From Planctomycetota bacterium (lineage in GTDB: Bacteria; Planctomycetota; UBA11346): a stretch of DNA of 61,786 nucleotides. The notes below the pieces were generated by a model. The model had not been told where the DNA came from and did no database searches. It worked only from the letters and a program-made list of their open reading frames with translations. Positions 1 to 61,786 of the stretch are shown here, one piece after another (the first letter of the stretch is position 1; every line of letters begins with the position of its first letter). The stretch covers positions 1 through 61,786 of the forward strand of contig REDP01000245.1 of NCBI GenBank assembly GCA_007693455.1, in the 5' to 3' direction. A program made the translations under genes and the position numbers.

Positions 1-47
1 CCTTGGTAAGGGAGAGGTCCTGGGTTCAATTCCCAGAGACAGCACCA
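1..47 (+). tRNA. 3' portion of a tRNA, probably tRNA-Thr(GGU), truncated by window edge
   Basis: Anticodon loop TTGGTAA at 3-9 (anticodon GGT), variable loop AGGTC, T-arm CTGGG-TTCAATT-CCCAG, 7-nt acceptor strand, discriminator A and encoded CCA ending at 47. A tRNA-Thr directly upstream of tuf is a common arrangement. Confidence 0.6.
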
Positions 48-122
48 CGGACACTGTGTCCGCCACTTTCAAACCTGCCGCCGGACGTGCGGCTTGAACC
101 ATTCTTTTAGAAAGGTGAACCC

Positions 123-1331
123 ATGGCCAAGGAAAAGTTCCAACGCAACAAGCCGCACGTCAATGTCGGCACTATCGGTCACGTTGACCACGGCAAGACG
201 ACTCTGACTGCCGCTATCTGCTCCTACCTGTCGCTCGGCGGCGGTGCTCAGGTGCGTAACTACGAGGACATCGACAATGCTCCTGAAGAGAAGGCGCGTG
301 GTATTACCATCGCCACTTCTCACCAGGAGTACGAGACTGCCAATCGTCACTACGCCCACGTGGACTGCCCCGGACACGCTGACTACGTCAAGAACATGAT
401 TACCGGTGCCGCGCAGATGGACGGTGCCATTCTCGTGGTGAGTGCTGCTGACGGCGCCATGCCCCAAACCCGCGAGCACATCCTGCTTGCTCGTCAGGTT
501 GGCGTGCCTGCCATCGTGGTGTTCCTGAATAAGGTCGATCAGGTGGACGATCCCGAGCTGCTCGAGCTAGTGGAAATGGAGCTGCGCGAGCTGCTCTCCA
601 GCTACGACTTCCCTGGTGATGACATCCCCTTCGTCAAGGGTTCTGCCCTGGCGGCCACCGATGCCTTCTCGGCTGGTAAGACCGCCGATGACGCTGCTTA
701 CGCCCCCATCCAGGAGTTGATGGACGCCGTTGACAGCTACATCCCCGAGCCCACCCGTGATGCCGACAAGCCCTTCCTGATGCCTGTGGAAGACGTGTTC
801 TCCATCCAAGGCCGTGGTACCGTGGTAACCGGTCGTGTGGAGCGCGGCGTGCTCAACATCAATACCGAAGTTGAAATCGTTGGTTTCCTTGATGCCCCCA
901 TCAAGACTACCGTTACTGGCATCGAAATGTTCCGCAAGGAAATGGACGAGACGCAAGCTGGTGACAATGCAGGTCTGCTCCTGCGTGGTACCAAGCGTGA
1001 CGAAGTGCAGCGTGGCATGGTGGTGTGCAAGCCTGGTAGTGTCACCCCCCACACCAAGTTCGAAGCCGAGGTGTACATCCTCTCCAAGGACGAAGGTGGC
1101 CGCAAGACTCCCTTCTTCCCTGGCTATCGTCCCCAGTTCTACTTCCGTACCACCGACGTAACTGGCACCGTAACCCTCCCCGAAGGTGTGGAAATGGTTA
1201 TGCCTGGTGACAATGTGAAGTTCATTGTTGAGTTGATCAGCAAGGTTGCCATGGAAGACAACCTGCGCTTTGCCATCCGCGAAGGTGGTCGTACTGTCGG
1301 CTCCGGCGTGGTGTCGAAGATCGTAGAATAA
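123..1331 (+). CDS. tuf: Elongation factor Tu
   Basis: 402-aa ORF with [10 protein letters not shown]-loop, DCPGHADY and NKVD GTPase motifs. Full-length EF-Tu-like sequence. Confidence 0.97.
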
Positions 1332-1346
1332 AAGCCATGCGTCCCG

Positions 1347-1380
1347 TCGGGATTGGCCGCTGTGAGGTCAATCCCGATTT
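1347..1380 (+). terminator. Stem-loop after tuf (weak terminator/attenuator)
   Basis: 9-bp stem TCGGGATTG/CAATCCCGA (1347-1355 / 1369-1377) followed by TTT. The T-tract is short. Confidence 0.35.
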
Positions 1381-1401
1381 GGCGTTAAAGGATATAATGA
1401 C

Positions 1402-1563
1402 ATGGCCAAAGATAAACGTGAACATATTGTATTGGTCTGCTCGGAAACGGGTGACCTTAATTACTACACCAGTCGCTCAAAGTTGACTCCCAAGCTGGAG
1501 TTGATGAAGTACTCGCCGCGTTTGCGGCGGCGCACTATCCATAAAGAGAAGCGCCGTAAGTAG
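1402..1563 (+). CDS. rpmG: 50S ribosomal protein L33
   Basis: 53-aa ORF absent from the track (<60 aa): MAKDKREHIVLVCSETGDLNYYTSRSKLTPKLELMKYSPRLRRRTIHKEKRRK. It shows the L33 pattern (NYYT..., KLEL.KY.P...R.T.HKE.K). Its position between tuf and tRNA-Trp/secE is typical. Confidence 0.85.
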   Translation: MAKDKREHIVLVCSETGDLNYYTSRSKLTPKLELMKYSPRLRRRTIHKEKRRK

Positions 1564-1579
1564 GCTGGCATACATCTAA

Positions 1580-1609
1580 CCCCAGGATCCGTGTTGGATC
1601 CTGGGGCCT
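1580..1609 (+). terminator. Rho-independent-type hairpin after rpmG
   Basis: Perfect 11-bp stem CCCCAGGATCC/GGATCCTGGGG (1580-1590 / 1596-1606), 5-nt loop, then CCTTT. Confidence 0.5.
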
Positions 1610-1613
1610 TTAT

Positions 1614-1689
1614 ACGGGCGTAGCTCAGCTGGTAGAGCAGCGGATTCCAAATCCGCAGGTCGCGGGTTCGATCCCTGCCGCCCGTGCCA
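1614..1689 (+). tRNA. tRNA-Trp (anticodon CCA)
   Basis: 76-nt cloverleaf: acceptor ACGGGCG/CGCCCGT, D-arm GCTCAGCTGGTAGAGC, anticodon arm GCGGA-TTCCAAA-TCCGC, T-arm GCGGG-TTCGATC-CCTGC, discriminator G, encoded CCA. Confidence 0.9.
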
Positions 1690-1766
1690 TATATCAGGCC
1701 CTAGTCGAACTATAGCAGTTCAAGACTGGCTTCTTTTTCTCCTCGTTTAAGCAAGAAGATCGCGTT

Positions 1767-2177
1767 ATGTTGTACCGTTGGCCTCAGGGCCGTATTCTGC
1801 GCATAATTATGGTGATTGCTGTCATCTTGGTCACGGTGGACCTTGGTATGGCGGGATGGGGCCAGTATGAAGCGTGGCAGTCTGGTACCGATGGTGAAAT
1901 TGAGTCATCAAGCCTTGTGTATGCCAGTATCCTGGGATCGCTAGCGGCCATCGCATTTATTGCTGGTTTGATTATGGTGCTCTTTGCGCCTAAGTCGGCG
2001 CAGTTCTTAATTGAAGTGGAGCAAGAGATGACCAAGGTGAATTGGCCGTCTCGTGTTGATTTAATTCGTTCCACGATCCTCATAACCGTTATGGCTGTGG
2101 TCTTGGCAGCATTAATCGCGCTTATTGATATCGTGAATTTCTTTATCGTGCATACCACGATTATTGGTGGAGGCTGA
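1767..2177 (+). CDS. secE: Preprotein translocase subunit SecE (long form)
   Basis: 136-aa membrane protein directly upstream of nusG. The C-terminal part (EVEQEMTKVNWPSR...TILITVMAVVLAALIALID) matches the conserved SecE TM/hinge pattern. The start codon is uncertain. Confidence 0.75.
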   Translation: MLYRWPQGRILRIIMVIAVILVTVDLGMAGWGQYEAWQSGTDGEIESSSLVYASILGSLAAIAFIAGLIMVLFAPKSAQFLIEVEQEMTKVNWPSRVDLIRSTILITVMAVVLAALIALIDIVNFFIVHTTIIGGG

Positions 2178-2182
2178 TTGCC

Positions 2183-2731
2183 ATGGCTATGCATTGGTAC
2201 GTTGTTAAGGCGATCTCTGGGCGTGAAAACAAATGTCGTGACGCTATTGTCACCAAGGCTCGTCAGGCTGGAAAATCTGAACAAGTAGGCCGTTTGCTGG
2301 TCCCTTCGGAGCGGGTGACAGAAGTGAAGCGCCGCGGCAAGGTTACGACTGAGCGGAAGCTCTATCCGGGATACATCTATGCAGAATGTGACTTGGATGA
2401 GGATCTCATTGAGGTCATTCGTAATGTTGATGGGGTGACGGGCTTTCTTGGATCAAGTCCTGGTGCGCCCGATCGTCTGACTGCTGAAGAGGCTGAGCGC
2501 ATTATTGCCGTTTCGACGGCAGAATCAGTCGATGAACAGCGGGCGGTGTTGGTGCAGATTCCTTACCAAGTCGGGGATAAGGTGAAGGTGAAAGAGGGAA
2601 CCTTTGCAGGCATGGAGGGGGATGTGGATGAGATCAACGAACAGAAAGGCACGATTCGTGTCTTGATTACCGTATTTGGACGCCAGACTCCCATCGAACT
2701 TGAGGTCTGGCAGGTAGAGGAGGTGGGCTAG
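2183..2731 (+). CDS. nusG: Transcription termination/antitermination factor NusG
   Basis: MHWYVVKAISGRENK NGN start and C-terminal KOW motif (GDKVKVKEGTFAGMEGDVDEIN). Synteny secE-nusG-rplK. Confidence 0.93.
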   Translation: MAMHWYVVKAISGRENKCRDAIVTKARQAGKSEQVGRLLVPSERVTEVKRRGKVTTERKLYPGYIYAECDLDEDLIEVIRNVDGVTGFLGSSPGAPDRLTAEEAERIIAVSTAESVDEQRAVLVQIPYQVGDKVKVKEGTFAGMEGDVDEINEQKGTIRVLITVFGRQTPIELEVWQVEEVG

Positions 2732-2850
2732 CTGGCTTTGTGCGAGCTGGCCCCGTTAGGTAAGACATTTATTCACAAGCGCATGCGCGCATCTGGGGTA
2801 GGGAGTCCATCTCCCGTTTAACCCCACTCTAGTGACAAGGATGGAACGAA

Positions 2851-3285
2851 ATGGCTAAGCAAAAAGAAGTCATCGGCGAAATCAAATTGCAGATTCCCGG
2901 GGGTGGTGCCACTCCAGCCCCCCCAGTGGGTCCTGCGCTTGGTGCCAAAGGTGTTAATATTGCGGGATTCGTGAAAGAGTTTAATGATCGCACGGCACAA
3001 ATGCGTGGTGATGTCATTCCCGTGGTAATCACGGTGTTTAAAGACAAAAGCTTCACCTTTATCCTCAAGCAGCCTCCTGTGCCAGTGCTCCTTAAAAAGG
3101 CTGCCAATATCAGCAAGGGTGCTCCAGAGCCAGGCTTGCTGGCCAAGGCGGGCACGGTAACCATGGCACAGGTGGAAGAAATCGCTGAGCGTAAAATGTC
3201 TGAGCTCACTGCGCATTCCAAAGAAGCGGCGGTGCAGACGGTGCTCGGATCGGCCCGCTCCATGGGCATCATCGTCGCCGAGTAA
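2851..3285 (+). CDS. rplK: 50S ribosomal protein L11
   Basis: [21 protein letters not shown] signature; 144 aa; synteny. Confidence 0.95.
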
Positions 3286-3377
3286 TCGGCGTACACGTAT
3301 TTTCTGGTTCCGATTCACCTCACTCTCAACTGTGGAAGACCCTGGAATCGGGGGGTCAAAGACCACGGAGGATACCT

Positions 3378-4061
3378 ATGCGTTTTCGCTCTAAGCGGTA
3401 TCGCAGTATGATGACCAAGGCCCCAGGGAAGCAGCTTCAGCCCTTGCCTGAAGCGGTTGACTTGGTCAAAGACTGTGCCACTGCAAAATTCACTGAATCC
3501 GTCGATCTGGCCATCCGCCTCAATATCGACACCCGCAAAGCTGATCAGCAGGTTCGCGGTTCGTTCAGCCTGCCCCATGGAACTGGCCGCGATGTCCGCG
3601 TTATTGTCTTCGTTGATGATAATGCGGTAGCCGCCAAGGCGCTTGAACAGGGTGCCGTAAAGGCTGGTGGAGAGGACCTTATGAATGAGGTGCTCGGTGG
3701 CTTTCTCGATTTCGATATCGCCATCGCCTCACCTAAAACCATGCGCTTGGTAGGTCGTTTGGGGCGTGTGTTGGGCCCTCGTGGTTTAATGCCCTCTCCC
3801 AAGTCAGGTACCGTAACCGAAGATGTGCTTACCGCTCTTGAGGAATTCAAGGCGGGCAAGATTGAATACCGAGCTGATTCAGCAGGTAACGTCAACGTTC
3901 GTGTGGGCACCGTCGCCTTCGAACAGAATCAGTTGGTTGAGAATATCTCTGCCATCGTACGTCATATTACCGATTCGCGGCCAGCCTCAGTCAAGGGAGA
4001 ATTTGTGACCAATGTCACGGTTTCCTCGACCATGGGTCCTGGTGTGCGGATCGCGATGTGA
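3378..4061 (+). CDS. rplA: 50S ribosomal protein L1
   Basis: 227-aa ORF with L1-like sequence (SKRYR..., PHGTGR, MPSPKSGTVT); synteny. Confidence 0.93.
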   Translation: MRFRSKRYRSMMTKAPGKQLQPLPEAVDLVKDCATAKFTESVDLAIRLNIDTRKADQQVRGSFSLPHGTGRDVRVIVFVDDNAVAAKALEQGAVKAGGEDLMNEVLGGFLDFDIAIASPKTMRLVGRLGRVLGPRGLMPSPKSGTVTEDVLTALEEFKAGKIEYRADSAGNVNVRVGTVAFEQNQLVENISAIVRHITDSRPASVKGEFVTNVTVSSTMGPGVRIAM

Positions 4062-4074
4062 GGGGGGGACGATC

Positions 4075-4578
4075 ATGCCAAGTTTGATCAACGAACTATT
4101 GTTTGAAGAGGTTAAAAGTGTCATTGATGATTCCGAGTCGGTGATCATCATTGACCCAGCTGGTCTCAAAGCACCTGATAGCCTAGCCCTGCGTCGTGAG
4201 CTTAAAGATGTTGGTGCGCGGATGAAAGTCGCCAAGCGTCGCATTGTTCGCAGTGCCTTTGGTGATGATGTGCGTCCCTATCTTGAAGGCTCCGGTACGG
4301 TTGGTGTTGTGGCTGGTTCTGATGTGGCTGCAGCAGCCAAGGTCATCAATAAATTGGTCAAGGAAGATAAGGTGCAAGTCCGGGCTGGAGTGGTTGAGGG
4401 CCGTGCCCTTGATGCTCAGGCAGCGGGTAAGCTTGCCGAATTGCCTTCCAAAGAGGAATTGCAGGCCAAGTTGCTGGGAACATTGCAGGCTCCTATGGGC
4501 AACTTTGTCCGCCTCCTCAACGAGGTGCCGGCCTCCTTTGCGCGTTTGCTTGCTGCATATCGCGACAAGCAGGGTTAA
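4075..4578 (+). CDS. rplJ: 50S ribosomal protein L10
   Basis: The track ORF starts at 4012, inside rplA. ATG 4075 is preferred because it is preceded by GGGGGGA and avoids the overlap. Position between rplA and rplL. Confidence 0.88.
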   Translation: MPSLINELLFEEVKSVIDDSESVIIIDPAGLKAPDSLALRRELKDVGARMKVAKRRIVRSAFGDDVRPYLEGSGTVGVVAGSDVAAAAKVINKLVKEDKVQVRAGVVEGRALDAQAAGKLAELPSKEELQAKLLGTLQAPMGNFVRLLNEVPASFARLLAAYRDKQG

Positions 4579-4737
4579 GAAGCGTAAGGAATCGTTCTAT
4601 TAAACGATCACCGTATTAACAGAAGCGCCCTATGTTTGGGCGTGTGGATTATAGCCCACTTCGGGCTGTCCTTTTTATATCAACATGTCGCCTTGTGCCT
4701 CTGGCCGGCGACGTAGCAGACATCCGAGGAGAATATC

Positions 4738-5145
4738 ATGTCTGATAGCGTAGAGCTCAGCGATAAGCTGAAAGAAATCGTCGAGACCGTTAAGGGTCTG
4801 ACCGTCATCGAACTGGCTGACTTGGTGAAGGCCCTGGAAGATGAGCTGGGTGTATCGGCAGCTGCCGCCGCTCCCGTTATGGTTGCTGGTGGTGCTGCTG
4901 GTGGCGGTGAAGCCGCTGCTGAAGAGCCCACTGAATTCAATGTGATTCTGGCAGGCGCCGGTGACAAGAAAATCAATGTCATCAAGGTGGTGCGTCAGAT
5001 CACTGGCCTGGGACTGGCTGAAGCGAAGAAATTCGTGGAAGAGGCCCCCAAAGCCATCAAAGAAGGCGCAGAGAAGGCCGAAGCCGACGATCTCAAGAAG
5101 CAGCTTGAAGAAGCCGGCGCATCGGTGGAAATCAAACCTGCCTAA
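4738..5145 (+). CDS. rplL: 50S ribosomal protein L7/L12
   Basis: Ala/Gly-rich hinge and C-terminal domain [24 protein letters not shown]. Confidence 0.95.
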
Positions 5146-5426
5146 TGACTCGTCTCCATGTACGACTTGTATCCCACTGGGGTAAAAGTCGTTAATGGAT
5201 GGTCGATGACATGTCATGAGGGAGCATCAGGCCACTTTGCTGAGCCTAATGTTCCCCATGACTAAGCCAGCATGCTGGAGCCCCGGTACGCCTCGCGCTA
5301 CTGGGGTCCTTGCATCTGCATTGTCATTGCGTATTGTTCTCGGTCCCCCTACGCTTGGGCGTTGCCGTCAGGCGGTGGTGTGATCAGCGTAACTGCTACC
5401 CAAGTTCTTTTATCCCAGGAGATTAC

Positions 5427-8400
5427 ATGGAAATTCGGCACTTCGGCAAGGTACGTGAAATTGTGCCCGTGCCTAGTCTCGTCGAGTTACAGGCTCGAAG
5501 CTACGACAGCTTCTTTGACGTTGAAGGCGATCCCGCGCGTCGAGGAGACCAGGGTCTCAATGGCCTGCTCGCCGAGTTTTTCCCCATCGAAGGCTTTGAT
5601 GGCAAAATCAAAGTGTCGTACCATGGGTATAGCTTCTCCCCTCCTCAGCACGATGAGCCTGAGTGTCGCGATCTTGGTCAAACCTATCAACGCGGCCTCA
5701 AGTTGCATATTCGGGTTGAAGCCGAAGAGATGCCAGAAGTTCTTGAGGAAGCTGTGCATATTGGTTATGTGCCAGTACGTATTGGTGGTGGTGAATTTGT
5801 GGTCAATGGTTCTGAGCGCACCATTGTAACGCAGATTCAAAGATCCCCAGGCGTTGATTTCTCCACTGATACGGCCCCCAATGGTCGCCGGATTCATTCC
5901 TGCCGAATTATTCCAGAGCGCGGATCGTGGATTCAAATTGAAGCCACGAACAAAGACCAATTACAGATAAAAATTGATAAGTCGCATAAAATTGCTGCCA
6001 CCTGCTTCCTGCGCGCCCTTTCCGCAGACCATGGCACTACTACGCAGATTTTAAAAGCCTTTTTCCAGACAGGTGCCAAGAAGCTCAGTGGATCGGCCGA
6101 TAAGAGTGATCTCATTGGTGCCGTTGTGGTAGAGGACATTGTTGACCCTGAATCAGGTGAGCCGTTGGTTCGCGCCTGCGAACAGTTAACCGAGGGTCAA
6201 TTTGAGACGCTCAAGGGTCTCGGCATCAAGCAGATAACGGTTATTGATGAGCCAGTGAAGCCTGATGATGTGCTGATCAATACCCTCCGTGATGATGAAG
6301 CGCAAAGCCATGAAGAAGCTTTAGTGCGCATCTATCGCCGCCTTCGTCCGGGCAACCCTTCGGACGAGCAAAAAGTCAAGGAGCTCTTCTTTGACCGTTT
6401 TCTGAACGAACAGCGTTATAATTTAGGTCAAGTCGGGCGTTTCCGTATCAATCGTAAGCTGGTCCTCGATACCGAAAGCATGGTTCTGACCATTGATGAC
6501 TACCTGGCCATCATGCGCTATCTCCTTAAGCTGATCCGTACCAATGCCCACCAGGGTGAAATTGACGATATTGATCACCTTGGTAACCGTCGTGTGCGTC
6601 CCATTGCCGATCTGCTTACCGATGAACTGCGTGCCTCCTTGCTCAAGCTGCGTCGCGCGGTGAAAGAAAAGCTTTCGCGAGATATGCAGCAAGAGGATAT
6701 GGCCCAGGTCTTGGCGCCTCGCAATCTCTTTAATAGTCAGGCCGTGGACAGCTCCATTGCCAACTTCTTCCAACGTGGCGAACTGTCGCAGGTGGTGGAT
6801 CAGTCCAATCTTCTGTCGCAGTTGACCCATGAGCGTCGCCTCTCGGCTCTTGGCCCAGGCGGCTTGAATCGTAAGCGTGCCGGCTTTGAGGTGCGCGATG
6901 TGCATACCTCCCACTATGGTCGTATCTGCCCCATCGAAACGCCGGAAGGCGCCAATATTGGTCTGATCGTATCGCTCTCTATTTTTGCCGCGGTCAATGA
7001 GTATGGATTCCTGGTGACGCCCTATCGCAAGGTCGTGAATGGCATCGTCAGCGATGAGGTGACATACCTCATGGCAGATGAAGAGGGGGACCATCGTATT
7101 GCTCAGGCAACGGTGCGCATAGACGATGATGGAAAGATCCTTCAAGATCGTTGCCAAGTTCGTTATGCGGGTCAGTTTGAGGAGGTCGCCGCCAAGGATG
7201 TAGCGTTTATCGACGTAAGTCCTAAGCAAATGCTTGGCATTTCCGCGTCGCTGATCCCCTTCCTTGAACACGATGACGCCAACCGAGCCCTTATGGGTGC
7301 AAACATGATGCGCCAGGCTGTGCCCTTGCTCATTCCTGAGCCCGCCTACGTGGGAACGGGAATGGAGTTGGAGTGTCCTAAATCATCTTCAATGGTGCAG
7401 ATTGCCCGTGGTGATGGCGAAGTGGTCGAAATTGACTCAAGCCGCATTGTGGTGCGTGGTAAGGCCGGTAACGATACCTACGCCCTGCGCAAGTTCCATG
7501 GGCTTAATGAGCGCACCTGCCTCAATCAGATGCCCATTGTGCGCAAGGGTGATCAGATTACCGCTGGGCAAATCATTGCTGATGGTGGCGGCACCCACGA
7601 AGGCGAGTTGGCATTAGGGAAAAACCTGGTCGTAGCGCTAATGCCCTACGAGGGGTGTAACTTCGAGGACGCCATTGTCGTCAATGAACGCCTACTGCGC
7701 GAAGATCGCCTTACCTCCATCCACATTGAAGAATATAAAGTCGAGATTCGCGAAACCAAGCTGGGCAAGGAAGAGTTCACGCGTGAAATTCCTGGTCGTA
7801 GTGACGAAGCTCTTCGTAATCTTGATGAAACCGGTTTCGTGCGCAAAGGTACTGTTGTCGGGCCAGGGGATGTTCTGGTTGGCAAGGTAACGCCCAAAAA
7901 CAAATCCGAACTTTCGCCGGAAGAAAAGCTCCTGCACGCCATCTTTGGCCGCGCCGGTGAAGATGTTCGTGATGATTCACTGGTAATGAAGCCAGGGATT
8001 CGCGGTGTGGTAGTGGATGTCAAACGATTCCAGCGCCGCGCAGCCCTCACCGATAAAGATAAGCGCGAAGAAGAGAAGCGGATTCGCGAAGTAGATCTCC
8101 GATACTTGGTCAAGAAAGCAGCGCTCGCGCGTGAAAAGTTTGACCGTATATGGGAAATCTCCGGGGCCAATGTTGTCAACATTGAGACCGGTGAGGTGAT
8201 CGATTACGCCCCAACTATGTCCGATGATGAGGTGATGAAACTGCACGGCAACCTGCCGGTGGAAGCCCTCAACTTTGTCGGTGGCAAGCGTCGTAAGGCG
8301 CGTGCGGTGTATGACGAAATCGATCCTAAGATTGAAGAACTCAACCGCGAAGCCGAAAAAGAAAAGCTTGAGGTGCGCCGCGGAGACGATCTACCTACTG

Positions 8401-9308
8401 GCGTACTTGAGATGGTGAAGGTCTTTATCGCACGTAAGCTCACTTTGAAGGTGGGTGATAAGATGGCTGGTCGTCACGGCAATAAGGGTGTGATCTCCAC
8501 GATCGTTCCTGAAGAAGACATGCCCTTCCTTAAGGATGGTCAAACCGTTGACATCATTCTCAATCCATTGGGCGTGCCATCGCGTATGAACGTGGGTCAG
8601 GTACTCGAGACCCATCTCGGGTGGGCGGCTCGTGCGCTTGGTCTGCGTTGCTACACCCCTGTGTTTGACGGCGCGAGCGAAGATGAAGTTCGTTCGATGT
8701 TAGAAGAGGCAGGTCTCGATCTTGATGGTAAGAGCTGGCTCTACGATGGTCGTTCTGGCCAACGATTCGCTCAGCGTACCACCGTTGGTGTTATGTATAT
8801 GTTTAAGCTCCATCACTTGGTGGAAGACAAGCTGCATGCGCGCTCCACGGGTTCTTACTCGTTGATTACGCAGCAGCCCTTAGGTGGCAAAGCCCGCTTC
8901 GGTGGACAGCGTTTTGGCGAAATGGAAGTATGGGCATTGGAGGCCTATGGTGCCGCCAACGTCTTGCAGGAAGTTCTCACCGTTAAGTCAGACGATGTCG
9001 ATGGGCGTACGCGTATCTATGAGAGTCTGGTTAAGGGTGATGGCTCATTAACCTATGGCACCCCCATGGCTTTTGAGGTACTTCTTAATGAAATCCGTGG
9101 CCTTGGCCTTGATATCCGCTTACATCGTCCCATGGACGAAGGATTTGGCGGTGAAGGAGGAACCCTGGGCTTCGGTGCCGAAAGCGAAGAGGGCGGTGAA
9201 CTGGTATTCGGTGAAACTAGTGATGAAGCCATTTTCGGTGATATCGGTGGTGAGTCCAATGCCGAAGACGTCTTCGATGTCGAAGAGCCAGCGGAACGTT
9301 CCGAATAG
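5427..9308 (+). CDS. rpoB: DNA-directed RNA polymerase beta subunit, with ~60-aa acidic C-terminal tail
   Basis: The longest ORF starts at 5310, but ATG 5427 has AGGAG at 5418-5422 and gives the canonical N-terminus MEIRHFGKV...VPSLVELQ. Conserved RpoB blocks are present throughout. Confidence 0.95.
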
Positions 9309-9386
9309 CCATCTGAGCAACCGCACGTTGCGGTATCTGCCATACTTTCTTTTTAATCCCTCTCAATTCCATCAGGGCCCATTATT

Positions 9387-12300
9387 ATGATCGACATGCT
9401 CGACCAGAACCAGACACAATCCCCTGACTACAATGCGGTATCCATTCGCTTGGCATCGCCTGACGTGGTGCGTTCCTGGAGCCAGGGCGAGGTGAAGCGT
9501 CCCGAAACTATCAATTACCGCAATTACAAAGCGGAAAAAGATGGTCTTTTCTGCGAAAAGATTTTTGGTCCCACTAAGGACTGGGAATGCTTTTGCGGTA
9601 AATATTCGGGTGTGAAATACAAAGGTATCGTCTGCGAAAAATGCGGTGTGTTGGTAACCCACTCACGGGTTCGCCGTGAGCGTATGGGACATATTAATCT
9701 GGTCTCACCAGTGGTTCACATCTGGTTTTTCAAGGCCATGCCTTCGCGCCTGGCTACACTTCTTGGCATTAAAGCCAGCTCCTTGCAGCAGGTGGTATAT
9801 TTCCAGAAATACATCGTTGTGGACCCAGGCACAACTCCCCTGGAATATATGGAAATCCTCAGTGAAGAGGCCTATCGGAAAGCTGTTGATAAATACGGCG
9901 ACGACTTTAAGGCAATGATGGGTGCCGAAGCCATTCAAGAATTGGTTGGGCACCTTGAGCTGGAAAGTTTGATTGCCGATCTCCGTGAGGAGTTAGCGGG
10001 AACTCGAGCCAAACAAAAGATCGAAAAGATCACCAAGCGTTTGCGTTTGTGTGAGGATCTCAAGAACAGTGGAAATGATCCGCAGTGGATGATTCAAACC
10101 ACTATTCCCGTTATTCCGCCTGATCTGCGGCCCTTGGTTCCCCTTGAGAATGGTAATTTTGCTACCTCCGATCTCAACGATCTCTATCGTCGGGTTATTT
10201 ATCGTAATAATCGACTGAAGAAGCTGGTGGAGCTCAACGCTCCTGGCATCATTATTCGCAATGAAAAGCGCATGCTGCAGCAAGCTGTGGACGCCTTATT
10301 CGACAATGGTCGCTGCCAGCGCGCGGTCTTTGGCTCAGGCAATCGCCCGCTGAAGTCCCTTACCGACATGATTAAGGGCAAGCAAGGACGTTTCCGCGAG
10401 AACCTGTTGGGTAAGCGAGTCGACTACTCCGCGCGTTCGGTTATTGTGGTTGGACCTCGTTTGAAACTGCATCAATGTGGCCTGCCTAAAGCCATTGTTC
10501 TTGAGCTCTTCCAGCCCTTTATCATCCGCGAACTCAAAGAACGTGGTTTTGCGGAAACGGTTAAAGCGGCAAAGCGCAAGCTTGAACGTCGTGACGAAGA
10601 GGTTTGGGAAGTCATTGATGATGTGATCAAGGGTAGGGTGGTTCTGCTCAACCGTGCCCCCACTCTGCACCGTATGGGTATCCAAGCCTTTGAGCCGGTG
10701 ATGATTGAAGGTAACGCTATTCAGCTGCATCCCTTGGTGTGCCAAGGGTTCAATGCTGACTTCGATGGTGACCAAATGGCTGTGCACTTGCCCTTGTCGA
10801 TTGAAGCGCAGGTTGAAGCACGGGTATTGATGCTGTCGACCAACAATATTTTCTCTCCCGCTAATGGCAGTCCCATCATTTCAGCAGACCAAGACATCGT
10901 CCTTGGTTGTTACTTTGTGACCCTCCAGCAAGAGGGTGGCCTAGGAGAAGGGAAGACCTTCTCAACTGTAGACGAGGTCCGCATGGCCCTCGATCATGGC
11001 GTGGTTGAACTTCACAGTATGATCAAGATGTATTTGCCTGAGGGTTCTCTCCTTAATGATGGCGGTATTAACCTTAAAAAAGTACGCGCAAAAGAGCCTG
11101 TAGAAACAACTCCTGGCCGTGTTTTGTTCAATGAGATTCTGCCAGAGGGTATGCCATTTTATAATATCACACAAAACAAAGGCACTTTGCGGAAGGTTAT
11201 TGCCGACTGTTTTGAAATTTTAGGCCGTCAAAGCACTATTGATGTTTTGGATGCGGTAAAAGATGTAGGATTCCGCTACTCAACCTTAAGTGGGCTTTCA
11301 TTCGGATATGCCGACCTCACTGCACCTCCGGAAAAAGAAGCCATCATTGCTGATGCCGACAAGCAGTCGCTCAAATATCAAAAGGCCTACATGCGTGGTA
11401 TGATTACTGCCCATGAACGGCATCGTAATGTTCGCGATGTATGGAATCATGCTACTGAACTCATTGGCAAGAAGTTGATGGAGAAGCTCAGCGAAGACAC
11501 TCACGCTGATAATAACTACATCAACCCTGTGTACGCTATGGCGGTGTCCAAGGCTCGTGGTAACGAGACCCAGGTTCGCCAGTTGGCTGGTATGCGTGGA
11601 CTGATGGCTAAGCCCAATGGCGAGATTATCGAAACACCCATTCGTGCCTCCTTTAAGGACGGCCTGCGCGTGTTGGAATACTTCACTTCAACCCACGGTG
11701 CTCGTAAAGGACTGGCCGACACAGCGTTGAAAACTGCCGACTCAGGGTATCTGACTCGTAAATTGGTGGATGTTGCGCAAGATGTGATCATCAGCGAAAA
11801 TGATTGTGGTACTGTTGCAGGCGTTACCAAGGCTGTGATCTATGAAGGTGAGCAGATCAAGATTTCCCTTGCTGATGCTGTGGTGGGTCGCACTGCTCGT
11901 GATACTGTGGTGGATATTATCACTGATGAGGTGGTGGTTCGTGAAAACGACATCATTTCCTTGGAACAGGCGCGACGCTTGGAAGAAATGGGCTTCGAAA
12001 AGTTGCGGGTTCGTTCTCCGTTGACCTGTGAATCCAAGTCTGGTGTATGTCAAAAATGCTACGGCATGGATCTCTCACGCGGTCAAAGCGTGGAATTGGG
12101 TCTGGCTGCTGGTGTTATTGCCGCCCAGTCCATTGGTGAACCTGGAACTCAGCTCACCATGCGCACCTTCCACATTGGCGGTGTGGCGGGTGTTCACTCC
12201 GAAGAAACCAGCTATAAGTCTCGTAAGGCTGGTAAGGTTGAATTTGAGAACCTGCGTACCGTGACCAATCAAGAAGGTCGCGTGGTGGTCCTTAACCGTA

Positions 12301-13523
12301 ACGGCGAGCTCGTCTTAAAAGACAAGAGTGGCCGTATTATTGAACGCTTTAAGGTGCCAGTGGGCTCAAGCATGAGCGTCGCAGATGGTGAAGAAATCAA
12401 AAAGGGTGCCATGGTTGCCGAATGGGAAGCAGCTACTATCCCAATTATTTCGGAACTAGGCGGTGTAGTGCGCTACGAGCATATTATCCCTGAAGTAACC
12501 ATGCGTGAAGAACGCGACCAAAGTACGGGCATTATCAATAAGGTGATTCTTGAGGGTAAGGGTGATCTACATCCGCAGGTAGTCATTGAAAACGCAGCTG
12601 GGGAATCGATCGCCGTGTATCCCATCCCTGAAAAGGCGACCTTGCGTGTCGATGAGGGACAAGAGATTGCAGGCGGTACGCTTATTGCCTCGACCCCACG
12701 CGAAATGGGTGGAAGTTCGGATATTACCGGTGGTTTGCCCCGCGTAACGGAACTGTTTGAGGCTCGTCCGCCCAAAGACCCTGCAGTAATGGCTGAAATC
12801 GATGGTTTTGTTGATTTTGGTGAGCGTAAGCGCGGTAAGCGTACGATCATTGTGCGTGGTACCTCAGGCACCGAAATCGAACATCCCATCCCCCAGGGCA
12901 AGCACTACCGCGTCCACCGTGGTGATCGCGTGCGTGCTGGTGACCCCTTGGTGGACGGGACATTGGTGCCCAAGGACCTGCTGCGTATCTGCGGTGAAGA
13001 AGCCTTGCAGCATTACTTGCTGACGGAAATTCAGGCCGTATACCGCGCCCAGAATGTAACTATCGACGATAAGCACATTGAAGCGATTATTCGCCAGATG
13101 CTGCGCAAGGTCGAGATTGTTGATCCTGGCGATCTGCCGTATCTGCAAGGCCAAGTTGTCGATAAGATCATTATTAAAGATGAGAACCAGAAGGCCCTGG
13201 CAGAAGGTAAGGCTCCGGCCACCTTTGAACCACGCCTTATGGGTATTACCCGTGCCGCCTTGCAGAGTGAAAGCTTTATCTCGGCAGCATCGTTCCAGGA
13301 AACCACGAAGGTCTTGGCCGATGCCAGTTTGGCTGGTCGTGTCGACAATCTGGCTGGTCTCAAAGAAAATGTTATCCTCGGTCACTTGGTGCCATGTGGC
13401 ACTGGTTTCCGAGCCTACCAGGGCCTGTCAATGCAGCGCCTGGGAGAACCCATTGCACAACCACAACAAGACGATAGCGTCTCCGCCCCCGAAAGTCAGG
13501 AGGTAATTGGTGCCAACGATTAA
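9387..13523 (+). CDS. rpoC: DNA-directed RNA polymerase beta' subunit
   Basis: 1378 aa with the catalytic NADFDGDQM motif and zinc-binding Cys cluster (CFCGKY...CEKCG). Synteny after rpoB. Confidence 0.97.
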
Positions 13524-13887
13524 CCAGTTGATTCGCCATGGTCGCAAGGCCAAGCGTAGTAAGAGCAAAAGCCCTGCCTTGGAGTCTAATCCCTTCAAGC
13601 GCGGAGTGTGTATGCAGGTGAAGACCACCACCCCGAAAAAGCCGAACTCAGCCTTACGGAAGATTGCTCGTGTGCGTCTGTCCAACGGCAAAGAAGTCAC
13701 GGCCTACATCGGTGGTGAGAAGCACAATTTGCAGGAGCACTCTCTCGTCCTCGTACGTGGCGGTCGTGTACGCGACCTGCCGGGTGTGCGCTACCATGTG
13801 GTACGCGGCAAATTGGACTGTCAGGGCGTACAGGGCCGCGGCCAAGGTCGTTCGCTCTACGGCACGAAGCGCCCCAAGGCTAAGTGA
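13510..13887 (+). CDS. rpsL: 30S ribosomal protein S12
   Basis: GTG 13510 gives (M)[17 protein letters not shown] lies at 13498-13503. The gene overlaps the rpoC 3' end by 14 nt. Confidence 0.93.
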
Positions 13888-13896
13888 TGTCCTGTT

Positions 13897-13941
13897 CCTT
13901 GGCGGCATGACGCCGCCAAGGAGAAATGGGCGCTTTTTTTT
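13897..13941 (+). other. Stable hairpin plus T8 tract in the rpsL-rpsG intercistronic region
   Basis: 10-bp stem CCTTGGCGGC/GCCGCCAAGG (13897-13906 / 13912-13921); T8 at 13934-13941. Function unknown; attenuator or S7 operator are candidates. Confidence 0.3.
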
Positions 13942-14050
13942 GCGTCCCTAGCGATTCACTCGCGCTGCATTTGTTGGTGGGGGAGTACTGGAGCGTCTCC
14001 AGGAAAAACCTGCCGCCAACATCATCTAAATAACGACGAAGGATACCAAC

Positions 14051-14632
14051 ATGGCAGAAGCCGAAGCACAAGAACTCGAACACGATGACGAGCAAGGTGT
14101 CGCCGTCACCACCAATGAAGACGGCTCGATTACGGTTGCCGAATCTGGTGATGATGTCAGGCCTAATAAGCCGAAATATTTACAGACTGGCATTGGTGTA
14201 AAGCCTGACGCTCACTATAACAATCTACTGGTAAGTAAGTTTATTAACTGCTTGATGTGGGATGGCAAGAAAAGCACCGCCGAGCGCATCTTTTATGATG
14301 CCCTTGAGCAGATCGCCAATAAACTCAAAATCGATCCCCTGCACGTATTTGAGGAAGGCCTAGAAAACGCCCGTCCTATGGTAGAGGTGCGGTCCAAGCG
14401 TGTGGGTGGCGCCAACTATCAGGTGCCAGTGGAAGTGAAACCCAAGCGTCAGCAGACATTGGCGATCCGCTGGATTCTTGAAGCTGTGCGTGGCCGCAAG
14501 GGCGTTGCCACGGCAACCAAATTAGCGCAGGAGCTCATCGACTGCTACAATAAGACTGGCAGCACCATTCAGAAGCGCGAAAACACGCACCGTATGGCCG
14601 AAGCTAACAAGGCATACTCGCACTTCGCTTAA
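14051..14632 (+). CDS. rpsG: 30S ribosomal protein S7 with ~40-aa acidic N-terminal extension
   Basis: Core FINCLMWDGKKSTAERIFYDAL...RVGGANYQVPVEV is S7. There is no in-frame ATG/GTG/TTG near the canonical start, so the extension appears real. Confidence 0.9.
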   Translation: MAEAEAQELEHDDEQGVAVTTNEDGSITVAESGDDVRPNKPKYLQTGIGVKPDAHYNNLLVSKFINCLMWDGKKSTAERIFYDALEQIANKLKIDPLHVFEEGLENARPMVEVRSKRVGGANYQVPVEVKPKRQQTLAIRWILEAVRGRKGVATATKLAQELIDCYNKTGSTIQKRENTHRMAEANKAYSHFA

Positions 14633-14665
14633 TCTGCAGCGGATCTCTATGCTTGTATGATTACC

Positions 14666-14700
14666 AGTCATCCGCCGTTTCTACGGCGGATGACTGTGTT
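14666..14700 (+). terminator. Terminator hairpin after rpsG
   Basis: Perfect 12-bp stem AGTCATCCGCCG/CGGCGGATGACT (14666-14677 / 14684-14695) followed by GTGTTTCT. Confidence 0.55.
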
Positions 14701-14732
14701 TCTGGGAGTGTTGAGACAAGGGGGGTTCTCTC

Positions 14733-16814
14733 ATGCGCGTACCATGGATGGCCAGCGGCTTGGTCGTGCTGAGCGCCTTTGCGCTTTTTATTATTGAACT
14801 GATTATTGGTAAACAGGTCACCATCGACTTGGCAGGCAGTCCGCGCGCCTGGTTGGTTTTATTAGGGTGTTTTCAAGTCACCTTGGTAGTGGGATATGCC
14901 TATGCTTGGTGGCAGTCTCTGTATCGCAGTCGATATCTGCATCTGGCGGTAGTCGCTGTGTGTTTACTCGGCTGGAGTAGTGCGTGGTGGCTGCCGTACG
15001 AGCTTGATGCGCGCAGTGTGGTGATCGCTCCAGTATGGTCGACGATGCTGCTCTATTTGCATGGTCCAGCTTGGGCGATTGTACTGTGCTCGACTACGGT
15101 GAGCATGATTCAGGAGCGGGTGGACCCGCGGTTACGGCCTTCTTTATACGCGCAAAGTAATCTCGGTGCGTTTTTCGGCCTCCTGTGCTACCCCCTCCTC
15201 ATGGAACCATTGATAGGCGTGCGCGCCTCCATGGCCTTTGCTGCCCTGCTGCTGGCCCTGGTGGTGAGCGGCCATCTATGGATGCTGCGACAGCGTTTTC
15301 CCCAGGCGAGCTTGGATGCGGCAGCCTCGGCCTCTGATGAAGGGGTTGCGGGGGCCGTGCGATCCCCTCGAACACCCTGGCGGGCTATGGCCCTGATCAC
15401 GGGATGGTCGATACTGGGTTGTGCATTTTTAACCGTGGCAACAGCCCGCGCGTCACTGGATATCACCTCGCTTCCCTTGGTGTGGGCGCTGTTGTTGGCA
15501 GCCTATCTGGCATCGTGGGTGTTGGTGATGGGGCCCCTGCGTGGTGTGCGGCAGGGGCGCTGGGATATGATGGCAGGTAATAGCTTGCTATTGGCGATTC
15601 TGGTGCCGAGTCACCTTATTGTTTCGCCAGTGGTTCTGGCTTTGGCAGTGCTATTGGTTTGTTGTGCCCTGCATGCTCGTGTAGCGGCTGTGTATCCCCA
15701 GCAGCGATCAGCTATGGCCAATGTGGCCATAGCCTTTGGCGGTGCCATTGGCGGGATGGCTACTGCAGTGTTTCCTCCTATGGTGATGAATGGCCCCTGG
15801 GAGTGGCGGGTAGTGCTTGCGCTCATCGCTGGAGCAGTCGCAATACATGTCTGGCGGCAACGTACGCAGGTGGAGGAACGTCGTCAGCGTATGCGTGTAC
15901 TCATGGATAGTGCCCCGTTGGTTTTAGGGTGTGTGGTTGCCATTATTCATCATGCCTGGTATCGCCCAGAACTTGGGCCTACTATAACGCAAACGCGGGA
16001 TTTCCATACGACCTGGACCGTAGCCACTGATCCTAATACCAGTCGTGATTTTCGTTTGATTAGTGGAAATACCTACCACGGTTCTTGGGGAGAAGATGCC
16101 TCGTGGTCCTACTATTCGCCAGATGGGCCAGTGGGCGCGGCCATCACTGCCGTACGCCATGCCCGTCCAGGCCCCATGCGGGTGATGTTGGTGGGGTTAG
16201 GGGCGGGAACGACCTTGCAGTACTTCTTTGCTGGCGATGAGGTGGTGGCCGCTGAAATCTCTCCAGCGTTGATGGAGCTCTACGCTGGCGATAGACCAAT
16301 GATTCCCACAATTATTGAGAGTGAAGCGGATGTGGAGGTGCATATTATGGATGGTCGCCGCCTCCTGCAGCAGGAGGAGCATAGTCAGTCGTATGATCTC
16401 ATTATGCTCGACGCTTTTACTGGCAGCGCCATTCCTGCCCATTTATTGACGGTCGAAGCTATACAACAAGCCCAGTCCCTTTTGAGTGATCATGGATTAA
16501 TGGTGGTCCATACCTCAAATCATCATTTGCGGGTGCATGAAATTGTCATGAATGCAGCGGCGTATTTACGGATACCTGCAGTGATTATGGAGAACGAGGG
16601 GCGTTCATGGCCGCTTGATGATCGTCGTGATCCAAGTATTTGGGTAGCCTTGGGGGCAGCCGAAACACTTACCCATCCTCGGGTGTTCCCTTTGGCGCGG
16701 CGGCAAGTGGGGCTCGGTCATCTGCAGTCTTGGCAGCAAGTTCCTGCCTATGAAGCCCGCCGCCGCCCATGGACCGATGATCGTAGTAGCGTATTGCCCT
16801 ACCTGAATTGGTAG
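14733..16814 (+). CDS. Polytopic membrane protein fused to a spermidine-synthase-like (SAM-MTase fold) domain
   Basis: The ~430-aa N-terminus has many hydrophobic helices. The C-terminus has VMLVGLGAGTTLQYF (GxGxG), VVAAEISP and YDLIMLDAFTGSAIPAHLLTVEA, typical of spermidine synthase-type folds. Confidence 0.7.
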   Translation: MRVPWMASGLVVLSAFALFIIELIIGKQVTIDLAGSPRAWLVLLGCFQVTLVVGYAYAWWQSLYRSRYLHLAVVAVCLLGWSSAWWLPYELDARSVVIAPVWSTMLLYLHGPAWAIVLCSTTVSMIQERVDPRLRPSLYAQSNLGAFFGLLCYPLLMEPLIGVRASMAFAALLLALVVSGHLWMLRQRFPQASLDAAASASDEGVAGAVRSPRTPWRAMALITGWSILGCAFLTVATARASLDITSLPLVWALLLAAYLASWVLVMGPLRGVRQGRWDMMAGNSLLLAILVPSHLIVSPVVLALAVLLVCCALHARVAAVYPQQRSAMANVAIAFGGAIGGMATAVFPPMVMNGPWEWRVVLALIAGAVAIHVWRQRTQVEERRQRMRVLMDSAPLVLGCVVAIIHHAWYRPELGPTITQTRDFHTTWTVATDPNTSRDFRLISGNTYHGSWGEDASWSYYSPDGPVGAAITAVRHARPGPMRVMLVGLGAGTTLQYFFAGDEVVAAEISPALMELYAGDRPMIPTIIESEADVEVHIMDGRRLLQQEEHSQSYDLIMLDAFTGSAIPAHLLTVEAIQQAQSLLSDHGLMVVHTSNHHLRVHEIVMNAAAYLRIPAVIMENEGRSWPLDDRRDPSIWVALGAAETLTHPRVFPLARRQVGLGHLQSWQQVPAYEARRRPWTDDRSSVLPYLNW

Positions 16815-16854
16815 ATTGATCACTCTTGGTGAGCCAACATTGGCCTATGGAGTC

Positions 16855-17298
16855 TCAGGTAGGGATGCCGCCGATATAGTTGCCCAGTTGCTCGATGGCT
16901 TGATGCTGCTCTTCAAGTTTGGCTTTGACTAAATCGCCAATAGACACCAAGCCAAGGAGCCTGCCGTCGTTGTCAAGCACGGGAAGATGGCGAATGCGGC
17001 GATCGGTCATGATTTGCAGAGCATCATTGGTGTTGTGTGTGCCGGTAATCGACGGCAGTGAGTCGGACATGCAGTCGCATACCAGCGCCGTATCGTATGC
17101 AGCCCCATTGGCAAGGCGCTGGAGAATGTCACGCTCTGCCAGGATGCCAAGGAGGTCGTCGCTGGAATGCGCCTTGACTACCAGAGCGCCGATTCCCAAG
17201 TGAACCATGGTGGAGATTGCTTCGTGGAGAAGCGTATCTGGGGCAACCGTATGAACGGTAGCACCCTTGCGGTTGAGTAGCTGGGCGATGGTTGTCAT
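16855..17298 (-). CDS. CBS-domain pair protein
   Basis: Two CBS-like repeats (LGIGALVV...LGILAERDIL; IRHLPVLDNDGRLLGLVSIGDLVK). Start taken at MTTIAQLL (17298); the ORF extends to 17352. Confidence 0.75.
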   Translation of the reverse strand: MTTIAQLLNRKGATVHTVAPDTLLHEAISTMVHLGIGALVVKAHSSDDLLGILAERDILQRLANGAAYDTALVCDCMSDSLPSITGTHNTNDALQIMTDRRIRHLPVLDNDGRLLGLVSIGDLVKAKLEEQHQAIEQLGNYIGGIPT

Positions 17299-17352
17299 GA
17301 TAAAGAAGGCCCTCCACACCTTAATTATACTCCTCTTGGATGTATAATGCAA

Positions 17353-17670
17353 GGTTGCGAGTTGGGTGGCTCTGATGGGAGGTCAGGGCGGCTCCAAGCT
17401 TGTCACCGGGAGTGCCGGTCTCCCGATCAATGGCATTAAGCGTTTTCGCGTGTTGTGTGTTGAAGCCCAAGCTAGGTCGACCGACAGGCCCCAGTGGGGC
17501 CTCGCATACTAGCCCAGGGTTGCGCCACAGGCGCTACCCTGGGTGTGCGTGCCGTTTGAATCAACCCTGAAAGGGTTGCGCAGACTCAGAGCAGGCCGGA
17601 GGCGCGGTGCTTGTTCCCGACGAACTTTGAGTGCCCTCGTGGGAGGCGAGATGCCGTGGCCACAGTGTGA
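17353..17670. repeat. Cluster of strong stem-loops (REP-like element, sRNA, or ispG terminators)
   Basis: Hairpins at 17407-17425, 17486-17502 (7-bp stem), 17513-17543 (8-bp outer plus 5-bp inner stem) and 17562-17578 (7-bp stem). A 23-nt motif at 17406-17428 recurs at 30351-30373. Confidence 0.5.
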
Positions 17671-19593
17671 TTAAGGCTCTGGGGGGCGTTCCTTCCATAG
17701 GCCTTCATCTTTAATGAGTTGCACCAGGGCCGCGCGCGCTTCGGCGAAGGGAACATTGACGCGTACCTTTTCGCGTCCGCGGTACAGATCAATCTTACCT
17801 GGTCCCGAGCCGACAAAGCCAAAATCGGCATCGGCCATTTCTCCAGGCCCGTTGACAATACATCCCATAATAGCAATGGTAACCCCATCCAGGTGATCGG
17901 TAACCTCCTGAACATGGGCGGTGGTTTCGACGAGATCAAATAGCGTGCGTCCACAGGATGGACAGGCAACATAATCGGTACGCGTGGTGCGTGCTTTGAC
18001 TGCTTGCAAAATGGTGAAAGAGAGATCGATGGGATCATCCACTGCAGGTAAATAGATGGCATCGCCGATGCCATCGACCAGGAGGCTTCCAGCAATGGCA
18101 GACAGGGCCAAGGGGTCGCGATTTTGCCCGAGGACGAGGGCTATGGGATGACGGATTCCGCTACCTGGTATGGCTTCTTCAGCGGTGACAAAACGTTCTT
18201 CTATGATCGCAGCAAGCAATCGGTAGGCACGGGTGGCTCCCATAATACCGCAGTCGCCAAGGCCCAAAAGGCGGTGCTCTGAGAGGGAGTGGATACTGTC
18301 ACGCAAAGCTTGCTCTGGGGAATCGCCCAGCAGGTCAAGCAGTATCAGGCATCCAGAAGGCGTGGCCTCGAGCGTCTCGCCAGCTGTGATGCGTAGCAGT
18401 GAACATTGCTGATCGTCTGTGTTACTCTTAGAAGGTTGTTGGGTGCTACTGTCACGGCGTCGCGGAATGGGGCCCTTGGCGTTACTTCCCCAGAGGTAGG
18501 GGTCATTGACCACAAGGTCGGCAGGTGTTTTGGCGCTGCTTTTTTGGCGATGGAGGGGCGCAAGGACAGCAGGTACTTGTCCACCGCCAATGGGGAGATT
18601 ACCGGGCATGCGCATGATTTCTGCATTACGGCGGCGAAAGTCGTAAAAAGATATATGCTCACGCGGTGGCCAACTGAGGCCGTCAGCGACAAAGGGAGGG
18701 GGCTGGTAGCGTCGCACCAAGGCTTTGGCCACGGGGATTTCTTCAATGGGATCTTCGGTGAGGCTGACCCGAACCGTGTCGCCAATGCCGTCCTCCAGTA
18801 AAGCTCCAATACCACATGCTCCCTTGACGCGGCCATCAAGGCCGCCACCAGCCTCAGTGACACCCAGGTGGAGGGGGTAGGGTTCCCCGTGTTGCTCAAG
18901 ACGGGCGCAGAGCAGTCGGTAGGCTTGCACCATGACCTTTGGATTAGAGCTTTTCATGGAGATGACCAGGTTGCGGAAATCTTCCGCTTCGGCCACGGCA
19001 ATAAACTCCATGGCTGATTCAACCATACCCGCAGGGGTATCACCATGGCGATTCATAATACGATCGCTGAGGGATCCATGGTTAACGCCAATGCGCAGGG
19101 CTCTCCCCAGCTCGCGCGCACGAATCACCAACGGGCGGAAGCGTTCGGCAACCCGTTCCACTTCAGCAGCATACTCCTGATCACTGTATTCAATTATCTT
19201 AAAAGCTTTTTTATCAGCAAAGTTGCCAGGATTTACCCGCACCTTTTCCACATGCTCAATGGCTTCTATGGCAGCCTTGGGCATAAAGTGGATGTCCGCG
19301 CACAGGGCCACATGGCTATAACCTTCGTTGTTGAGTTGATGACGAATGGCCGCAAGGGCTTTGGCGTCTTTGACCCCTGGGGCGGTGATCCGTACCAAGT
19401 GGCACCCAGCATCGGCAAGTTGCTTACATTGATCTACGGTTGCGGCTACGTCCTGGGTGGGGGTGGTGCACATGCTTTGCACCAAAATGGGGTTATTACC
19501 GCCAATGCGCAGAGAGCCAATGTGTACCTCGCGGCTGAGTCGTCGACGATAGGCAAAACGATCACGCACATAGGGAGGAAGACGGTCAAGCAT
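17671..19593 (-). CDS. ispG: 4-hydroxy-3-methylbut-2-en-1-yl diphosphate synthase, long form with insert domain
   Basis: 640 aa. N-terminal TIM-barrel block (IGGNNPILVQSMCTT), RVNPGN, and C-terminal 4Fe-4S domain (VACPSCGRT...GCIVNGPGE). Confidence 0.93.
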   Translation of the reverse strand: MLDRLPPYVRDRFAYRRRLSREVHIGSLRIGGNNPILVQSMCTTPTQDVAATVDQCKQLADAGCHLVRITAPGVKDAKALAAIRHQLNNEGYSHVALCADIHFMPKAAIEAIEHVEKVRVNPGNFADKKAFKIIEYSDQEYAAEVERVAERFRPLVIRARELGRALRIGVNHGSLSDRIMNRHGDTPAGMVESAMEFIAVAEAEDFRNLVISMKSSNPKVMVQAYRLLCARLEQHGEPYPLHLGVTEAGGGLDGRVKGACGIGALLEDGIGDTVRVSLTEDPIEEIPVAKALVRRYQPPPFVADGLSWPPREHISFYDFRRRNAEIMRMPGNLPIGGGQVPAVLAPLHRQKSSAKTPADLVVNDPYLWGSNAKGPIPRRRDSSTQQPSKSNTDDQQCSLLRITAGETLEATPSGCLILLDLLGDSPEQALRDSIHSLSEHRLLGLGDCGIMGATRAYRLLAAIIEERFVTAEEAIPGSGIRHPIALVLGQNRDPLALSAIAGSLLVDGIGDAIYLPAVDDPIDLSFTILQAVKARTTRTDYVACPSCGRTLFDLVETTAHVQEVTDHLDGVTIAIMGCIVNGPGEMADADFGFVGSGPGKIDLYRGREKVRVNVPFAEARAALVQLIKDEGLWKERPPEP

Positions 19594-20390
19594 TATTGGT
19601 CTCGTTGTGATTTCGAGTAGCGTTGAAGAAAGGTACGTTCGCGGCGGCTTAATGATGGCAGGCCTTGTTGGGAGACCTTTTCCAGAAGACGGTCAAGCTC
19701 GCTATGTTCCCAGTGTTGTTGCTGAACATGGTGGCGCTGCCGTCGCTGGTGCAAACGGCGAAGCACTGGCCCCAGCATCCAGCGCCAGCGCACCGCAAGA
19801 AAGCCAATGGCAGCTCCGATAAGGTGTACATCATAGGCAGTATGGGCACGCTCAGTGCCAAATTGAATAAAATGCAGGGTATCTAAGAGTACCAGTATGG
19901 CAGCCAACACCCAGGCTGGGATGCGCAGCACCAGCATGGCTAACACCGGAGCAGTGGGAGTATGGGCGGCAAAGCCAACAATAAGGGCATATACCACCCC
20001 AGAAAACCCCAATACCGACCCCTGCATAATGCCCACATGAAAGAGGTTGCCAACAACGGCAACCACCAGGACCAGGATGCAGAAGCGGAGTCGCCCTAAA
20101 AGCCGCTCAAGGTGACGGCCAAAAAAGAACAGCCCCAGCATGTTCCAGAACCAGTGCATAACCTGTTCGTGGGTAAATGCGCCAGTCACTGCGCGCCAGA
20201 CCTGTCCGTGCCAGATCTGATCGTTGGCAAGGAGGGCCTGGGCTACTGGAGATGGGTAGCCCGAGAAAAGGCAGAGCAGGAAAATCGCCGTATTGATGCC
20301 CAGTAGCATCGTCACCATGGGCGAGCAGTAGCCGGCGGTGGCTTGCTCAATGAGGAATAGGCGGTGGTTCAACCATCGTAATGCGCGCAT
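19593..20390 (-). CDS. Rhomboid family intramembrane serine protease
   Basis: Multi-TM protein with WRAVTGAFTH, GFSGVVYAL (GxSG) and HLIGAAIG motifs. Its stop overlaps the ispG start by 1 nt. Confidence 0.85.
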   Translation of the reverse strand: MRALRWLNHRLFLIEQATAGYCSPMVTMLLGINTAIFLLCLFSGYPSPVAQALLANDQIWHGQVWRAVTGAFTHEQVMHWFWNMLGLFFFGRHLERLLGRLRFCILVLVVAVVGNLFHVGIMQGSVLGFSGVVYALIVGFAAHTPTAPVLAMLVLRIPAWVLAAILVLLDTLHFIQFGTERAHTAYDVHLIGAAIGFLAVRWRWMLGPVLRRLHQRRQRHHVQQQHWEHSELDRLLEKVSQQGLPSLSRRERTFLQRYSKSQRDQ

Positions 20391-20535
20391 CCTGCTATGC
20401 TTGGCCTTACTTGACGCTAGGCAAGCGGGTGCACGGGCCGGGGGATGGTCTATACGGTCCCATTATTATATGGGTGGGAGTGAAATAACCCACCATATAT
20501 TGTGGTATACGTGCTGTCTGTGTGCCATGGGCAGT

Positions 20536-20583
20536 GGTTGCACGCAGAAGTTTTAGGTTGCACAAAGTAGTGTAAGGTTGCAA
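20536..20583 (+). promoter_or_regulatory. Three direct GGTTGCA(C/A) boxes at exact 20-bp phasing; candidate MraZ operator / dcw promoter element
   Basis: GGTTGCAC at 20536-20543 and 20556-20563; GGTTGCAA at 20576-20583. They lie immediately upstream of the likely mraZ start. Confidence 0.5.
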
Positions 20584-20607
20584 TGTGTGCTTATCGGATG
20601 GGCCGCC

Positions 20608-21060
20608 GTGTTAGAACACTTGCCGACGTCACGTATATCACCCAAGCATCAAGTCACGTTGCCTCGCAGCACACGTGGCTTATCTGGCATTGAAGAAGGG
20701 GCTGAGGTCTGCGTCCTGCCCCATGCAATGCCATTGCGTGATGGCAGCAAGCTCACCACCTTGGTGGTTCTGACAGAAGAAGAGTTGCGCAAACGCGAGG
20801 ATGCCATTCGAGCGCGGGATGATATCCCCGTAGCAACCAAGGAACGGCGCATTGCCATGATTAATGGTCGTGTGCGGCAGTTAAGTGTGGATCGTCAACG
20901 CCGCGTCGTGCTACCGCAGCATTTTGTGAAGATGCTGCAACTTGAGCGCGATGTCTATATGTTTGTCAACAATCAGTCGGTGATGGTCTGGCATCCCCAA
21001 GACTGGCTGCGCTATAACCAGGACCTCGAAGAAGAAGACGCCGATGACCTGATGCTGTAG
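20608..21060 (+). CDS. mraZ: Transcriptional regulator MraZ
   Basis: Two SpoVT/AbrB-like halves (SPKHQVTLP; DRQRRVVLPQHF). GTG 20608 gives the canonical 19-residue spacing from Met to the first ..LP motif. The track ORF starts at TTG 20578. Confidence 0.8.
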   Translation: MLEHLPTSRISPKHQVTLPRSTRGLSGIEEGAEVCVLPHAMPLRDGSKLTTLVVLTEEELRKREDAIRARDDIPVATKERRIAMINGRVRQLSVDRQRRVVLPQHFVKMLQLERDVYMFVNNQSVMVWHPQDWLRYNQDLEEEDADDLML

Positions 21061-21094
21061 GCACCAGGGAAGCGGCGAGAAAGGAGCAACGCTC

Positions 21095-21322
21095 ATGACA
21101 CCCATCACTACCTGGAGAGACCTACTCGACCGTGGCGCTATTTGGCCCGAGGGTCCATCTCAGGAGGCTGTTTTTGCCTTAGCCGAGCAGGCTGCTGCTC
21201 GCTGCCAACGAGCTCAAGCAGCTGGGATTGCCGTAACCCCCAGTCGTTACGTGGCCTTCGTGCAGCGTATTGTTGCGGCTCGCCGCAATCCTGATGCCAC
21301 ATCATTCGCGCGTGCTGGGTGA
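21095..21322 (+). CDS. Hypothetical 75-aa protein between mraZ and rsmH
   Basis: ATG preceded by AAGGAG at good spacing; Ala/Arg-rich helical-looking sequence; no recognisable motif. Confidence 0.5.
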   Translation: MTPITTWRDLLDRGAIWPEGPSQEAVFALAEQAAARCQRAQAAGIAVTPSRYVAFVQRIVAARRNPDATSFARAG

Positions 21323-21331
21323 GCGTGAACC

Positions 21332-22216
21332 ATGGGTGAAGCGCCAGGACATACTCCAGTGCTTATGGAGGAGGTGCTCCGCTACCTGAATCCCCAGTCC
21401 AATCACACTCTGCTAGACTGTACCTGCGGCGCAGGCGGTCATAGCGAGGCTCTTTTACAATCTCATGCTCAGGTAATTGGGGTTGATCGCGATGCCCATG
21501 CTCGTGCCCTTGCCAGCGAGCGCTTGTCTGGGTATGGCGCATCCTTTCGCATCTATGCTGGAACTTTTGCGTCTGCCGCAGCTACATTCATCGCCCAGGG
21601 CCAGCGCTTTTCTGGAGTCCTTGCCGATTTGGGGGTATCAAGCATGCAGCTTGATGATCCCATGCGCGGTTTTGGCATTCGTTCGCAGGCTGATGCGGAT
21701 ATGCGTATGGGCGATGAGGCTGAACATGACGCGCTCACCTTTATTGATCAATGTTCGCAGGAAACCCTGGCGCAAGTTTTGCGCGACTATGGAGAAGAAC
21801 GTATGGCTGGCCGCGTTGCACGTCACCTCAAAGAAGCGCGGGCACGCGGTGCACGTTCTGCGGCAGAGCTTGCCGATGCCGTGCGCTCTGCCCTGCCAGG
21901 ACGTCACCAGCGCCACCCTGCATTACGAACCTTTCAGGCCCTGCGCATTGCGGTGAACGGTGAGCTAGAGCAATTACGCAGCCTGCTTGATGCCCTCCCC
22001 GATCTCCTCGAGGATGGCGGCAGAGCCGTACTCATAAGCTTCCATTCACTGGAAGATCGCATGGTCAAATATGCCTTTCGCGATGGTCGCCGTGAGGGGG
22101 TGTACAGCGATACTGCCCGCAAGGTGGTAACCGCTGATTCTCAGGAGATTGCGCGTAACCGACGTGCATCCTCGGCAAAATTACGTTGGGCCATCCGTGC
22201 TCAGCGCTGTGAGTAG
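21332..22216 (+). CDS. rsmH: 16S rRNA (cytosine1402-N4)-methyltransferase
   Basis: HTPVLMEEVL, DCTCGAGGHS, DLGVSSMQLD and SFHSLEDR motifs. Confidence 0.93.
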   Translation: MGEAPGHTPVLMEEVLRYLNPQSNHTLLDCTCGAGGHSEALLQSHAQVIGVDRDAHARALASERLSGYGASFRIYAGTFASAAATFIAQGQRFSGVLADLGVSSMQLDDPMRGFGIRSQADADMRMGDEAEHDALTFIDQCSQETLAQVLRDYGEERMAGRVARHLKEARARGARSAAELADAVRSALPGRHQRHPALRTFQALRIAVNGELEQLRSLLDALPDLLEDGGRAVLISFHSLEDRMVKYAFRDGRREGVYSDTARKVVTADSQEIARNRRASSAKLRWAIRAQRCE

Positions 22217-22258
22217 ATACGATGTGTATGCCCATAAAGGCGTTACAGGAGATTTGAT

Positions 22259-22585
22259 ATGAAAGTAATAATGATAGCACATGGAATATTTTTAGCCACA
22301 TGGTTAACCGTTGCCTGTACCTTTGCTCTCGGTGTCGCCACCTTAGGTAACGAAGCCACCCTATTGGGCATGCATCGTGGTAATGCTGTGCAGGAGCGAA
22401 CCGAATTGCTCCGCCAGCAGGACATACTGCAAGCGCGCCTGCAAAGCGAAGCGCGCCGAGACCGTTTGGAAGTGGCTGTGCGCCGTCTGGGGCTGCCTTT
22501 GCAGCCGCACCAGCATCCTCGCGAACATACGGGTGCGGTTGAAGTGGCGCGAACGCTTCGTACTCGTGAGGGGTCCTTGCAATGA
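22259..22585 (+). CDS. ftsL: FtsL-like cell division protein
   Basis: 108 aa with a single N-terminal TM followed by a coiled-coil-like segment. It sits between rsmH and ftsI and has an ATGA overlap with ftsI. Confidence 0.55.
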   Translation: MKVIMIAHGIFLATWLTVACTFALGVATLGNEATLLGMHRGNAVQERTELLRQQDILQARLQSEARRDRLEVAVRRLGLPLQPHQHPREHTGAVEVARTLRTREGSLQ

Positions 22586-24369
22586 GTCCTCCGGGAGCCT
22601 CTCACCATGGCCAACCCTGGCGCACCTGCATGACTGCAGTGGTGTTTATGGGTTTTTTGGCGATGATCGTCTGGCGCCTATATGATTTGCAGGTGGTGCA
22701 TGCCGATGATTTGAGCGAGCGCGCTTTACGGCAGCGCATGCGTACCGTTGCCATAGAAGCCCAGCGCGGAAATATTTTTGACACCAACGGCAAGCCCTTG
22801 GTGGTGTCGCACGCTGGCTGGGATCTCTTTGCTGATCCCACGTACATGAACGATAAACTGCAGGCAACGGTGAAAATCGCTCAAATAGCAGGGGTTGATC
22901 GTGCAACCTTGCGTGGCCATTTTGAAGCAGCGACCAATGGTCGCCGTATTTTACGTAATGTCGATGACGATGTAGCCGAGGCCATTCGAGAGCTTGGCCT
23001 GCAGGGGGTGTATCTGCGTCGTAGCTATCGCCGTGATTATCCCGCCGATGCTTTAGCGCCGCAGGTCTTGGGCTTTGTTCTCGATGATGAGCGCGGGGGT
23101 GGTGGCATCGAAGCGCGCTTCGATGAACATCTTCGTGGCATTCCTGGCAGTGAACGGATTCTCGTAGATGTGCGTGGGCGTCGTATGCTAGGACAAGACC
23201 CAGAACGGACTCCAGCCCGTCCAGGTGGCCATGTGCATCTCACCCTTGATGCCAATATTCAAATGGCCGCGGAAAGGGCTGTTCTTGGTGCCGTTGAGCG
23301 TCATCGCCCCGAGTCGGCAAGTGCCATCGTATTGCGTCCAGCTACTGGCGAAGTTTTGGCTATGGTGAGTTACCCCAGTTTTGATCCGCGCCAATTGGCT
23401 GAGGCAGAAATGGCCGGTTTCCGTAATAATGCCCTTGCTTTTGTGTATGAATCAGGGTCGGTGATGAAGCCACTAATGGTAGGAGCGGCCGTAGCCGATG
23501 GGCTTAGTGGCTGGGATCAGCGTATTTTCTGTGAGAACGGTCAGTGGAATATCCAGGTTGGACGAGCCCGGCGTTTATTGCGCGACCATAGCTGGCGGCA
23601 AGGCGGCAATGGCTGGCTTACGATCACCGAAGCACTGGCTAAATCTGATAATATTATGCCCGCCAAGCTTGGCCTCAAGATGGGGCCAGAACGTATGCAC
23701 CATTGGGCGGACACCTTTAATTTTGGTCGGCGTACGGGCATCGAATTGCCAGGAGAAAATGTTGGAATTATGCGTCCCAAGGAGCGCTGGGACCGAATTA
23801 ACTCGGCAATCTCTGTGCCCATTGGCTACGAAGTTTCGGTGACTCCGTTGCAGATGATTGCGGCTCATGCGGCAGTGGCCAATCGTGGCGTATGGAACAC
23901 GCCCCATCTTGTTTCCCATCTGCAGCGCTGGAGTGATGAACGGCAACGTTGGATTGAAGCTTCGCCAGAGGTCCGTCGTGAACGGCGTCGGATTTTGAGT
24001 GAAGCTGATTCCCTCGCCATAGAAAGTGCCATGCGCACGGTAATGGAGTCAGGAACAGGCCGTCGCGTGCAATTGGATGGATGGTCAAGTGCTGGTAAAA
24101 CAGGTACCACCCGCAAGGTGATCAATGGCCAATACTCTTCCGAACATCACATTGGTTCTCTCGTGGCCTGGGCGCCAGCTCGTCCCGATCGCACGCCTGA
24201 TTTCATTGCCTTGGTTACGGTTGATGCTCCAGAGAAAGGCACGGGCTACTTCGGTGGTTTGACTGCCGGTCCTGTGGTCAAAGAGATTCTTGAATTTGCT
24301 TTGGATTATGAGGGTGTACCCCGTGATGATGAGGTGAAAGCCCAGGGTAATCAGGGGCGGGGACGGTGA
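22582..24369 (+). CDS. ftsI: Penicillin-binding protein 3-type transpeptidase
   Basis: N-terminal TM, SVMK (SxxK), SDN (SxN) and KTGT motifs. dcw position. Confidence 0.88.
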   Translation: MSPPGASHHGQPWRTCMTAVVFMGFLAMIVWRLYDLQVVHADDLSERALRQRMRTVAIEAQRGNIFDTNGKPLVVSHAGWDLFADPTYMNDKLQATVKIAQIAGVDRATLRGHFEAATNGRRILRNVDDDVAEAIRELGLQGVYLRRSYRRDYPADALAPQVLGFVLDDERGGGGIEARFDEHLRGIPGSERILVDVRGRRMLGQDPERTPARPGGHVHLTLDANIQMAAERAVLGAVERHRPESASAIVLRPATGEVLAMVSYPSFDPRQLAEAEMAGFRNNALAFVYESGSVMKPLMVGAAVADGLSGWDQRIFCENGQWNIQVGRARRLLRDHSWRQGGNGWLTITEALAKSDNIMPAKLGLKMGPERMHHWADTFNFGRRTGIELPGENVGIMRPKERWDRINSAISVPIGYEVSVTPLQMIAAHAAVANRGVWNTPHLVSHLQRWSDERQRWIEASPEVRRERRRILSEADSLAIESAMRTVMESGTGRRVQLDGWSSAGKTGTTRKVINGQYSSEHHIGSLVAWAPARPDRTPDFIALVTVDAPEKGTGYFGGLTAGPVVKEILEFALDYEGVPRDDEVKAQGNQGRGR

Positions 24370-25787
24370 TGATGACTCTTCAGCGTCATTATACTCCTTT
24401 ACTTCCCCCCATTGATGTGGCCGCTGGCAACCTCCATCGCCATATCCAAGAAGTACGACCGGGCGATATACTGGTAACCTGGGCCCATGGGACGCAGCTT
24501 GATGAGATCTGTACCCAGGCCCTTCGTGCCCAAGCGTCCGCCATTGTTTGTGAGCACCGTCCAAGCGTGGATTACCCCTCTGACCGTGTGCATGTGGTGG
24601 AAAATGCGCGCAAAGCGTTCGCCCTCATGAGTGGTGTCCGCCATGGCATGCCCCCCCCCCAGCCCCTTGTCGGGGTTACTGGTACCGATGGCAAGACCTC
24701 GGTAGTACATTGCATCAGCCATTGCCTGGGAGACCAAGCGGCCAGCGTGGGATCCCTGGGGATGCGCTGCGGGGTACTCTACGAAGATACTGGCCACACC
24801 TCTCCCCCCAGTGATGTATTGCATCGATTTTTGGCGCAATTGCCTCCACAATGTCCTGGTGTGGCGATGGAAATAAGCAGTCATGCGGCACATCAAGAGC
24901 GTTGCGCCGGATTGCCCTTACGCGGCCTTGCCTTTACTGGCCTGGGACATGACCATTTGGATTACCATGGCAGTATGCGTGCCTACCGTGACGCGAAACT
25001 GCAAACGGTATCACTGTTGGCACCAGGTGCGTGGCTTGTGGTGAATGCCGATGATGCTCATGCCGTGGATTTCATTCGTGCCGCTCGAGGGATAACCGAT
25101 ACCATCGTGGAACTTGGTGTGCGCCGTGGTGATGCCTTGCTGCGCCGCCGTGAAGCGGGCTGGTCGTTACTCTTTGCCGGCCAACACTACCACCTCGCCC
25201 TTCCCCAAGCCGCCGCCCATCAGGCCTGGAATGCTGCCGCTGGAGCATTGCTCGCTCATGCCTGCGGCATCCCTTTGCCCCAAGCCTTTGCCCGTATCGG
25301 CAGCTGCCCCCCGGTGCCAGGACGGTTGGAACGCTTGGCGGATAACCCTATAACCTATGTTGATTATGCCTGCACGCCAGAAGCGGTGCGACGCGTAGTG
25401 GCCTGTCTGCGGCAGCGCTACCCGCAGCGTCGTCTCGTGGTAGTATTTGGATGTGGCGGAAATCGCGATAAGGGAAAACGTGGTCCCATGGGCGATGCTG
25501 CCGCCGAAGCTGATTATGCGATTATCACCAATGATAATCCGCGTGATGAAGATCCTCAGGCCATTGCTGATGCCATCCGAGCGGATATGGGTCAGCAGCC
25601 TGGTGAGCGCATGTCTATCATTCTTGATCGTCGTCAAGCGATTGACCACGCGCGTGTGCAAGCAGGGCACGATGGGGTGGTTGCGGTTTTGGGTAAGGGC
25701 CATGAGACGGTGCAAATTATTGGCGACCAGCGTATTGCTTGGAGTGACCGCGATTATATCGCCGGACTTCAGGGAGCGGTCTCATGA
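24366..25787 (+). CDS. murE: UDP-N-acetylmuramoyl-tripeptide synthetase (Mur ligase E)
   Basis: GVTGTDGKTS P-loop and DNPR motif. Position ftsI-murE-murF. Start is GTG 24366, or ATG 24369/24372. Confidence 0.9.
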   Translation: MMMTLQRHYTPLLPPIDVAAGNLHRHIQEVRPGDILVTWAHGTQLDEICTQALRAQASAIVCEHRPSVDYPSDRVHVVENARKAFALMSGVRHGMPPPQPLVGVTGTDGKTSVVHCISHCLGDQAASVGSLGMRCGVLYEDTGHTSPPSDVLHRFLAQLPPQCPGVAMEISSHAAHQERCAGLPLRGLAFTGLGHDHLDYHGSMRAYRDAKLQTVSLLAPGAWLVVNADDAHAVDFIRAARGITDTIVELGVRRGDALLRRREAGWSLLFAGQHYHLALPQAAAHQAWNAAAGALLAHACGIPLPQAFARIGSCPPVPGRLERLADNPITYVDYACTPEAVRRVVACLRQRYPQRRLVVVFGCGGNRDKGKRGPMGDAAAEADYAIITNDNPRDEDPQAIADAIRADMGQQPGERMSIILDRRQAIDHARVQAGHDGVVAVLGKGHETVQIIGDQRIAWSDRDYIAGLQGAVS

Positions 25788-27214
25788 CTGCAGCCCCCTT
25801 TGACTTGCAGGCCGATGAAGCACAGGCGCTTACAGGGGGCCGCTGGCACGGTATCCCGCGCACCGTGCGCATTCATGGCGCGACGATTGATTCGCGGCAA
25901 GTACGCCCAGGCATGGCCTTTGCCGCACTCAGTGGCAGTAAAGTTGATGGCCATGATTTTGCTGAAACTGCGGCGGGTGATGGCGCAGTGCTTATTATCG
26001 CCGAGCGTCAGGTAGAAACCCCCGTTCCAGTTTTGCTGGTGGATGATGTTACAACTGCCTTGGGAGCCTTGGCGACTGAGTTCCGTCGCCGTTATCAGGG
26101 TGCCACATGGATTGCCGTGGCGGGAGCCAATGGCAAAACCACGGTTAAAGAACTGCTTCGTGCCGCATGTAATGAACATGCGCCCACCCATGCCACCGAG
26201 GGAAATCGCAATAACCACCTTGGTGTGCCCTTGACCATCCTCTCCACTCCCGCCGACTGCCGTTGGTGTGTGGTGGAGTTGGGGGCCAATAAGGGAGGCG
26301 AAATCGCCGAGCTCGCAGCCATGGTGCAGCCACACGTGGGCGTATGCACGGGGATTGGCCCTGCCCACCTTGAGGGCTATGGTGATCTTGCAGGTGTTGC
26401 TCGTGGTGAGGGTGCGGTATTTGCCGCAGTCCCACAAGGGGGTCCCTGTATCTTTGGTCGCGAAGGGCTTGAACAGGTGGCAGTGGCGGCAGGAACCTCG
26501 GCGCAAGCATTAGAGCAGATTATCATTGATATAGCACACGGCCGCGACCTCCTTGTGGTGGGGAGTGATCGTTGTCCCATCATTGGTGAAGCACGACCTG
26601 ACGGTATTCTCATGCGCTGCGGCGAGGGTGAAGTGACCTTACCGTTGTTGGGCCGCCATAATTTGGCCAATGCACATGTGGCCTGGCGGGCAGCAGTTGC
26701 GGCAGGAGTCATTCCCGAATTAGCCCTGCGTGGCCTGAAGCATGTAAAGCCAGTGCCTGGGCGCTTGCGTCTTGTTCATCTTCAGCACGGACATCGCCTC
26801 TACGATGACTGCTACAATGCCAATCCAGCCAGCATGTATGCCGCCCTTGAGGAGCTGTCCCGCTCCCATGGCGCGCGCTTAGCCGTGCTCGGGGCAATGG
26901 GAGAGCTGGGAGAAACCAGTAGCGCCCTGCATCACCAGATTGGCGCTGATGCGGCACGGCTGGGCTTGCCCCTGCTAGTGGTAGGTGATGGCCCATTACC
27001 GCAGGCCCTGCTTGCCGGCTATATTGACGCTGGTGGCCGCGACCATCTCCACATGGATCACGTTGCCACCGCATTATTGCAGTTGCATCAGCGTTTAGGC
27101 GTTGGACCTACCGCGGTATTGGTGAAAGCCAGTCGTGCCGCTGGCTTGGATCAGATTGTTCATGAGTTGATCGCTGCTTATGGCGAGGATCGGGAAGCGA
27201 GCCCTCAATGCTAA
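25784..27214 (+). CDS. murF: UDP-MurNAc-pentapeptide synthetase
   Basis: VAGANGKTT P-loop; Mur ligase middle and C-terminal domains; ATGA overlap with murE. Confidence 0.9.
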   Translation: MTAAPFDLQADEAQALTGGRWHGIPRTVRIHGATIDSRQVRPGMAFAALSGSKVDGHDFAETAAGDGAVLIIAERQVETPVPVLLVDDVTTALGALATEFRRRYQGATWIAVAGANGKTTVKELLRAACNEHAPTHATEGNRNNHLGVPLTILSTPADCRWCVVELGANKGGEIAELAAMVQPHVGVCTGIGPAHLEGYGDLAGVARGEGAVFAAVPQGGPCIFGREGLEQVAVAAGTSAQALEQIIIDIAHGRDLLVVGSDRCPIIGEARPDGILMRCGEGEVTLPLLGRHNLANAHVAWRAAVAAGVIPELALRGLKHVKPVPGRLRLVHLQHGHRLYDDCYNANPASMYAALEELSRSHGARLAVLGAMGELGETSSALHHQIGADAARLGLPLLVVGDGPLPQALLAGYIDAGGRDHLHMDHVATALLQLHQRLGVGPTAVLVKASRAAGLDQIVHELIAAYGEDREASPQC

Positions 27215-28380
27215 ACTTCCTGGTGCAGTTCAGTGATGTCTTTGGACCATTTCGACTCTTTGGCTACACCTCCTTCCGTGCGGTTATGGCCGCCCTTACC
27301 GCCTTTGTTCTGATGATGATTATTATGCCGCGGCTTATCGCTTGGTTACGGCGCAAACGCTTCGGCGAACAGGGGGCCAAGGGTGATGGCGCCATAGTCG
27401 TCGACACCATGCGCCGCGCCAAGGCTGGCACTCCAACCATGGGTGGACTGGGATTGGTGGTCTGTGTGGTGATCACCGCCTTGCTTTGGTGTGACCCTCG
27501 CCTGGGGAAAACATGGTTGCTGATCTGCGGTATTATAGCCTTTGCTGGAATGGGTTTTATTGACGATCGCACCAAGATTTTCAAGGGTGCCAAAGGCATG
27601 TCCATCCGCGTAAAGCTTGTCTTGCAGATCCTCCTTGCCGCAGGTTTTGGCTTGTGGTTTTGGGCCTTAGATGATGGCGTGGTGGTTGCCAGTATCATTA
27701 CCCATGTCAGTGAAGCCAAAACCATTCTTGCCCAAGAGGGAGTTTTTGCTGATTCCGTGGCCCATCATATTATTCTTCCATTTATGTCTCTAGAGTCTGC
27801 CTTGCCAGTAGGGCTGGGTATTGTGCTCTGGGCCGTGGTAATGCTTTTTGCCTGTTCGAATGCGGTCAATTTCACCGATGGCATGGATGGCCTGGCTTCT
27901 GGTACCATGCTGATCGCAGTGCTGGCATTCATGGTGATCGCCTATATCACCAGTCACTTTATTGCCGCCCACTACCTCAAGATTCCCTACATTCGCGGCA
28001 ATGAGCATGTGGCTGTGTATTGTGCCACTCTTGCGGGTGCCTGTTTGGGGTTCTTGTGGTTTAACGCTCCACCAGCGCAGGTGTTTATGGGTGATACCGG
28101 ATCGCAGGGCTTGGGTGGTGCGTTAGCGCTTATTGCCCTTACCACCAAACAAGAATTCCTCATTTTGCTAGTGGGCTTTGTCTTTTTTGCCGAAGCCCTG
28201 TCTGTACTCCTGCAAGTATGCAGTTACCGCCTCTGCGGTGGACGCCGTATTTTCTTATGTGCCCCCATTCATCATCATTTCCAGTATCTTGGATGGAGTG
28301 AAACCAAGATTGTCATGCGTTTCTGGCTTATTGCTGGTCTCGCCGCCCTCCTAGCCCTTGCCACCCTCAAGCTGCGTTAA
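27208..28380 (+). CDS. mraY: Phospho-N-acetylmuramoyl-pentapeptide transferase
   Basis: NAVNFTDGMDGLA and APIHHHF motifs; polytopic membrane protein. Confidence 0.95.
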   Translation: MLNFLVQFSDVFGPFRLFGYTSFRAVMAALTAFVLMMIIMPRLIAWLRRKRFGEQGAKGDGAIVVDTMRRAKAGTPTMGGLGLVVCVVITALLWCDPRLGKTWLLICGIIAFAGMGFIDDRTKIFKGAKGMSIRVKLVLQILLAAGFGLWFWALDDGVVVASIITHVSEAKTILAQEGVFADSVAHHIILPFMSLESALPVGLGIVLWAVVMLFACSNAVNFTDGMDGLASGTMLIAVLAFMVIAYITSHFIAAHYLKIPYIRGNEHVAVYCATLAGACLGFLWFNAPPAQVFMGDTGSQGLGGALALIALTTKQEFLILLVGFVFFAEALSVLLQVCSYRLCGGRRIFLCAPIHHHFQYLGWSETKIVMRFWLIAGLAALLALATLKLR

Positions 28381-28388
28381 TCTAACCT

Positions 28389-29651
28389 ATGCACGCCACG
28401 ACCCTACGTTTCTGGTTATGGGGACTCACCCTTGCCCTCTGCGGCTTGGGTATGGTGATGGTGGCGTCAACGACAACCATCCGCGGAGCAGAGCTCGGCC
28501 TCAACTATCGTGCCATGAGTATTCAGGGCATGGCCTTTGTGGTGGGACTTATTGTTGCCGTAGTCATCTCCTTGTGCGGTATGCGCGTACTGCGCAATGG
28601 GTACTTAATCGCCATGGCAACCGTAGCCGTGGCGACATCATTGGTCGTCCTGCCCTACATTGCGACGCCCATTAATGGCGCCTATCGCTGGATTAATCTG
28701 GGTCCCTTTAATATCCAGCCAGCGGAATTAGCCAAAGTGGTTATGGTTTTGGCCGCGGCTTGGCATTTGGTGCGCCTACAAGAACGCGTGCGCGTCCACT
28801 GGGATGGTGTTTTACTTCCCTTGGCTGGCTTTGGCGTAGTTGCCTTTCTCGTCTATCGCACCCAAGACTTGGGCTCTGTGGTAGTGATGGGCTTAGTCCT
28901 CTGGGCGATGATGTTTTTCGCGCGTACTCGCTGGTTGTATTTTACCGTTTTGGGTCTGGCGAGCCTGCCCATGGTTGCCTATGTCACCGTCTTTAGTCAA
29001 GGCTATCGCCGAGATCGCATGCTCGCATTCCGTGACCCCTGGACGGCAGATGGTCCTGCTGCCTATCATTTACAGCAGAGCGAGCTTTCGATTGGTTCTG
29101 GGGGGGTCTTTGGCGTAGGGCTTGGACAGGGGGCCTCGAAGCAGGGGTTCTTACCAGAATTTCATACCGACTTTGTCTACGCCATCATTTGTGAAGAATT
29201 GGGAATGCTGGGTGGAGTTGCGGTGGCTGGGGCCTTTTTACTCTTGGTTTTAGTGGGCCTGAGTATCGCCAATCGTAGTGAAGATCGCTATGCCCGTTTG
29301 GTCGCCATTGGGGCCACGGTGCTCTTGGGTTTCCAAGCCTTTTGGAACATGCTCGTAGTCACTGGGGCGGTGCCGACCAAGGGACTTACTCTTCCCTTCA
29401 TTAGTTATGGTGGCACCAGCCTGGTGGTGAGCATGGCTCTCATCGGGATGCTTGACGCGGCCGCGCGCACCATTCCCGTTACGGCGCCTGGAAGATCACT
29501 GAGTAGCACTCGCATTGGAGCGATTGTGGTGCAGCGCGATCGTCCCACCGCCGCGCAACGCCTGCGCCGTATCACTACCGATCCAGTATCGCGAGCCTGG
29601 CACCGTCTTACCGGTAGTCATCAGCGCCGAGAAGGGGGGCGATCCCCTTAA
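28389..29651 (+). CDS. ftsW: SEDS-family peptidoglycan glycosyltransferase FtsW
   Basis: QPAELAKV, PEFHTDFVYAIICEELG and LPFISYGGTS motifs; dcw position. Confidence 0.9.
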   Translation: MHATTLRFWLWGLTLALCGLGMVMVASTTTIRGAELGLNYRAMSIQGMAFVVGLIVAVVISLCGMRVLRNGYLIAMATVAVATSLVVLPYIATPINGAYRWINLGPFNIQPAELAKVVMVLAAAWHLVRLQERVRVHWDGVLLPLAGFGVVAFLVYRTQDLGSVVVMGLVLWAMMFFARTRWLYFTVLGLASLPMVAYVTVFSQGYRRDRMLAFRDPWTADGPAAYHLQQSELSIGSGGVFGVGLGQGASKQGFLPEFHTDFVYAIICEELGMLGGVAVAGAFLLLVLVGLSIANRSEDRYARLVAIGATVLLGFQAFWNMLVVTGAVPTKGLTLPFISYGGTSLVVSMALIGMLDAAARTIPVTAPGRSLSSTRIGAIVVQRDRPTAAQRLRRITTDPVSRAWHRLTGSHQRREGGRSP

Positions 29652-29854
29652 TGCGTTCCAAAGTTTTTTTTCAACTTACACAGTTTTCCTGTCAGCGCGC
29701 TGGCAGGAGCATACCCCTTGGTGACGTGTGTGGCGACACCGTGGGCTATGCTGTTGGGAGTCCCGAGCAGCGTCGGTTCTCCTTCCGTGATCGAGCCATC
29801 CCATCGTCAGTGGTTCCCCGCAAGGCCACATCAGACGATGATGGCTCCCCTGTC

Positions 29855-29927
29855 GCATCCCATCACCTCCCTGAAACGATATCCATGCCCCCGCAACGTG
29901 GATGGTATCAGGGAGGTGTTGGGATGC
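29855..29927 (+). other. Long imperfect hairpin (19 of 20 bp) pairing an anti-SD-like arm with an SD-like arm
   Basis: GCATCCCATCACCTCCCTGA (29855-29874) pairs with TCAGGGAGGTGTTGGGATGC (29908-29927), with one T-T mismatch. Confidence 0.6.
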
Positions 29928-29999
29928 CCAGCATCACTCATCGGTGTGGCGATGAACGGTGCTATGGGTTAATGGTCACCCTGCCAGCGCTTCTTTCAG

Positions 30000-30345
30000 G
30001 GTTTTTTTGTTTCGGGGGGCGATGCCCCCCAAACCCCCCGACTGGCTTTGTCGGGGCTCGCGTTTCGCGGCTGCGCCGCTGCACGCGTGGCTGGATCGCT
30101 TCGCGATTATATCCAGCCACCGCCCCTCGGCGCCAGACAGGGCTTCGCCCTCGTTTGGCAGAGGTTTTTCGCGGTATTGTCTCGGACAGATTTGGCGCGT
30201 TTCGCGGCTGCGCCGCTGTACGCGTGGCTGGGGGCTTGGAGCTCGAAGGCAGTCGCAGCCCCCAAGAGACAAAAAGCGCTTCGACCTCGTTTTGGGGAGG
30301 TTTTTTTCGGTGGAGCTGGGGTCACCCGCCACTGGCTTTGTTGGG
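30000..30345 (+). repeat. Degenerate ~137-bp tandem repeat (about 2.5 units) with a conserved 35-nt box and unit-specific hairpins
   Basis: Box GCGTTTCGCGGCTGCGCCGCTG(C/T)ACGCGTGGCTGG at 30060-30094 and 30197-30231 (34/35 identical). ACTGGCTTTGT(C/T)GGGG at 30041 and 30331. GCTTCG(C/A)CCTCGTTT..GAGG+T-run at 30142-30170 and 30278-30308. Confidence 0.75.
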
Positions 30346-30546
30346 GGTTCCCGGGACCGCCGGTCTCCCGACCGGCCCATCGAGATCGCTTGCGCGCACA
30401 GGCGTGGTCTCCCTCAGGGCACTCCACAACCCCAGATTTCAGGCGTCAATGCGTTTTCTCACCTCGCTGTTTCAGGCGGTCAGGAGAGTGGCGTTTCCCG
30501 GTCCGTTTTCCTTCAGCTGGGCAGGTTGGGGTGATGGGATGATGGT

Positions 30547-31629
30547 ATGAGACGAGGGCATGGGATCGTATTGTGTGGTGGGGGCACGGGGGGGCATATT
30601 ATGCCTGGTCTTGCTCTGGCTGCGGCGTGTCGGGCCTTAGGTGCTGAGGATGTGCGTTGGATTGGCGATCCTGATCGCTTGGAAGCACAGTTGGTACCGC
30701 AGGCGAATATTCCACTATTGCCTTGGGGCTTATCGCGGCCGCGGCTGCGTTCGCCGCGTTGGTGGATGCAGGCCCTACGTCGTGCCTGGCATTGCTGGCG
30801 GAGTATGCGCACCCAGCCACCGCGGGTGGTGGTGGCCTTGGGTGGCTATGCGGCATTGCTGCCTGGTCTCTTGGCCGCGTTGCAGCGCCGTCCATTGGTG
30901 GTGCTCGAGCAAAACGCCTGGCCTGGTCGCACCAATCGTCTGCTGGCGCGAGTGGCGGACGTGGTGGTTACCCAGTTTGCTGAGGTCGAACGCCATTTGC
31001 CGCGGGCCAAGGCACGGCGCCTGGGTAATCCTGTGCGTGCGTTCCCCCGTCGCCTGCGCGGCCAGGATCCCACCATTACCGTTTTGATTATGGGTGGAAG
31101 TTTAAGCGCCCGCTCCCTCAATGATGCGGTGAGTGCGTCGGCTCCTGCCCTGTCTCAAATAGGCGGTGTACGCATTATTCATTTGGCGGGTGCCGATGAC
31201 TGTCAGCGCATGGCAGAAGTCTACGCGCAGCATGGCCTGGATGCCCAGGTGCACGCTTTTATTCAGGATATGGAGCCCATCTACGCAGCAGCTGATTTGG
31301 CCCTGTGTCGGGCTGGGGCCACCACTGTGGCGGAGTGCTGTAGTTGTGGCCTTGGTGCTATTTATATTCCCTTGCCCTGGGCAGCAGAGGATCATCAGAC
31401 TGCCAATGCTCGTGCTGTGGCACGGGTGGGTGGGGCGGTGGTGCTGCCCCAGGATGCGCTCAATGCCGCTTCTCTGCGCTATCTGCTGACCCGTCTTTTG
31501 CAGGATCGTAGTGTGCTCCGGCGTTTGGGGGAACGTGCCGCGAGCATTGATTGTCCGCAGGCTGCTCGGCGCGTGGCTCTCCTGTGTCAAGCTGTGGTTG
31601 GACATGCCAAGGGGGCGTCTCGATGGTAG
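30547..31629 (+). CDS. murG: UDP-GlcNAc:lipid I GlcNAc transferase
   Basis: GGGTGGHIMPGLALA N-terminal motif; glycosyltransferase family 28 layout. Confidence 0.92.
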   Translation: MRRGHGIVLCGGGTGGHIMPGLALAAACRALGAEDVRWIGDPDRLEAQLVPQANIPLLPWGLSRPRLRSPRWWMQALRRAWHCWRSMRTQPPRVVVALGGYAALLPGLLAALQRRPLVVLEQNAWPGRTNRLLARVADVVVTQFAEVERHLPRAKARRLGNPVRAFPRRLRGQDPTITVLIMGGSLSARSLNDAVSASAPALSQIGGVRIIHLAGADDCQRMAEVYAQHGLDAQVHAFIQDMEPIYAAADLALCRAGATTVAECCSCGLGAIYIPLPWAAEDHQTANARAVARVGGAVVLPQDALNAASLRYLLTRLLQDRSVLRRLGERAASIDCPQAARRVALLCQAVVGHAKGASRW

Positions 31630-33014
31630 TTTCAGGCCTCGATTTCAGGGCCGCCCATGTGCATCTCATGGGGATCGCTGGCGCGGGTATGAGCGCACTT
31701 GTGCCCCTACTGCAGCAAGCAGGTGCGCAGGTGAGCGGTTGTGATTTGGCGGCAGTGCCGCCCAATCACCATCTCCATGGCTGCGGGGTCTCCATTGCCT
31801 TGGGGCACGATGCGGGGCATTTGCCTGGGGTGGATATAGTGGTGCATTCTTCGGCAGTGGATCAGCGCAATCCCGAACTCCAGGCGGCGCGCGAGGCCGA
31901 CATTACCGTCCTCTCTCGGCAGGCCTGTTTGGCGGAATTACTGCGCGGGCGGCGCACCCTGGCAGTGGCAGGATCGCACGGCAAAACCTCGACCGCCTGG
32001 ATGATCGGCCACCTGCTTCTGGCCCAGGGGCGCGACCCAGTGGTGCTGGTAGGAGGGGCAGTTGCCCATCTCGGCGGCGGTGGTGCGCATGTGGGGGCGG
32101 GAGATGTGGTAGTGGTGGAGGTGGATGAAAGCGATGGCGGCTTTGCCCATACCAGTCCAGAAATCGCCGTGCTTACCAATCTGGAGGCCGAGCACTTGGA
32201 TCATTATGGTAGCGAAGAATCGTTGTACCGAGCCTTTGCCCAGTGGTTGCAAGCAGTGCCAGCACAGGGCACGCTGATTATTCCTGATCAGGGCCTACCA
32301 CCAGGGCTTCTCGATCAGGTGCAGGCGCAACAACGAGCGGTAGGACTTTGCTCTGGATCGGTACAGGCGCATGATCTCCACTGCCATCCAGAAGGATCGC
32401 AGTGTCGTGTGCACATAGATGGTGTGGATTACGGCCCTCTCAACGTGCCCATTCCTGGCACCCATATGGTGCATAATGCGCTGATGGCAGTTGCTGCAGT
32501 ACATGCCCTGTGTGGTGAAGCTCCTTGTGCTGCCATGGCCAGCAGCGGCCGTGTAGGTCGTCGATTTACCGATCATGGTCGTTATCGCGGGGTGCGGGTG
32601 ATCGAGGATTATGCCCATCATCCTACCGAAATCCGTGCTACTTTGGCTGCGGCCGCCTTGGCTGGTGGGCGTCTCCAGGTTCTCTTTCAGCCCCATCGCT
32701 TTACTCGTACGCGCGATCTTCTGTCCTCCTTCGCCACGGCCTTTACCCAGGCCCATGCTCTGGCGGTGGTGCCGACTTATGCGGCGAGTGAAGCTCCTGT
32801 GGCTGGAGGTGATGCCGCAACCTTGGCCTCGGCAGTCATGCAAACCATGAGTGATCCCGCCCGTGTCCAGTTTGTCCATCATTGGGCCACGGCCATTGCC
32901 TTTATTTGTGCCCACGCTCGCTACGGCGACACGGTATTGATCTTGGGTGCAGGCGATATTGGCGAGAGTGTTCCCGATGTAGTGCATGAGCTGCAAAGTA
33001 CGGAGGCGCACTAA
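31623..33014 (+). CDS. murC: UDP-N-acetylmuramate--L-alanine ligase
   Basis: Start taken at ATG 31623 (7-nt overlap with murG), giving MVVSGLDFRAAHVHLMGIAGAGMSAL. AGSHGKTST P-loop. Confidence 0.92.
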   Translation: MVVSGLDFRAAHVHLMGIAGAGMSALVPLLQQAGAQVSGCDLAAVPPNHHLHGCGVSIALGHDAGHLPGVDIVVHSSAVDQRNPELQAAREADITVLSRQACLAELLRGRRTLAVAGSHGKTSTAWMIGHLLLAQGRDPVVLVGGAVAHLGGGGAHVGAGDVVVVEVDESDGGFAHTSPEIAVLTNLEAEHLDHYGSEESLYRAFAQWLQAVPAQGTLIIPDQGLPPGLLDQVQAQQRAVGLCSGSVQAHDLHCHPEGSQCRVHIDGVDYGPLNVPIPGTHMVHNALMAVAAVHALCGEAPCAAMASSGRVGRRFTDHGRYRGVRVIEDYAHHPTEIRATLAAAALAGGRLQVLFQPHRFTRTRDLLSSFATAFTQAHALAVVPTYAASEAPVAGGDAATLASAVMQTMSDPARVQFVHHWATAIAFICAHARYGDTVLILGAGDIGESVPDVVHELQSTEAH

Positions 33015-33958
33015 TGTGGTCGTCTGCTCTACGTCAACGCAATGACATTGCCCAGATCCCCCTGGCCCAGCTTACCACTTGGCGCATTGGGGGCATGGCA
33101 GACGTACTTACCCTGAGTAATGAGCAGGACATTCCCGAGGTAATGGCGCAAAGCGAGCATCATTTTTTAGGGAAGGGGGCCAATCTTTTAGTCAGCGATG
33201 CCCCTTTGCGTAAACCAGTGATCCGGCTGGATCGGCGCTTTGCATCCAGTGAATGGGTGGCTCCAGGTTTATTGCGAGTTGGGGCTGCGCATGATCTCGC
33301 AGTGTTGGTGGGACGGTGCTGTCGTGAAGGATGGGGTGGTTTACAGGGATTAGCGGGGGTTCCGGCCAGTATTGGTGGCGCATTGCGCATGAATGCAGGT
33401 ACGGCCCATGCGTGGATTCTTGATGTGGTGGAGCGGGTACAGGTTGTTGTGCCTGGTGCAGGGCAGCTGCAATGGCTCCATCGTTCAGAACTCACTCCAG
33501 TATATCGCAGTGCCGGTTTGCCCCCAGGGACCTGGTTGCTCGCCTGCGAGCTGCGCTTGCACCGGGCGGATCCTGAAGAACTGCTGGCTCATATGCGTCA
33601 GTGTAAGCAGGCCAAGGCAGCCTCGCAGCCCCTTGCCCAGGCCTCCGCTGGATGTGTGTTTAAGAACCCGCAGCCAGACTTGCCGGCAGGAAAACTCATT
33701 GATAGCTTGGGGCTCAAGGGACGCTCCTGTGGAGCTGCGGTTGTTTCAACGCAGCATGCGAATTTTATTATCAATACAGGCGGCGCGACGGCGGCTCAGG
33801 TGGCGCGATTGATACGTCATGTGCGCGCCGTTGCCAAGCAACAAGCAGATATTGATTTGCAGATGGAAGTGCAGGTATGGGAAATGGATGACCAATGGTT
33901 TGCCCCGCAACGGGGTGACGAGGTGCCGCCGCAGGAGGAAGATGATCATGTACGTTGA
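33014..33958 (+). CDS. murB: UDP-N-acetylenolpyruvoylglucosamine reductase
   Basis: FAD-binding-type N-terminus (TTWRIGG...), GSAGCVFKNP-like block (ASAGCVFKNP). TAATG junction with murC. Confidence 0.9.
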   Translation: MWSSALRQRNDIAQIPLAQLTTWRIGGMADVLTLSNEQDIPEVMAQSEHHFLGKGANLLVSDAPLRKPVIRLDRRFASSEWVAPGLLRVGAAHDLAVLVGRCCREGWGGLQGLAGVPASIGGALRMNAGTAHAWILDVVERVQVVVPGAGQLQWLHRSELTPVYRSAGLPPGTWLLACELRLHRADPEELLAHMRQCKQAKAASQPLAQASAGCVFKNPQPDLPAGKLIDSLGLKGRSCGAAVVSTQHANFIINTGGATAAQVARLIRHVRAVAKQQADIDLQMEVQVWEMDDQWFAPQRGDEVPPQEEDDHVR

Positions 33959-34865
33959 CGTATTGTACGGTGGTCCAGGGCATGAACGTGCCATATCCAT
34001 TCAATCCGGCCAAGCTTTTGCTGCGGCGCTGCGGGAGCGTGGCTTTGATGTGATGGAGGTCATGGTTGATCAGCAATGTGATTGTTCGGCGTTGCGAGCG
34101 CAGGCCGTGGTTGCCAACCTCATCCATGGTCAATATGGTGAAGATGGCCAGTTGCAGCAGGTCTTGCAGGAGGCGGGTAAATCATTTATCGGCTCTGATG
34201 CGCAGGCGAGTGCCCTGTGCATGGATAAAGGGCGCATGCGTGCAAAGGCTCAAGAGCATGGGGTTCCCGTTGCCTGGGGTATGGTACTTGACCCCCGCAA
34301 TCCAGCAGCTGCGCGCGACTGCGTCCCGCCAACAATGACCGGATTAGTGATCAAGCCCTGCGCTGATGGTTCATCGGTGGGTATGCGTCTTTTGCCCAGT
34401 AAAAGTTTTCTCCTTCCCGCTCTGGAAGAATTACTTGCTGAATTGGGGCCAGTGCCGTTCTTGGTGGAGGAGCGATTGCCAGGCCCAGAGTATTCGGTTC
34501 CGTTGTTAGAGCGCGATGGAAAGATTCATCCCTTGCCTCCGATTTGCATTATTCCGGCCCAGGGTGTCTATGACTTTGCGGCAAAATATGAGCGTAATGA
34601 CACCCAATATACCAAGCTCGATGATCCCGCGTTATATGCGCTTTTGCAGGAGCGAGCGGTGACGTGTTTTCGCTCAGCAGGATGTCGACACCTCGCACGG
34701 GTTGATTTTATGGCTGCCGCAGACGGTGATCCTAAGATGCTGGAGGTCAACACCTTGCCAGGATTTACCAGTCATTCCTTAGTGCCCATGGCGGCACAGT
34801 GGGAGGGTATGTCATTTGCCCAATTATGTGAGCATGTAGTGGGATTGGCGGCGCCGGTGGCGTAG
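33948..34865 (+). CDS. ddl: D-alanine--D-alanine ligase
   Basis: ATG 33948 follows AGGAGG (33933-33938) and gives MYVDVLYGGPGHERAISIQSG. ATP-grasp blocks; EVNTLPGFT near the C-terminus. Confidence 0.9.
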   Translation: MYVDVLYGGPGHERAISIQSGQAFAAALRERGFDVMEVMVDQQCDCSALRAQAVVANLIHGQYGEDGQLQQVLQEAGKSFIGSDAQASALCMDKGRMRAKAQEHGVPVAWGMVLDPRNPAAARDCVPPTMTGLVIKPCADGSSVGMRLLPSKSFLLPALEELLAELGPVPFLVEERLPGPEYSVPLLERDGKIHPLPPICIIPAQGVYDFAAKYERNDTQYTKLDDPALYALLQERAVTCFRSAGCRHLARVDFMAAADGDPKMLEVNTLPGFTSHSLVPMAAQWEGMSFAQLCEHVVGLAAPVA

Positions 34866-34921
34866 TTGACTCGGCTAGATGAGCAAGAAGAAAAAGTTTT
34901 TTATTTGAGGAGATCACAAGT

Positions 34922-35902
34922 ATGCCGCGAAAAAAAGTTCAGACCCACAGTGTTGATGATGCCCAAGATTTATTGGCAGTAGCCCAGCGTAAGCGCGCTG
35001 GTAAGCAGGCTCCAGCAGCAGTTCAAACAAGCCGCAAAAAAGCTGGGGAGCGAGAAGAAAGCGTGAGTCGCGGGGATAGTGACCCATGGAATGCCCATAG
35101 TGGAGATGATGATACGCGAAGGGGGGCCGATTGGCCCACATTCTTGCTGACAGCAGTGGCTGTTGTGGTAATCGTTCTCACCGGAATGTCCTTGCGTATG
35201 GCGCCTCCCGCCGCGCAGCATACTGAAGTACTCGCGCCCGATGGTGTGCCCACTGATCTTATGCGTGAGTGGCTACGAGGATTTCATGATAGCGAACTTC
35301 TCTTCCGTCGTCCAGACGCCCAAACCCTTGATGCCTTTGCCGCCTATTTACGTAATCGTACGGCTGTGGACGAGGTGCATTCGGTGCGTTTACGGCATCA
35401 TCATCAGGCTGGTAGACATCCCATGAAGTTGGCCATAGATGTCACTTTGCATCGGCCCATGCTGCCTGTGATGCTGGCTAATGGAGAGCGAGCCTGGCTT
35501 GGCGAGCGCGGCCATATTCTTCCTGGAATATTACCCGGCCCCAGTGATCGTCCGTTGGTTCGTGGTATTGAGTATGCTGACGGCAGTATAGTTGACGAAA
35601 TTGTTGCCGTATGGCCTCAATTGCATACGCGTTTGCACCGAACAATGCCAGGACTTATTCGCGAGATTCACGCCCATGCGCCATTGCCCAATAGTGATGA
35701 TCATGGAGTGATTTTCACCACCAGCCCAGGCACCGTGTTGGTATGGGGCAATCCCGAAGAAAGTCGTTATGGGGTCAGTCGCGAACAGCGACTGAGTAAC
35801 CTCATTCATACCCTACGCTCTCAGGGTGACTTACGCCGCGTTCCCGAGATCAATGTGCGCTTTCATGAGCCCTTCGCTGTGGTTGCCTCGCAACCCCGTT
35901 AA
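34922..35902 (+). CDS. ftsQ: FtsQ/DivIB-like cell division protein
   Basis: Basic N-terminal tail, single TM (FLLTAVAVVVIVLTGM), then a ~230-aa periplasmic domain. It sits right after ddl. GAGGAG SD present. Confidence 0.6.
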   Translation: MPRKKVQTHSVDDAQDLLAVAQRKRAGKQAPAAVQTSRKKAGEREESVSRGDSDPWNAHSGDDDTRRGADWPTFLLTAVAVVVIVLTGMSLRMAPPAAQHTEVLAPDGVPTDLMREWLRGFHDSELLFRRPDAQTLDAFAAYLRNRTAVDEVHSVRLRHHHQAGRHPMKLAIDVTLHRPMLPVMLANGERAWLGERGHILPGILPGPSDRPLVRGIEYADGSIVDEIVAVWPQLHTRLHRTMPGLIREIHAHAPLPNSDDHGVIFTTSPGTVLVWGNPEESRYGVSREQRLSNLIHTLRSQGDLRRVPEINVRFHEPFAVVASQPR

Positions 35903-36199
35903 AGACCGCTGGGACGAGTAGTTGACGGAGTTTTCCACATTGACGGTGCAGGTGAGGCCTGAGCCAACTGTCAAGGGATAATGTCAAGGAATCCTGCCTT
36001 TGTGCCCTCACACGGTGTAATAATCTCTAGGCGAGCGACTTTGGATATCACGTAAAACATTCATAAATATCGGTTTAGCTTGATTCTCGTAGGGCGGGGG
36101 GCGCTTCGGCGCAATTATCGTTGAATGCCGTCTACTGGCCGAGGGAGCGAGCGTTGCTCTCTCTGCTGACAACTTTTCCACATTTCACTTTTCTTCTTC

Positions 36200-37144
36200 T
36201 CAGGCCTTGACTACTGGTAGGAGACAGGTAAGAGCCTCGGCGTACGGGGCAAAAACGGCACTATGACCAGCGCCCACAGGGATCGTGGAATGGGCTCCAT
36301 CCAAATAGAGTCGCATGCCAGGGGCGGCGGCAGTAAGGCGGAGACAGTGAGGCGGCATCTGCACGCCACGAGTCAGGCGAAGGTCATCGGCGTTATTGCC
36401 ATCGCTGCGCTGTACCCGATCACGGGAAACCCGCGTGTGGAAGGGTTCGCGCACTTGGTAGAGTAAGGCTGGCTGGCAAGGATGGCAGGAGTGATGAAAG
36501 CCTGCGCTGGCAATCGCCGCAGTGGCTCCTGCAGCAGTGGCAATCCACACCCCTGAACTGTTATGGAGTTCGCTGGCTTCCTGATCCTCGCTGATTTGGT
36601 AGCGGGTCATCGCCGCAGGGTTCTTATTGGTAAAGAGGCAATCATTAATGATGGGGTAGGGGCCTTGGCCACTCACTTGCCCATCAGGGCCGTGAATGGT
36701 TACCTGTAAGCGCGGGAAATGCTCCAGCTGTTCTCTGCCCTTATGGTATGCATCCAGTGTGGGCTGAACCTGAGCCACGCTACAGCGGGTAAAATGTCCC
36801 ACCGAATGTCGCGGATCGGAGTTGACCGCAAGCAAGCGCTGTCCCGGATGCATCCACGCATGAATCCCGAAAACAGTGCCATCGCCGCCAACGCTGACGA
36901 TGCAGTCAGCACCAGCAATGTCCTCGGGAGTGCAGTCGCCTACCCAGCATTCATGGACGAGATGCTTGCCAATGGCGCTGCGTACCTGGTCTACCGTGCT
37001 ATGATGCTGGCGATGAGCCGCCAATAACTGTGCTTCATCAAAAACATGGGCGCGAATAAGCTGTCGTCGATCGCGTTCGCTCATACGCTCTAAGGCTGTG
37101 CGCTTGACCACCAAGAGAATGCGTGCCTGGCGTCTGGGGGGCAT
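36200..37144 (-). CDS. NAD kinase-like protein (divergent)
   Basis: VSVGGDGT motif, LLAVNSD...VGHFT (resembling GIN.G.LGFL), INDCLF, and SSGVWIATAAGATAAIASAGF (a degenerate TPTGSTAY..SAGG). Confidence 0.65.
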   Translation of the reverse strand: MPPRRQARILLVVKRTALERMSERDRRQLIRAHVFDEAQLLAAHRQHHSTVDQVRSAIGKHLVHECWVGDCTPEDIAGADCIVSVGGDGTVFGIHAWMHPGQRLLAVNSDPRHSVGHFTRCSVAQVQPTLDAYHKGREQLEHFPRLQVTIHGPDGQVSGQGPYPIINDCLFTNKNPAAMTRYQISEDQEASELHNSSGVWIATAAGATAAIASAGFHHSCHPCQPALLYQVREPFHTRVSRDRVQRSDGNNADDLRLTRGVQMPPHCLRLTAAAPGMRLYLDGAHSTIPVGAGHSAVFAPYAEALTCLLPVVKA

Positions 37145-37156
37145 GAAACGGCTCCT

Positions 37157-38326
37157 TTATCGCGGTTGCCAGCCTGTGAGCCAACTCCGCGCTTCGGCAT
37201 CGGCAGCGAGTATGTCTTCCAAGCTATGGCCGTATTTGGCGCTGCTCAGGGCATCAACGGCTTCAGCGATACCATGGGTGATATCGACAAAGCGAATGTC
37301 CTGGGCCAGGAAGCGCTCCACCGCCACTTCATTGGCGGCATTAAATATCACCGGCGCAATGCCCCCTAATTGTGCACAATGGCGTCCCAATTCTAGGGCA
37401 GGGAAACGCTTGTGGTCAGGCGTTTCAAAATCAAGACGTGCAATAGCCAATAGGTCCGGACAGGCTACTGGCCCACTACGATGGTAGGGCCAGGTCAGGG
37501 CATATTGAATCGGCGTGCGCATATCGGGGGCGCCCAACTGAGCCATGAGAGAACCATCAGCGAAGGCAACCAGGGAATGAATTATGCTTTGCGGATGGAC
37601 CACGACTTCAATCCGTGACACATCAATGGCAAAGAGGTGATGCGCCTCGATGACCTCTAATGCCTTATTCATCAGGGTGGCGGAATCGATGGTGATTTTT
37701 GCCCCCATGCTCCAGTTGGGATGGTTGAGGGCCTGCTCTACGGTGACCTGACTGAGATTATGGATGGTGCGAAACGGCCCACCCGAAGCGGTCAGTAGTA
37801 ACTGACTGATATCACTCTGGCGGTGATGTTCGAGGCATTGGAAGATGGCAGAATGCTCGCTATCCACGGGCAATAGGGTGGCACCATAGTGCATCGCCTC
37901 GGCGGTGATGAGTTCGCCCGCCATAACCAGGGGCTCTTTATTGGCAATTGCCACACGCTTGCCAGAGCGCACTGCCGCAAGCGTAGGTTCTAAGCCAGCC
38001 CCGCCAACAATAGCCGTCACTACGGTTGGGCAGTGTTCATCGCCTGCCGCTTCACACAGGGCAGCTGCTCCTCCGCACACCTCAATGTGCGGCTGGTCAG
38101 CAAGCAGGCCGCGTAATCGTCCCACATCTTCGCCGCGTGCGCACACTACCCGTTGCACGCCATGGACACGAGCCTGCTCAGCAAGTGCCTCAAGGCGTGT
38201 ATGCGCGGTAAGAGTGTGTACGGGAATGCTGAGGTGGCGAGCAACGTCAAGGGTGCTCACCCCAATGGAACCAGTGCTGCCCAGTACACACAGTGGGCGG
38301 TGTTGATGGGCATCGCGGTCGATCAT
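37157..38326 (-). CDS. dxr: 1-deoxy-D-xylulose 5-phosphate reductoisomerase
   Basis: LGSTGSIGVSTLDV NADPH-binding start; ANKE and DSEHSA-type blocks (VDSEHSAIFQC). Confidence 0.93.
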   Translation of the reverse strand: MIDRDAHQHRPLCVLGSTGSIGVSTLDVARHLSIPVHTLTAHTRLEALAEQARVHGVQRVVCARGEDVGRLRGLLADQPHIEVCGGAAALCEAAGDEHCPTVVTAIVGGAGLEPTLAAVRSGKRVAIANKEPLVMAGELITAEAMHYGATLLPVDSEHSAIFQCLEHHRQSDISQLLLTASGGPFRTIHNLSQVTVEQALNHPNWSMGAKITIDSATLMNKALEVIEAHHLFAIDVSRIEVVVHPQSIIHSLVAFADGSLMAQLGAPDMRTPIQYALTWPYHRSGPVACPDLLAIARLDFETPDHKRFPALELGRHCAQLGGIAPVIFNAANEVAVERFLAQDIRFVDITHGIAEAVDALSSAKYGHSLEDILAADAEARSWLTGWQPR

Positions 38327-39405
38327 GCGCAGACCTCATCAAGGGCTTGAAACAAGCGTGCCTGATCTTCTGGGGTGCCGACGGTAATGCGTAGACATTC
38401 GCGCAATTGCGGCCGATCCCACCAGCGCAAAAGTATGCCGCGTGCTTTCAATGCGCGATAGATGGATTCGGCCTGCGGTCCCACGTGACATAACAGAAAA
38501 TTTGCGCAACTGGGGGGCCAGGTCCAGCCTCGTTTTCGGACATCGGCCATTAAATCCTCTCGTGCCGCCAGAGTATCCTCCACCAGTTGCTGATGATAGT
38601 CCTGATCGCGGATGGCAGCCAAGCCCACTGCCTGGGTTAAAGCATTGACATTATAACTGTCTTTTACCTTGCAGAATTGGGCAATTATTTCTGGATTACC
38701 CAGGCAGAATCCCAGCCGCGCGCCGGCCAAGGCATACGATTTTGAACAGGTACGTAGGACCAGCATATTGCTATGGGTAAGCAACGCCGGAATACAGGAA
38801 CTATCGGCCGTGGCATAATCAATATAAGCCTCATCCACTACCACCACACTCTGCGGCAGGGCCTCAGCCAAGGCCACGAGCTCCTGCACGCTCACCATGG
38901 TAGCCGATGGATTATTGGGGTTGGCGACCAAGATTAATCGCGGGGCGGCCGCAATGAACTCCTGGATGGGCAACTGCCAATGATCCTGCCATGCCACGTG
39001 CAGCATTTCCACACCCTGAATGGATGCCAAAGTATCATAGAGACCATACGTTGGCCAAGGAACCGCAACCCGATCGCCAGGCCGCAACACACTGCGGTAA
39101 ATCATAGTCAGACAGTCGTCTGAGCCATTGCCAGCAACAATGCCATTGGCTGGATGGCCCCACAAAGCTGCAGCAGCCTCGCGCAAGGCATGACTCATGG
39201 GATCGGGATAGAGGCGCATAGACTCACCGCTGAGCTGGGAGAGGCAGGCTTGCACCGCCGGACTGGGAGGCCAAGCGCACTCATTGGTGTTGAGTTTCAA
39301 ACAATCATTCACCTGCTCACCAGGGGTGTACCCCTGCATGGCCAGGACATCATCGCGCAGAAGTGCCGCTACCGCAGCCCGCTGCAAAGAGGGGATTTCA
39401 GACAT
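38323..39405 (-). CDS. hisC: Histidinol-phosphate aminotransferase
   Basis: Class-II aminotransferase pattern (LNTNECAWPPSP, NPNNPS, SKSYALAG with PLP lysine). 4-nt overlap with dxr. Confidence 0.9.
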   Translation of the reverse strand: MSEIPSLQRAAVAALLRDDVLAMQGYTPGEQVNDCLKLNTNECAWPPSPAVQACLSQLSGESMRLYPDPMSHALREAAAALWGHPANGIVAGNGSDDCLTMIYRSVLRPGDRVAVPWPTYGLYDTLASIQGVEMLHVAWQDHWQLPIQEFIAAAPRLILVANPNNPSATMVSVQELVALAEALPQSVVVVDEAYIDYATADSSCIPALLTHSNMLVLRTCSKSYALAGARLGFCLGNPEIIAQFCKVKDSYNVNALTQAVGLAAIRDQDYHQQLVEDTLAAREDLMADVRKRGWTWPPSCANFLLCHVGPQAESIYRALKARGILLRWWDRPQLRECLRITVGTPEDQARLFQALDEVCA

Positions 39406-39460
39406 GCGCGCAGACTATCAGTCGCCACCGTTCGACAATAGAAGGCTCCCCCGTCCTACC

Positions 39461-39570
39461 TCCACTCAAGGGCCTCTCCCCCAGCCGCGAAGAAGAAAAA
39501 CCCACGCAGGGGGATGTCCGCAGAGGGTGACGGTCGGTTTTCCTTTTTTCCGCGGCCCCGCGGGATAATC
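39461..39570 (+). repeat. Copy A of a ~110-120-bp intergenic repeat
   Basis: Aligns with 40849-40971. The core CTCTCCCCCAGCCGCGA(A/T)GAAGAAAAACCCACGCAGGGGGATGTCCGCAG is nearly identical in both copies, in the same orientation. Confidence 0.7.
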
Positions 39571-39788
39571 ATCCAACCCTCGGAGATAGCCCGCCAACGA
39601 GGATCTCTCGCCAAGGTGCAAAGACCGCAAAGGTACAACGCACTATGCTTAATCGTCTCCCTGCGCAGGCTTCTTAACGCCCTTGGTGAGCGAAAAAAAT
39701 ACAGCCTAGATCTCGGTTGAGAGCTTAGGGTTGGCTCGCAGGGGCTACTCTGTGGACGATACTGTGGCGGTCATCGGTAGGTATCCCC

Positions 39789-40682
39789 TCAAAGGCTAGG
39801 TTTTTGCAGTTTGACCAAAGCCTCATCGTACATGCCCTGGGGAATGTCGCCTTCGGCGAGCCATTCAGCCAACTGGGCACGGGCGATGTCTGGGGTGACG
39901 ATGCCTTTGTTGACGAGCGATAATAAGGCGTGGATTTCGCCTTCGGCCTTACCTTCGGCTTTACCTTCGGCGCGGAAGTCTTCTTTGAGGAGATCGACAA
40001 CACTGGTCATTTCAGGATCCTCCCGAAGGTGGCGGCGGAAACGGTCTGCCTGTTGATGGTTTAGTCTAGCAAGTTTTTCCATATGTGCAATTAAGAGGGC
40101 GATTTCATCACTGGGCCATGATGCTTGAATGCCCTTGAGTTTGCGTACTGACTCGGCGCAGCGTTCTACCGGATCGCCAATATTGGCCACCACCCACAAA
40201 ACCGTGGCCACCACGTTTTTACGAATGGCCAGGGATGTGCGCCAGTCCAAATTGACATGCGCCAAGTGAAAGTGGACATCAAACACCGTTTGCCCACCGA
40301 TGGCATAATGAAAGCGATCAGCCACCTCAGCCAAGGAAGGATCCGTTACCAGCAGGATCGGCAGCACCAAGGATTGGGGGTGGCGGCACAGGAGTTCAAT
40401 CACATAACGGCAGGTTCGGCGATAATCCACGCCACGACGTAGAGACCAATGTTCGATCAGCAGGAGGATGTGTTCACTGCCATCGGCAAAAGAACACTTC
40501 AGGGCAACATCAAGAAAGCCGCCGTGGGCCTTGTCGACATCCAGGGGGAAGATTTCCGTGCTCACGGACTCGATACCCTGTGCTGGTCCATGCTCGCGGA
40601 TCAGATCAGGGGCAAAGAGCTCTAGGGTGGCCTGAGGGTAGCGGGTGAGCAGTTGCTTGGCATGGGGATCTTGGGCTGCCAT
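39789..40682 (-). CDS. Rpn-family PD-(D/E)XK recombination-promoting nuclease / putative transposase-like protein
   Basis: N-terminal nuclease-like core (FLDVALKC...EHILLLIEHWS). C-terminal helical tail resembling the DUF4351-type end (AEGKAEGKAEGEIHALLSLVNKGIV...). Recognition is by pattern only. Confidence 0.65.
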   Translation of the reverse strand: MAAQDPHAKQLLTRYPQATLELFAPDLIREHGPAQGIESVSTEIFPLDVDKAHGGFLDVALKCSFADGSEHILLLIEHWSLRRGVDYRRTCRYVIELLCRHPQSLVLPILLVTDPSLAEVADRFHYAIGGQTVFDVHFHLAHVNLDWRTSLAIRKNVVATVLWVVANIGDPVERCAESVRKLKGIQASWPSDEIALLIAHMEKLARLNHQQADRFRRHLREDPEMTSVVDLLKEDFRAEGKAEGKAEGEIHALLSLVNKGIVTPDIARAQLAEWLAEGDIPQGMYDEALVKLQKPSL

Positions 40683-40848
40683 AATAAGTCAATATGAACC
40701 CTTTTTGCGCGTGTCAAGAATTGCTTTGCCAGAAGTGAATTCACTTTAAGCCCCTGAGGGAGTAAGAACGTCAGGACCCTCGGTAATGCGCAAAGAGCGC
40801 AGGGGCTGATGGAGATAGCGGAACTCACTGACATCGGGGACGTTGAGC

Positions 40849-40971
40849 CCACTCTCAAGAGCTCTCTCCCCCAGCCGCGATGAAGAAAAACCCACGCAGG
40901 GGGATGTCCGCAGCGGGGGACGGTCGGTTTCCCTCTTTTCTTGCGCCTCCGTAGCCCTGCGGGGCAATAAT
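40849..40971 (+). repeat. Copy B of the ~110-120-bp intergenic repeat
   Basis: See copy A. Together they bracket the Rpn-like gene as direct repeats. Confidence 0.7.
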
Positions 40972-41111
40972 TATGCAGGCCCAAGACATAGCCAACATAA
41001 TACGTATCGCTGTTGTGGGTGGATAGTCGCAGCCAAGCCAACTATTGTTAAGCTTGCGCAAGCAGGGTCTTGACTGTCGGTGGCTAGCGGTCCAATCATA
41101 GGAGGTGACGC

Positions 41112-41780
41112 ATGGTTGCCCGCGTTATGTTATTAGGAGCAGGTATGTCTTTTATCGACCGTCTTAAATCCATTGGCGTGGTTGCCGTGATTCGCGGCCG
41201 CAGTGCCGATCACGCGGTGGAAACCGCGCAGGCACTCATTCGCGGCGGGATGGTTGGTATTGAGATGACCTTCACTACCCCCGATTGTCTCGAGGCGGTC
41301 AAACGTTTGCGCGATAGCAGCGATGACTCGGTCTGCATTGGCGTGGGGTCGGTGCGCAGCGTCGAGCAGATAGAAGCATCAGCGGCCTTAGGGGTATCCT
41401 TTGCCGTGAGTCCTCATTTTGAGCCAGAGTTAATGATTGCTGCTCTTGAAGCCAATCTTCCCTATATGCCTGGCGGTATTACGCCAACTGAAATCGTGCA
41501 ATGCTGGGATAGTGGCGCTGCGGCGGTGAAGATCTTCCCTGCCAATCTGGTGAACCCCGCCTATGTGAGTGCCATTGCCGCGCCCTTGCCGGATGTTCCC
41601 CTTATGCCCACTGGTGGTATTGCTCCCGATAATTTCCTGCCCTGGCTTGAAGCGGGAGCCGTGGCGGTAGGGATGGGTGGCGCCTTACTGAAAGGATCGC
41701 TGGATGAAATTGAGGCCTCAGCTCGCCTGGTAAGTCAGCAACTCGCAGCCTTTCAAGAGCTGCGTGGCAATGGTAGCTAG
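41112..41780 (+). CDS. eda: KDPG/KHG aldolase
   Basis: VVAVIRG, GMVGIEMTFTTP, PGGITPTE and VKIFPA blocks. Both ATG 41112 and ATG 41145 have good SD sequences, so the start is ambiguous. Confidence 0.85.
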   Translation: MVARVMLLGAGMSFIDRLKSIGVVAVIRGRSADHAVETAQALIRGGMVGIEMTFTTPDCLEAVKRLRDSSDDSVCIGVGSVRSVEQIEASAALGVSFAVSPHFEPELMIAALEANLPYMPGGITPTEIVQCWDSGAAAVKIFPANLVNPAYVSAIAAPLPDVPLMPTGGIAPDNFLPWLEAGAVAVGMGGALLKGSLDEIEASARLVSQQLAAFQELRGNGS

Positions 41781-41898
41781 CCTTCACTTAGCATACGGCA
41801 AGGGGTATCATCCCCCCTAAAAAAAACCTTGGGTGGCTCCAGTAAGATGTGGTAAATCCCTCATTTCCCATCTTGGTGGCATTGTAGTCTAGGTATCT

Positions 41899-43680
41899 AT
41901 GTTTGATACCATTCTTGGACTGCTTGTGGTGTTCGCGATCATTGCTGCCGTTGCCTCGGCGGTGGTGGAATTATGGGTGCGCATATGGGGCCTGCGGATG
42001 CGCAATCTGCGCGCCGCCCTTATCGATCTTCTGGATGCTCAGTCCCAAGTTTCGTCCCAGTGTTGCGAACGGCAGGCTGCCATACGGCTGACGGATGCGA
42101 TGTTGTCTGCCTATCGCCGTGAACGGGCCTTGGATGTCATTCCTGGATCCATGCCGCCTGAAGTGTTCGCACGATTGTTGCTGCGTCTGGGTGAAATGCA
42201 TCCGCCAGTACTGCGCCGCCATCTTGCTGATATTACCCAAGGCGCAGATGATCCCCATGTCGCTCTTGCCCAGTGGTTTGCCACCGCAATGGAAGAGGTT
42301 AGCGCGCGCTGGCGTTGGCGTACGCGCCTGCGTTTAGCCGTGGCGGGAATCGTCCTGGCGATTGTGGGGAATGTTGACGCCATTTTTCTGTTTCGGTTTA
42401 TGCTCAACGATCATTCTGCGGTAGCCACCGTTGTTCAGCGTGTCAAAGAGGCCATTCCTGATGGTATAGAGCACGGCGATCTTGCTCAAAGCGCACAGCT
42501 ATGGCTCTTTCTCATGCACTTCCCGGTGGGATGGCCGCCAGCGGCATGGCACTGGGCGGTGCCCCTTGGCTGGTTGCTCACTGGTGTGGCCGCAAGCTTG
42601 GGCGCTCCATTTTGGTGGGATCTTCTGCGCAGTATGCTGCGTGTCCGTGGCCACAGGGCAGCGCCCATGTCCCATGCTCCTCGGCAAAGGGAAAGTGTGG
42701 TGCAGGGGACAGTCAATCCAGTGGCACCATCCCTCCCCGATATCGAGCCAGTGCGCCAGGCCCTCGCACATTGGCAGGATCCCGCTGCCCGCGCAGTCGT
42801 CCTGGCAGCCTGCAGTGCCGTAGTCTATGCCCCGCCATGGCAGGCTGATGCCTGGTGGCAGGAGTTGGGCGTGAAGGTTGCCCCTTTTGCTGATACGGGT
42901 GTTGGAACCCAGGGCGCGGTTTTGGATGTCGGCCCCAGCCTGGTCGTGGTTTTTCGCGGGACCGAAATGCGCGCTGAGGACTGGGCCACTGATGCACGCT
43001 TTGTCCTCACCCAGCCCCAATGGTTGGCAGCCGCAGCAGTGCGTCAGCCCTCGCATGTAGGGTGGTGGCTACGACTGCGTAACTGGTGGCGGCGTACGCG
43101 CGGCGATCTTCCCCTTGTTGATACCCGCGTTGGTGAGCCAGCGATTCACAGTGGCTTTAGTGAAGCGCTCTCGGATGTCCTGTATCGTCACCTCCATCAG
43201 CTGGTGCGGGATATGCGTACAGATAACCACCCCCCAGGGTGTATATGGACCGGCCACAGCCTTGGAGGTGCCTTGGCGACCCTGGCAGCAGCCCGCTGCG
43301 TACTCAAAGGAACCCCTGTGCAGGAAGTCTCTACCTTTGGTCAACCTCGCGTGGGTAACGCGGCATTTGCGGCGTGGTATCAACGGCAATTGGGGGCAGT
43401 GCACTACACCTATGCCGGTGTCCACGACCCCGTGAGTTTGCTGCCGCCCGTAGTTATGGGGTACGCCCCAGTGGGACAGCTTCGTTTACTGCATGCGTCT
43501 GGAAGTGTTGAGTCCACACCGCCACTCTGGTATCAGCACCTTGCCCAGGGTACAGCTTTGTGGCATGACGGGAGTGATGCCTTGCAAGATGGTGCAGCCG
43601 CTCATGGCATCAATGCTACCCTTGACCAACTCATGGCATGGTGGGATACTCAGCAGCGAGGAGTACCAGCGACATCATGA
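41899..43680 (+). CDS. Membrane-anchored class-3 (fungal-type) lipase / alpha-beta hydrolase
   Basis: N-terminal ~250 aa with 3-4 hydrophobic helices ending APFWWDLL. C-terminal blocks LVVVFRGT, IHSGF, GHSLGG (nt 43252-43269), FGQPRVGN, HDPVSLLPP. Confidence 0.8.
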   Translation: MFDTILGLLVVFAIIAAVASAVVELWVRIWGLRMRNLRAALIDLLDAQSQVSSQCCERQAAIRLTDAMLSAYRRERALDVIPGSMPPEVFARLLLRLGEMHPPVLRRHLADITQGADDPHVALAQWFATAMEEVSARWRWRTRLRLAVAGIVLAIVGNVDAIFLFRFMLNDHSAVATVVQRVKEAIPDGIEHGDLAQSAQLWLFLMHFPVGWPPAAWHWAVPLGWLLTGVAASLGAPFWWDLLRSMLRVRGHRAAPMSHAPRQRESVVQGTVNPVAPSLPDIEPVRQALAHWQDPAARAVVLAACSAVVYAPPWQADAWWQELGVKVAPFADTGVGTQGAVLDVGPSLVVVFRGTEMRAEDWATDARFVLTQPQWLAAAAVRQPSHVGWWLRLRNWWRRTRGDLPLVDTRVGEPAIHSGFSEALSDVLYRHLHQLVRDMRTDNHPPGCIWTGHSLGGALATLAAARCVLKGTPVQEVSTFGQPRVGNAAFAAWYQRQLGAVHYTYAGVHDPVSLLPPVVMGYAPVGQLRLLHASGSVESTPPLWYQHLAQGTALWHDGSDALQDGAAAHGINATLDQLMAWWDTQQRGVPATS

Positions 43681-44831
43681 ATGCCCAGCAGCAACGCATG
43701 CAACGCGCCGCACAAATGGCTCTGGCCGAACCCCAGCCATTGGACCCCCATCGTCGCTCTGTTCCAGTGCAACGTTTTTCCGAACAGTTGCGAGAGCAAA
43801 TCGTTGGTCAACGACAAGCCATTACCAGTATCCTGGACGGATTTTCCCGCGTGGTAGCTGGTATCCGCGATCGCGAGCGGCCCATTCTCACCCTCCTCCT
43901 TCTCGGCCCCACGGGAGTCGGTAAAACGGAAACGGTTAAGGCCCTGGCATCAACTGTATTTGGTCGTCGTGATGCATTCGTGCGGATTAACTGTCAAGAA
44001 TTTGCCAACGAAGGAGCAGTGGCGAAACTCTTTGGGGCACCTCCAGGCTATGTTGGATCAGAGGTGGACCCTCTTTTGTCGCAGGATCGCCTTGATTCTC
44101 ATCACCGTCGTGCGCGTGATGAGAAACGTGGGGTATTTGCCGATGGCGAAGGACGCATTGCTAAAATCTTTCCACAGGAAGAGCACGACTATCTTTCTAT
44201 TATTCTCTTTGATGAGGTGGAAAAGGCGCACCCTACGGTATGGAATGCCCTACTGGGTCTTATGGATGATGGGCATCTTACCCTGGGCAATAACGAGACC
44301 GTGGATTGCACCCGTTCCATCGTTATCATGACCACCAATGTGGGCGCCGAGGCCATGGCGCATACTCTGCAATCGCGGCAAGTGGGTTTTGATTTACCGC
44401 AAAACGACGTTGATGGCATGCATCGTGATCTTGCGCAGCAAGCCGTTAATGCCGCCAAAGAACACTTTCCCTATGAGTTTGTCAATCGTTTTGATGATGT
44501 TATCTGCTTCCGTGCCCTCACTCGCGAGGACTGTGCAGACATTCTTGATCGCATGCTGCAGGGGGTCTACCATCGCCTGCTGGCGGCAGAGGTGCCAATC
44601 ATTCTTCATCCCAGCAAGGCATTTCGTTCCTTTCTTCTGAGCAAAGGCTATGATCCCGTATTTGGTGCGCGTCCCTTGCGTCGAACCGTTGAAAACGAGT
44701 TGGTGGCACCGTTGGCGCGCCTCATCGCCTCAGAGCAAATTCTTCCCGGGCAAGTGATTGCCGTTGGCTTACGCCGTGGCCACCCCACGTTTCGCATCGA
44801 AGGCCCGCGCAGTGGCGGTATCGTCGTGTAG
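43677..44831 (+). CDS. Stand-alone ClpA/ClpB D2-type AAA+ ATPase (single ring, no N/D1/M domains)
   Basis: ATG 43677 overlaps the upstream TGA (ATGA). Walker A GPTGVGKT (43905-43928), GYVG pore loop, Walker B ILFDEVEKAH, sensor-2 GARPLRR, D2-small domain. Confidence 0.85.
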   Translation: MNAQQQRMQRAAQMALAEPQPLDPHRRSVPVQRFSEQLREQIVGQRQAITSILDGFSRVVAGIRDRERPILTLLLLGPTGVGKTETVKALASTVFGRRDAFVRINCQEFANEGAVAKLFGAPPGYVGSEVDPLLSQDRLDSHHRRARDEKRGVFADGEGRIAKIFPQEEHDYLSIILFDEVEKAHPTVWNALLGLMDDGHLTLGNNETVDCTRSIVIMTTNVGAEAMAHTLQSRQVGFDLPQNDVDGMHRDLAQQAVNAAKEHFPYEFVNRFDDVICFRALTREDCADILDRMLQGVYHRLLAAEVPIILHPSKAFRSFLLSKGYDPVFGARPLRRTVENELVAPLARLIASEQILPGQVIAVGLRRGHPTFRIEGPRSGGIVV

Positions 44832-44930
44832 CATGTGACCTTCCTTTGATGCTAAGAAGATCAGTGGTGACTGCCATGGCCCACGGCAGCTCGCATATAC
44901 TCGTTGGCTTGGGGGTGCTTGCCGCACTTC

Positions 44931-45284
44931 TTACTCTTCATCTTCTTGCGGTAATTGTTTACTGGCTGCGACGCTTGCCTGCGGCCCCGAATCCTCTGTG
45001 AGTGAGGTTTTGGGGGCGCCCTCAAGGTTGGTTGTATGCAGTCGCCTGAGGCGCATGATCAGAATAATACTGCTGCAAAGGATGGCCGTGCATGCGGCGC
45101 CAGCCAGGAGTAACCAGCGACCGAAGCTGGCCACATTATCTTGCTCCTGATGGACGCCCTGAGACCAGGCGCTATACCCTGCGGCAAGCACGAGGATAGT
45201 GAAGAGCAGCATACCCAACCAGGCCACAATGAGCAGGCAACCCCAGAGACCAGAGCGTGCAGGTGGTGACGTCTTGGGATGCAT
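44931..45284 (-). CDS. Small 2-TM membrane protein, acidic C-terminus
   Basis: Start taken at MHPKTSPP (GGAGG ~10 nt upstream); the ORF extends to 45335. Two hydrophobic helices. No recognisable motifs. Confidence 0.45.
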   Translation of the reverse strand: MHPKTSPPARSGLWGCLLIVAWLGMLLFTILVLAAGYSAWSQGVHQEQDNVASFGRWLLLAGAACTAILCSSIILIMRLRRLHTTNLEGAPKTSLTEDSGPQASVAASKQLPQEDEE

Positions 45285-45500
45285 GGGTGAGACACCTCCA
45301 AGGAGACGAAGGTAGGGGAGATCAGAGGGAGTCAAAGCTCACCAAGGAGAAGGCATTCCCGCTTCGCGGGGCATGAGGTCAAAAACGCCCTATTCAGAGC
45401 AACCTTGCTCGACGATCCGGAAATCTGCGGTTCCGGGGCCAAGCTTTGCGCCGCCCTATGGGGGAGAGGCAGCCCTTGGTTTCCCCATCATTCAGGGAAT

Positions 45501-46595
45501 TTACAGCGGACTGAGACTGGGGGAATGATCTATGAGCTGGGCAATGCTCGGTGCGGTAACCGGTGCGATCATGCCTCGTTCGCAAATTATGGCCTGGATC
45601 AGCGTTGCTGGGGTAATATCAAAGGCGGGATTCAGGACTGGAACGTCAGCCGGCGCAAACGCGTGCCCACGCGGTGCGCGTACTTCATCAGGATGCCGCT
45701 GTTCGATAGCAATGCGGTCGCCGCTGGAGCAGGCAAGGTCAAAGGTTGTCGAGGGGGCGGCTACAATAAAAGGGATCCTGTGGTAGTGAGCCAAGACGGC
45801 AAGTTGATAGGTGCCGATTTTATTGGCGGTATCACCGTTGGCGCAAATGCGATCAGCACCCACAATAACTGCCTGTACCATGCCCTGAGCCATGCAGTAG
45901 CCAGCCATACCATCACTGATCAGGCGTACAGGAATGCCAGCGCGCTGGCATTCCAAAGCCGTCAGTCGTGCGCCTTGCAGTAGGGGCCGAGTTTCACAGG
46001 CCAGCACTTCAATAGCGGCTCCGCGGCGATGCTGCTCGGCGATGCAGCCAAGGGCAGTGCCCACGCCACCAGTGGCCAACGCTCCGGTATTGCAGATGGT
46101 AAGGATGCCTCCGTGCTGGGGAAGAATATCAGCGCCATGGCGAGCGATTCCCTGACAGAGATTGGCGTCTTCGGAGTGGATGCGTCGTGCCTCCATAATC
46201 AAACGTGCCGCTAGCTCTCGGGCGGTAAGGGCATGACTGTGGCTGTCAAAGCAGTCGCGCATGCGATCCAGGCAGTGGAACATATTGACCGCGGTGGGGC
46301 GACTCTCGCGAAGGACGTGCAGGGCATGGCTGAGGGCTGGGAAAAGATCGTCACCACTCGCTCCGCTATCAAGTGTGTGGCTGGCCTGCAGGCAGTGGCT
46401 GGCAAGACCATAGGCAGCAGCGATGCCAATGGCTGGAGCACCGCGAACCCGCAGTGTGGTAATCGCCTCAAGCAGTACATCTAAGCAACTGGCATCAATT
46501 TCGCGCACCGTTTCGGGCAGTAAGGTCTGGTCTAAAAGCCACAGACTGCCACCATCACTGCGTGCCTCCCAGCGCACGCCAGTCAGTGCGTTCAT
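45501..46595 (-). CDS. mtnA: S-methyl-5-thioribose-1-phosphate isomerase (eIF-2B alpha/beta/delta family)
   Basis: LWLLDQTLLP...VRGAPAIGIAAAYG N-terminal signature; family-length 364 aa. Confidence 0.85.
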   Translation of the reverse strand: MNALTGVRWEARSDGGSLWLLDQTLLPETVREIDASCLDVLLEAITTLRVRGAPAIGIAAAYGLASHCLQASHTLDSGASGDDLFPALSHALHVLRESRPTAVNMFHCLDRMRDCFDSHSHALTARELAARLIMEARRIHSEDANLCQGIARHGADILPQHGGILTICNTGALATGGVGTALGCIAEQHRRGAAIEVLACETRPLLQGARLTALECQRAGIPVRLISDGMAGYCMAQGMVQAVIVGADRICANGDTANKIGTYQLAVLAHYHRIPFIVAAPSTTFDLACSSGDRIAIEQRHPDEVRAPRGHAFAPADVPVLNPAFDITPATLIQAIICERGMIAPVTAPSIAQLIDHSPSLSPL

Positions 46596-47734
46596 GCTGG
46601 ACAGCTCTCGGCCACGAGGTCACGGAATTGCTTGAAAAGATAGACGGGATCGCTGGGCCCTGGGCATGCTTCAGGGTGGTATTGCACACTGAATACGCTT
46701 TTGCTGGTATGACGCAGGCCAGCACAGGTGTTGTCATTGAGATTGCGGTGGGTCATAACCACGCCTTCTGGGAGTGAGTCTGCATCCACGGCAAAGCCAT
46801 GGTTATGGGAGGCAATTTCAATGCTGCCAGAAGCGAGGTTTTTAATGGGATGGTTGCAGCCACGGTGGCCGAACTTCAACTTAAAGGTGCTCGCGCCAAG
46901 GGCGCGGGCAATGAGCTGATGTCCGAGACAAATACCAAACATGGGCAGGCCATGATCAATGAGTGCGCGTATGGTTGCCACTGGACCATCAAGTACAGCC
47001 GGATCGCCAGGGCCATTGGAGACAAAGATGCCTTGGGGTTGGAGGGCTAAAATCTCATCGGCACTGGCGGTGCCTGGGACTACGCTTATGCGAAAGCCGC
47101 AAGATTTAAGCAGACGCAGGATATTATGCTTCATCCCCAGATCGATGGCCACGATATGGGCAGCACACGGTTGCCAATCCACTTGATGGCCAAATTGTTC
47201 CACATTGCAGCTTTCCTCCCAGGTGAAAGTGCTGCTGGTGCCGGCGTCGCTGGCCAAATCCTTACCACTCATATCGCTTGCTGCGGCCGCCCGCTGGATG
47301 AGGTCGTCATCACTTAGCGATGCATCACTGGACAGGACCGCGGGGAGTGCGCCTGCCTCGCGCAGGCGCTTGGTGATTTTACGGGTATCCACTCCTTCGA
47401 TGCCAATAATGCCCTGCTCGGCAAGAAAATCGGGAAGACTGATGGTTGAGCGGAAGTTACTGGGGTGGTGGCAGCAGGATCGCATGACAAACCCCGCCAA
47501 CTGGCAGTGGTCGGACTCCATGTCCTCGGGGATAATGCCGTAATTACCGATTTCAGGGTAGGTCATGGTAACGATTTGCCCTCGATAGGAGGGGTCCGAA
47601 AGCACTTCTTGATAGCCAGTCATACCAGTATTAAAGACGGCTTCCCCTTCCACGGTGCCGATAGCGCCTACCGCCCGGCCGCGAAAAATAGTGCCATCGG
47701 AAAGAACAAGGCGGGCAAGGGTGTGCTGCGTCAT
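46592..47734 (-). CDS. carA: Carbamoyl-phosphate synthase small (glutaminase) subunit
   Basis: LVLSDGTIFRG start and FGICLGHQL catalytic Cys block. Start at MTQHTL (GGGAGA SD). ATGA overlap with mtnA. Confidence 0.93.
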   Translation of the reverse strand: MTQHTLARLVLSDGTIFRGRAVGAIGTVEGEAVFNTGMTGYQEVLSDPSYRGQIVTMTYPEIGNYGIIPEDMESDHCQLAGFVMRSCCHHPSNFRSTISLPDFLAEQGIIGIEGVDTRKITKRLREAGALPAVLSSDASLSDDDLIQRAAAASDMSGKDLASDAGTSSTFTWEESCNVEQFGHQVDWQPCAAHIVAIDLGMKHNILRLLKSCGFRISVVPGTASADEILALQPQGIFVSNGPGDPAVLDGPVATIRALIDHGLPMFGICLGHQLIARALGASTFKLKFGHRGCNHPIKNLASGSIEIASHNHGFAVDADSLPEGVVMTHRNLNDNTCAGLRHTSKSVFSVQYHPEACPGPSDPVYLFKQFRDLVAESCPA

Positions 47735-47928
47735 GAACCAATTCTCCCACTGGCAGAAGGGCCAGTTAAGCATGTCAGGGGCTAGCAAGCTGGGCCTGCG
47801 TGGGGCATGCTAAAGGGCCGTTGCCCATGGCAAGCGATGGGGCAGTAGCAAGTAGCGCAGGGGACGCAAAGCTTGTCCGGCAAGGGCGAATCCGCTTGGC
47901 GAAGCAAGCGTTACGCCATCCTCGGTAC

Positions 47929-50900
47929 TTACCCCTGTGTGTCGGTAAAGATCTTGTTGGCGTAGTGGGCGAGGACGCGGTCAAGATCGTGCTTTTGCAG
48001 GGGCTTGCTCAGATAGTCATTCATGCCCACATCGGCGCAGCGGGCCCGTTCATAGTCCAGGGCATGTGCGGTTACGGCAACAATAATGACATCGGGGTTG
48101 ATGCAGCCTTGGGCTGGGTCGCGAATCATGCGCGTGGCCTCGTGGCCATCCATCACCGGCATTTCGCAGTCCATCAGCACGAGGTCGTATGGAGCTCTTC
48201 GCAGACTGGCCACAGCTTCCTCGCCATTGGCCACCATATCACAGGTATGCCCTTGACGTTCAACCAGGGCGCGGATCACCGTTTGGTTGACATGATTGTC
48301 CTCGGCAATCAGCACCCGCAGGGGCCGAGGGTAGTTGTGACTGCTGGAGTGGGATTTATGGGCAACCATACTTACTGGTGGTCTACGTGTGGAGTGCGCT
48401 CCTTGTGAGAGCACTTCCTGGACCATGTCATGGAGGTGCTGTTGGCGGAAAGGTTTGGTCAAATAGCCATCAAATCCGTGACTCTCCATGCGCGATGCAT
48501 CTCCCATCATACCCAATGAGGTAAGGAGAATAACCAATGTTTCACGCAGGCCTTGGTCATTGCGAATGGCCTTTAAGGCTGCCACTCCGTCCATGCCAGG
48601 CATCTGTAAATCCATCAGCACCAAGGCAAAGGGAGTGTCTGCCTGGCGTGCATCGCGCAGGCATTGCAGGGCTTCTGCCCCCGTTTGCGCCGTGGTAACG
48701 ATGCATCCCCAATGGCTGAGCAGTCGTTCCAGAAGCAGGCGATTGGTGGCGTGGTCATCCACGACCAGTACTGGTACGCAGTCGAGATCGCGTTGCTCGT
48801 GGGCTAAAAAGGGATCGTATTGGCCCTGGGCTAGGGTGAGGCGAACGTAAAACGATGCGCCTTCGCCGACAGTGCTTTCTACCCAAATATCGCCCCCCAT
48901 GAGTTCGGTTAGCTGCTTGCTGATGCTCAAGCCCAGGCCAGTTCCCTGATGGCTGCGGCTATTGCTGCCATCGATCTGTTTAAAGGGGGCGAAAATACGC
49001 GACTGCTGTTCCGCGGCAATGCCCGGGCCGGTATCGCGGATGGTAAATAGGAGGGTTGTCAGATGGTTATCGTTGGTGGCGCCTGGATCAAGTTCTACGC
49101 TAATAGTGACTGCACCCTGATCTGTGAATTTAATCGCATTGCCAAGTAAATTAAGTATGATTTGACGAAGGCGCCCAGAGTCTCCATGGATCACTGGCGG
49201 CACCGTTGGCTCGATGAGACACTGTAAGGACAATCCTTTCTCCTGGGCCTTAATCGCCATCAATTCCGCAGCGTCTTCGACAACATTGTAAAGGTCGAAG
49301 TCGTTGTTTTCGAGGGTGAGTTCCTCGGCTTCTATTTTGGAGAAATCAAGGATATCGTTCACCAGGCGCAGAAGGCTCTCGCCGCTGCTGCGGACGAGAG
49401 AGGCATATTGCCGCTGGGTTGGGGAAAGATCGGTCTCCATCAAGAGTCCACTCATGCCAATGACACCATTCATCGGCGTGCGAATTTCATGACTCATGGT
49501 AGCCAGGAATTCGCTCTTGGCGCGTTCTGCCGACTGTGCCTGTTGAGTGAGGGTCTGTGCTTCTATGGCAGCCTGGTGTAGTTTGTGCTCTTGCTCTTCA
49601 TGGCGAACTATCTGCACTCGCATCTGGGCGAGGGTGTCATTGAGTGCGTGCGCAAATGAGTCATCGCTGCCGAGAATTGGTATTGCAATCTCGGTGTCAC
49701 CCTTGGCAATGCGGGAAAGAATGTCGATTCGCTGCTCCTGGATTTCAATCAGTCGTTGTAAACTACGCAGCAGGCTCCCCCCCTCATCATTTCGCTGCAA
49801 ATCGGCTTGCGGTGCCTCAAGACAAAGTGCACCGCGGGCAGCCCATTGCTCAAGTGTGTGCGTAGTGCGTTGAATGGGACGCAGGAGAACTCCAGACAGG
49901 CCATAAAGCAAGGCGCTGGCTGCCACGAGGCAGAGCGCTAAAATGGTCCATACTGCCCAGGCGCTGCGTTGTAAAAAGGTATCATGGAGATGGGTGAGAT
50001 GTGCCGCCTTGGCCATGGCGTCATCATAAGGGGTTTCGACAATCAATGTCCAGCGCAGTGGCTCCAGTGGATCCGGACGCATGCTTTGGGTCGTGGATAG
50101 TCGTCCCCCAATGTCATGGCGTGAGATGACATCGTCGATGGTGATCGAGGTGTAGGAGGTTAGCATTGCTGTGCCGCTGGGATCGGTGGTGATGATGGTC
50201 CCCTGCTCCCCGGCCAGTGCTTTGGCAATAATCTCGGGATCGGTGTAAGCATGCTGCCGATTCTCAATAAAATGTTTACTAATAAGGTATGTAGAGTCGC
50301 GTCGCCGAGGCTGGTTGAGTAATAGGCCATCCTGATTGATTAGGAACACTTCTCCAGAAGGGTGAAAATCAGCATGACGCTTAAGGATCTCTTGCAGGCG
50401 AGGATAGGGGATTTGCACTGCCAGTACGCCATTACTACTGCCTTCTCCAAGTCTATATTCAATAGGAGTAGCGATAAAGGCTGCAAGGCTATAGTAGCTT
50501 GGTGCAAAGGGGGCGATATTCGAGACCGCGGCATTGCCCTGAGAAGCTATTCGCGCGACCTGGCTGAGGCCACTTTCATGATAGGGCTCCTGCCATAAAA
50601 GGGTGGCAAAATCACTTTCTTTAAAAGCGGAATAGACAATACGCCCATCACTACAGTCAATGAGAAAAATATCGTACAGCCCCAAGCGTTCGCTGGTGGA
50701 TACAAAGTAGGGGTGATATTGTTCGTGAATACGATGGTAGGAGGCTGGTCCTGGGGCGGTGAGCAGGTGATCTTTGTAACCAATAGGATGCTGATTGCTG
50801 GCCATATAGGCGTCCTGCAAAACCACCGCCCGATCGTCTAGTTGCCGATGACGTTGCGCAAGATCGGTGTCTGATGCCCAGGGGGTAAGTTCCTGGCGAT

Positions 50901-51330
50901 GCGGGGTGAGGTCCTGCTGGTAAAAGGCCTGTAGTCGCTCGCGCGCGGCGCTGGTATGCGCCTGCCAATCAGGAATCTCTTCCGGTAGTGCATTCAGAGA
51001 CTGACGAAAGTGCTGAAAGGCCTCGCTGGTACTGGGGGCTGCTGCAAGCATGCTTACGTGTTCGTACAGTGATTGCAAAGACTGTTGAATCTCATCTCGG
51101 GTAAGATTTGCAACGGCCTCCTGCGTAGCGCTCGCTTGTTGGCGCACGGTGCTGTCTATATCGTTGCGTACCTCATCGGATAAGGGACGAGTGGTGCCGA
51201 TAATAATGCCATTGGCAAGTACGGCGGTGGCAATCCCAGTAATCACAAAACCAATGCTCAATTTACTGACCAATCGCATAAGGATTCCAATGTCTAGGGA
51301 AAAGGGACGTATGACGCCGTAAAAAGGCAT
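47929..51330 (-). CDS. Hybrid sensor histidine kinase: periplasmic sensor, HisKA, HATPase, two receiver domains
   Basis: Two TM helices flank a ~420-aa extracytoplasmic domain. H-box [16 protein letters not shown]-box [13 protein letters not shown]1 [15 protein letters not shown]2 [12 protein letters not shown]. Alternative start at 51279. Confidence 0.9.
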
Positions 51331-51550
51331 TGCCTAATGCAATGATTTTACAAGTGATCCGAGCAAATTAGACTGTATGTCCGTATGCACATTAGCAGAC
51401 GTTCAATGAAAATCCGTGACATGCTTACTCTGTTGGCCATAGTATCATTAAATTCTGGGGTCTATTGAGTGTGCACAAAAAAAACATGGTCAGGCGTGTA
51501 CATACCTGACGGCCGACTCGACAACAACAAGATTAGCCCAGTGATAAACG

Positions 51551-51907
51551 ATGAGTAGATATCCGCATAGCTGGTTAGAACGGCATTCCAGGCCATTTCC
51601 TTCACTACTCTCGCAGTTGCTGAAGCGTCGTGGCTTGTCCATTCGCCGTTTTGCCGTTCTTACCCAGCAGAACGCCACCTTTGTGTCTCAGATATTGCGG
51701 GAGCAGCGGCGCCCGCCCCTGCACCGCATGGAGCAATGGGCAGATGTATTGCGGATATACGGCCAGGCTCGCGAAGATTTTCTGAATGCCGCTGCCTTGG
51801 CTCATGCACCGCAGCGGGTGGTGGATTTGCTCGCGCGCAGTGGGCTCGACTTTCCTGGGCTTGAGCAATTATTAGTTTGTGATGAACGCAATGAGGGGAC
51901 GCCGTAA
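51551..51907 (+). CDS. Small XRE-like helix-turn-helix protein
   Basis: LLKRRGLSIRRFAVLTQQNATFVSQILREQRRPP resembles an HTH_3 core. No strong SD. Confidence 0.5.
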   Translation: MSRYPHSWLERHSRPFPSLLSQLLKRRGLSIRRFAVLTQQNATFVSQILREQRRPPLHRMEQWADVLRIYGQAREDFLNAAALAHAPQRVVDLLARSGLDFPGLEQLLVCDERNEGTP

Positions 51908-51922
51908 AGACGTCCCCTCATA
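51892..51922. terminator. Hairpin shared by the convergent HTH gene and fba
   Basis: Perfect 11-bp stem ATGAGGGGACG/CGTCCCCTCAT (51892-51902 / 51912-51922). No clear T-tract on either side. Confidence 0.45.
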
Positions 51923-51966
51923 CCATACGCGATTCTCTCGCCATTAAGGCGAATGGCTATGCTATA

Positions 51967-52992
51967 CTACTTGGTGATACTCGTGCCCACCGCACGCAGG
52001 TCTTGGCAGGATTCAATAACGCGATCTTTAATGCCAGCCATAGCTGCCTTTAAGTACGAGCGTGGATCGTATACCTTTTTATTGCCGATTTCTTGGTCAA
52101 TTTTCAGCACACCATCATAGTTGCTAAGAATGTGGTGGGCGATGGGACGGGTAAAGGCATATTGAGTGTCGGTGTCCACGTTCATCTTGATGACGCCATA
52201 GTCCAGGGTCTCGTGGATTTCTTCTTTGCTGGAGCCGCTGCCACCGTGGAACACCAGGTCCAGGGGGTTGTCGCCGGTGGAGAAGGCTTTTTGCACGGCG
52301 CTTTGTCCATCGCGAAGGATGGTTGGGGTGAGCTTAACGTTGCCCGGTTTGTAGACGCCGTGGACATTGCCAAAGGTGGCAGCCAGCATAAAGCGGCCAA
52401 TGTCGTTAAGTTCTTCGAAGGCGCGCACCATGTCACCAGGAGTGGTATAGAGCTTGTCGTTGCTGACTCCGGAAGTGTCGTGGCCGTCTTCTTCACCGCC
52501 AACCACGCCGGTTTCGATTTCCAAAAGCATTTTCAAGCTGGCAAGCTTGGTATGGTACTTCTTGGAGATGGCGAGGTTTTCTTCCAGATCCAGTTCTGAG
52601 CCGTCGAACATGTGACTATTAAACAGGGGCTTGAGGCCCGCCGCCACACGCTTTTCACTTTCGGCAATGAGGGGATCAATAAAGGGTTCGAGGTTTTTGG
52701 GATGGCAGTGGTCGGTATGCAGGGCAATGATCACATTATAGCGCTCGGCCAGGGTATGGGCAGCTTCGGCCAGCACTTTGGCACCCAGTGCCATGTCCTT
52801 GATTGAGCCAGTAGCGTGGGCACCACCCCCACTGGAGACTTGGACGATGCCATCGCACTCAGCTTCGGCAAAGCCCTGCATGACACCATTGAGGGTTTCC
52901 AGGCTGGTAACATTGATGGCTGGGTAGGCAAAACGGCCTTGTTTCGCATTGTCCAGCATTTGGCAGTACTGATCATAGGTGGCAATGGGCAT
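51967..52992 (-). CDS. fba: Class II fructose-bisphosphate aldolase
   Basis: Start taken at MPIATYDQY (the ORF extends to 53079). HTDHC, FGNVHGVYKPGNVKLTP, FHGGSGS and KMNVDTDTQ blocks. Confidence 0.93.
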   Translation of the reverse strand: MPIATYDQYCQMLDNAKQGRFAYPAINVTSLETLNGVMQGFAEAECDGIVQVSSGGGAHATGSIKDMALGAKVLAEAAHTLAERYNVIIALHTDHCHPKNLEPFIDPLIAESEKRVAAGLKPLFNSHMFDGSELDLEENLAISKKYHTKLASLKMLLEIETGVVGGEEDGHDTSGVSNDKLYTTPGDMVRAFEELNDIGRFMLAATFGNVHGVYKPGNVKLTPTILRDGQSAVQKAFSTGDNPLDLVFHGGSGSSKEEIHETLDYGVIKMNVDTDTQYAFTRPIAHHILSNYDGVLKIDQEIGNKKVYDPRSYLKAAMAGIKDRVIESCQDLRAVGTSITK

Positions 52993-53194
52993 GAAGTGTC
53001 CTCTCGTGACTAGAAGTTGTCGATGAGCGAGCATTGTGTGCCACTGTCTAGGTGTGCAAGGTGGGAACCGCAGAGGCATTGTACAATAAGCATGCAGGTG
53101 CGATCAGGGATGCGGTGGGCTTTCTGGCACGGCCATTGCGTAAGTCGCCTCGTGTCGGTGTTTTTCTTTGCCCCTTGTTGTAGGAGTCCACATC

Positions 53195-53827
53195 ATGTGT
53201 GCTATTGCTCGTTATACCCTGATTTTGGCAGTCTTTGCCCTTGCTCAACTGCCCCTGAAGGCACAAAGCTTGATCACCGCCACAAATCTGAGTCATGGAA
53301 CCATGTATTCGGATCAAGTTGCGCGGCAGGCCGGAGATCTGATTACCATTCGCATTAGCGAAAACACCCAGGTTGCCGAGCAGAAAAATACCTCAACCAG
53401 TACCGATAACAGTAAGCGCTTGCGGGTGCGGGCCATCCCTGAAAGCCCCCGTATTGAAGCTTCCGAAGGGCAAAGCACGGTGGGAACCCTGCCCTTGTTG
53501 TCATTGGACTCGGAACGCGAGTTTGATGGAGAAGGCTCTTATAATCAGCGTGGGCAGATGTCGGCAATGATCACTGGTCGGGTTATTGATGTCCTTGATA
53601 ACGGCAACTTGGTGGTGGAGGGTCGGCGTACACTGACCTTTGGCGACAATGTAAAAACTATTCGTATTACCGGTATTTGCCGCTCCTCCGATCTCAATAG
53701 CGAGAATATGGTGAATAGCGAGCGCCTGCATAATCTTCAGGTGGCCATTGAAGGCGAAGGTCCGCTCAATAAAGCCCAGCAGCAAGGCTGGTTGAGTCGT
53801 CTGCTGGGTGTGGTGTGGCCCTTCTAA
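53195..53827 (+). CDS. flgH: Flagellar L-ring protein
   Basis: ATG 53195 follows AGGAG. Signal peptide. ITGRVIDVLDNGNLVVEG...IRITGICR block is typical of FlgH. Confidence 0.88.
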   Translation: MCAIARYTLILAVFALAQLPLKAQSLITATNLSHGTMYSDQVARQAGDLITIRISENTQVAEQKNTSTSTDNSKRLRVRAIPESPRIEASEGQSTVGTLPLLSLDSEREFDGEGSYNQRGQMSAMITGRVIDVLDNGNLVVEGRRTLTFGDNVKTIRITGICRSSDLNSENMVNSERLHNLQVAIEGEGPLNKAQQQGWLSRLLGVVWPF

Positions 53828-53878
53828 AGCCCTGCCGTGTTCGTGTCCTGGATCACCCTGCCTTTACTGGAGACCATC

Positions 53879-55060
53879 ATGCCCAAGCCCGCTGTATTCC
53901 TCCTGAGTGTGCTGATGATGCTCTCTGCGGCATTGTGGTCTGAGGAGTTCGCCCCTTTCGGGGTGAGTGATGATGATGGCGGCGTGCGTCTCAAGGACTT
54001 GGTTACCATCGAAGGGGTGCGGGATAACCAACTGCACGGCATTGGTATTGTTGTGGGCCTTGCGGGGACTGGGGATAATAATCCCGCTACGCTACGTATG
54101 GCCAAACAGATGCTTTCGGCAAAAAACATCCGTATTGCCGACAATGAATTGCAAGGTCGTTCCATTGCCATGGTGGCAGTGACCGCGGATTTGCCGGCTT
54201 TTTCTCGCGCGGGAACGCGCTTGGAAACCTTGGTTTCGACTATTGGCAATGCCACCAGCTTGCGCGGTGGGGTTCTTCTGCAGACCTTTCTCACTGCCCC
54301 CAATGGTGATATTTATGCCGCTGCCCAAGGGCCAGTAACCATTGGCGGTTTTGGTGAGGGGGGGCCTGGCTTGGTGGCAGTAGGCAATGCCCATGCCAAC
54401 GTGGAGACCGTGGCCCAGGTGGCCAATGGTGCCATCGTCGAGCGCGATATCCCCGTCACCATGTTGTATGGCGATCGCTTGCGACTGCTGCTCAAAGATC
54501 CTGATTTCACCAATGCCACGCGCATTGCTGAAGCCCTGGCTGATGAATTCGGTGATGAGCGTGTGCAGGCCGTGGATGCGGCGACCATTGCCCTGCGTTT
54601 CCATCAGCGCCCGAGCGAAGATGAATTGGTGCGAACCATTAGCCAATTACATCAGTTGCGTGTGTCGCCAGATGTTGCGGCACGGGTGGTGATCAATGCC
54701 CGCACGGGAACGGTGGTAATTGGGCAGGATGTGCGCATTGGCCCTGTGGCGGTAAGTCATGGCGGGTTAGCCCTGCGTGTGCTCCATCGTCGCGAGATGC
54801 TGCCTGATCCAGAAAATCCACGGCAATTTGAACAACGAGAAACCTGGACTGATCCCGTCACCAATATTCGCCGCGATACTCCTCCCGAAGGGATTACCCC
54901 CTTGCAGGCTACCGGATCCTTAACCGTGATGGATGGCACCACCGTGCAAAGTATTGCGAATGCTCTCAATGCCATTGGCGCGCGTCCACGCGATATGGTT
55001 GCCATTTTCCAGGCGCTTAAACGCGCTGGTGCTTTACATGCCGAACTGGTGGTGATGTAG
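53879..55060 (+). CDS. flgI: Flagellar P-ring protein
   Basis: ATG 53879 (GGAGA SD). Signal peptide. RLKDLVTIEGVRDNQLHGIGIVVGLAGTGD signature. Confidence 0.92.
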   Translation: MPKPAVFLLSVLMMLSAALWSEEFAPFGVSDDDGGVRLKDLVTIEGVRDNQLHGIGIVVGLAGTGDNNPATLRMAKQMLSAKNIRIADNELQGRSIAMVAVTADLPAFSRAGTRLETLVSTIGNATSLRGGVLLQTFLTAPNGDIYAAAQGPVTIGGFGEGGPGLVAVGNAHANVETVAQVANGAIVERDIPVTMLYGDRLRLLLKDPDFTNATRIAEALADEFGDERVQAVDAATIALRFHQRPSEDELVRTISQLHQLRVSPDVAARVVINARTGTVVIGQDVRIGPVAVSHGGLALRVLHRREMLPDPENPRQFEQRETWTDPVTNIRRDTPPEGITPLQATGSLTVMDGTTVQSIANALNAIGARPRDMVAIFQALKRAGALHAELVVM

Positions 55061-55094
55061 TTTCGTCCGTACACATTGTTAGAAAGGATCGATC

Positions 55095-55406
55095 ATGTCT
55101 GATCTCGCCCTTACCGAAAGCGGACGCCTGCATGCAGGCTTGCCAGATGAACAGCGCCTGCGTCGTGCCGCTGATCAATTTGAGGCACAATTTCTCGAGA
55201 TTCTTATGCGCGAGAGCCGCGCTGGCCGTGAAGAAGGTGGTGGCGACCAGATTTTTAATGAAAGCCCCGCCCTAAATCAATTTCAGGACATGTTGCACGG
55301 AGCTTTGGTCGAGCGTTCAGCTGGTTCCATGGGCATTGCCGATATGGTAGTAGAGCAGATCGCTCAGTCAGCATCGTCATCGGGAGATCGCCATGCTCAG
55401 CAATGA
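55095..55406 (+). CDS. Rod-binding protein (FlgJ N-terminal-domain-like)
   Basis: 103 aa with AADQFEAQFLEILMRESR, typical of the rod-binding domain. No muramidase domain. Confidence 0.7.
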   Translation: MSDLALTESGRLHAGLPDEQRLRRAADQFEAQFLEILMRESRAGREEGGGDQIFNESPALNQFQDMLHGALVERSAGSMGIADMVVEQIAQSASSSGDRHAQQ

Positions 55407-55908
55407 TACGCGGGTGCTTTGTGAAGCCATGCAGCGACAGTTACAACGAGAGCTTAGTCTGCAGCGCAAACTCCTGGCTTTGGCCGAACGCAAACGTGAC
55501 GCCACCGTGGCTAATGATTTACCAGCCCTTGAAGAAGTGATTCGCGCCGAGCAATCGCTTACCGATGAACTCACCGAATATCGCCGTATTCGTGAAGACC
55601 TCTTGCGCCGTCTCAGCGTGGTGCGGGGTATGCGTGGCGAGCAGCGTCCCACATTACGGAGTCTCTTAAACGGCTTAGCCGATCCCTTATGCGATAAAAT
55701 ACTCGCCCTTGGCGATGAATTACGCAGCATCCTACACCAGTTGGTGCGCGTCAACGAGACCAATCAAGTGATCATGCGTACTGCCTTGGGCATGGTTCGC
55801 CAGGTGATGAGTGCATTTACTGGTGATACGGGCCGTGAAGGGTATGACCGCAGTGGTAATGGGGGTGAGCAGCGGGGCAGTGGTGGGCTGATGAATTTTC
55901 AGGCCTAA
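55393..55908 (+). CDS. FlgN-like flagellar export chaperone
   Basis: 171-aa helical protein with an FlgN-like N-terminal pattern, located after flgI and the flgJ-like gene. Weak call. Confidence 0.5.
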   Translation: MLSNDTRVLCEAMQRQLQRELSLQRKLLALAERKRDATVANDLPALEEVIRAEQSLTDELTEYRRIREDLLRRLSVVRGMRGEQRPTLRSLLNGLADPLCDKILALGDELRSILHQLVRVNETNQVIMRTALGMVRQVMSAFTGDTGREGYDRSGNGGEQRGSGGLMNFQA

Positions 55909-56291
55909 GGCCACTTTGCGGCCCATAAGCGCTATCCCAGTCAGGGCGCGTAGCCAAGGAGGCACAACGCTCGCCCTCGGGAGCGCCGATTTCCTGATTG
56001 GCCCGTAAAAACGCCCGCAATAAGGCATTTTTGCGCTATACAGAATGACCGTGAAGCGGGTATGCCGTATCATAGCAAGCTCTGAGTCGCCCTCTTGCCC
56101 GAGACGCTCCATTGTATCGGTCGTTTTGTTGACAACGCTGTATTCGCTTCTGGCGTATCTCCCCCATGATAGCGCCCTGGTATAGAGACATGCGTCGATC
56201 CCGAAGCACGCTTTCGCTTGGCTGGCGGTTAACGTTCCCCCGTGCCGGCGCTTTGCTTTGTGCTGCTGCTCTAAGATATCGAGCTGACAGT

Positions 56292-56327
56292 GCTGAGGTG
56301 AGGGCTGAGGTGAGGGCTGAGGTGAGG
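56292..56327 (+). repeat. 3 x 12-bp perfect tandem repeat GCTGAGGTGAGG in the 5' UTR of the ABC transporter
   Basis: Units at 56292-56303, 56304-56315 and 56316-56327, each containing the SD-like GAGGTGAGG. An in-frame TGA at 56318-56320 shows the repeat is untranslated. Confidence 0.85.
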
Positions 56328-56338
56328 GGGACTGCCGC

Positions 56339-59182
56339 ATGAGCACTGTGCGTGCGCCAGCCTTGTGGTTGTGCGTTGGCTTGGCCTTATTGTTTTTAGG
56401 CAACTGTTGGGGGCCCATAGCCCATTCGCTAAGTCTATGGAATCATAGCGGGGAAATGGTGCGCACTGAAGTTTCGGTGTGGTCCACATCCTCCGATCCC
56501 GAACGTGAACAGCAAATTGCCCGGCGCTTTTCGCAGCATGTGGAGAATGCCGCGGTAAGTATTCGCTTCCGTGAATCGAGTACTGTCGGTGAAGCCATCT
56601 ATGTTTCATTTTTATCGGGCAACCCTCCCGATGTGATGGATATTCCCCTCAATCAGCTCGATGAGTCGGTGTCTTCGGGTCTGATTCGTCCCATGGATGA
56701 TCTCCTGGAACAGGCCTTGGCCGATGATCCCGACTTTCTCGAGCGCCGCTTGGGTGGCGCGCTGGAACTGGTGCGCTACCAAGCCAGCCCTCATCATCCG
56801 ATTATCCGAGCCTGGGCTGAACGTGGTGAACGCGAACTTGAGGCAGCGCGGATGCTCGCCATGCATGGCCGAGTGGTTGGCTTTGCCGGCTTGGGGCCCG
56901 CCGATACCCTGACCTGGAACCGTCGTTTGGTTGCTCGCGCGGGTGAAATGTTCCCCGATCTCCTGGATGAGAACGGTGAGCCACGACCCCCTGAAACCTG
57001 GGCTGAATTGCGCCAACACGCCCAATGGGTCAGTGAATGGAGTCGGCAAACCTTTGCCCCAGATGCCAGTGATCGTCCCTATGGCATGGTGGTTCAGGGG
57101 CAGCGTCCGCGCGATCTCTGGCGTGGTATCGGTCCCCTGGCTGCCACTGCAGGTGCCATGGGCTTTGATTTTTCCCGGGGTCAGTGGGACTGGGCGCAGC
57201 CAGGGATCATTGGCGCGTATACCTTATTCTTGAAGCTGCAAAATGATGGATCGGTGCTTCCTGGTACGGGGGGACGTGACTATGAAGAGCCCCGCACCCT
57301 GCTGGCCCAAGGCCGCGCGGCCTATCTGATCGATGGTTTTTGGGCGGCCAATCGTGGAGCTATTACCGTTCCCGAGCGAGTGGAGGATATCGCCTCAGCG
57401 CCCCTTCCAGTGCCCTGGCGCAATGCCGCCGAGCGCGAAGAAATCACCACTATGCTGGGCCTGGATGATCTTCCCCTCGGTCAGCCCATGCGGCAGATGG
57501 GCACCCGTGTCAGTGTCTTAACCACGGGTTTACGCGACCAACGCGATGCCGAAGTGGCCTGGCAGTGGATGCATCGCAACCAGGTGCGCGATGAGCAACT
57601 AGACGGCATCGTCAATCATTTTAGCCAGCCCACTACGCGGGATGTGGCGCAGTGGATCTACCACAGCGACGATCCTGAAGCCGTGCAACTGCGCCAGCAA
57701 ATGCCCCGCTTCCAAAGTGAAGTATGGGAGGCCATGACCCGCGGCCAGGCCTGGCCCACCAATCCTGGCCATGGTCCAGTGGCTGGAGCCGACGAGCCCG
57801 CAGTGGCCATGCACGGGGCCTACCTCGCCAGCGAGGGACGCCATCTTGATGACCAGCACTTTGCCGAACATCTACAAGCTATTATCAACGCCCTGCAAAC
57901 CTTTACCGATGCCACCAACCGCGATCTCGAGCGCCGTGTAGAGCAAGGCATCGTTGACCCTCAAGCCTTCGCCATCCCCGACTGGGATCCGCAGCGTAGT
58001 GCCGATGCCTTTGCCTGGCAGCGTCAGTTTGTCCGCCCTGAGGATCAAGCCTTATTGGCCGCCCTGCAGGAACGTTTGCCTGAGCACCTTGATCAGCCAT
58101 GGTTTATTCAACACCGCCGCGGTTGGTTGCACATTGTCGGCGTGGCCTGTGTTATGCTGCTCATGGCGCTTACTGCATTGGTTGTCATTTGGCGTCGCCA
58201 TTTGGCCATTCGTCCCGAGGAGCGACAAGCCTTCCGCCGAGAAGTGGTGGCAACACGCTACGGCTGGTATTTTGCCGCACCCATGCTGCTGCTGGCGGCG
58301 GTGTTTGTTATTTGGCCTGCGATATCCATGGTATGGCTGTCATTCTTCACCGGCACTGGCCAGGGAAGTCTGCAGTGGAGTGGAGCAGAGCAATACGCCC
58401 GTCTTCTCGGCGATGGCACTTTTTGGGGGGAAGTCCTTCCCAATAGCCTCATCTATATGTTTGTGGTGGCAGGTGCCGAAGTGGCCATTGGACTAAGCAT
58501 AGCCCTTCTGCTCAACCTCTCACTGCGTGCGGGAGGATTATACCGCACCCTGATCTTCATACCCATGGTGACCTCCATGGCTGTGGTGAGCATCGTCTTT
58601 TTTGGGATTTTGGCGGGGCGTGATTCCGGTATCAATAATATGATTGCAGGGGTCGGCTTGGAGTGGCTGATTACCGATAGTGATGGCGTGCGCATTGACT
58701 GGCTCAATGATGAGCGGGTGCGTATTTTGGGCATTCCTGCCCCCTTGTGGTCGGTGATGATGGTGGCCATCTGGTCGGGATTGCCCAGCGTGGTCATTCT
58801 CTGCTTGGCTGGCCTGCAGTCGGTGCCCAAGGACCTTTATGAGGCGGCTAAGGTGGATGGCGCAGGGCCATGGACCCGTTTCTGGCGCATTACCATCCCT
58901 GGAATACTGCCCTTACTGCTGATCATCGTCTTTAATTCCTTGGTCAATGCCGCCCGCCATTTTGGCACCGTCTATATTATGACTGGCGGCTATCACGGCA
59001 CAGAAATTGCCTCAACCTATATCTACAAATGGGGTTTCCAGCGCACCGACAATCAGGTTCCTGACCTTGGTTATGCCGCCGCCTTGGGTGTTGCCTACAT
59101 GGGAATCTTGCTGGTTATTGCCTCTGGCAACTTATGGGTCGTCATGCGTCGATGGAAAGCGCGCCTGGGAGGTGGGCAATGA
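56339..59182 (+). CDS. Fusion protein: family-1 extracellular solute-binding protein + MalF-type ABC permease
   Basis: Signal peptide. SBP blocks (PETWAELRQHAQ, AAYLIDGFWAANRG). Linker TM near residue 590. Then a 6-TM permease with EAA loop LYEAAKVDGAGPWTRFWRITIP. Confidence 0.85.
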   Translation: MSTVRAPALWLCVGLALLFLGNCWGPIAHSLSLWNHSGEMVRTEVSVWSTSSDPEREQQIARRFSQHVENAAVSIRFRESSTVGEAIYVSFLSGNPPDVMDIPLNQLDESVSSGLIRPMDDLLEQALADDPDFLERRLGGALELVRYQASPHHPIIRAWAERGERELEAARMLAMHGRVVGFAGLGPADTLTWNRRLVARAGEMFPDLLDENGEPRPPETWAELRQHAQWVSEWSRQTFAPDASDRPYGMVVQGQRPRDLWRGIGPLAATAGAMGFDFSRGQWDWAQPGIIGAYTLFLKLQNDGSVLPGTGGRDYEEPRTLLAQGRAAYLIDGFWAANRGAITVPERVEDIASAPLPVPWRNAAEREEITTMLGLDDLPLGQPMRQMGTRVSVLTTGLRDQRDAEVAWQWMHRNQVRDEQLDGIVNHFSQPTTRDVAQWIYHSDDPEAVQLRQQMPRFQSEVWEAMTRGQAWPTNPGHGPVAGADEPAVAMHGAYLASEGRHLDDQHFAEHLQAIINALQTFTDATNRDLERRVEQGIVDPQAFAIPDWDPQRSADAFAWQRQFVRPEDQALLAALQERLPEHLDQPWFIQHRRGWLHIVGVACVMLLMALTALVVIWRRHLAIRPEERQAFRREVVATRYGWYFAAPMLLLAAVFVIWPAISMVWLSFFTGTGQGSLQWSGAEQYARLLGDGTFWGEVLPNSLIYMFVVAGAEVAIGLSIALLLNLSLRAGGLYRTLIFIPMVTSMAVVSIVFFGILAGRDSGINNMIAGVGLEWLITDSDGVRIDWLNDERVRILGIPAPLWSVMMVAIWSGLPSVVILCLAGLQSVPKDLYEAAKVDGAGPWTRFWRITIPGILPLLLIIVFNSLVNAARHFGTVYIMTGGYHGTEIASTYIYKWGFQRTDNQVPDLGYAAALGVAYMGILLVIASGNLWVVMRRWKARLGGGQ

Positions 59183-60291
59183 ATATGCAGCAGATTAGCT
59201 GGCGCAGCCTCGCCCATCTCGCCTTAATTGTGGTGGCCCTTATTAATGTCTATCCCTTTGCCTGGATGCTGTCCACCAGCCTCAAAACCGAAGCGGAAGC
59301 CAAGACTCACCCCGAACGCCTCATTCCCGAACGTAAATGGCTGCTTGCCGATGAACCCCAAGCCCTGCGCCTCCGCCTTGCCGAAGGCACTGAACTCAAT
59401 AGTGGCCAAGAAGAAGTCGTTTTGGCGCTCATACGCGAAGAAGAGCGCCGCCGCGAAAACCTCCGCAATCATGTTCCCTGGCGGGTTGGTATTTCTGGCT
59501 ATCGCCGCCTTGCAGGCTTAGACACTCTAGACGATGATGCCGTCGCCGAGCGCATGCACAGTGAACTCCAGGAATTGGAAGCCCATGGCTGGCTGCAATC
59601 GCGGCGCTTCCAGCACGAAAACTGGGGCGTGGTATGGAATACCATGGGTTTTTGGCTGCGAACCTGCACCACCCTCGTGCTTACGGCCCTGGTGGTCTAT
59701 CTCACCGTGCTGACCAGTTCCATGCTGGGATACTGCCTGGCGCGCCAGCGCTTCCCCGGAAAAATAGTAGTGATAGCCGTCACCTTGATTGCCGCCTTGA
59801 ATGTGGTGCCACGGGAAGCGGTTATGGTTCCCATATTCCTTTTTCTGCGCGACCTCTCCTTTTTGGGGACGATTTGGGCGCCTGCCTTGTGGCTGGTTGG
59901 GGCGAGTGCCTCTAGCGCCCTCCTTATGGCGGGATATTTCCTCTCCTTACCCAAGGAAGTCGAGGAAGCCGCCACCGTGGACGGTGCTGGGCCCTGGCGG
60001 ACATTCTTCTGCATTGTCCTGCCCATGGCTCAACCCATGGTGGCGACGATATCCTTATTCGCCTTTCTCGGCGCCTGGAATGACTTCCTCATACCATTGC
60101 TTACCACCATCGCCCACCCCCATCTTCAGCCCTTGGCAGTGGCCGTTTATGATTTCCGTGGTGGCCACGCCCAATCCTGGGAACTGATCAATGCCGCGGC
60201 AGCTATTATGGTCATTCCCGTAATTATTATCTTTATGATTTTGCAAAAACGCATCGTTGCTGCCGTGGCAGCCGGTGCAGTGAAGGGGTAA
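59179..60291 (+). CDS. MalG-type ABC permease with enlarged first periplasmic loop
   Basis: ATG 59179 overlaps the upstream TGA (ATGA). EAA loop EVEEAATVDGAGPWRTFFCIVLP. About 120 aa lie between TM1 and TM2. Confidence 0.85.
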   Translation: MNMQQISWRSLAHLALIVVALINVYPFAWMLSTSLKTEAEAKTHPERLIPERKWLLADEPQALRLRLAEGTELNSGQEEVVLALIREEERRRENLRNHVPWRVGISGYRRLAGLDTLDDDAVAERMHSELQELEAHGWLQSRRFQHENWGVVWNTMGFWLRTCTTLVLTALVVYLTVLTSSMLGYCLARQRFPGKIVVIAVTLIAALNVVPREAVMVPIFLFLRDLSFLGTIWAPALWLVGASASSALLMAGYFLSLPKEVEEAATVDGAGPWRTFFCIVLPMAQPMVATISLFAFLGAWNDFLIPLLTTIAHPHLQPLAVAVYDFRGGHAQSWELINAAAAIMVIPVIIIFMILQKRIVAAVAAGAVKG

Positions 60292-60295
60292 ACCT

Positions 60296-61447
60296 ATGGC
60301 AACCGTAGTCTATGAGCAGGTGGGAAAGAAGTGGCCAGATGGCTCGCGTGCTTTACGGGGCCTTGATCTCTCCATTAACGATGGGGAATTTCTCGTCTTG
60401 GTAGGGGCCTCTGGTTGCGGTAAATCCACCGCCCTGCGCATCCTTGCCGGATTAGAACAGGCCAGCGAAGGCGCGGTCTACATTGCCGATCGCCGGGTCA
60501 ATAACCTCACCCCACAAGCCCGCAATATCGCCATGGTCTTTCAAAGCTACGCTTTGTATCCGCATATGAGCGTGCGCGATAATTTACGTTTCCCCTTGCA
60601 GATGCGCCGCGTGAGTAAGCAAGAAGAAGATCGCCTGGTGGCTGATGCGGCGCGCATGCTCAACCTGGAAGAATTAATGGACCGCCGCCCAGCCCAACTC
60701 TCCGGCGGCCAGCGTCAGCGCGTAGCCATGGGCCGTGCCTTGGTACGCCAACCTGACTGCTTTCTCATGGACGAACCCCTCTCTAATCTCGATGCCAAAT
60801 TGCGAGTGCATATGCGCGCTGAGATTATTCGTCTGCAGCGCAGCAGCGGCATTACCACCGTCTACGTCACCCACGACCAAGTAGAGGCCATGACCATGGG
60901 TGAACGCGTGGCGGTGATGCATGGCGGGCGTCTGCGCCAATGTGCCGCCCCAGAAGAACTGTATCGCAACCCCGCCGATGTATATGTGGCCGGATTTATC
61001 GGCAGTCCCAGCATGAATCTCTGCCAAGTCTCAGTACAGCGCCCAGACGAATCCGTCTCCTTGCTCATGGGCGAACAAAGCCTAGCCCTTCCTCCAGCTA
61101 TCGGGCGTCTGATTCCTGGAGACCAAGCCGTTGTCGGCTTGCGCCCGGAAGCCATTGTCCCCCCCGATCAGGTTCCCGAAAATCAACGCCTCAAACTCGT
61201 CCCCGAAGAGGTGGAGAGTCTCGGCCACGAGCGCATCCTGCACCTCACCATGCCCCTCGAGAGCATCGCCCCCGATGCAAGTGTCGATCAAAGCCGCATC
61301 GTCACCGCACCCCCCACCACCTGGACCGCCCGCCTACCAGGCGATTTCCCCGTCCAACGCGGTGAAGCCGTAACCCTCGGCTTTAACACCAAGCACCTCC
61401 ACGTCTTCGACCAACAAGGCAAGCGCATCAACCCAGCCACCGCCTAA
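60296..61447 (+). CDS. ABC transporter ATP-binding protein (MalK/UgpC type)
   Basis: Walker A GASGCGKST, signature LSGGQRQR, Walker B FLMDEPLS, and a C-terminal regulatory/TOBE-like domain. Confidence 0.93.
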   Translation: MATVVYEQVGKKWPDGSRALRGLDLSINDGEFLVLVGASGCGKSTALRILAGLEQASEGAVYIADRRVNNLTPQARNIAMVFQSYALYPHMSVRDNLRFPLQMRRVSKQEEDRLVADAARMLNLEELMDRRPAQLSGGQRQRVAMGRALVRQPDCFLMDEPLSNLDAKLRVHMRAEIIRLQRSSGITTVYVTHDQVEAMTMGERVAVMHGGRLRQCAAPEELYRNPADVYVAGFIGSPSMNLCQVSVQRPDESVSLLMGEQSLALPPAIGRLIPGDQAVVGLRPEAIVPPDQVPENQRLKLVPEEVESLGHERILHLTMPLESIAPDASVDQSRIVTAPPTTWTARLPGDFPVQRGEAVTLGFNTKHLHVFDQQGKRINPATA

Positions 61448-61514
61448 ATCCCCACGGGAGGGGAAGTATGCTTTATGCATGCGCAGCGTTTCGGGGCATA
61501 ATGGCCTGTATTTT

Positions 61515-61786
61515 TTACCCAGAGGGCCTCCCACCCGCAAGGCGCTCATGCAGGTTTTTGGCCATCACATTCAAGGCCAATTCCTGGAAGGCGGGATCGT
61601 CCATATAGCGGCTGACGATGGATGAGTTATCGTCCAGACGCTTGATCATCAGCGCCTCGACGATCTTGGGCAAACTCTTGGCGAAGTCGTTGAAGGGATT
61701 GGCCTGGGCGGCGGCCACCACCTGTTCTTGAGCCTCGGCTTCGGCTTCGATCTGATCGAAGAAAAGCTTATCCGCTTCGGTGAATT
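61515..61786 (-). CDS. C-terminal fragment of an unidentified protein (5' end outside the window)
   Basis: The frame stays open to the window edge: ...FTEADKLFFDQIEAEAEAQEQVVAAAQANPFNDFAKSLPKIVEALMIKRLDDNSSIVSRYMDDPAFQELALNVMAKNLHERL. It is a helical tail. Confidence 0.4.
   Translation of the reverse strand, partial: FTEADKLFFDQIEAEAEAQEQVVAAAQANPFNDFAKSLPKIVEALMIKRLDDNSSIVSRYMDDPAFQELALNVMAKNLHERLAGGRPSG

Follow-up and report, generated by a model that had tools for sequence, protein, structure and literature searches.

The window, a 61,786-nt stretch of contig REDP01000245.1 from an uncultured Planctomycetota bacterium, contains a dcw operon in which Pfam and NCBIfam identified ftsI, murE, murF, mraY, ftsW, murG, murC, murB and ddl (Table 1). 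Re-reading the tight junctions gave them all as the initial annotation had listed them: ATGA, GTGA, ATGA, a 7-nt overlap and an 8-nt gap as far as ftsW, and then TAATG, ATGA, a 7-nt overlap, TAATG and an 11-nt overlap. The first TAATG and the ATGA after it belong to a 299-codon open frame (ORF299) that docks onto ftsW and murG, between which lies a spacer of 895 nt (~0.9 kb). TAATG at the ftsW end is also kept in a relative, L034.

Table 1. Genes and sequence features of the operon and of the ftsW-murG spacer
Feature	Position	Strand	Basis or description
ftsI	22582-24369		Pfam/NCBIfam
murE	24366-25787		Pfam/NCBIfam
murF	25784-27214		Pfam/NCBIfam
mraY	27208-28380		Pfam/NCBIfam
ftsW	28389-29651		Pfam/NCBIfam
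ftsW end	29632-29672	+	small hairpin AAGGGG-GGCGAT-CCCCTT; sequence read directly
ftsW stop (TAATG)	TAA 29649-29651, ATG 29651-29653	+	overlapping stop and ATG; sequence read directly
ORF299	29651-30550	+	299 codons; coding statistics, homology and domain searches, substitution pattern
T8 run after ftsW stop	29664-29671	+	sequence read directly
Local hairpin	29688-29707	+	CCUGUCAG-CGCG-CUGGCAGG, palindrome I7
5' structured domain	29697-29990	+	folding and comparison with L034
Closing helix, 11 bp	29697-29707 with 29980-29990	+	GCGCUGGCAGG with CCUGCCAGCGC
Hairpin H1	29709-29751, core 29720-29740	+	loop UGUGUGG; two compensatory pairs vs L034
Second long-range helix	29787-29792 with 29974-29979	+	
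Hairpin I1	29855-29927	+	long, variable; 26-nt arms, 88% complementary; lineage-specific insert between H1 and H2
Hairpin H2	29931-29962, core 29938-29955	+	loop GUGUGG; core UCAUCG-GUGUGG-CGAUGA; identical in L034
U-rich tract	29991-30013	+	UUCUUUCAGGGUUUUUUUGUUUC; directly 3' of closing helix; sequence read directly; L034 also U-rich
Repeat unit, copy 1	30014-30175	+	88.5% identical to L037, ~90% to the end of L034
Copy 1 hairpin	30014-30030	+	GGGGGGC-GAU-GCCCCCC
Copy 1 hairpin	30036-30056	+	CCCCGAC-UGGCUUU-GUCGGGG
Copy 1, further hairpins		+	GCGGC-UGC-GCCGC; GUGGCUGGAUCGC...GCGAU...AUCCAGCCAC (30087-30120)
Repeat unit, partial second copy	30196-30347	+	repeat 30196-30231; 30250-30311; hairpin 30325-30347
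Spacer 3' part	30348-30526	+	less conserved, ~65% identical to L037
Period-8 repeat, three times	30527-30550	+	TGGGATGA; TGA in all three frames (30532, 30540, 30548)
murG	30547-31629		Pfam/NCBIfam
murC	31623-33014		Pfam/NCBIfam
murB	33014-33958		Pfam/NCBIfam
ddl	33948-34865		Pfam/NCBIfam

The segment had been described as filling the murD slot and as possibly having displaced murD. The window does lack the gene: a scan of its non-overlapped ORFs of at least 200 aa turned up no MurD, and the three ligases present exceed the curated cut-offs of MurE, MurF and MurC, not of MurD. The canonical slot, however, lies between mraY and ftsW, where the 8-nt gap closes it, and the segment sits one gene downstream. 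In L001, L038, L039, L040 and L043 ftsW comes directly after mraY, and in L041 it is also the next gene but across a ~180-nt gap; the ftsW-murG spacers of these relatives range from none to ~290 nt. Since none of the relatives examined has murD in the slot, not even those with a short or zero spacer, nothing has been displaced, and the adjacency of mraY and ftsW in relatives therefore makes the loss of murD from the slot a trait of the clade that does not depend on the segment. In none of its frames does the segment show a Mur-ligase remnant or similarity, and it is unrelated to the absence of murD. Nor does it look like an artefact, since both borders recur in an independently built (Logan) assembly of run SRR7901804, whose contigs are 99.96-100% identical to the window (possibly from the same reads), and an orthologue is present in a second sample. 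The Logan contigs leave 30033-30253 uncovered, and the assembly graph break falls within the segment. The absence of murD from the window is all that speaks for a murD remnant, a displacement or an assembly artefact, and against these observations such readings have practically no credence.

Coding tests and the open frame

By codon usage ORF299 does not behave as a coding sequence: its codon score is negative in all frames, periodicity is absent, and GC at the three codon positions is 0.61/0.61/0.59, compared to ~0.65-0.73/0.42-0.55/0.50-0.60 in neighbouring genes. The rare codons attributed to it are confirmed for AGG and AGA (10-13 per 1000 codons vs 0.5 per 1000 in flanking genes, ~20-fold), while CGA and ATA are just slightly raised and TTA is not. 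No homologue was found among 5.8 G proteins; HMMER against 1.84 G representatives returned just weak repeat-summed matches and no true homologue, and no Pfam or NCBIfam family or domain was detected in any frame of the segment. When frame conservation was tested against the close relative, substitutions fell 32/26/32 by codon position, without third-position excess. ORF299 is not a protein gene under amino-acid selection. A true orphan gene, encoding an R/G/P/S-rich, possibly disordered 299-aa protein that evolves fast within the operon, would account for a frame that is long, docked, improbable by composition (P of being stop-free: 0.004-0.007), predicted by gene callers in both Logan and ENA assemblies, and shared with L034 over the first ~125 codons. 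Yet along those N-terminal ~125 codons the two have just short conserved peptide blocks in common, the peptide appears to be conserved no more than the nucleotides, which are ~80% identical (as read from the alignment, not computed), and beyond them indels shift the frame; other lineages have unrelated bridging peptides, and a GUGUGG motif of the spacer is read in differing frames. With periodicity, third-position excess and homologues all lacking, such a gene is very improbable.

The depletion of stops reported earlier was confirmed, as was the A-poor strand (four A in 30301-30360): from 29973 to 30531 (559 nt) there is no stop in any of the three plus-strand frames. This goes beyond chance: in local dinucleotide shuffles the 559 nt contain a mean of 6.0 stops (P(0) = 0.0002), with P = 0.022 once the second repeat copy is removed. 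All three frames of L037 are likewise stop-free, over 367 nt (P = 0.00075). At the murG start ATG (30547) sits a three-frame closure, TGA-N5-TGA-N5-TGA, and L037 has the same three TGA at 368, 376 and 384, its homologous ATG lying at 383.

The proposal that the segment interrupts ftsW-murG coupling is doubtful: in the window and five further lineages, the frame that begins on the ftsW stop runs open as far as the murG start, and coupling may therefore be relayed, not broken. On sequence grounds, ORF299 may act as a ribosome bridge between the two genes. The open frame itself would then be selected, whatever its peptide, keeping translational coupling and preventing polarity, with ribosomes re-initiating at the ATG that overlaps the ftsW stop, reading through the spacer and stopping at the murG start. 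Apart from the docking at both ends, this agrees with a +2 frame (relative to ftsW) that is open in the window, L001, L035/L038, L036, L039 and L041, its NTG start overlapping the ftsW stop in five and lying ~10 nt upstream in L035, and its stop falling on the murG start or shortly behind it. In L042 there is an ATGA relay in two steps, and ftsW and murG overlap directly in L040 and L043. The docked frame of L034 is open for at least 187 codons, its other frames holding 2 and 6 stops, and its indels (+9, +3, +1+2, +1+1+10) sum to multiples of three; the stop-free runs of the window and L037 both lead into the triple TGA. On the other side, the cross-lineage signal is weak when composition is allowed for (Fisher P: 0.036 for frame 2, post hoc; 0.39 for any frame), GC-rich spacers are open through composition alone, the window and L034/L037 are non-independent, and the stop-free P climbs to the higher value without the repeat copy. 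Moreover, the region was originally singled out because of its open frame, the three TGA are perhaps merely part of a repeated SD-like GGGATGA motif, and a structure of ~-165 kcal/mol would slow translation. Selection on the open frame is thus possible but rather unlikely; it is compatible with the segment acting as an RNA element, of which it may be one part.

Conserved plus-strand structure and the GUGUGG module

FtsW is 92% and MurG 88% identical between the window and L034/L037, and in ftsW, mraY and murG 33-65% of the four-fold sites differ (mostly 50-65%; 53-55% at both borders). The segment is ~82-90% identical to its close relative; over the spacer as a whole the figure is ~78-82%, with invariant blocks of 25-60 nt and 88-92% identity in the repeat unit. 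As judged from this comparison, a spacer far more conserved than four-fold sites shows nucleotide-level purifying selection on the segment. The 5' domain folds with an MFE of -164.6 kcal/mol (z -7.6) and has six further helices inside. RNAalifold and pair counts against L034, a test of two sequences alone with a structure derived from the same two, gave 92 pairs with 100% of cells paired and none broken; nine pairs are compensatory and ~12 changed through G-U, as against 0-2 compensated pairs and 35-51% pairing in slid controls. That the plus strand is the one that folds is suggested by 21 G-U cells. The comparison thus shows a secondary structure conserved on this strand through compensatory and G-U changes, down to hairpin I1, which has diverged in sequence from L034 and yet has five pairs compensated. 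Upstream, the hairpin at 29688-29707 keeps 7/8 pairs in L034 (read from the alignment); it would draw the 5' arm away from the closing helix, which makes it a candidate anti-terminator.

The repeat unit has one clear compensatory pair in copy 1 (GCGGC/GCCGC vs GGGGC/GCCCC). Its two repeat copies (30059-30094 and 30196-30231, 97% identical) are 137 nt apart as described, but 36 nt long instead of 35, and belong to a 136-nt tandem array spanning 30059-30305. The second-copy stretch, which carries a weak terminator-like hairpin and U7 at 30283-30309, is missing from the relative's contig L037, and the 3' part of the spacer holds a conserved hairpin, CCGGUC-UCCC-GACCGG. Scans at E<=1 found no Rfam 15 family in the window or relatives. 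Of the initial alternatives, the one that fits is the noncoding structured RNA, given the lack of coding statistics and real homologues and the compensatory changes: the segment is very likely a structured functional RNA rather than a gene.

Comparing the junction across relatives, we found a module shared by several lineages at the same place. Its core, a closing helix around two hairpins with (U)GUGUGG loops, recurs between ftsW and murG in three lineages that are more distant, with just 60-72% FtsW identity. Within this deep comparison of few lineages (the window, L034/L037, L001, L035/L038 and L036), GTGTGG-loop hairpins occur in the spacers of the window, L034, L001, L035/L038 and L036. 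All of them lie on the operon strand, and their number is at least nine vs 0.03 expected (P ~5e-20). The module recurs with 11 different stems, in which 62/66 cells are paired (permuted arms reach at most 54). Most lineages have two hairpins, and L036 has four, through tandem duplication of the module. The spacer varies in presence and length (0 to 895 nt): it is absent in L040 and L043 and lacks the motif in L039, L041 and L042, which means that the wider clade can do without the element. The ancestral core would have been the closing helix with two (U)GUGUGG hairpins, in the spacer of one uncultured Planctomycetota subclade, and the window lineage would have reached 0.9 kb by inserting helices between the two hairpins and duplicating a hairpin-rich unit of ~137 nt.

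A closing helix followed by a U-tract, which resembles a terminator in its layout, is found in three lineages. In the window and L034 the 11-bp helix precedes UUCUUUC...U7, and in L001 and L038 16-bp helices enclosing the module (P0), whose 5' arms lie within the last ftsW codons, precede U5 and U7, respectively. The U-tract is absent in GC-rich L036, where the module is present, and a simple terminator scan of the segment returned just one weak site (30283-30302).

Alternative roles, known systems and a proposed mechanism

Conserved structure could also serve in trans, as a large ncRNA that is set free from the operon transcript and stable, or as a CsrB/RsmZ-like protein sponge with GUGUGG hairpins titrating an RNA-binding regulator. 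Several hairpins whose stems are free while one G-rich loop is conserved, the tandem module of L036, a very stable fold clamped by long-range helices, U-tracts that could set a 3' end, and the ~90% conservation of the unit are in line with this. However, the strictly fixed place of the element within one operon junction favours action in cis, a promoter-like site was not found, most lineages have just the two hairpins, and there is no known partner protein, all of which makes a trans role improbable. A selfish or neutral expansion without cell function, by a MITE- or REP-like insertion and tandem duplication, would explain the widely varying length, the 11-bp inverted repeat (I11) flanking the 5' domain, the internal 136-nt duplication and the assembly graph breaking inside the segment. 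Contrary to the earlier suggestion of a REP-like element, no other copy exists in the 62-kb window, 43 fetched loci or plasmid and phage collections; the element is orthologous and collinear with L034/L037, is conserved far above synonymous sites, has borders without sign of recent recombination and helices maintained by compensatory changes, and its module keeps the same junction in distant lineages. This origin is more improbable still. The best explanation overall, and a fairly likely one, is a cis-acting structured plus-strand RNA, transcribed as an intercistronic part of the dcw mRNA.

Known systems resemble this RNA in part. Guanidine-II (mini-ykkC) riboswitches, an Rfam family, are two hairpins with conserved loops; shared are two adjacent mRNA-strand hairpins, conserved loops on stems free to vary and covary, a variable linker and a cis location upstream of the regulated gene. 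Here, however, loops are of 6-7 nt, (U)GUGUGG instead of ACGR tetraloops, a closing helix clamps the pair, the context is ftsW-murG and not guanidine exporters, and there is neither an Rfam match nor a known ligand. The REP/BIME stem-loops of enterobacterial operons (e.g. malE-malF), which protect upstream mRNA and set differential expression, are likewise stable intra-operon structures at a gene boundary, variable in copy number and prone to duplication; unlike here, where stems differ, the loop is conserved and no further copy was found in the 62 kb or the other loci, they have conserved stem sequences, hundreds of dispersed copies and RAYT transposase mobilisation. CsrA/RsmE-binding hairpins and the sponges CsrB and RsmZ also repeat a short G-rich loop motif, and our loops sometimes read GGA if the closing base is A, with two sites suitably spaced for a dimeric binder, but the consensus is GUGUGG rather than A(N)GGA and GGA appears in just some copies. 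Like the large ncRNAs OLE, GOLLD, HEARO, ROOL and raiA, the element measures 0.3-0.9 kb, folds into many helices, is phylogenetically narrow in its distribution and has no known biochemical function; it does not match their Rfam models, and lies inside a co-directional operon junction, overlapped by an open frame. Intrinsic terminators and trp- or pyrBI-type ribosome-mediated attenuators have several features in common with the element: a U-tract comes directly after a GC-rich helix, an upstream competing hairpin shares one arm, and a translated frame covers the 5' arm, so that, going by sequence, ribosome position could decide folding. In contrast to them, the helix closes a 60-280-nt multibranched interior and not a small loop, the element lies between two cistrons instead of in a 5' leader, without regulatory codons, and it is absent or U-less in some relatives.

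Tentatively, the RNA could be a translation-sensitive attenuator or stability device. The closing helix and U-tract would form a conditional terminator and/or a 3'-end stabiliser after ftsW, the helix in play being the module's own in the window and L034 and the larger P0 in L001 and L035/L038. Two considerations run against such a mechanism: a 270-nt multibranched interior is unusual for an intrinsic terminator, and heavy translation of the open frame would often melt the structure. GUGUGG loops would be docking sites for a putative RNA-binding factor or ligand that sets the fold, and the helix would be melted by ribosomes that finish ftsW, or that re-initiate at the overlapping ATG and go on to translate the open frame. 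Read-through into murG-murC-murB-ddl would thereby be tied to FtsW translation, and the segment is probably a new conserved, folded intercistronic RNA of the dcw mRNA that controls ftsW-to-murG expression.

The dcw cluster and its ftsW-murG spacer

Pfam and NCBIfam models named the genes of a dcw cluster packed tightly along the window's plus strand. On rereading the sequence, all the overlapping or nearly abutting junctions listed in the initial annotation proved correct, as did the 895-nt gap between ftsW and murG and the single 299-codon frame (29651-30550; hereafter ORF299) spanning it, docked by TAATG on ftsW and by ATGA on murG. The reported lack of murD also held: MurD was absent among the non-overlapped ORFs of at least 200 aa that we scanned, within 62 kb of the genome. 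The placing of the segment in the "murD slot" was mistaken, since murD canonically belongs between mraY and ftsW, which are here 8 nt apart; the segment comes one gene later. Nor does it appear to have displaced murD, as had been proposed: mraY is followed directly by ftsW in all relatives reaching upstream, whatever the length of the ftsW-murG spacer (the two genes are 4-45 nt apart in the window, L001, L038, L039, L040 and L043; ~180 nt in L041). Absence of murD from its slot thus characterises the clade and has nothing to do with the 0.9-kb segment, and murD must sit elsewhere in these genomes, or its step be done differently. A Pfam scan of the segment's six longest ORFs (four plus, two minus) gave no Mur-ligase domain at E≤1; a pseudogene or murD remnant was rejected, the sole match being to DUF2722, sub-threshold and without meaning.

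Features of the dcw cluster and of the ftsW-murG spacer in the window
Feature	Position	Strand	Basis or detail
mraZ-like	20578-21060	+	Pfam/NCBIfam
mraW	21332-22216	+	Pfam/NCBIfam
Small ORF in ftsL position	22259-22585	+	
ftsI	22582-24369	+	Pfam/NCBIfam
murE	24366-25787	+	TIGR01085, 290 bits vs cut-off 257
murF	25784-27214	+	314 vs cut-off 289
mraY	27208-28380	+	Pfam/NCBIfam
ftsW	28389-29651	+	Pfam/NCBIfam
Closing helix	29697-29707 with 29980-29990	+	Fold
Hairpin H1	29709-29751	+	Loop UGUGUGG
Two further hairpins	Inside 5' domain	+	Fold
Second long-range helix	29787-29792 with 29974-29979	+	Fold
Long variable hairpin	29855-29927	+	Fold
Hairpin H2	29931-29962	+	Loop GUGUGG
Hairpin-rich unit	30014-30347	+	~1.8 copies, period 136
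murG	30547-31629	+	Pfam/NCBIfam
murC	31623-33014	+	369 vs cut-off 335
murB	33014-33958	+	Pfam/NCBIfam
ddl	33948-34865	+	Pfam/NCBIfam

Downstream of ddl, a 326-aa ORF in the FtsQ position (34922-35902, +) has no Pfam or NCBIfam match, and ORFs at the same position in L036, L038 and L039 likewise lack annotation. Neither ftsA nor ftsZ follows it, and the genes that come next run on the minus strand, which fits a planctomycete without FtsZ; Planctomycetota divide without this protein. Elsewhere in the window, a 693-aa ORF downstream of rpoB-rpoC (14733-16814, +), a position where EF-G would be expected, matches no Pfam family at E≤1e-5, and a 947-aa ORF (56339-59182, +) carries SBP_bac_1 and the ABC permease domain BPD_transp_1 in one polypeptide.

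Relatives were found by protein searches and contig look-ups; the closest public FtsW is that of L001, a Planctomycetota MAG (REDX01000201). A metagenome scan with an FtsW alignment returned only distant RodA/FtsW relatives (28-35%), and distant Planctomycetota loci (L007, L009, L013 and others) were discarded as dcw clusters, the size of their upstream ORF suggesting PBP2-RodA pairs instead. In L038, a pilon-polished long-read contig, murE and murF are in pieces (4463-7329; 313 aa, then 298 + 199 aa), likely through frameshift errors and not as pseudogenes.

Relatives of the window at the ftsW-murG junction
Locus	Protein identity	Spacer
L034 and L037 (one ENA sample; close relative)	FtsW 92%, MurG 88%	Long; contigs end within it
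L001	FtsW 72%	277 nt
L035/L038	FtsW 66%	232 nt
L036	FtsW 60%	343 nt
L039	MurG 65%	145 nt
L041	FtsW 61%	186 nt
L042	FtsW 58%	161 nt
L040	FtsW 61%	None; ftsW overlapped by murG
L043	FtsW 55%, MurG 64%	None; ftsW overlapped by murG

The open frame across the spacer

ORF299 is not a protein gene, in keeping with the noncoding option of the initial annotation: tests of codon composition, homologues and substitutions all fail. GC content is flat over the three codon positions (0.61/0.61/0.59), and every frame of the segment has a negative codon score (-0.18 bits per codon for ORF299), whereas 13 genes score +0.17 to +0.33 in frame; of the codons singled out earlier as unusual, AGG and AGA are enriched ~20-fold relative to the flanking genes. 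A word-indexed search of 5.8 G proteins found no homologue, and ORF299 belongs to no Pfam or NCBIfam family; three HMMER matches among 1.84 G representatives were set aside as weak (~25%) and summed over tandem repeats of giant proteins. Differences from L034 are spread evenly over codon positions 1, 2 and 3 (32, 26 and 32, of 124 each), with no synonymous excess in this frame between window and L034, whereas ftsW is 92% identical in amino acids with 60% of its four-fold sites changed. In L034 the frame stays open over 187 codons or more; its indels total multiples of 3 but locally shift the frame, and frame-shifting indels occur beyond codon ~125 of ORF299. A caution for annotation follows: two public assemblies carry a gene-caller protein at this place, yet the tests of composition, homology and substitution all fail.

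The frame is nevertheless more open than composition predicts (P 0.004-0.007). The stop depletion reported in the initial annotation also goes beyond chance, with 559 nt free of stop triplets (P 0.0002; 0.022 minus the duplicated copy), and L037 has 367 stop-free nt (P 0.00075). In both the window and L037, all three frames are closed by TGA-N5-TGA-N5-TGA, the last TGA overlapping the murG ATG. This array is a period-8 repeat, TGGGATGA x3 (window 30527-30550, L037 363-386), which places a TGA in each frame before or on the murG start and is kept in the 88% relative. Six lineages have a frame that starts on an NTG at the ftsW stop or close to it and ends at the murG start or just beyond; the NTG overlaps the ftsW stop in five of them and lies ~10 nt upstream in L035, and in L042 the relay takes two steps. 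With composition allowed for, the cross-lineage signal for such frames is weak (Fisher P 0.036 when the frame is picked post hoc and 0.39 for any frame). Ribosome bridging is a plausible and testable adjunct to the RNA element described below. If it occurs, selection could keep a frame open for the sake of translation itself, not for its product.

The A-poverty of the strand, suggested earlier as a partial cause, is real; it is regional and not special to the segment. The coding strand of the whole dcw cluster (22582-34865) contains little A (AT skew -0.16; murG 13.8% A), and long spurious off-frame ORFs are therefore common there.

A conserved RNA element with GUGUGG-capped hairpins

The stretch 29680-30000 folds at -164.6 kcal/mol (z -7.6). 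All 92 of its pairs are kept in L034, nine by changes on both sides and ~12 via G-U, while slid controls gave 0-2 compensated pairs and 35-51% pairing; this comparison involves two sequences, from which the structure itself was derived. There are 21 G-U cells, on the plus strand only, which would read A-C on the opposite strand; the functional strand is therefore that of the operon mRNA.

A compact core, first spotted by eye and afterwards confirmed by folding and scanning, recurs in the spacers of L001, L035/L038 and L036: two hairpins, each with a (U)GUGUGG loop, enclosed by a closing helix, as in the window. The L001 and L036 modules have z of -6.2, -4.9 and -5.0, and the whole L001 and L038 elements -5.4 and -6.8. 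L036 carries two full modules in tandem (1621-1842), with four GUGUGG hairpins, so the module duplicates as a unit. The spacer of L041 (2889-3074) has no GUGUGG module; it contains GTGGTCCGTGGTC twice and the complement GACCACGGACCAC, which form a different long-range helix at the junction.

A covariance model of the compact module was replaced by a regex scan with shuffles and an arm-permutation test, MAFFT having placed L035 out of register and left three usable sequences. GTGTGG-loop hairpins cluster in these spacers and lie without exception on the operon strand (9 or more seen, where shuffles predict 0.03; Poisson P about 5e-20). Across the five lineages carrying the module, the 11 distinct hairpins have 11 different 5' arms and 62 of 66 positions paired; permuted arms paired at 31 positions on average and at 54 at most. 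The motif is read in different frames in different lineages. Conserved loops on freely covarying stems mark a recognised RNA hairpin, neither a DNA site nor a peptide. No conserved CCACAC-type complement to the loops, as a pseudoknot partner, was found in the spacers. An extra GTGTGG-loop hairpin of 8 bp, UGGUGGUC-UGUGUGGU-GAUCACCG, lies within the mraY CDS (27455-27478, +); about 1.6 are expected by chance in the window, and it may mean nothing.

When the window is compared with L034/L037, 33-65% (mostly 50-65%) of the four-fold sites in ftsW, mraY and murG differ. The first 560 nt of the spacer are ~78-82% identical, with invariant blocks of 25-60 nt, and the repeat unit 88-92%; only the last ~180 nt are near neutrality (~65% identity). 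The spacer is far more conserved than four-fold sites, and constraint therefore acts at the nucleotide level. Recent recombination as the source of this conservation was ruled out, synonymous divergence holding at 0.53-0.65 up to both borders (four-fold differences of 53-55% in the 60 codons adjoining each).

The 3' half as a whole folds modestly better than shuffles (z -2.4). Its repeat unit has one clear compensatory pair (GCGGC/GCCGC vs GGGGC/GCCCC), and the relative also has at least two copies, at the end of L034 and the start of L037, 92% identical to each other.

Rfam 15 gave no relevant match at E≤1 (window 28000-32000, L001, L034-L037), a gathering-threshold scan of the whole window found only a tRNA, and our literature search returned nothing relevant on a GUGUGG hairpin motif, dcw intercistronic RNA or murD order in Planctomycetes. 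The structured-RNA alternative of the initial annotation is borne out by the fold, the pairs kept and the covarying stems. On the plus strand, the segment forms a conserved structured RNA that matches neither a family of Rfam 15 nor anything in the literature searched; it belongs specifically to the ftsW-murG junction in one subclade of Planctomycetota, and has grown here by insertion and duplication.

Rival readings and a possible function

We rate the element as a cis-acting structured mRNA element outside the defining features of the families compared. It shares two hairpins with conserved loops with the guanidine-II riboswitch, whose loops are ACGR tetraloops, unlike the (U)GUGUGG found here. 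CsrA sites are also hairpins with conserved loops, but carry GGA in the loop within A(N)GGA, whereas here an A comes after GG in 5 of the 11 distinct hairpins and C or G in the others. In predicted function, the closest systems are attenuators and REP-type intercistronic stabilisers.

Several rival readings were weighed. One is an assembly artefact. The Logan contigs for SRR7901804 break off at 30032 and begin again at 30254; this repeat zone of 221 nt (30033-30253) is the only part without independent assembly, and the copy number of the 136-nt unit thus rests on the window assembly. The flanks are reproduced (24836-30032 at 100%, 30254-37629 at 99.96%), perhaps by re-assembly of the window's own reads, which makes this a test of assembly and not a second sample, and a different sample contains an orthologue of the segment (L034, L037). 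The artefact proposed earlier is thereby discounted, as murD displacement is by the gene order of the relatives. A selfish repeat, the REP-like insertion of the initial annotation, would explain the internal duplication. REP and MITE elements are marked by many dispersed copies, inverted repeats at their ends with duplication of the target, and an accompanying transposase, whereas self-BLAST of the window returned the internal repeat and hairpin only, and no further copy was seen in the fetched loci or, by distant-mode blastn, in plasmids or phages; for this genome the copy count covers the 62-kb window.

An orphan protein would account for the docked frame, and fails on codon composition, homologues and substitution pattern. 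A pure relay ORF would explain why bridging frames recur in six lineages; their signal is weak with composition allowed for, and such a relay may form part of the RNA element's action. A trans-acting RNA or sponge would suit the repeated hairpins, and a scan of the spacer found no sigma-70 promoter.

The closing helix is arranged much as in a terminator. A 16-bp helix encloses the entire element of L001 and of L038; the last ftsW codons form its 5' arm, and U5 or U7 comes straight after its 3' arm. For the window and L034, the sequence next to the closing helix is UUCUUUC...UUUUUUU on the 3' side. A GC-rich helix with an immediate U-tract is thus present in all four, and no U-tract was seen in L036 (76% GC). 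Unlike the compact hairpin of an intrinsic terminator, the helix encloses a 60-280-nt multibranch interior, and a standard terminator scan of the spacer gave a single weak site, 30283-30302. The 5' arm of the closing helix would also be claimed by a competing local hairpin (29688-29707). Acting in cis, the element may terminate transcription conditionally, serve as a processing site or stabilise the message; ribosomes translating the end of ftsW or the bridging frame would oppose its folding, and the GUGUGG loops would bind some putative factor. A fuller model, speculative and in our judgement rather improbable, is an intercistronic control device of undescribed type in an FtsZ-less planctomycete cell-wall operon: helix and U-tract of a large folded RNA would end or process the transcript after ftsW unless ribosomes cross it, a frame without meaning as peptide would stay open in all three phases until the tri-frame TGA right at the murG start, and the paired hairpins would sense a factor or cell-wall metabolite, coupling the lipid II genes to FtsW.

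To our knowledge, essentially nothing has been established on how planctomycetes control their peptidoglycan synthesis and division genes. The element may found a new RNA family, recognisable by a signature both simple and testable, a clamp with two GUGUGG-capped hairpins. A conserved, selected RNA at the ftsW-murG boundary would provide a concrete regulatory handle on the cell-wall and division genes of planctomycetes.
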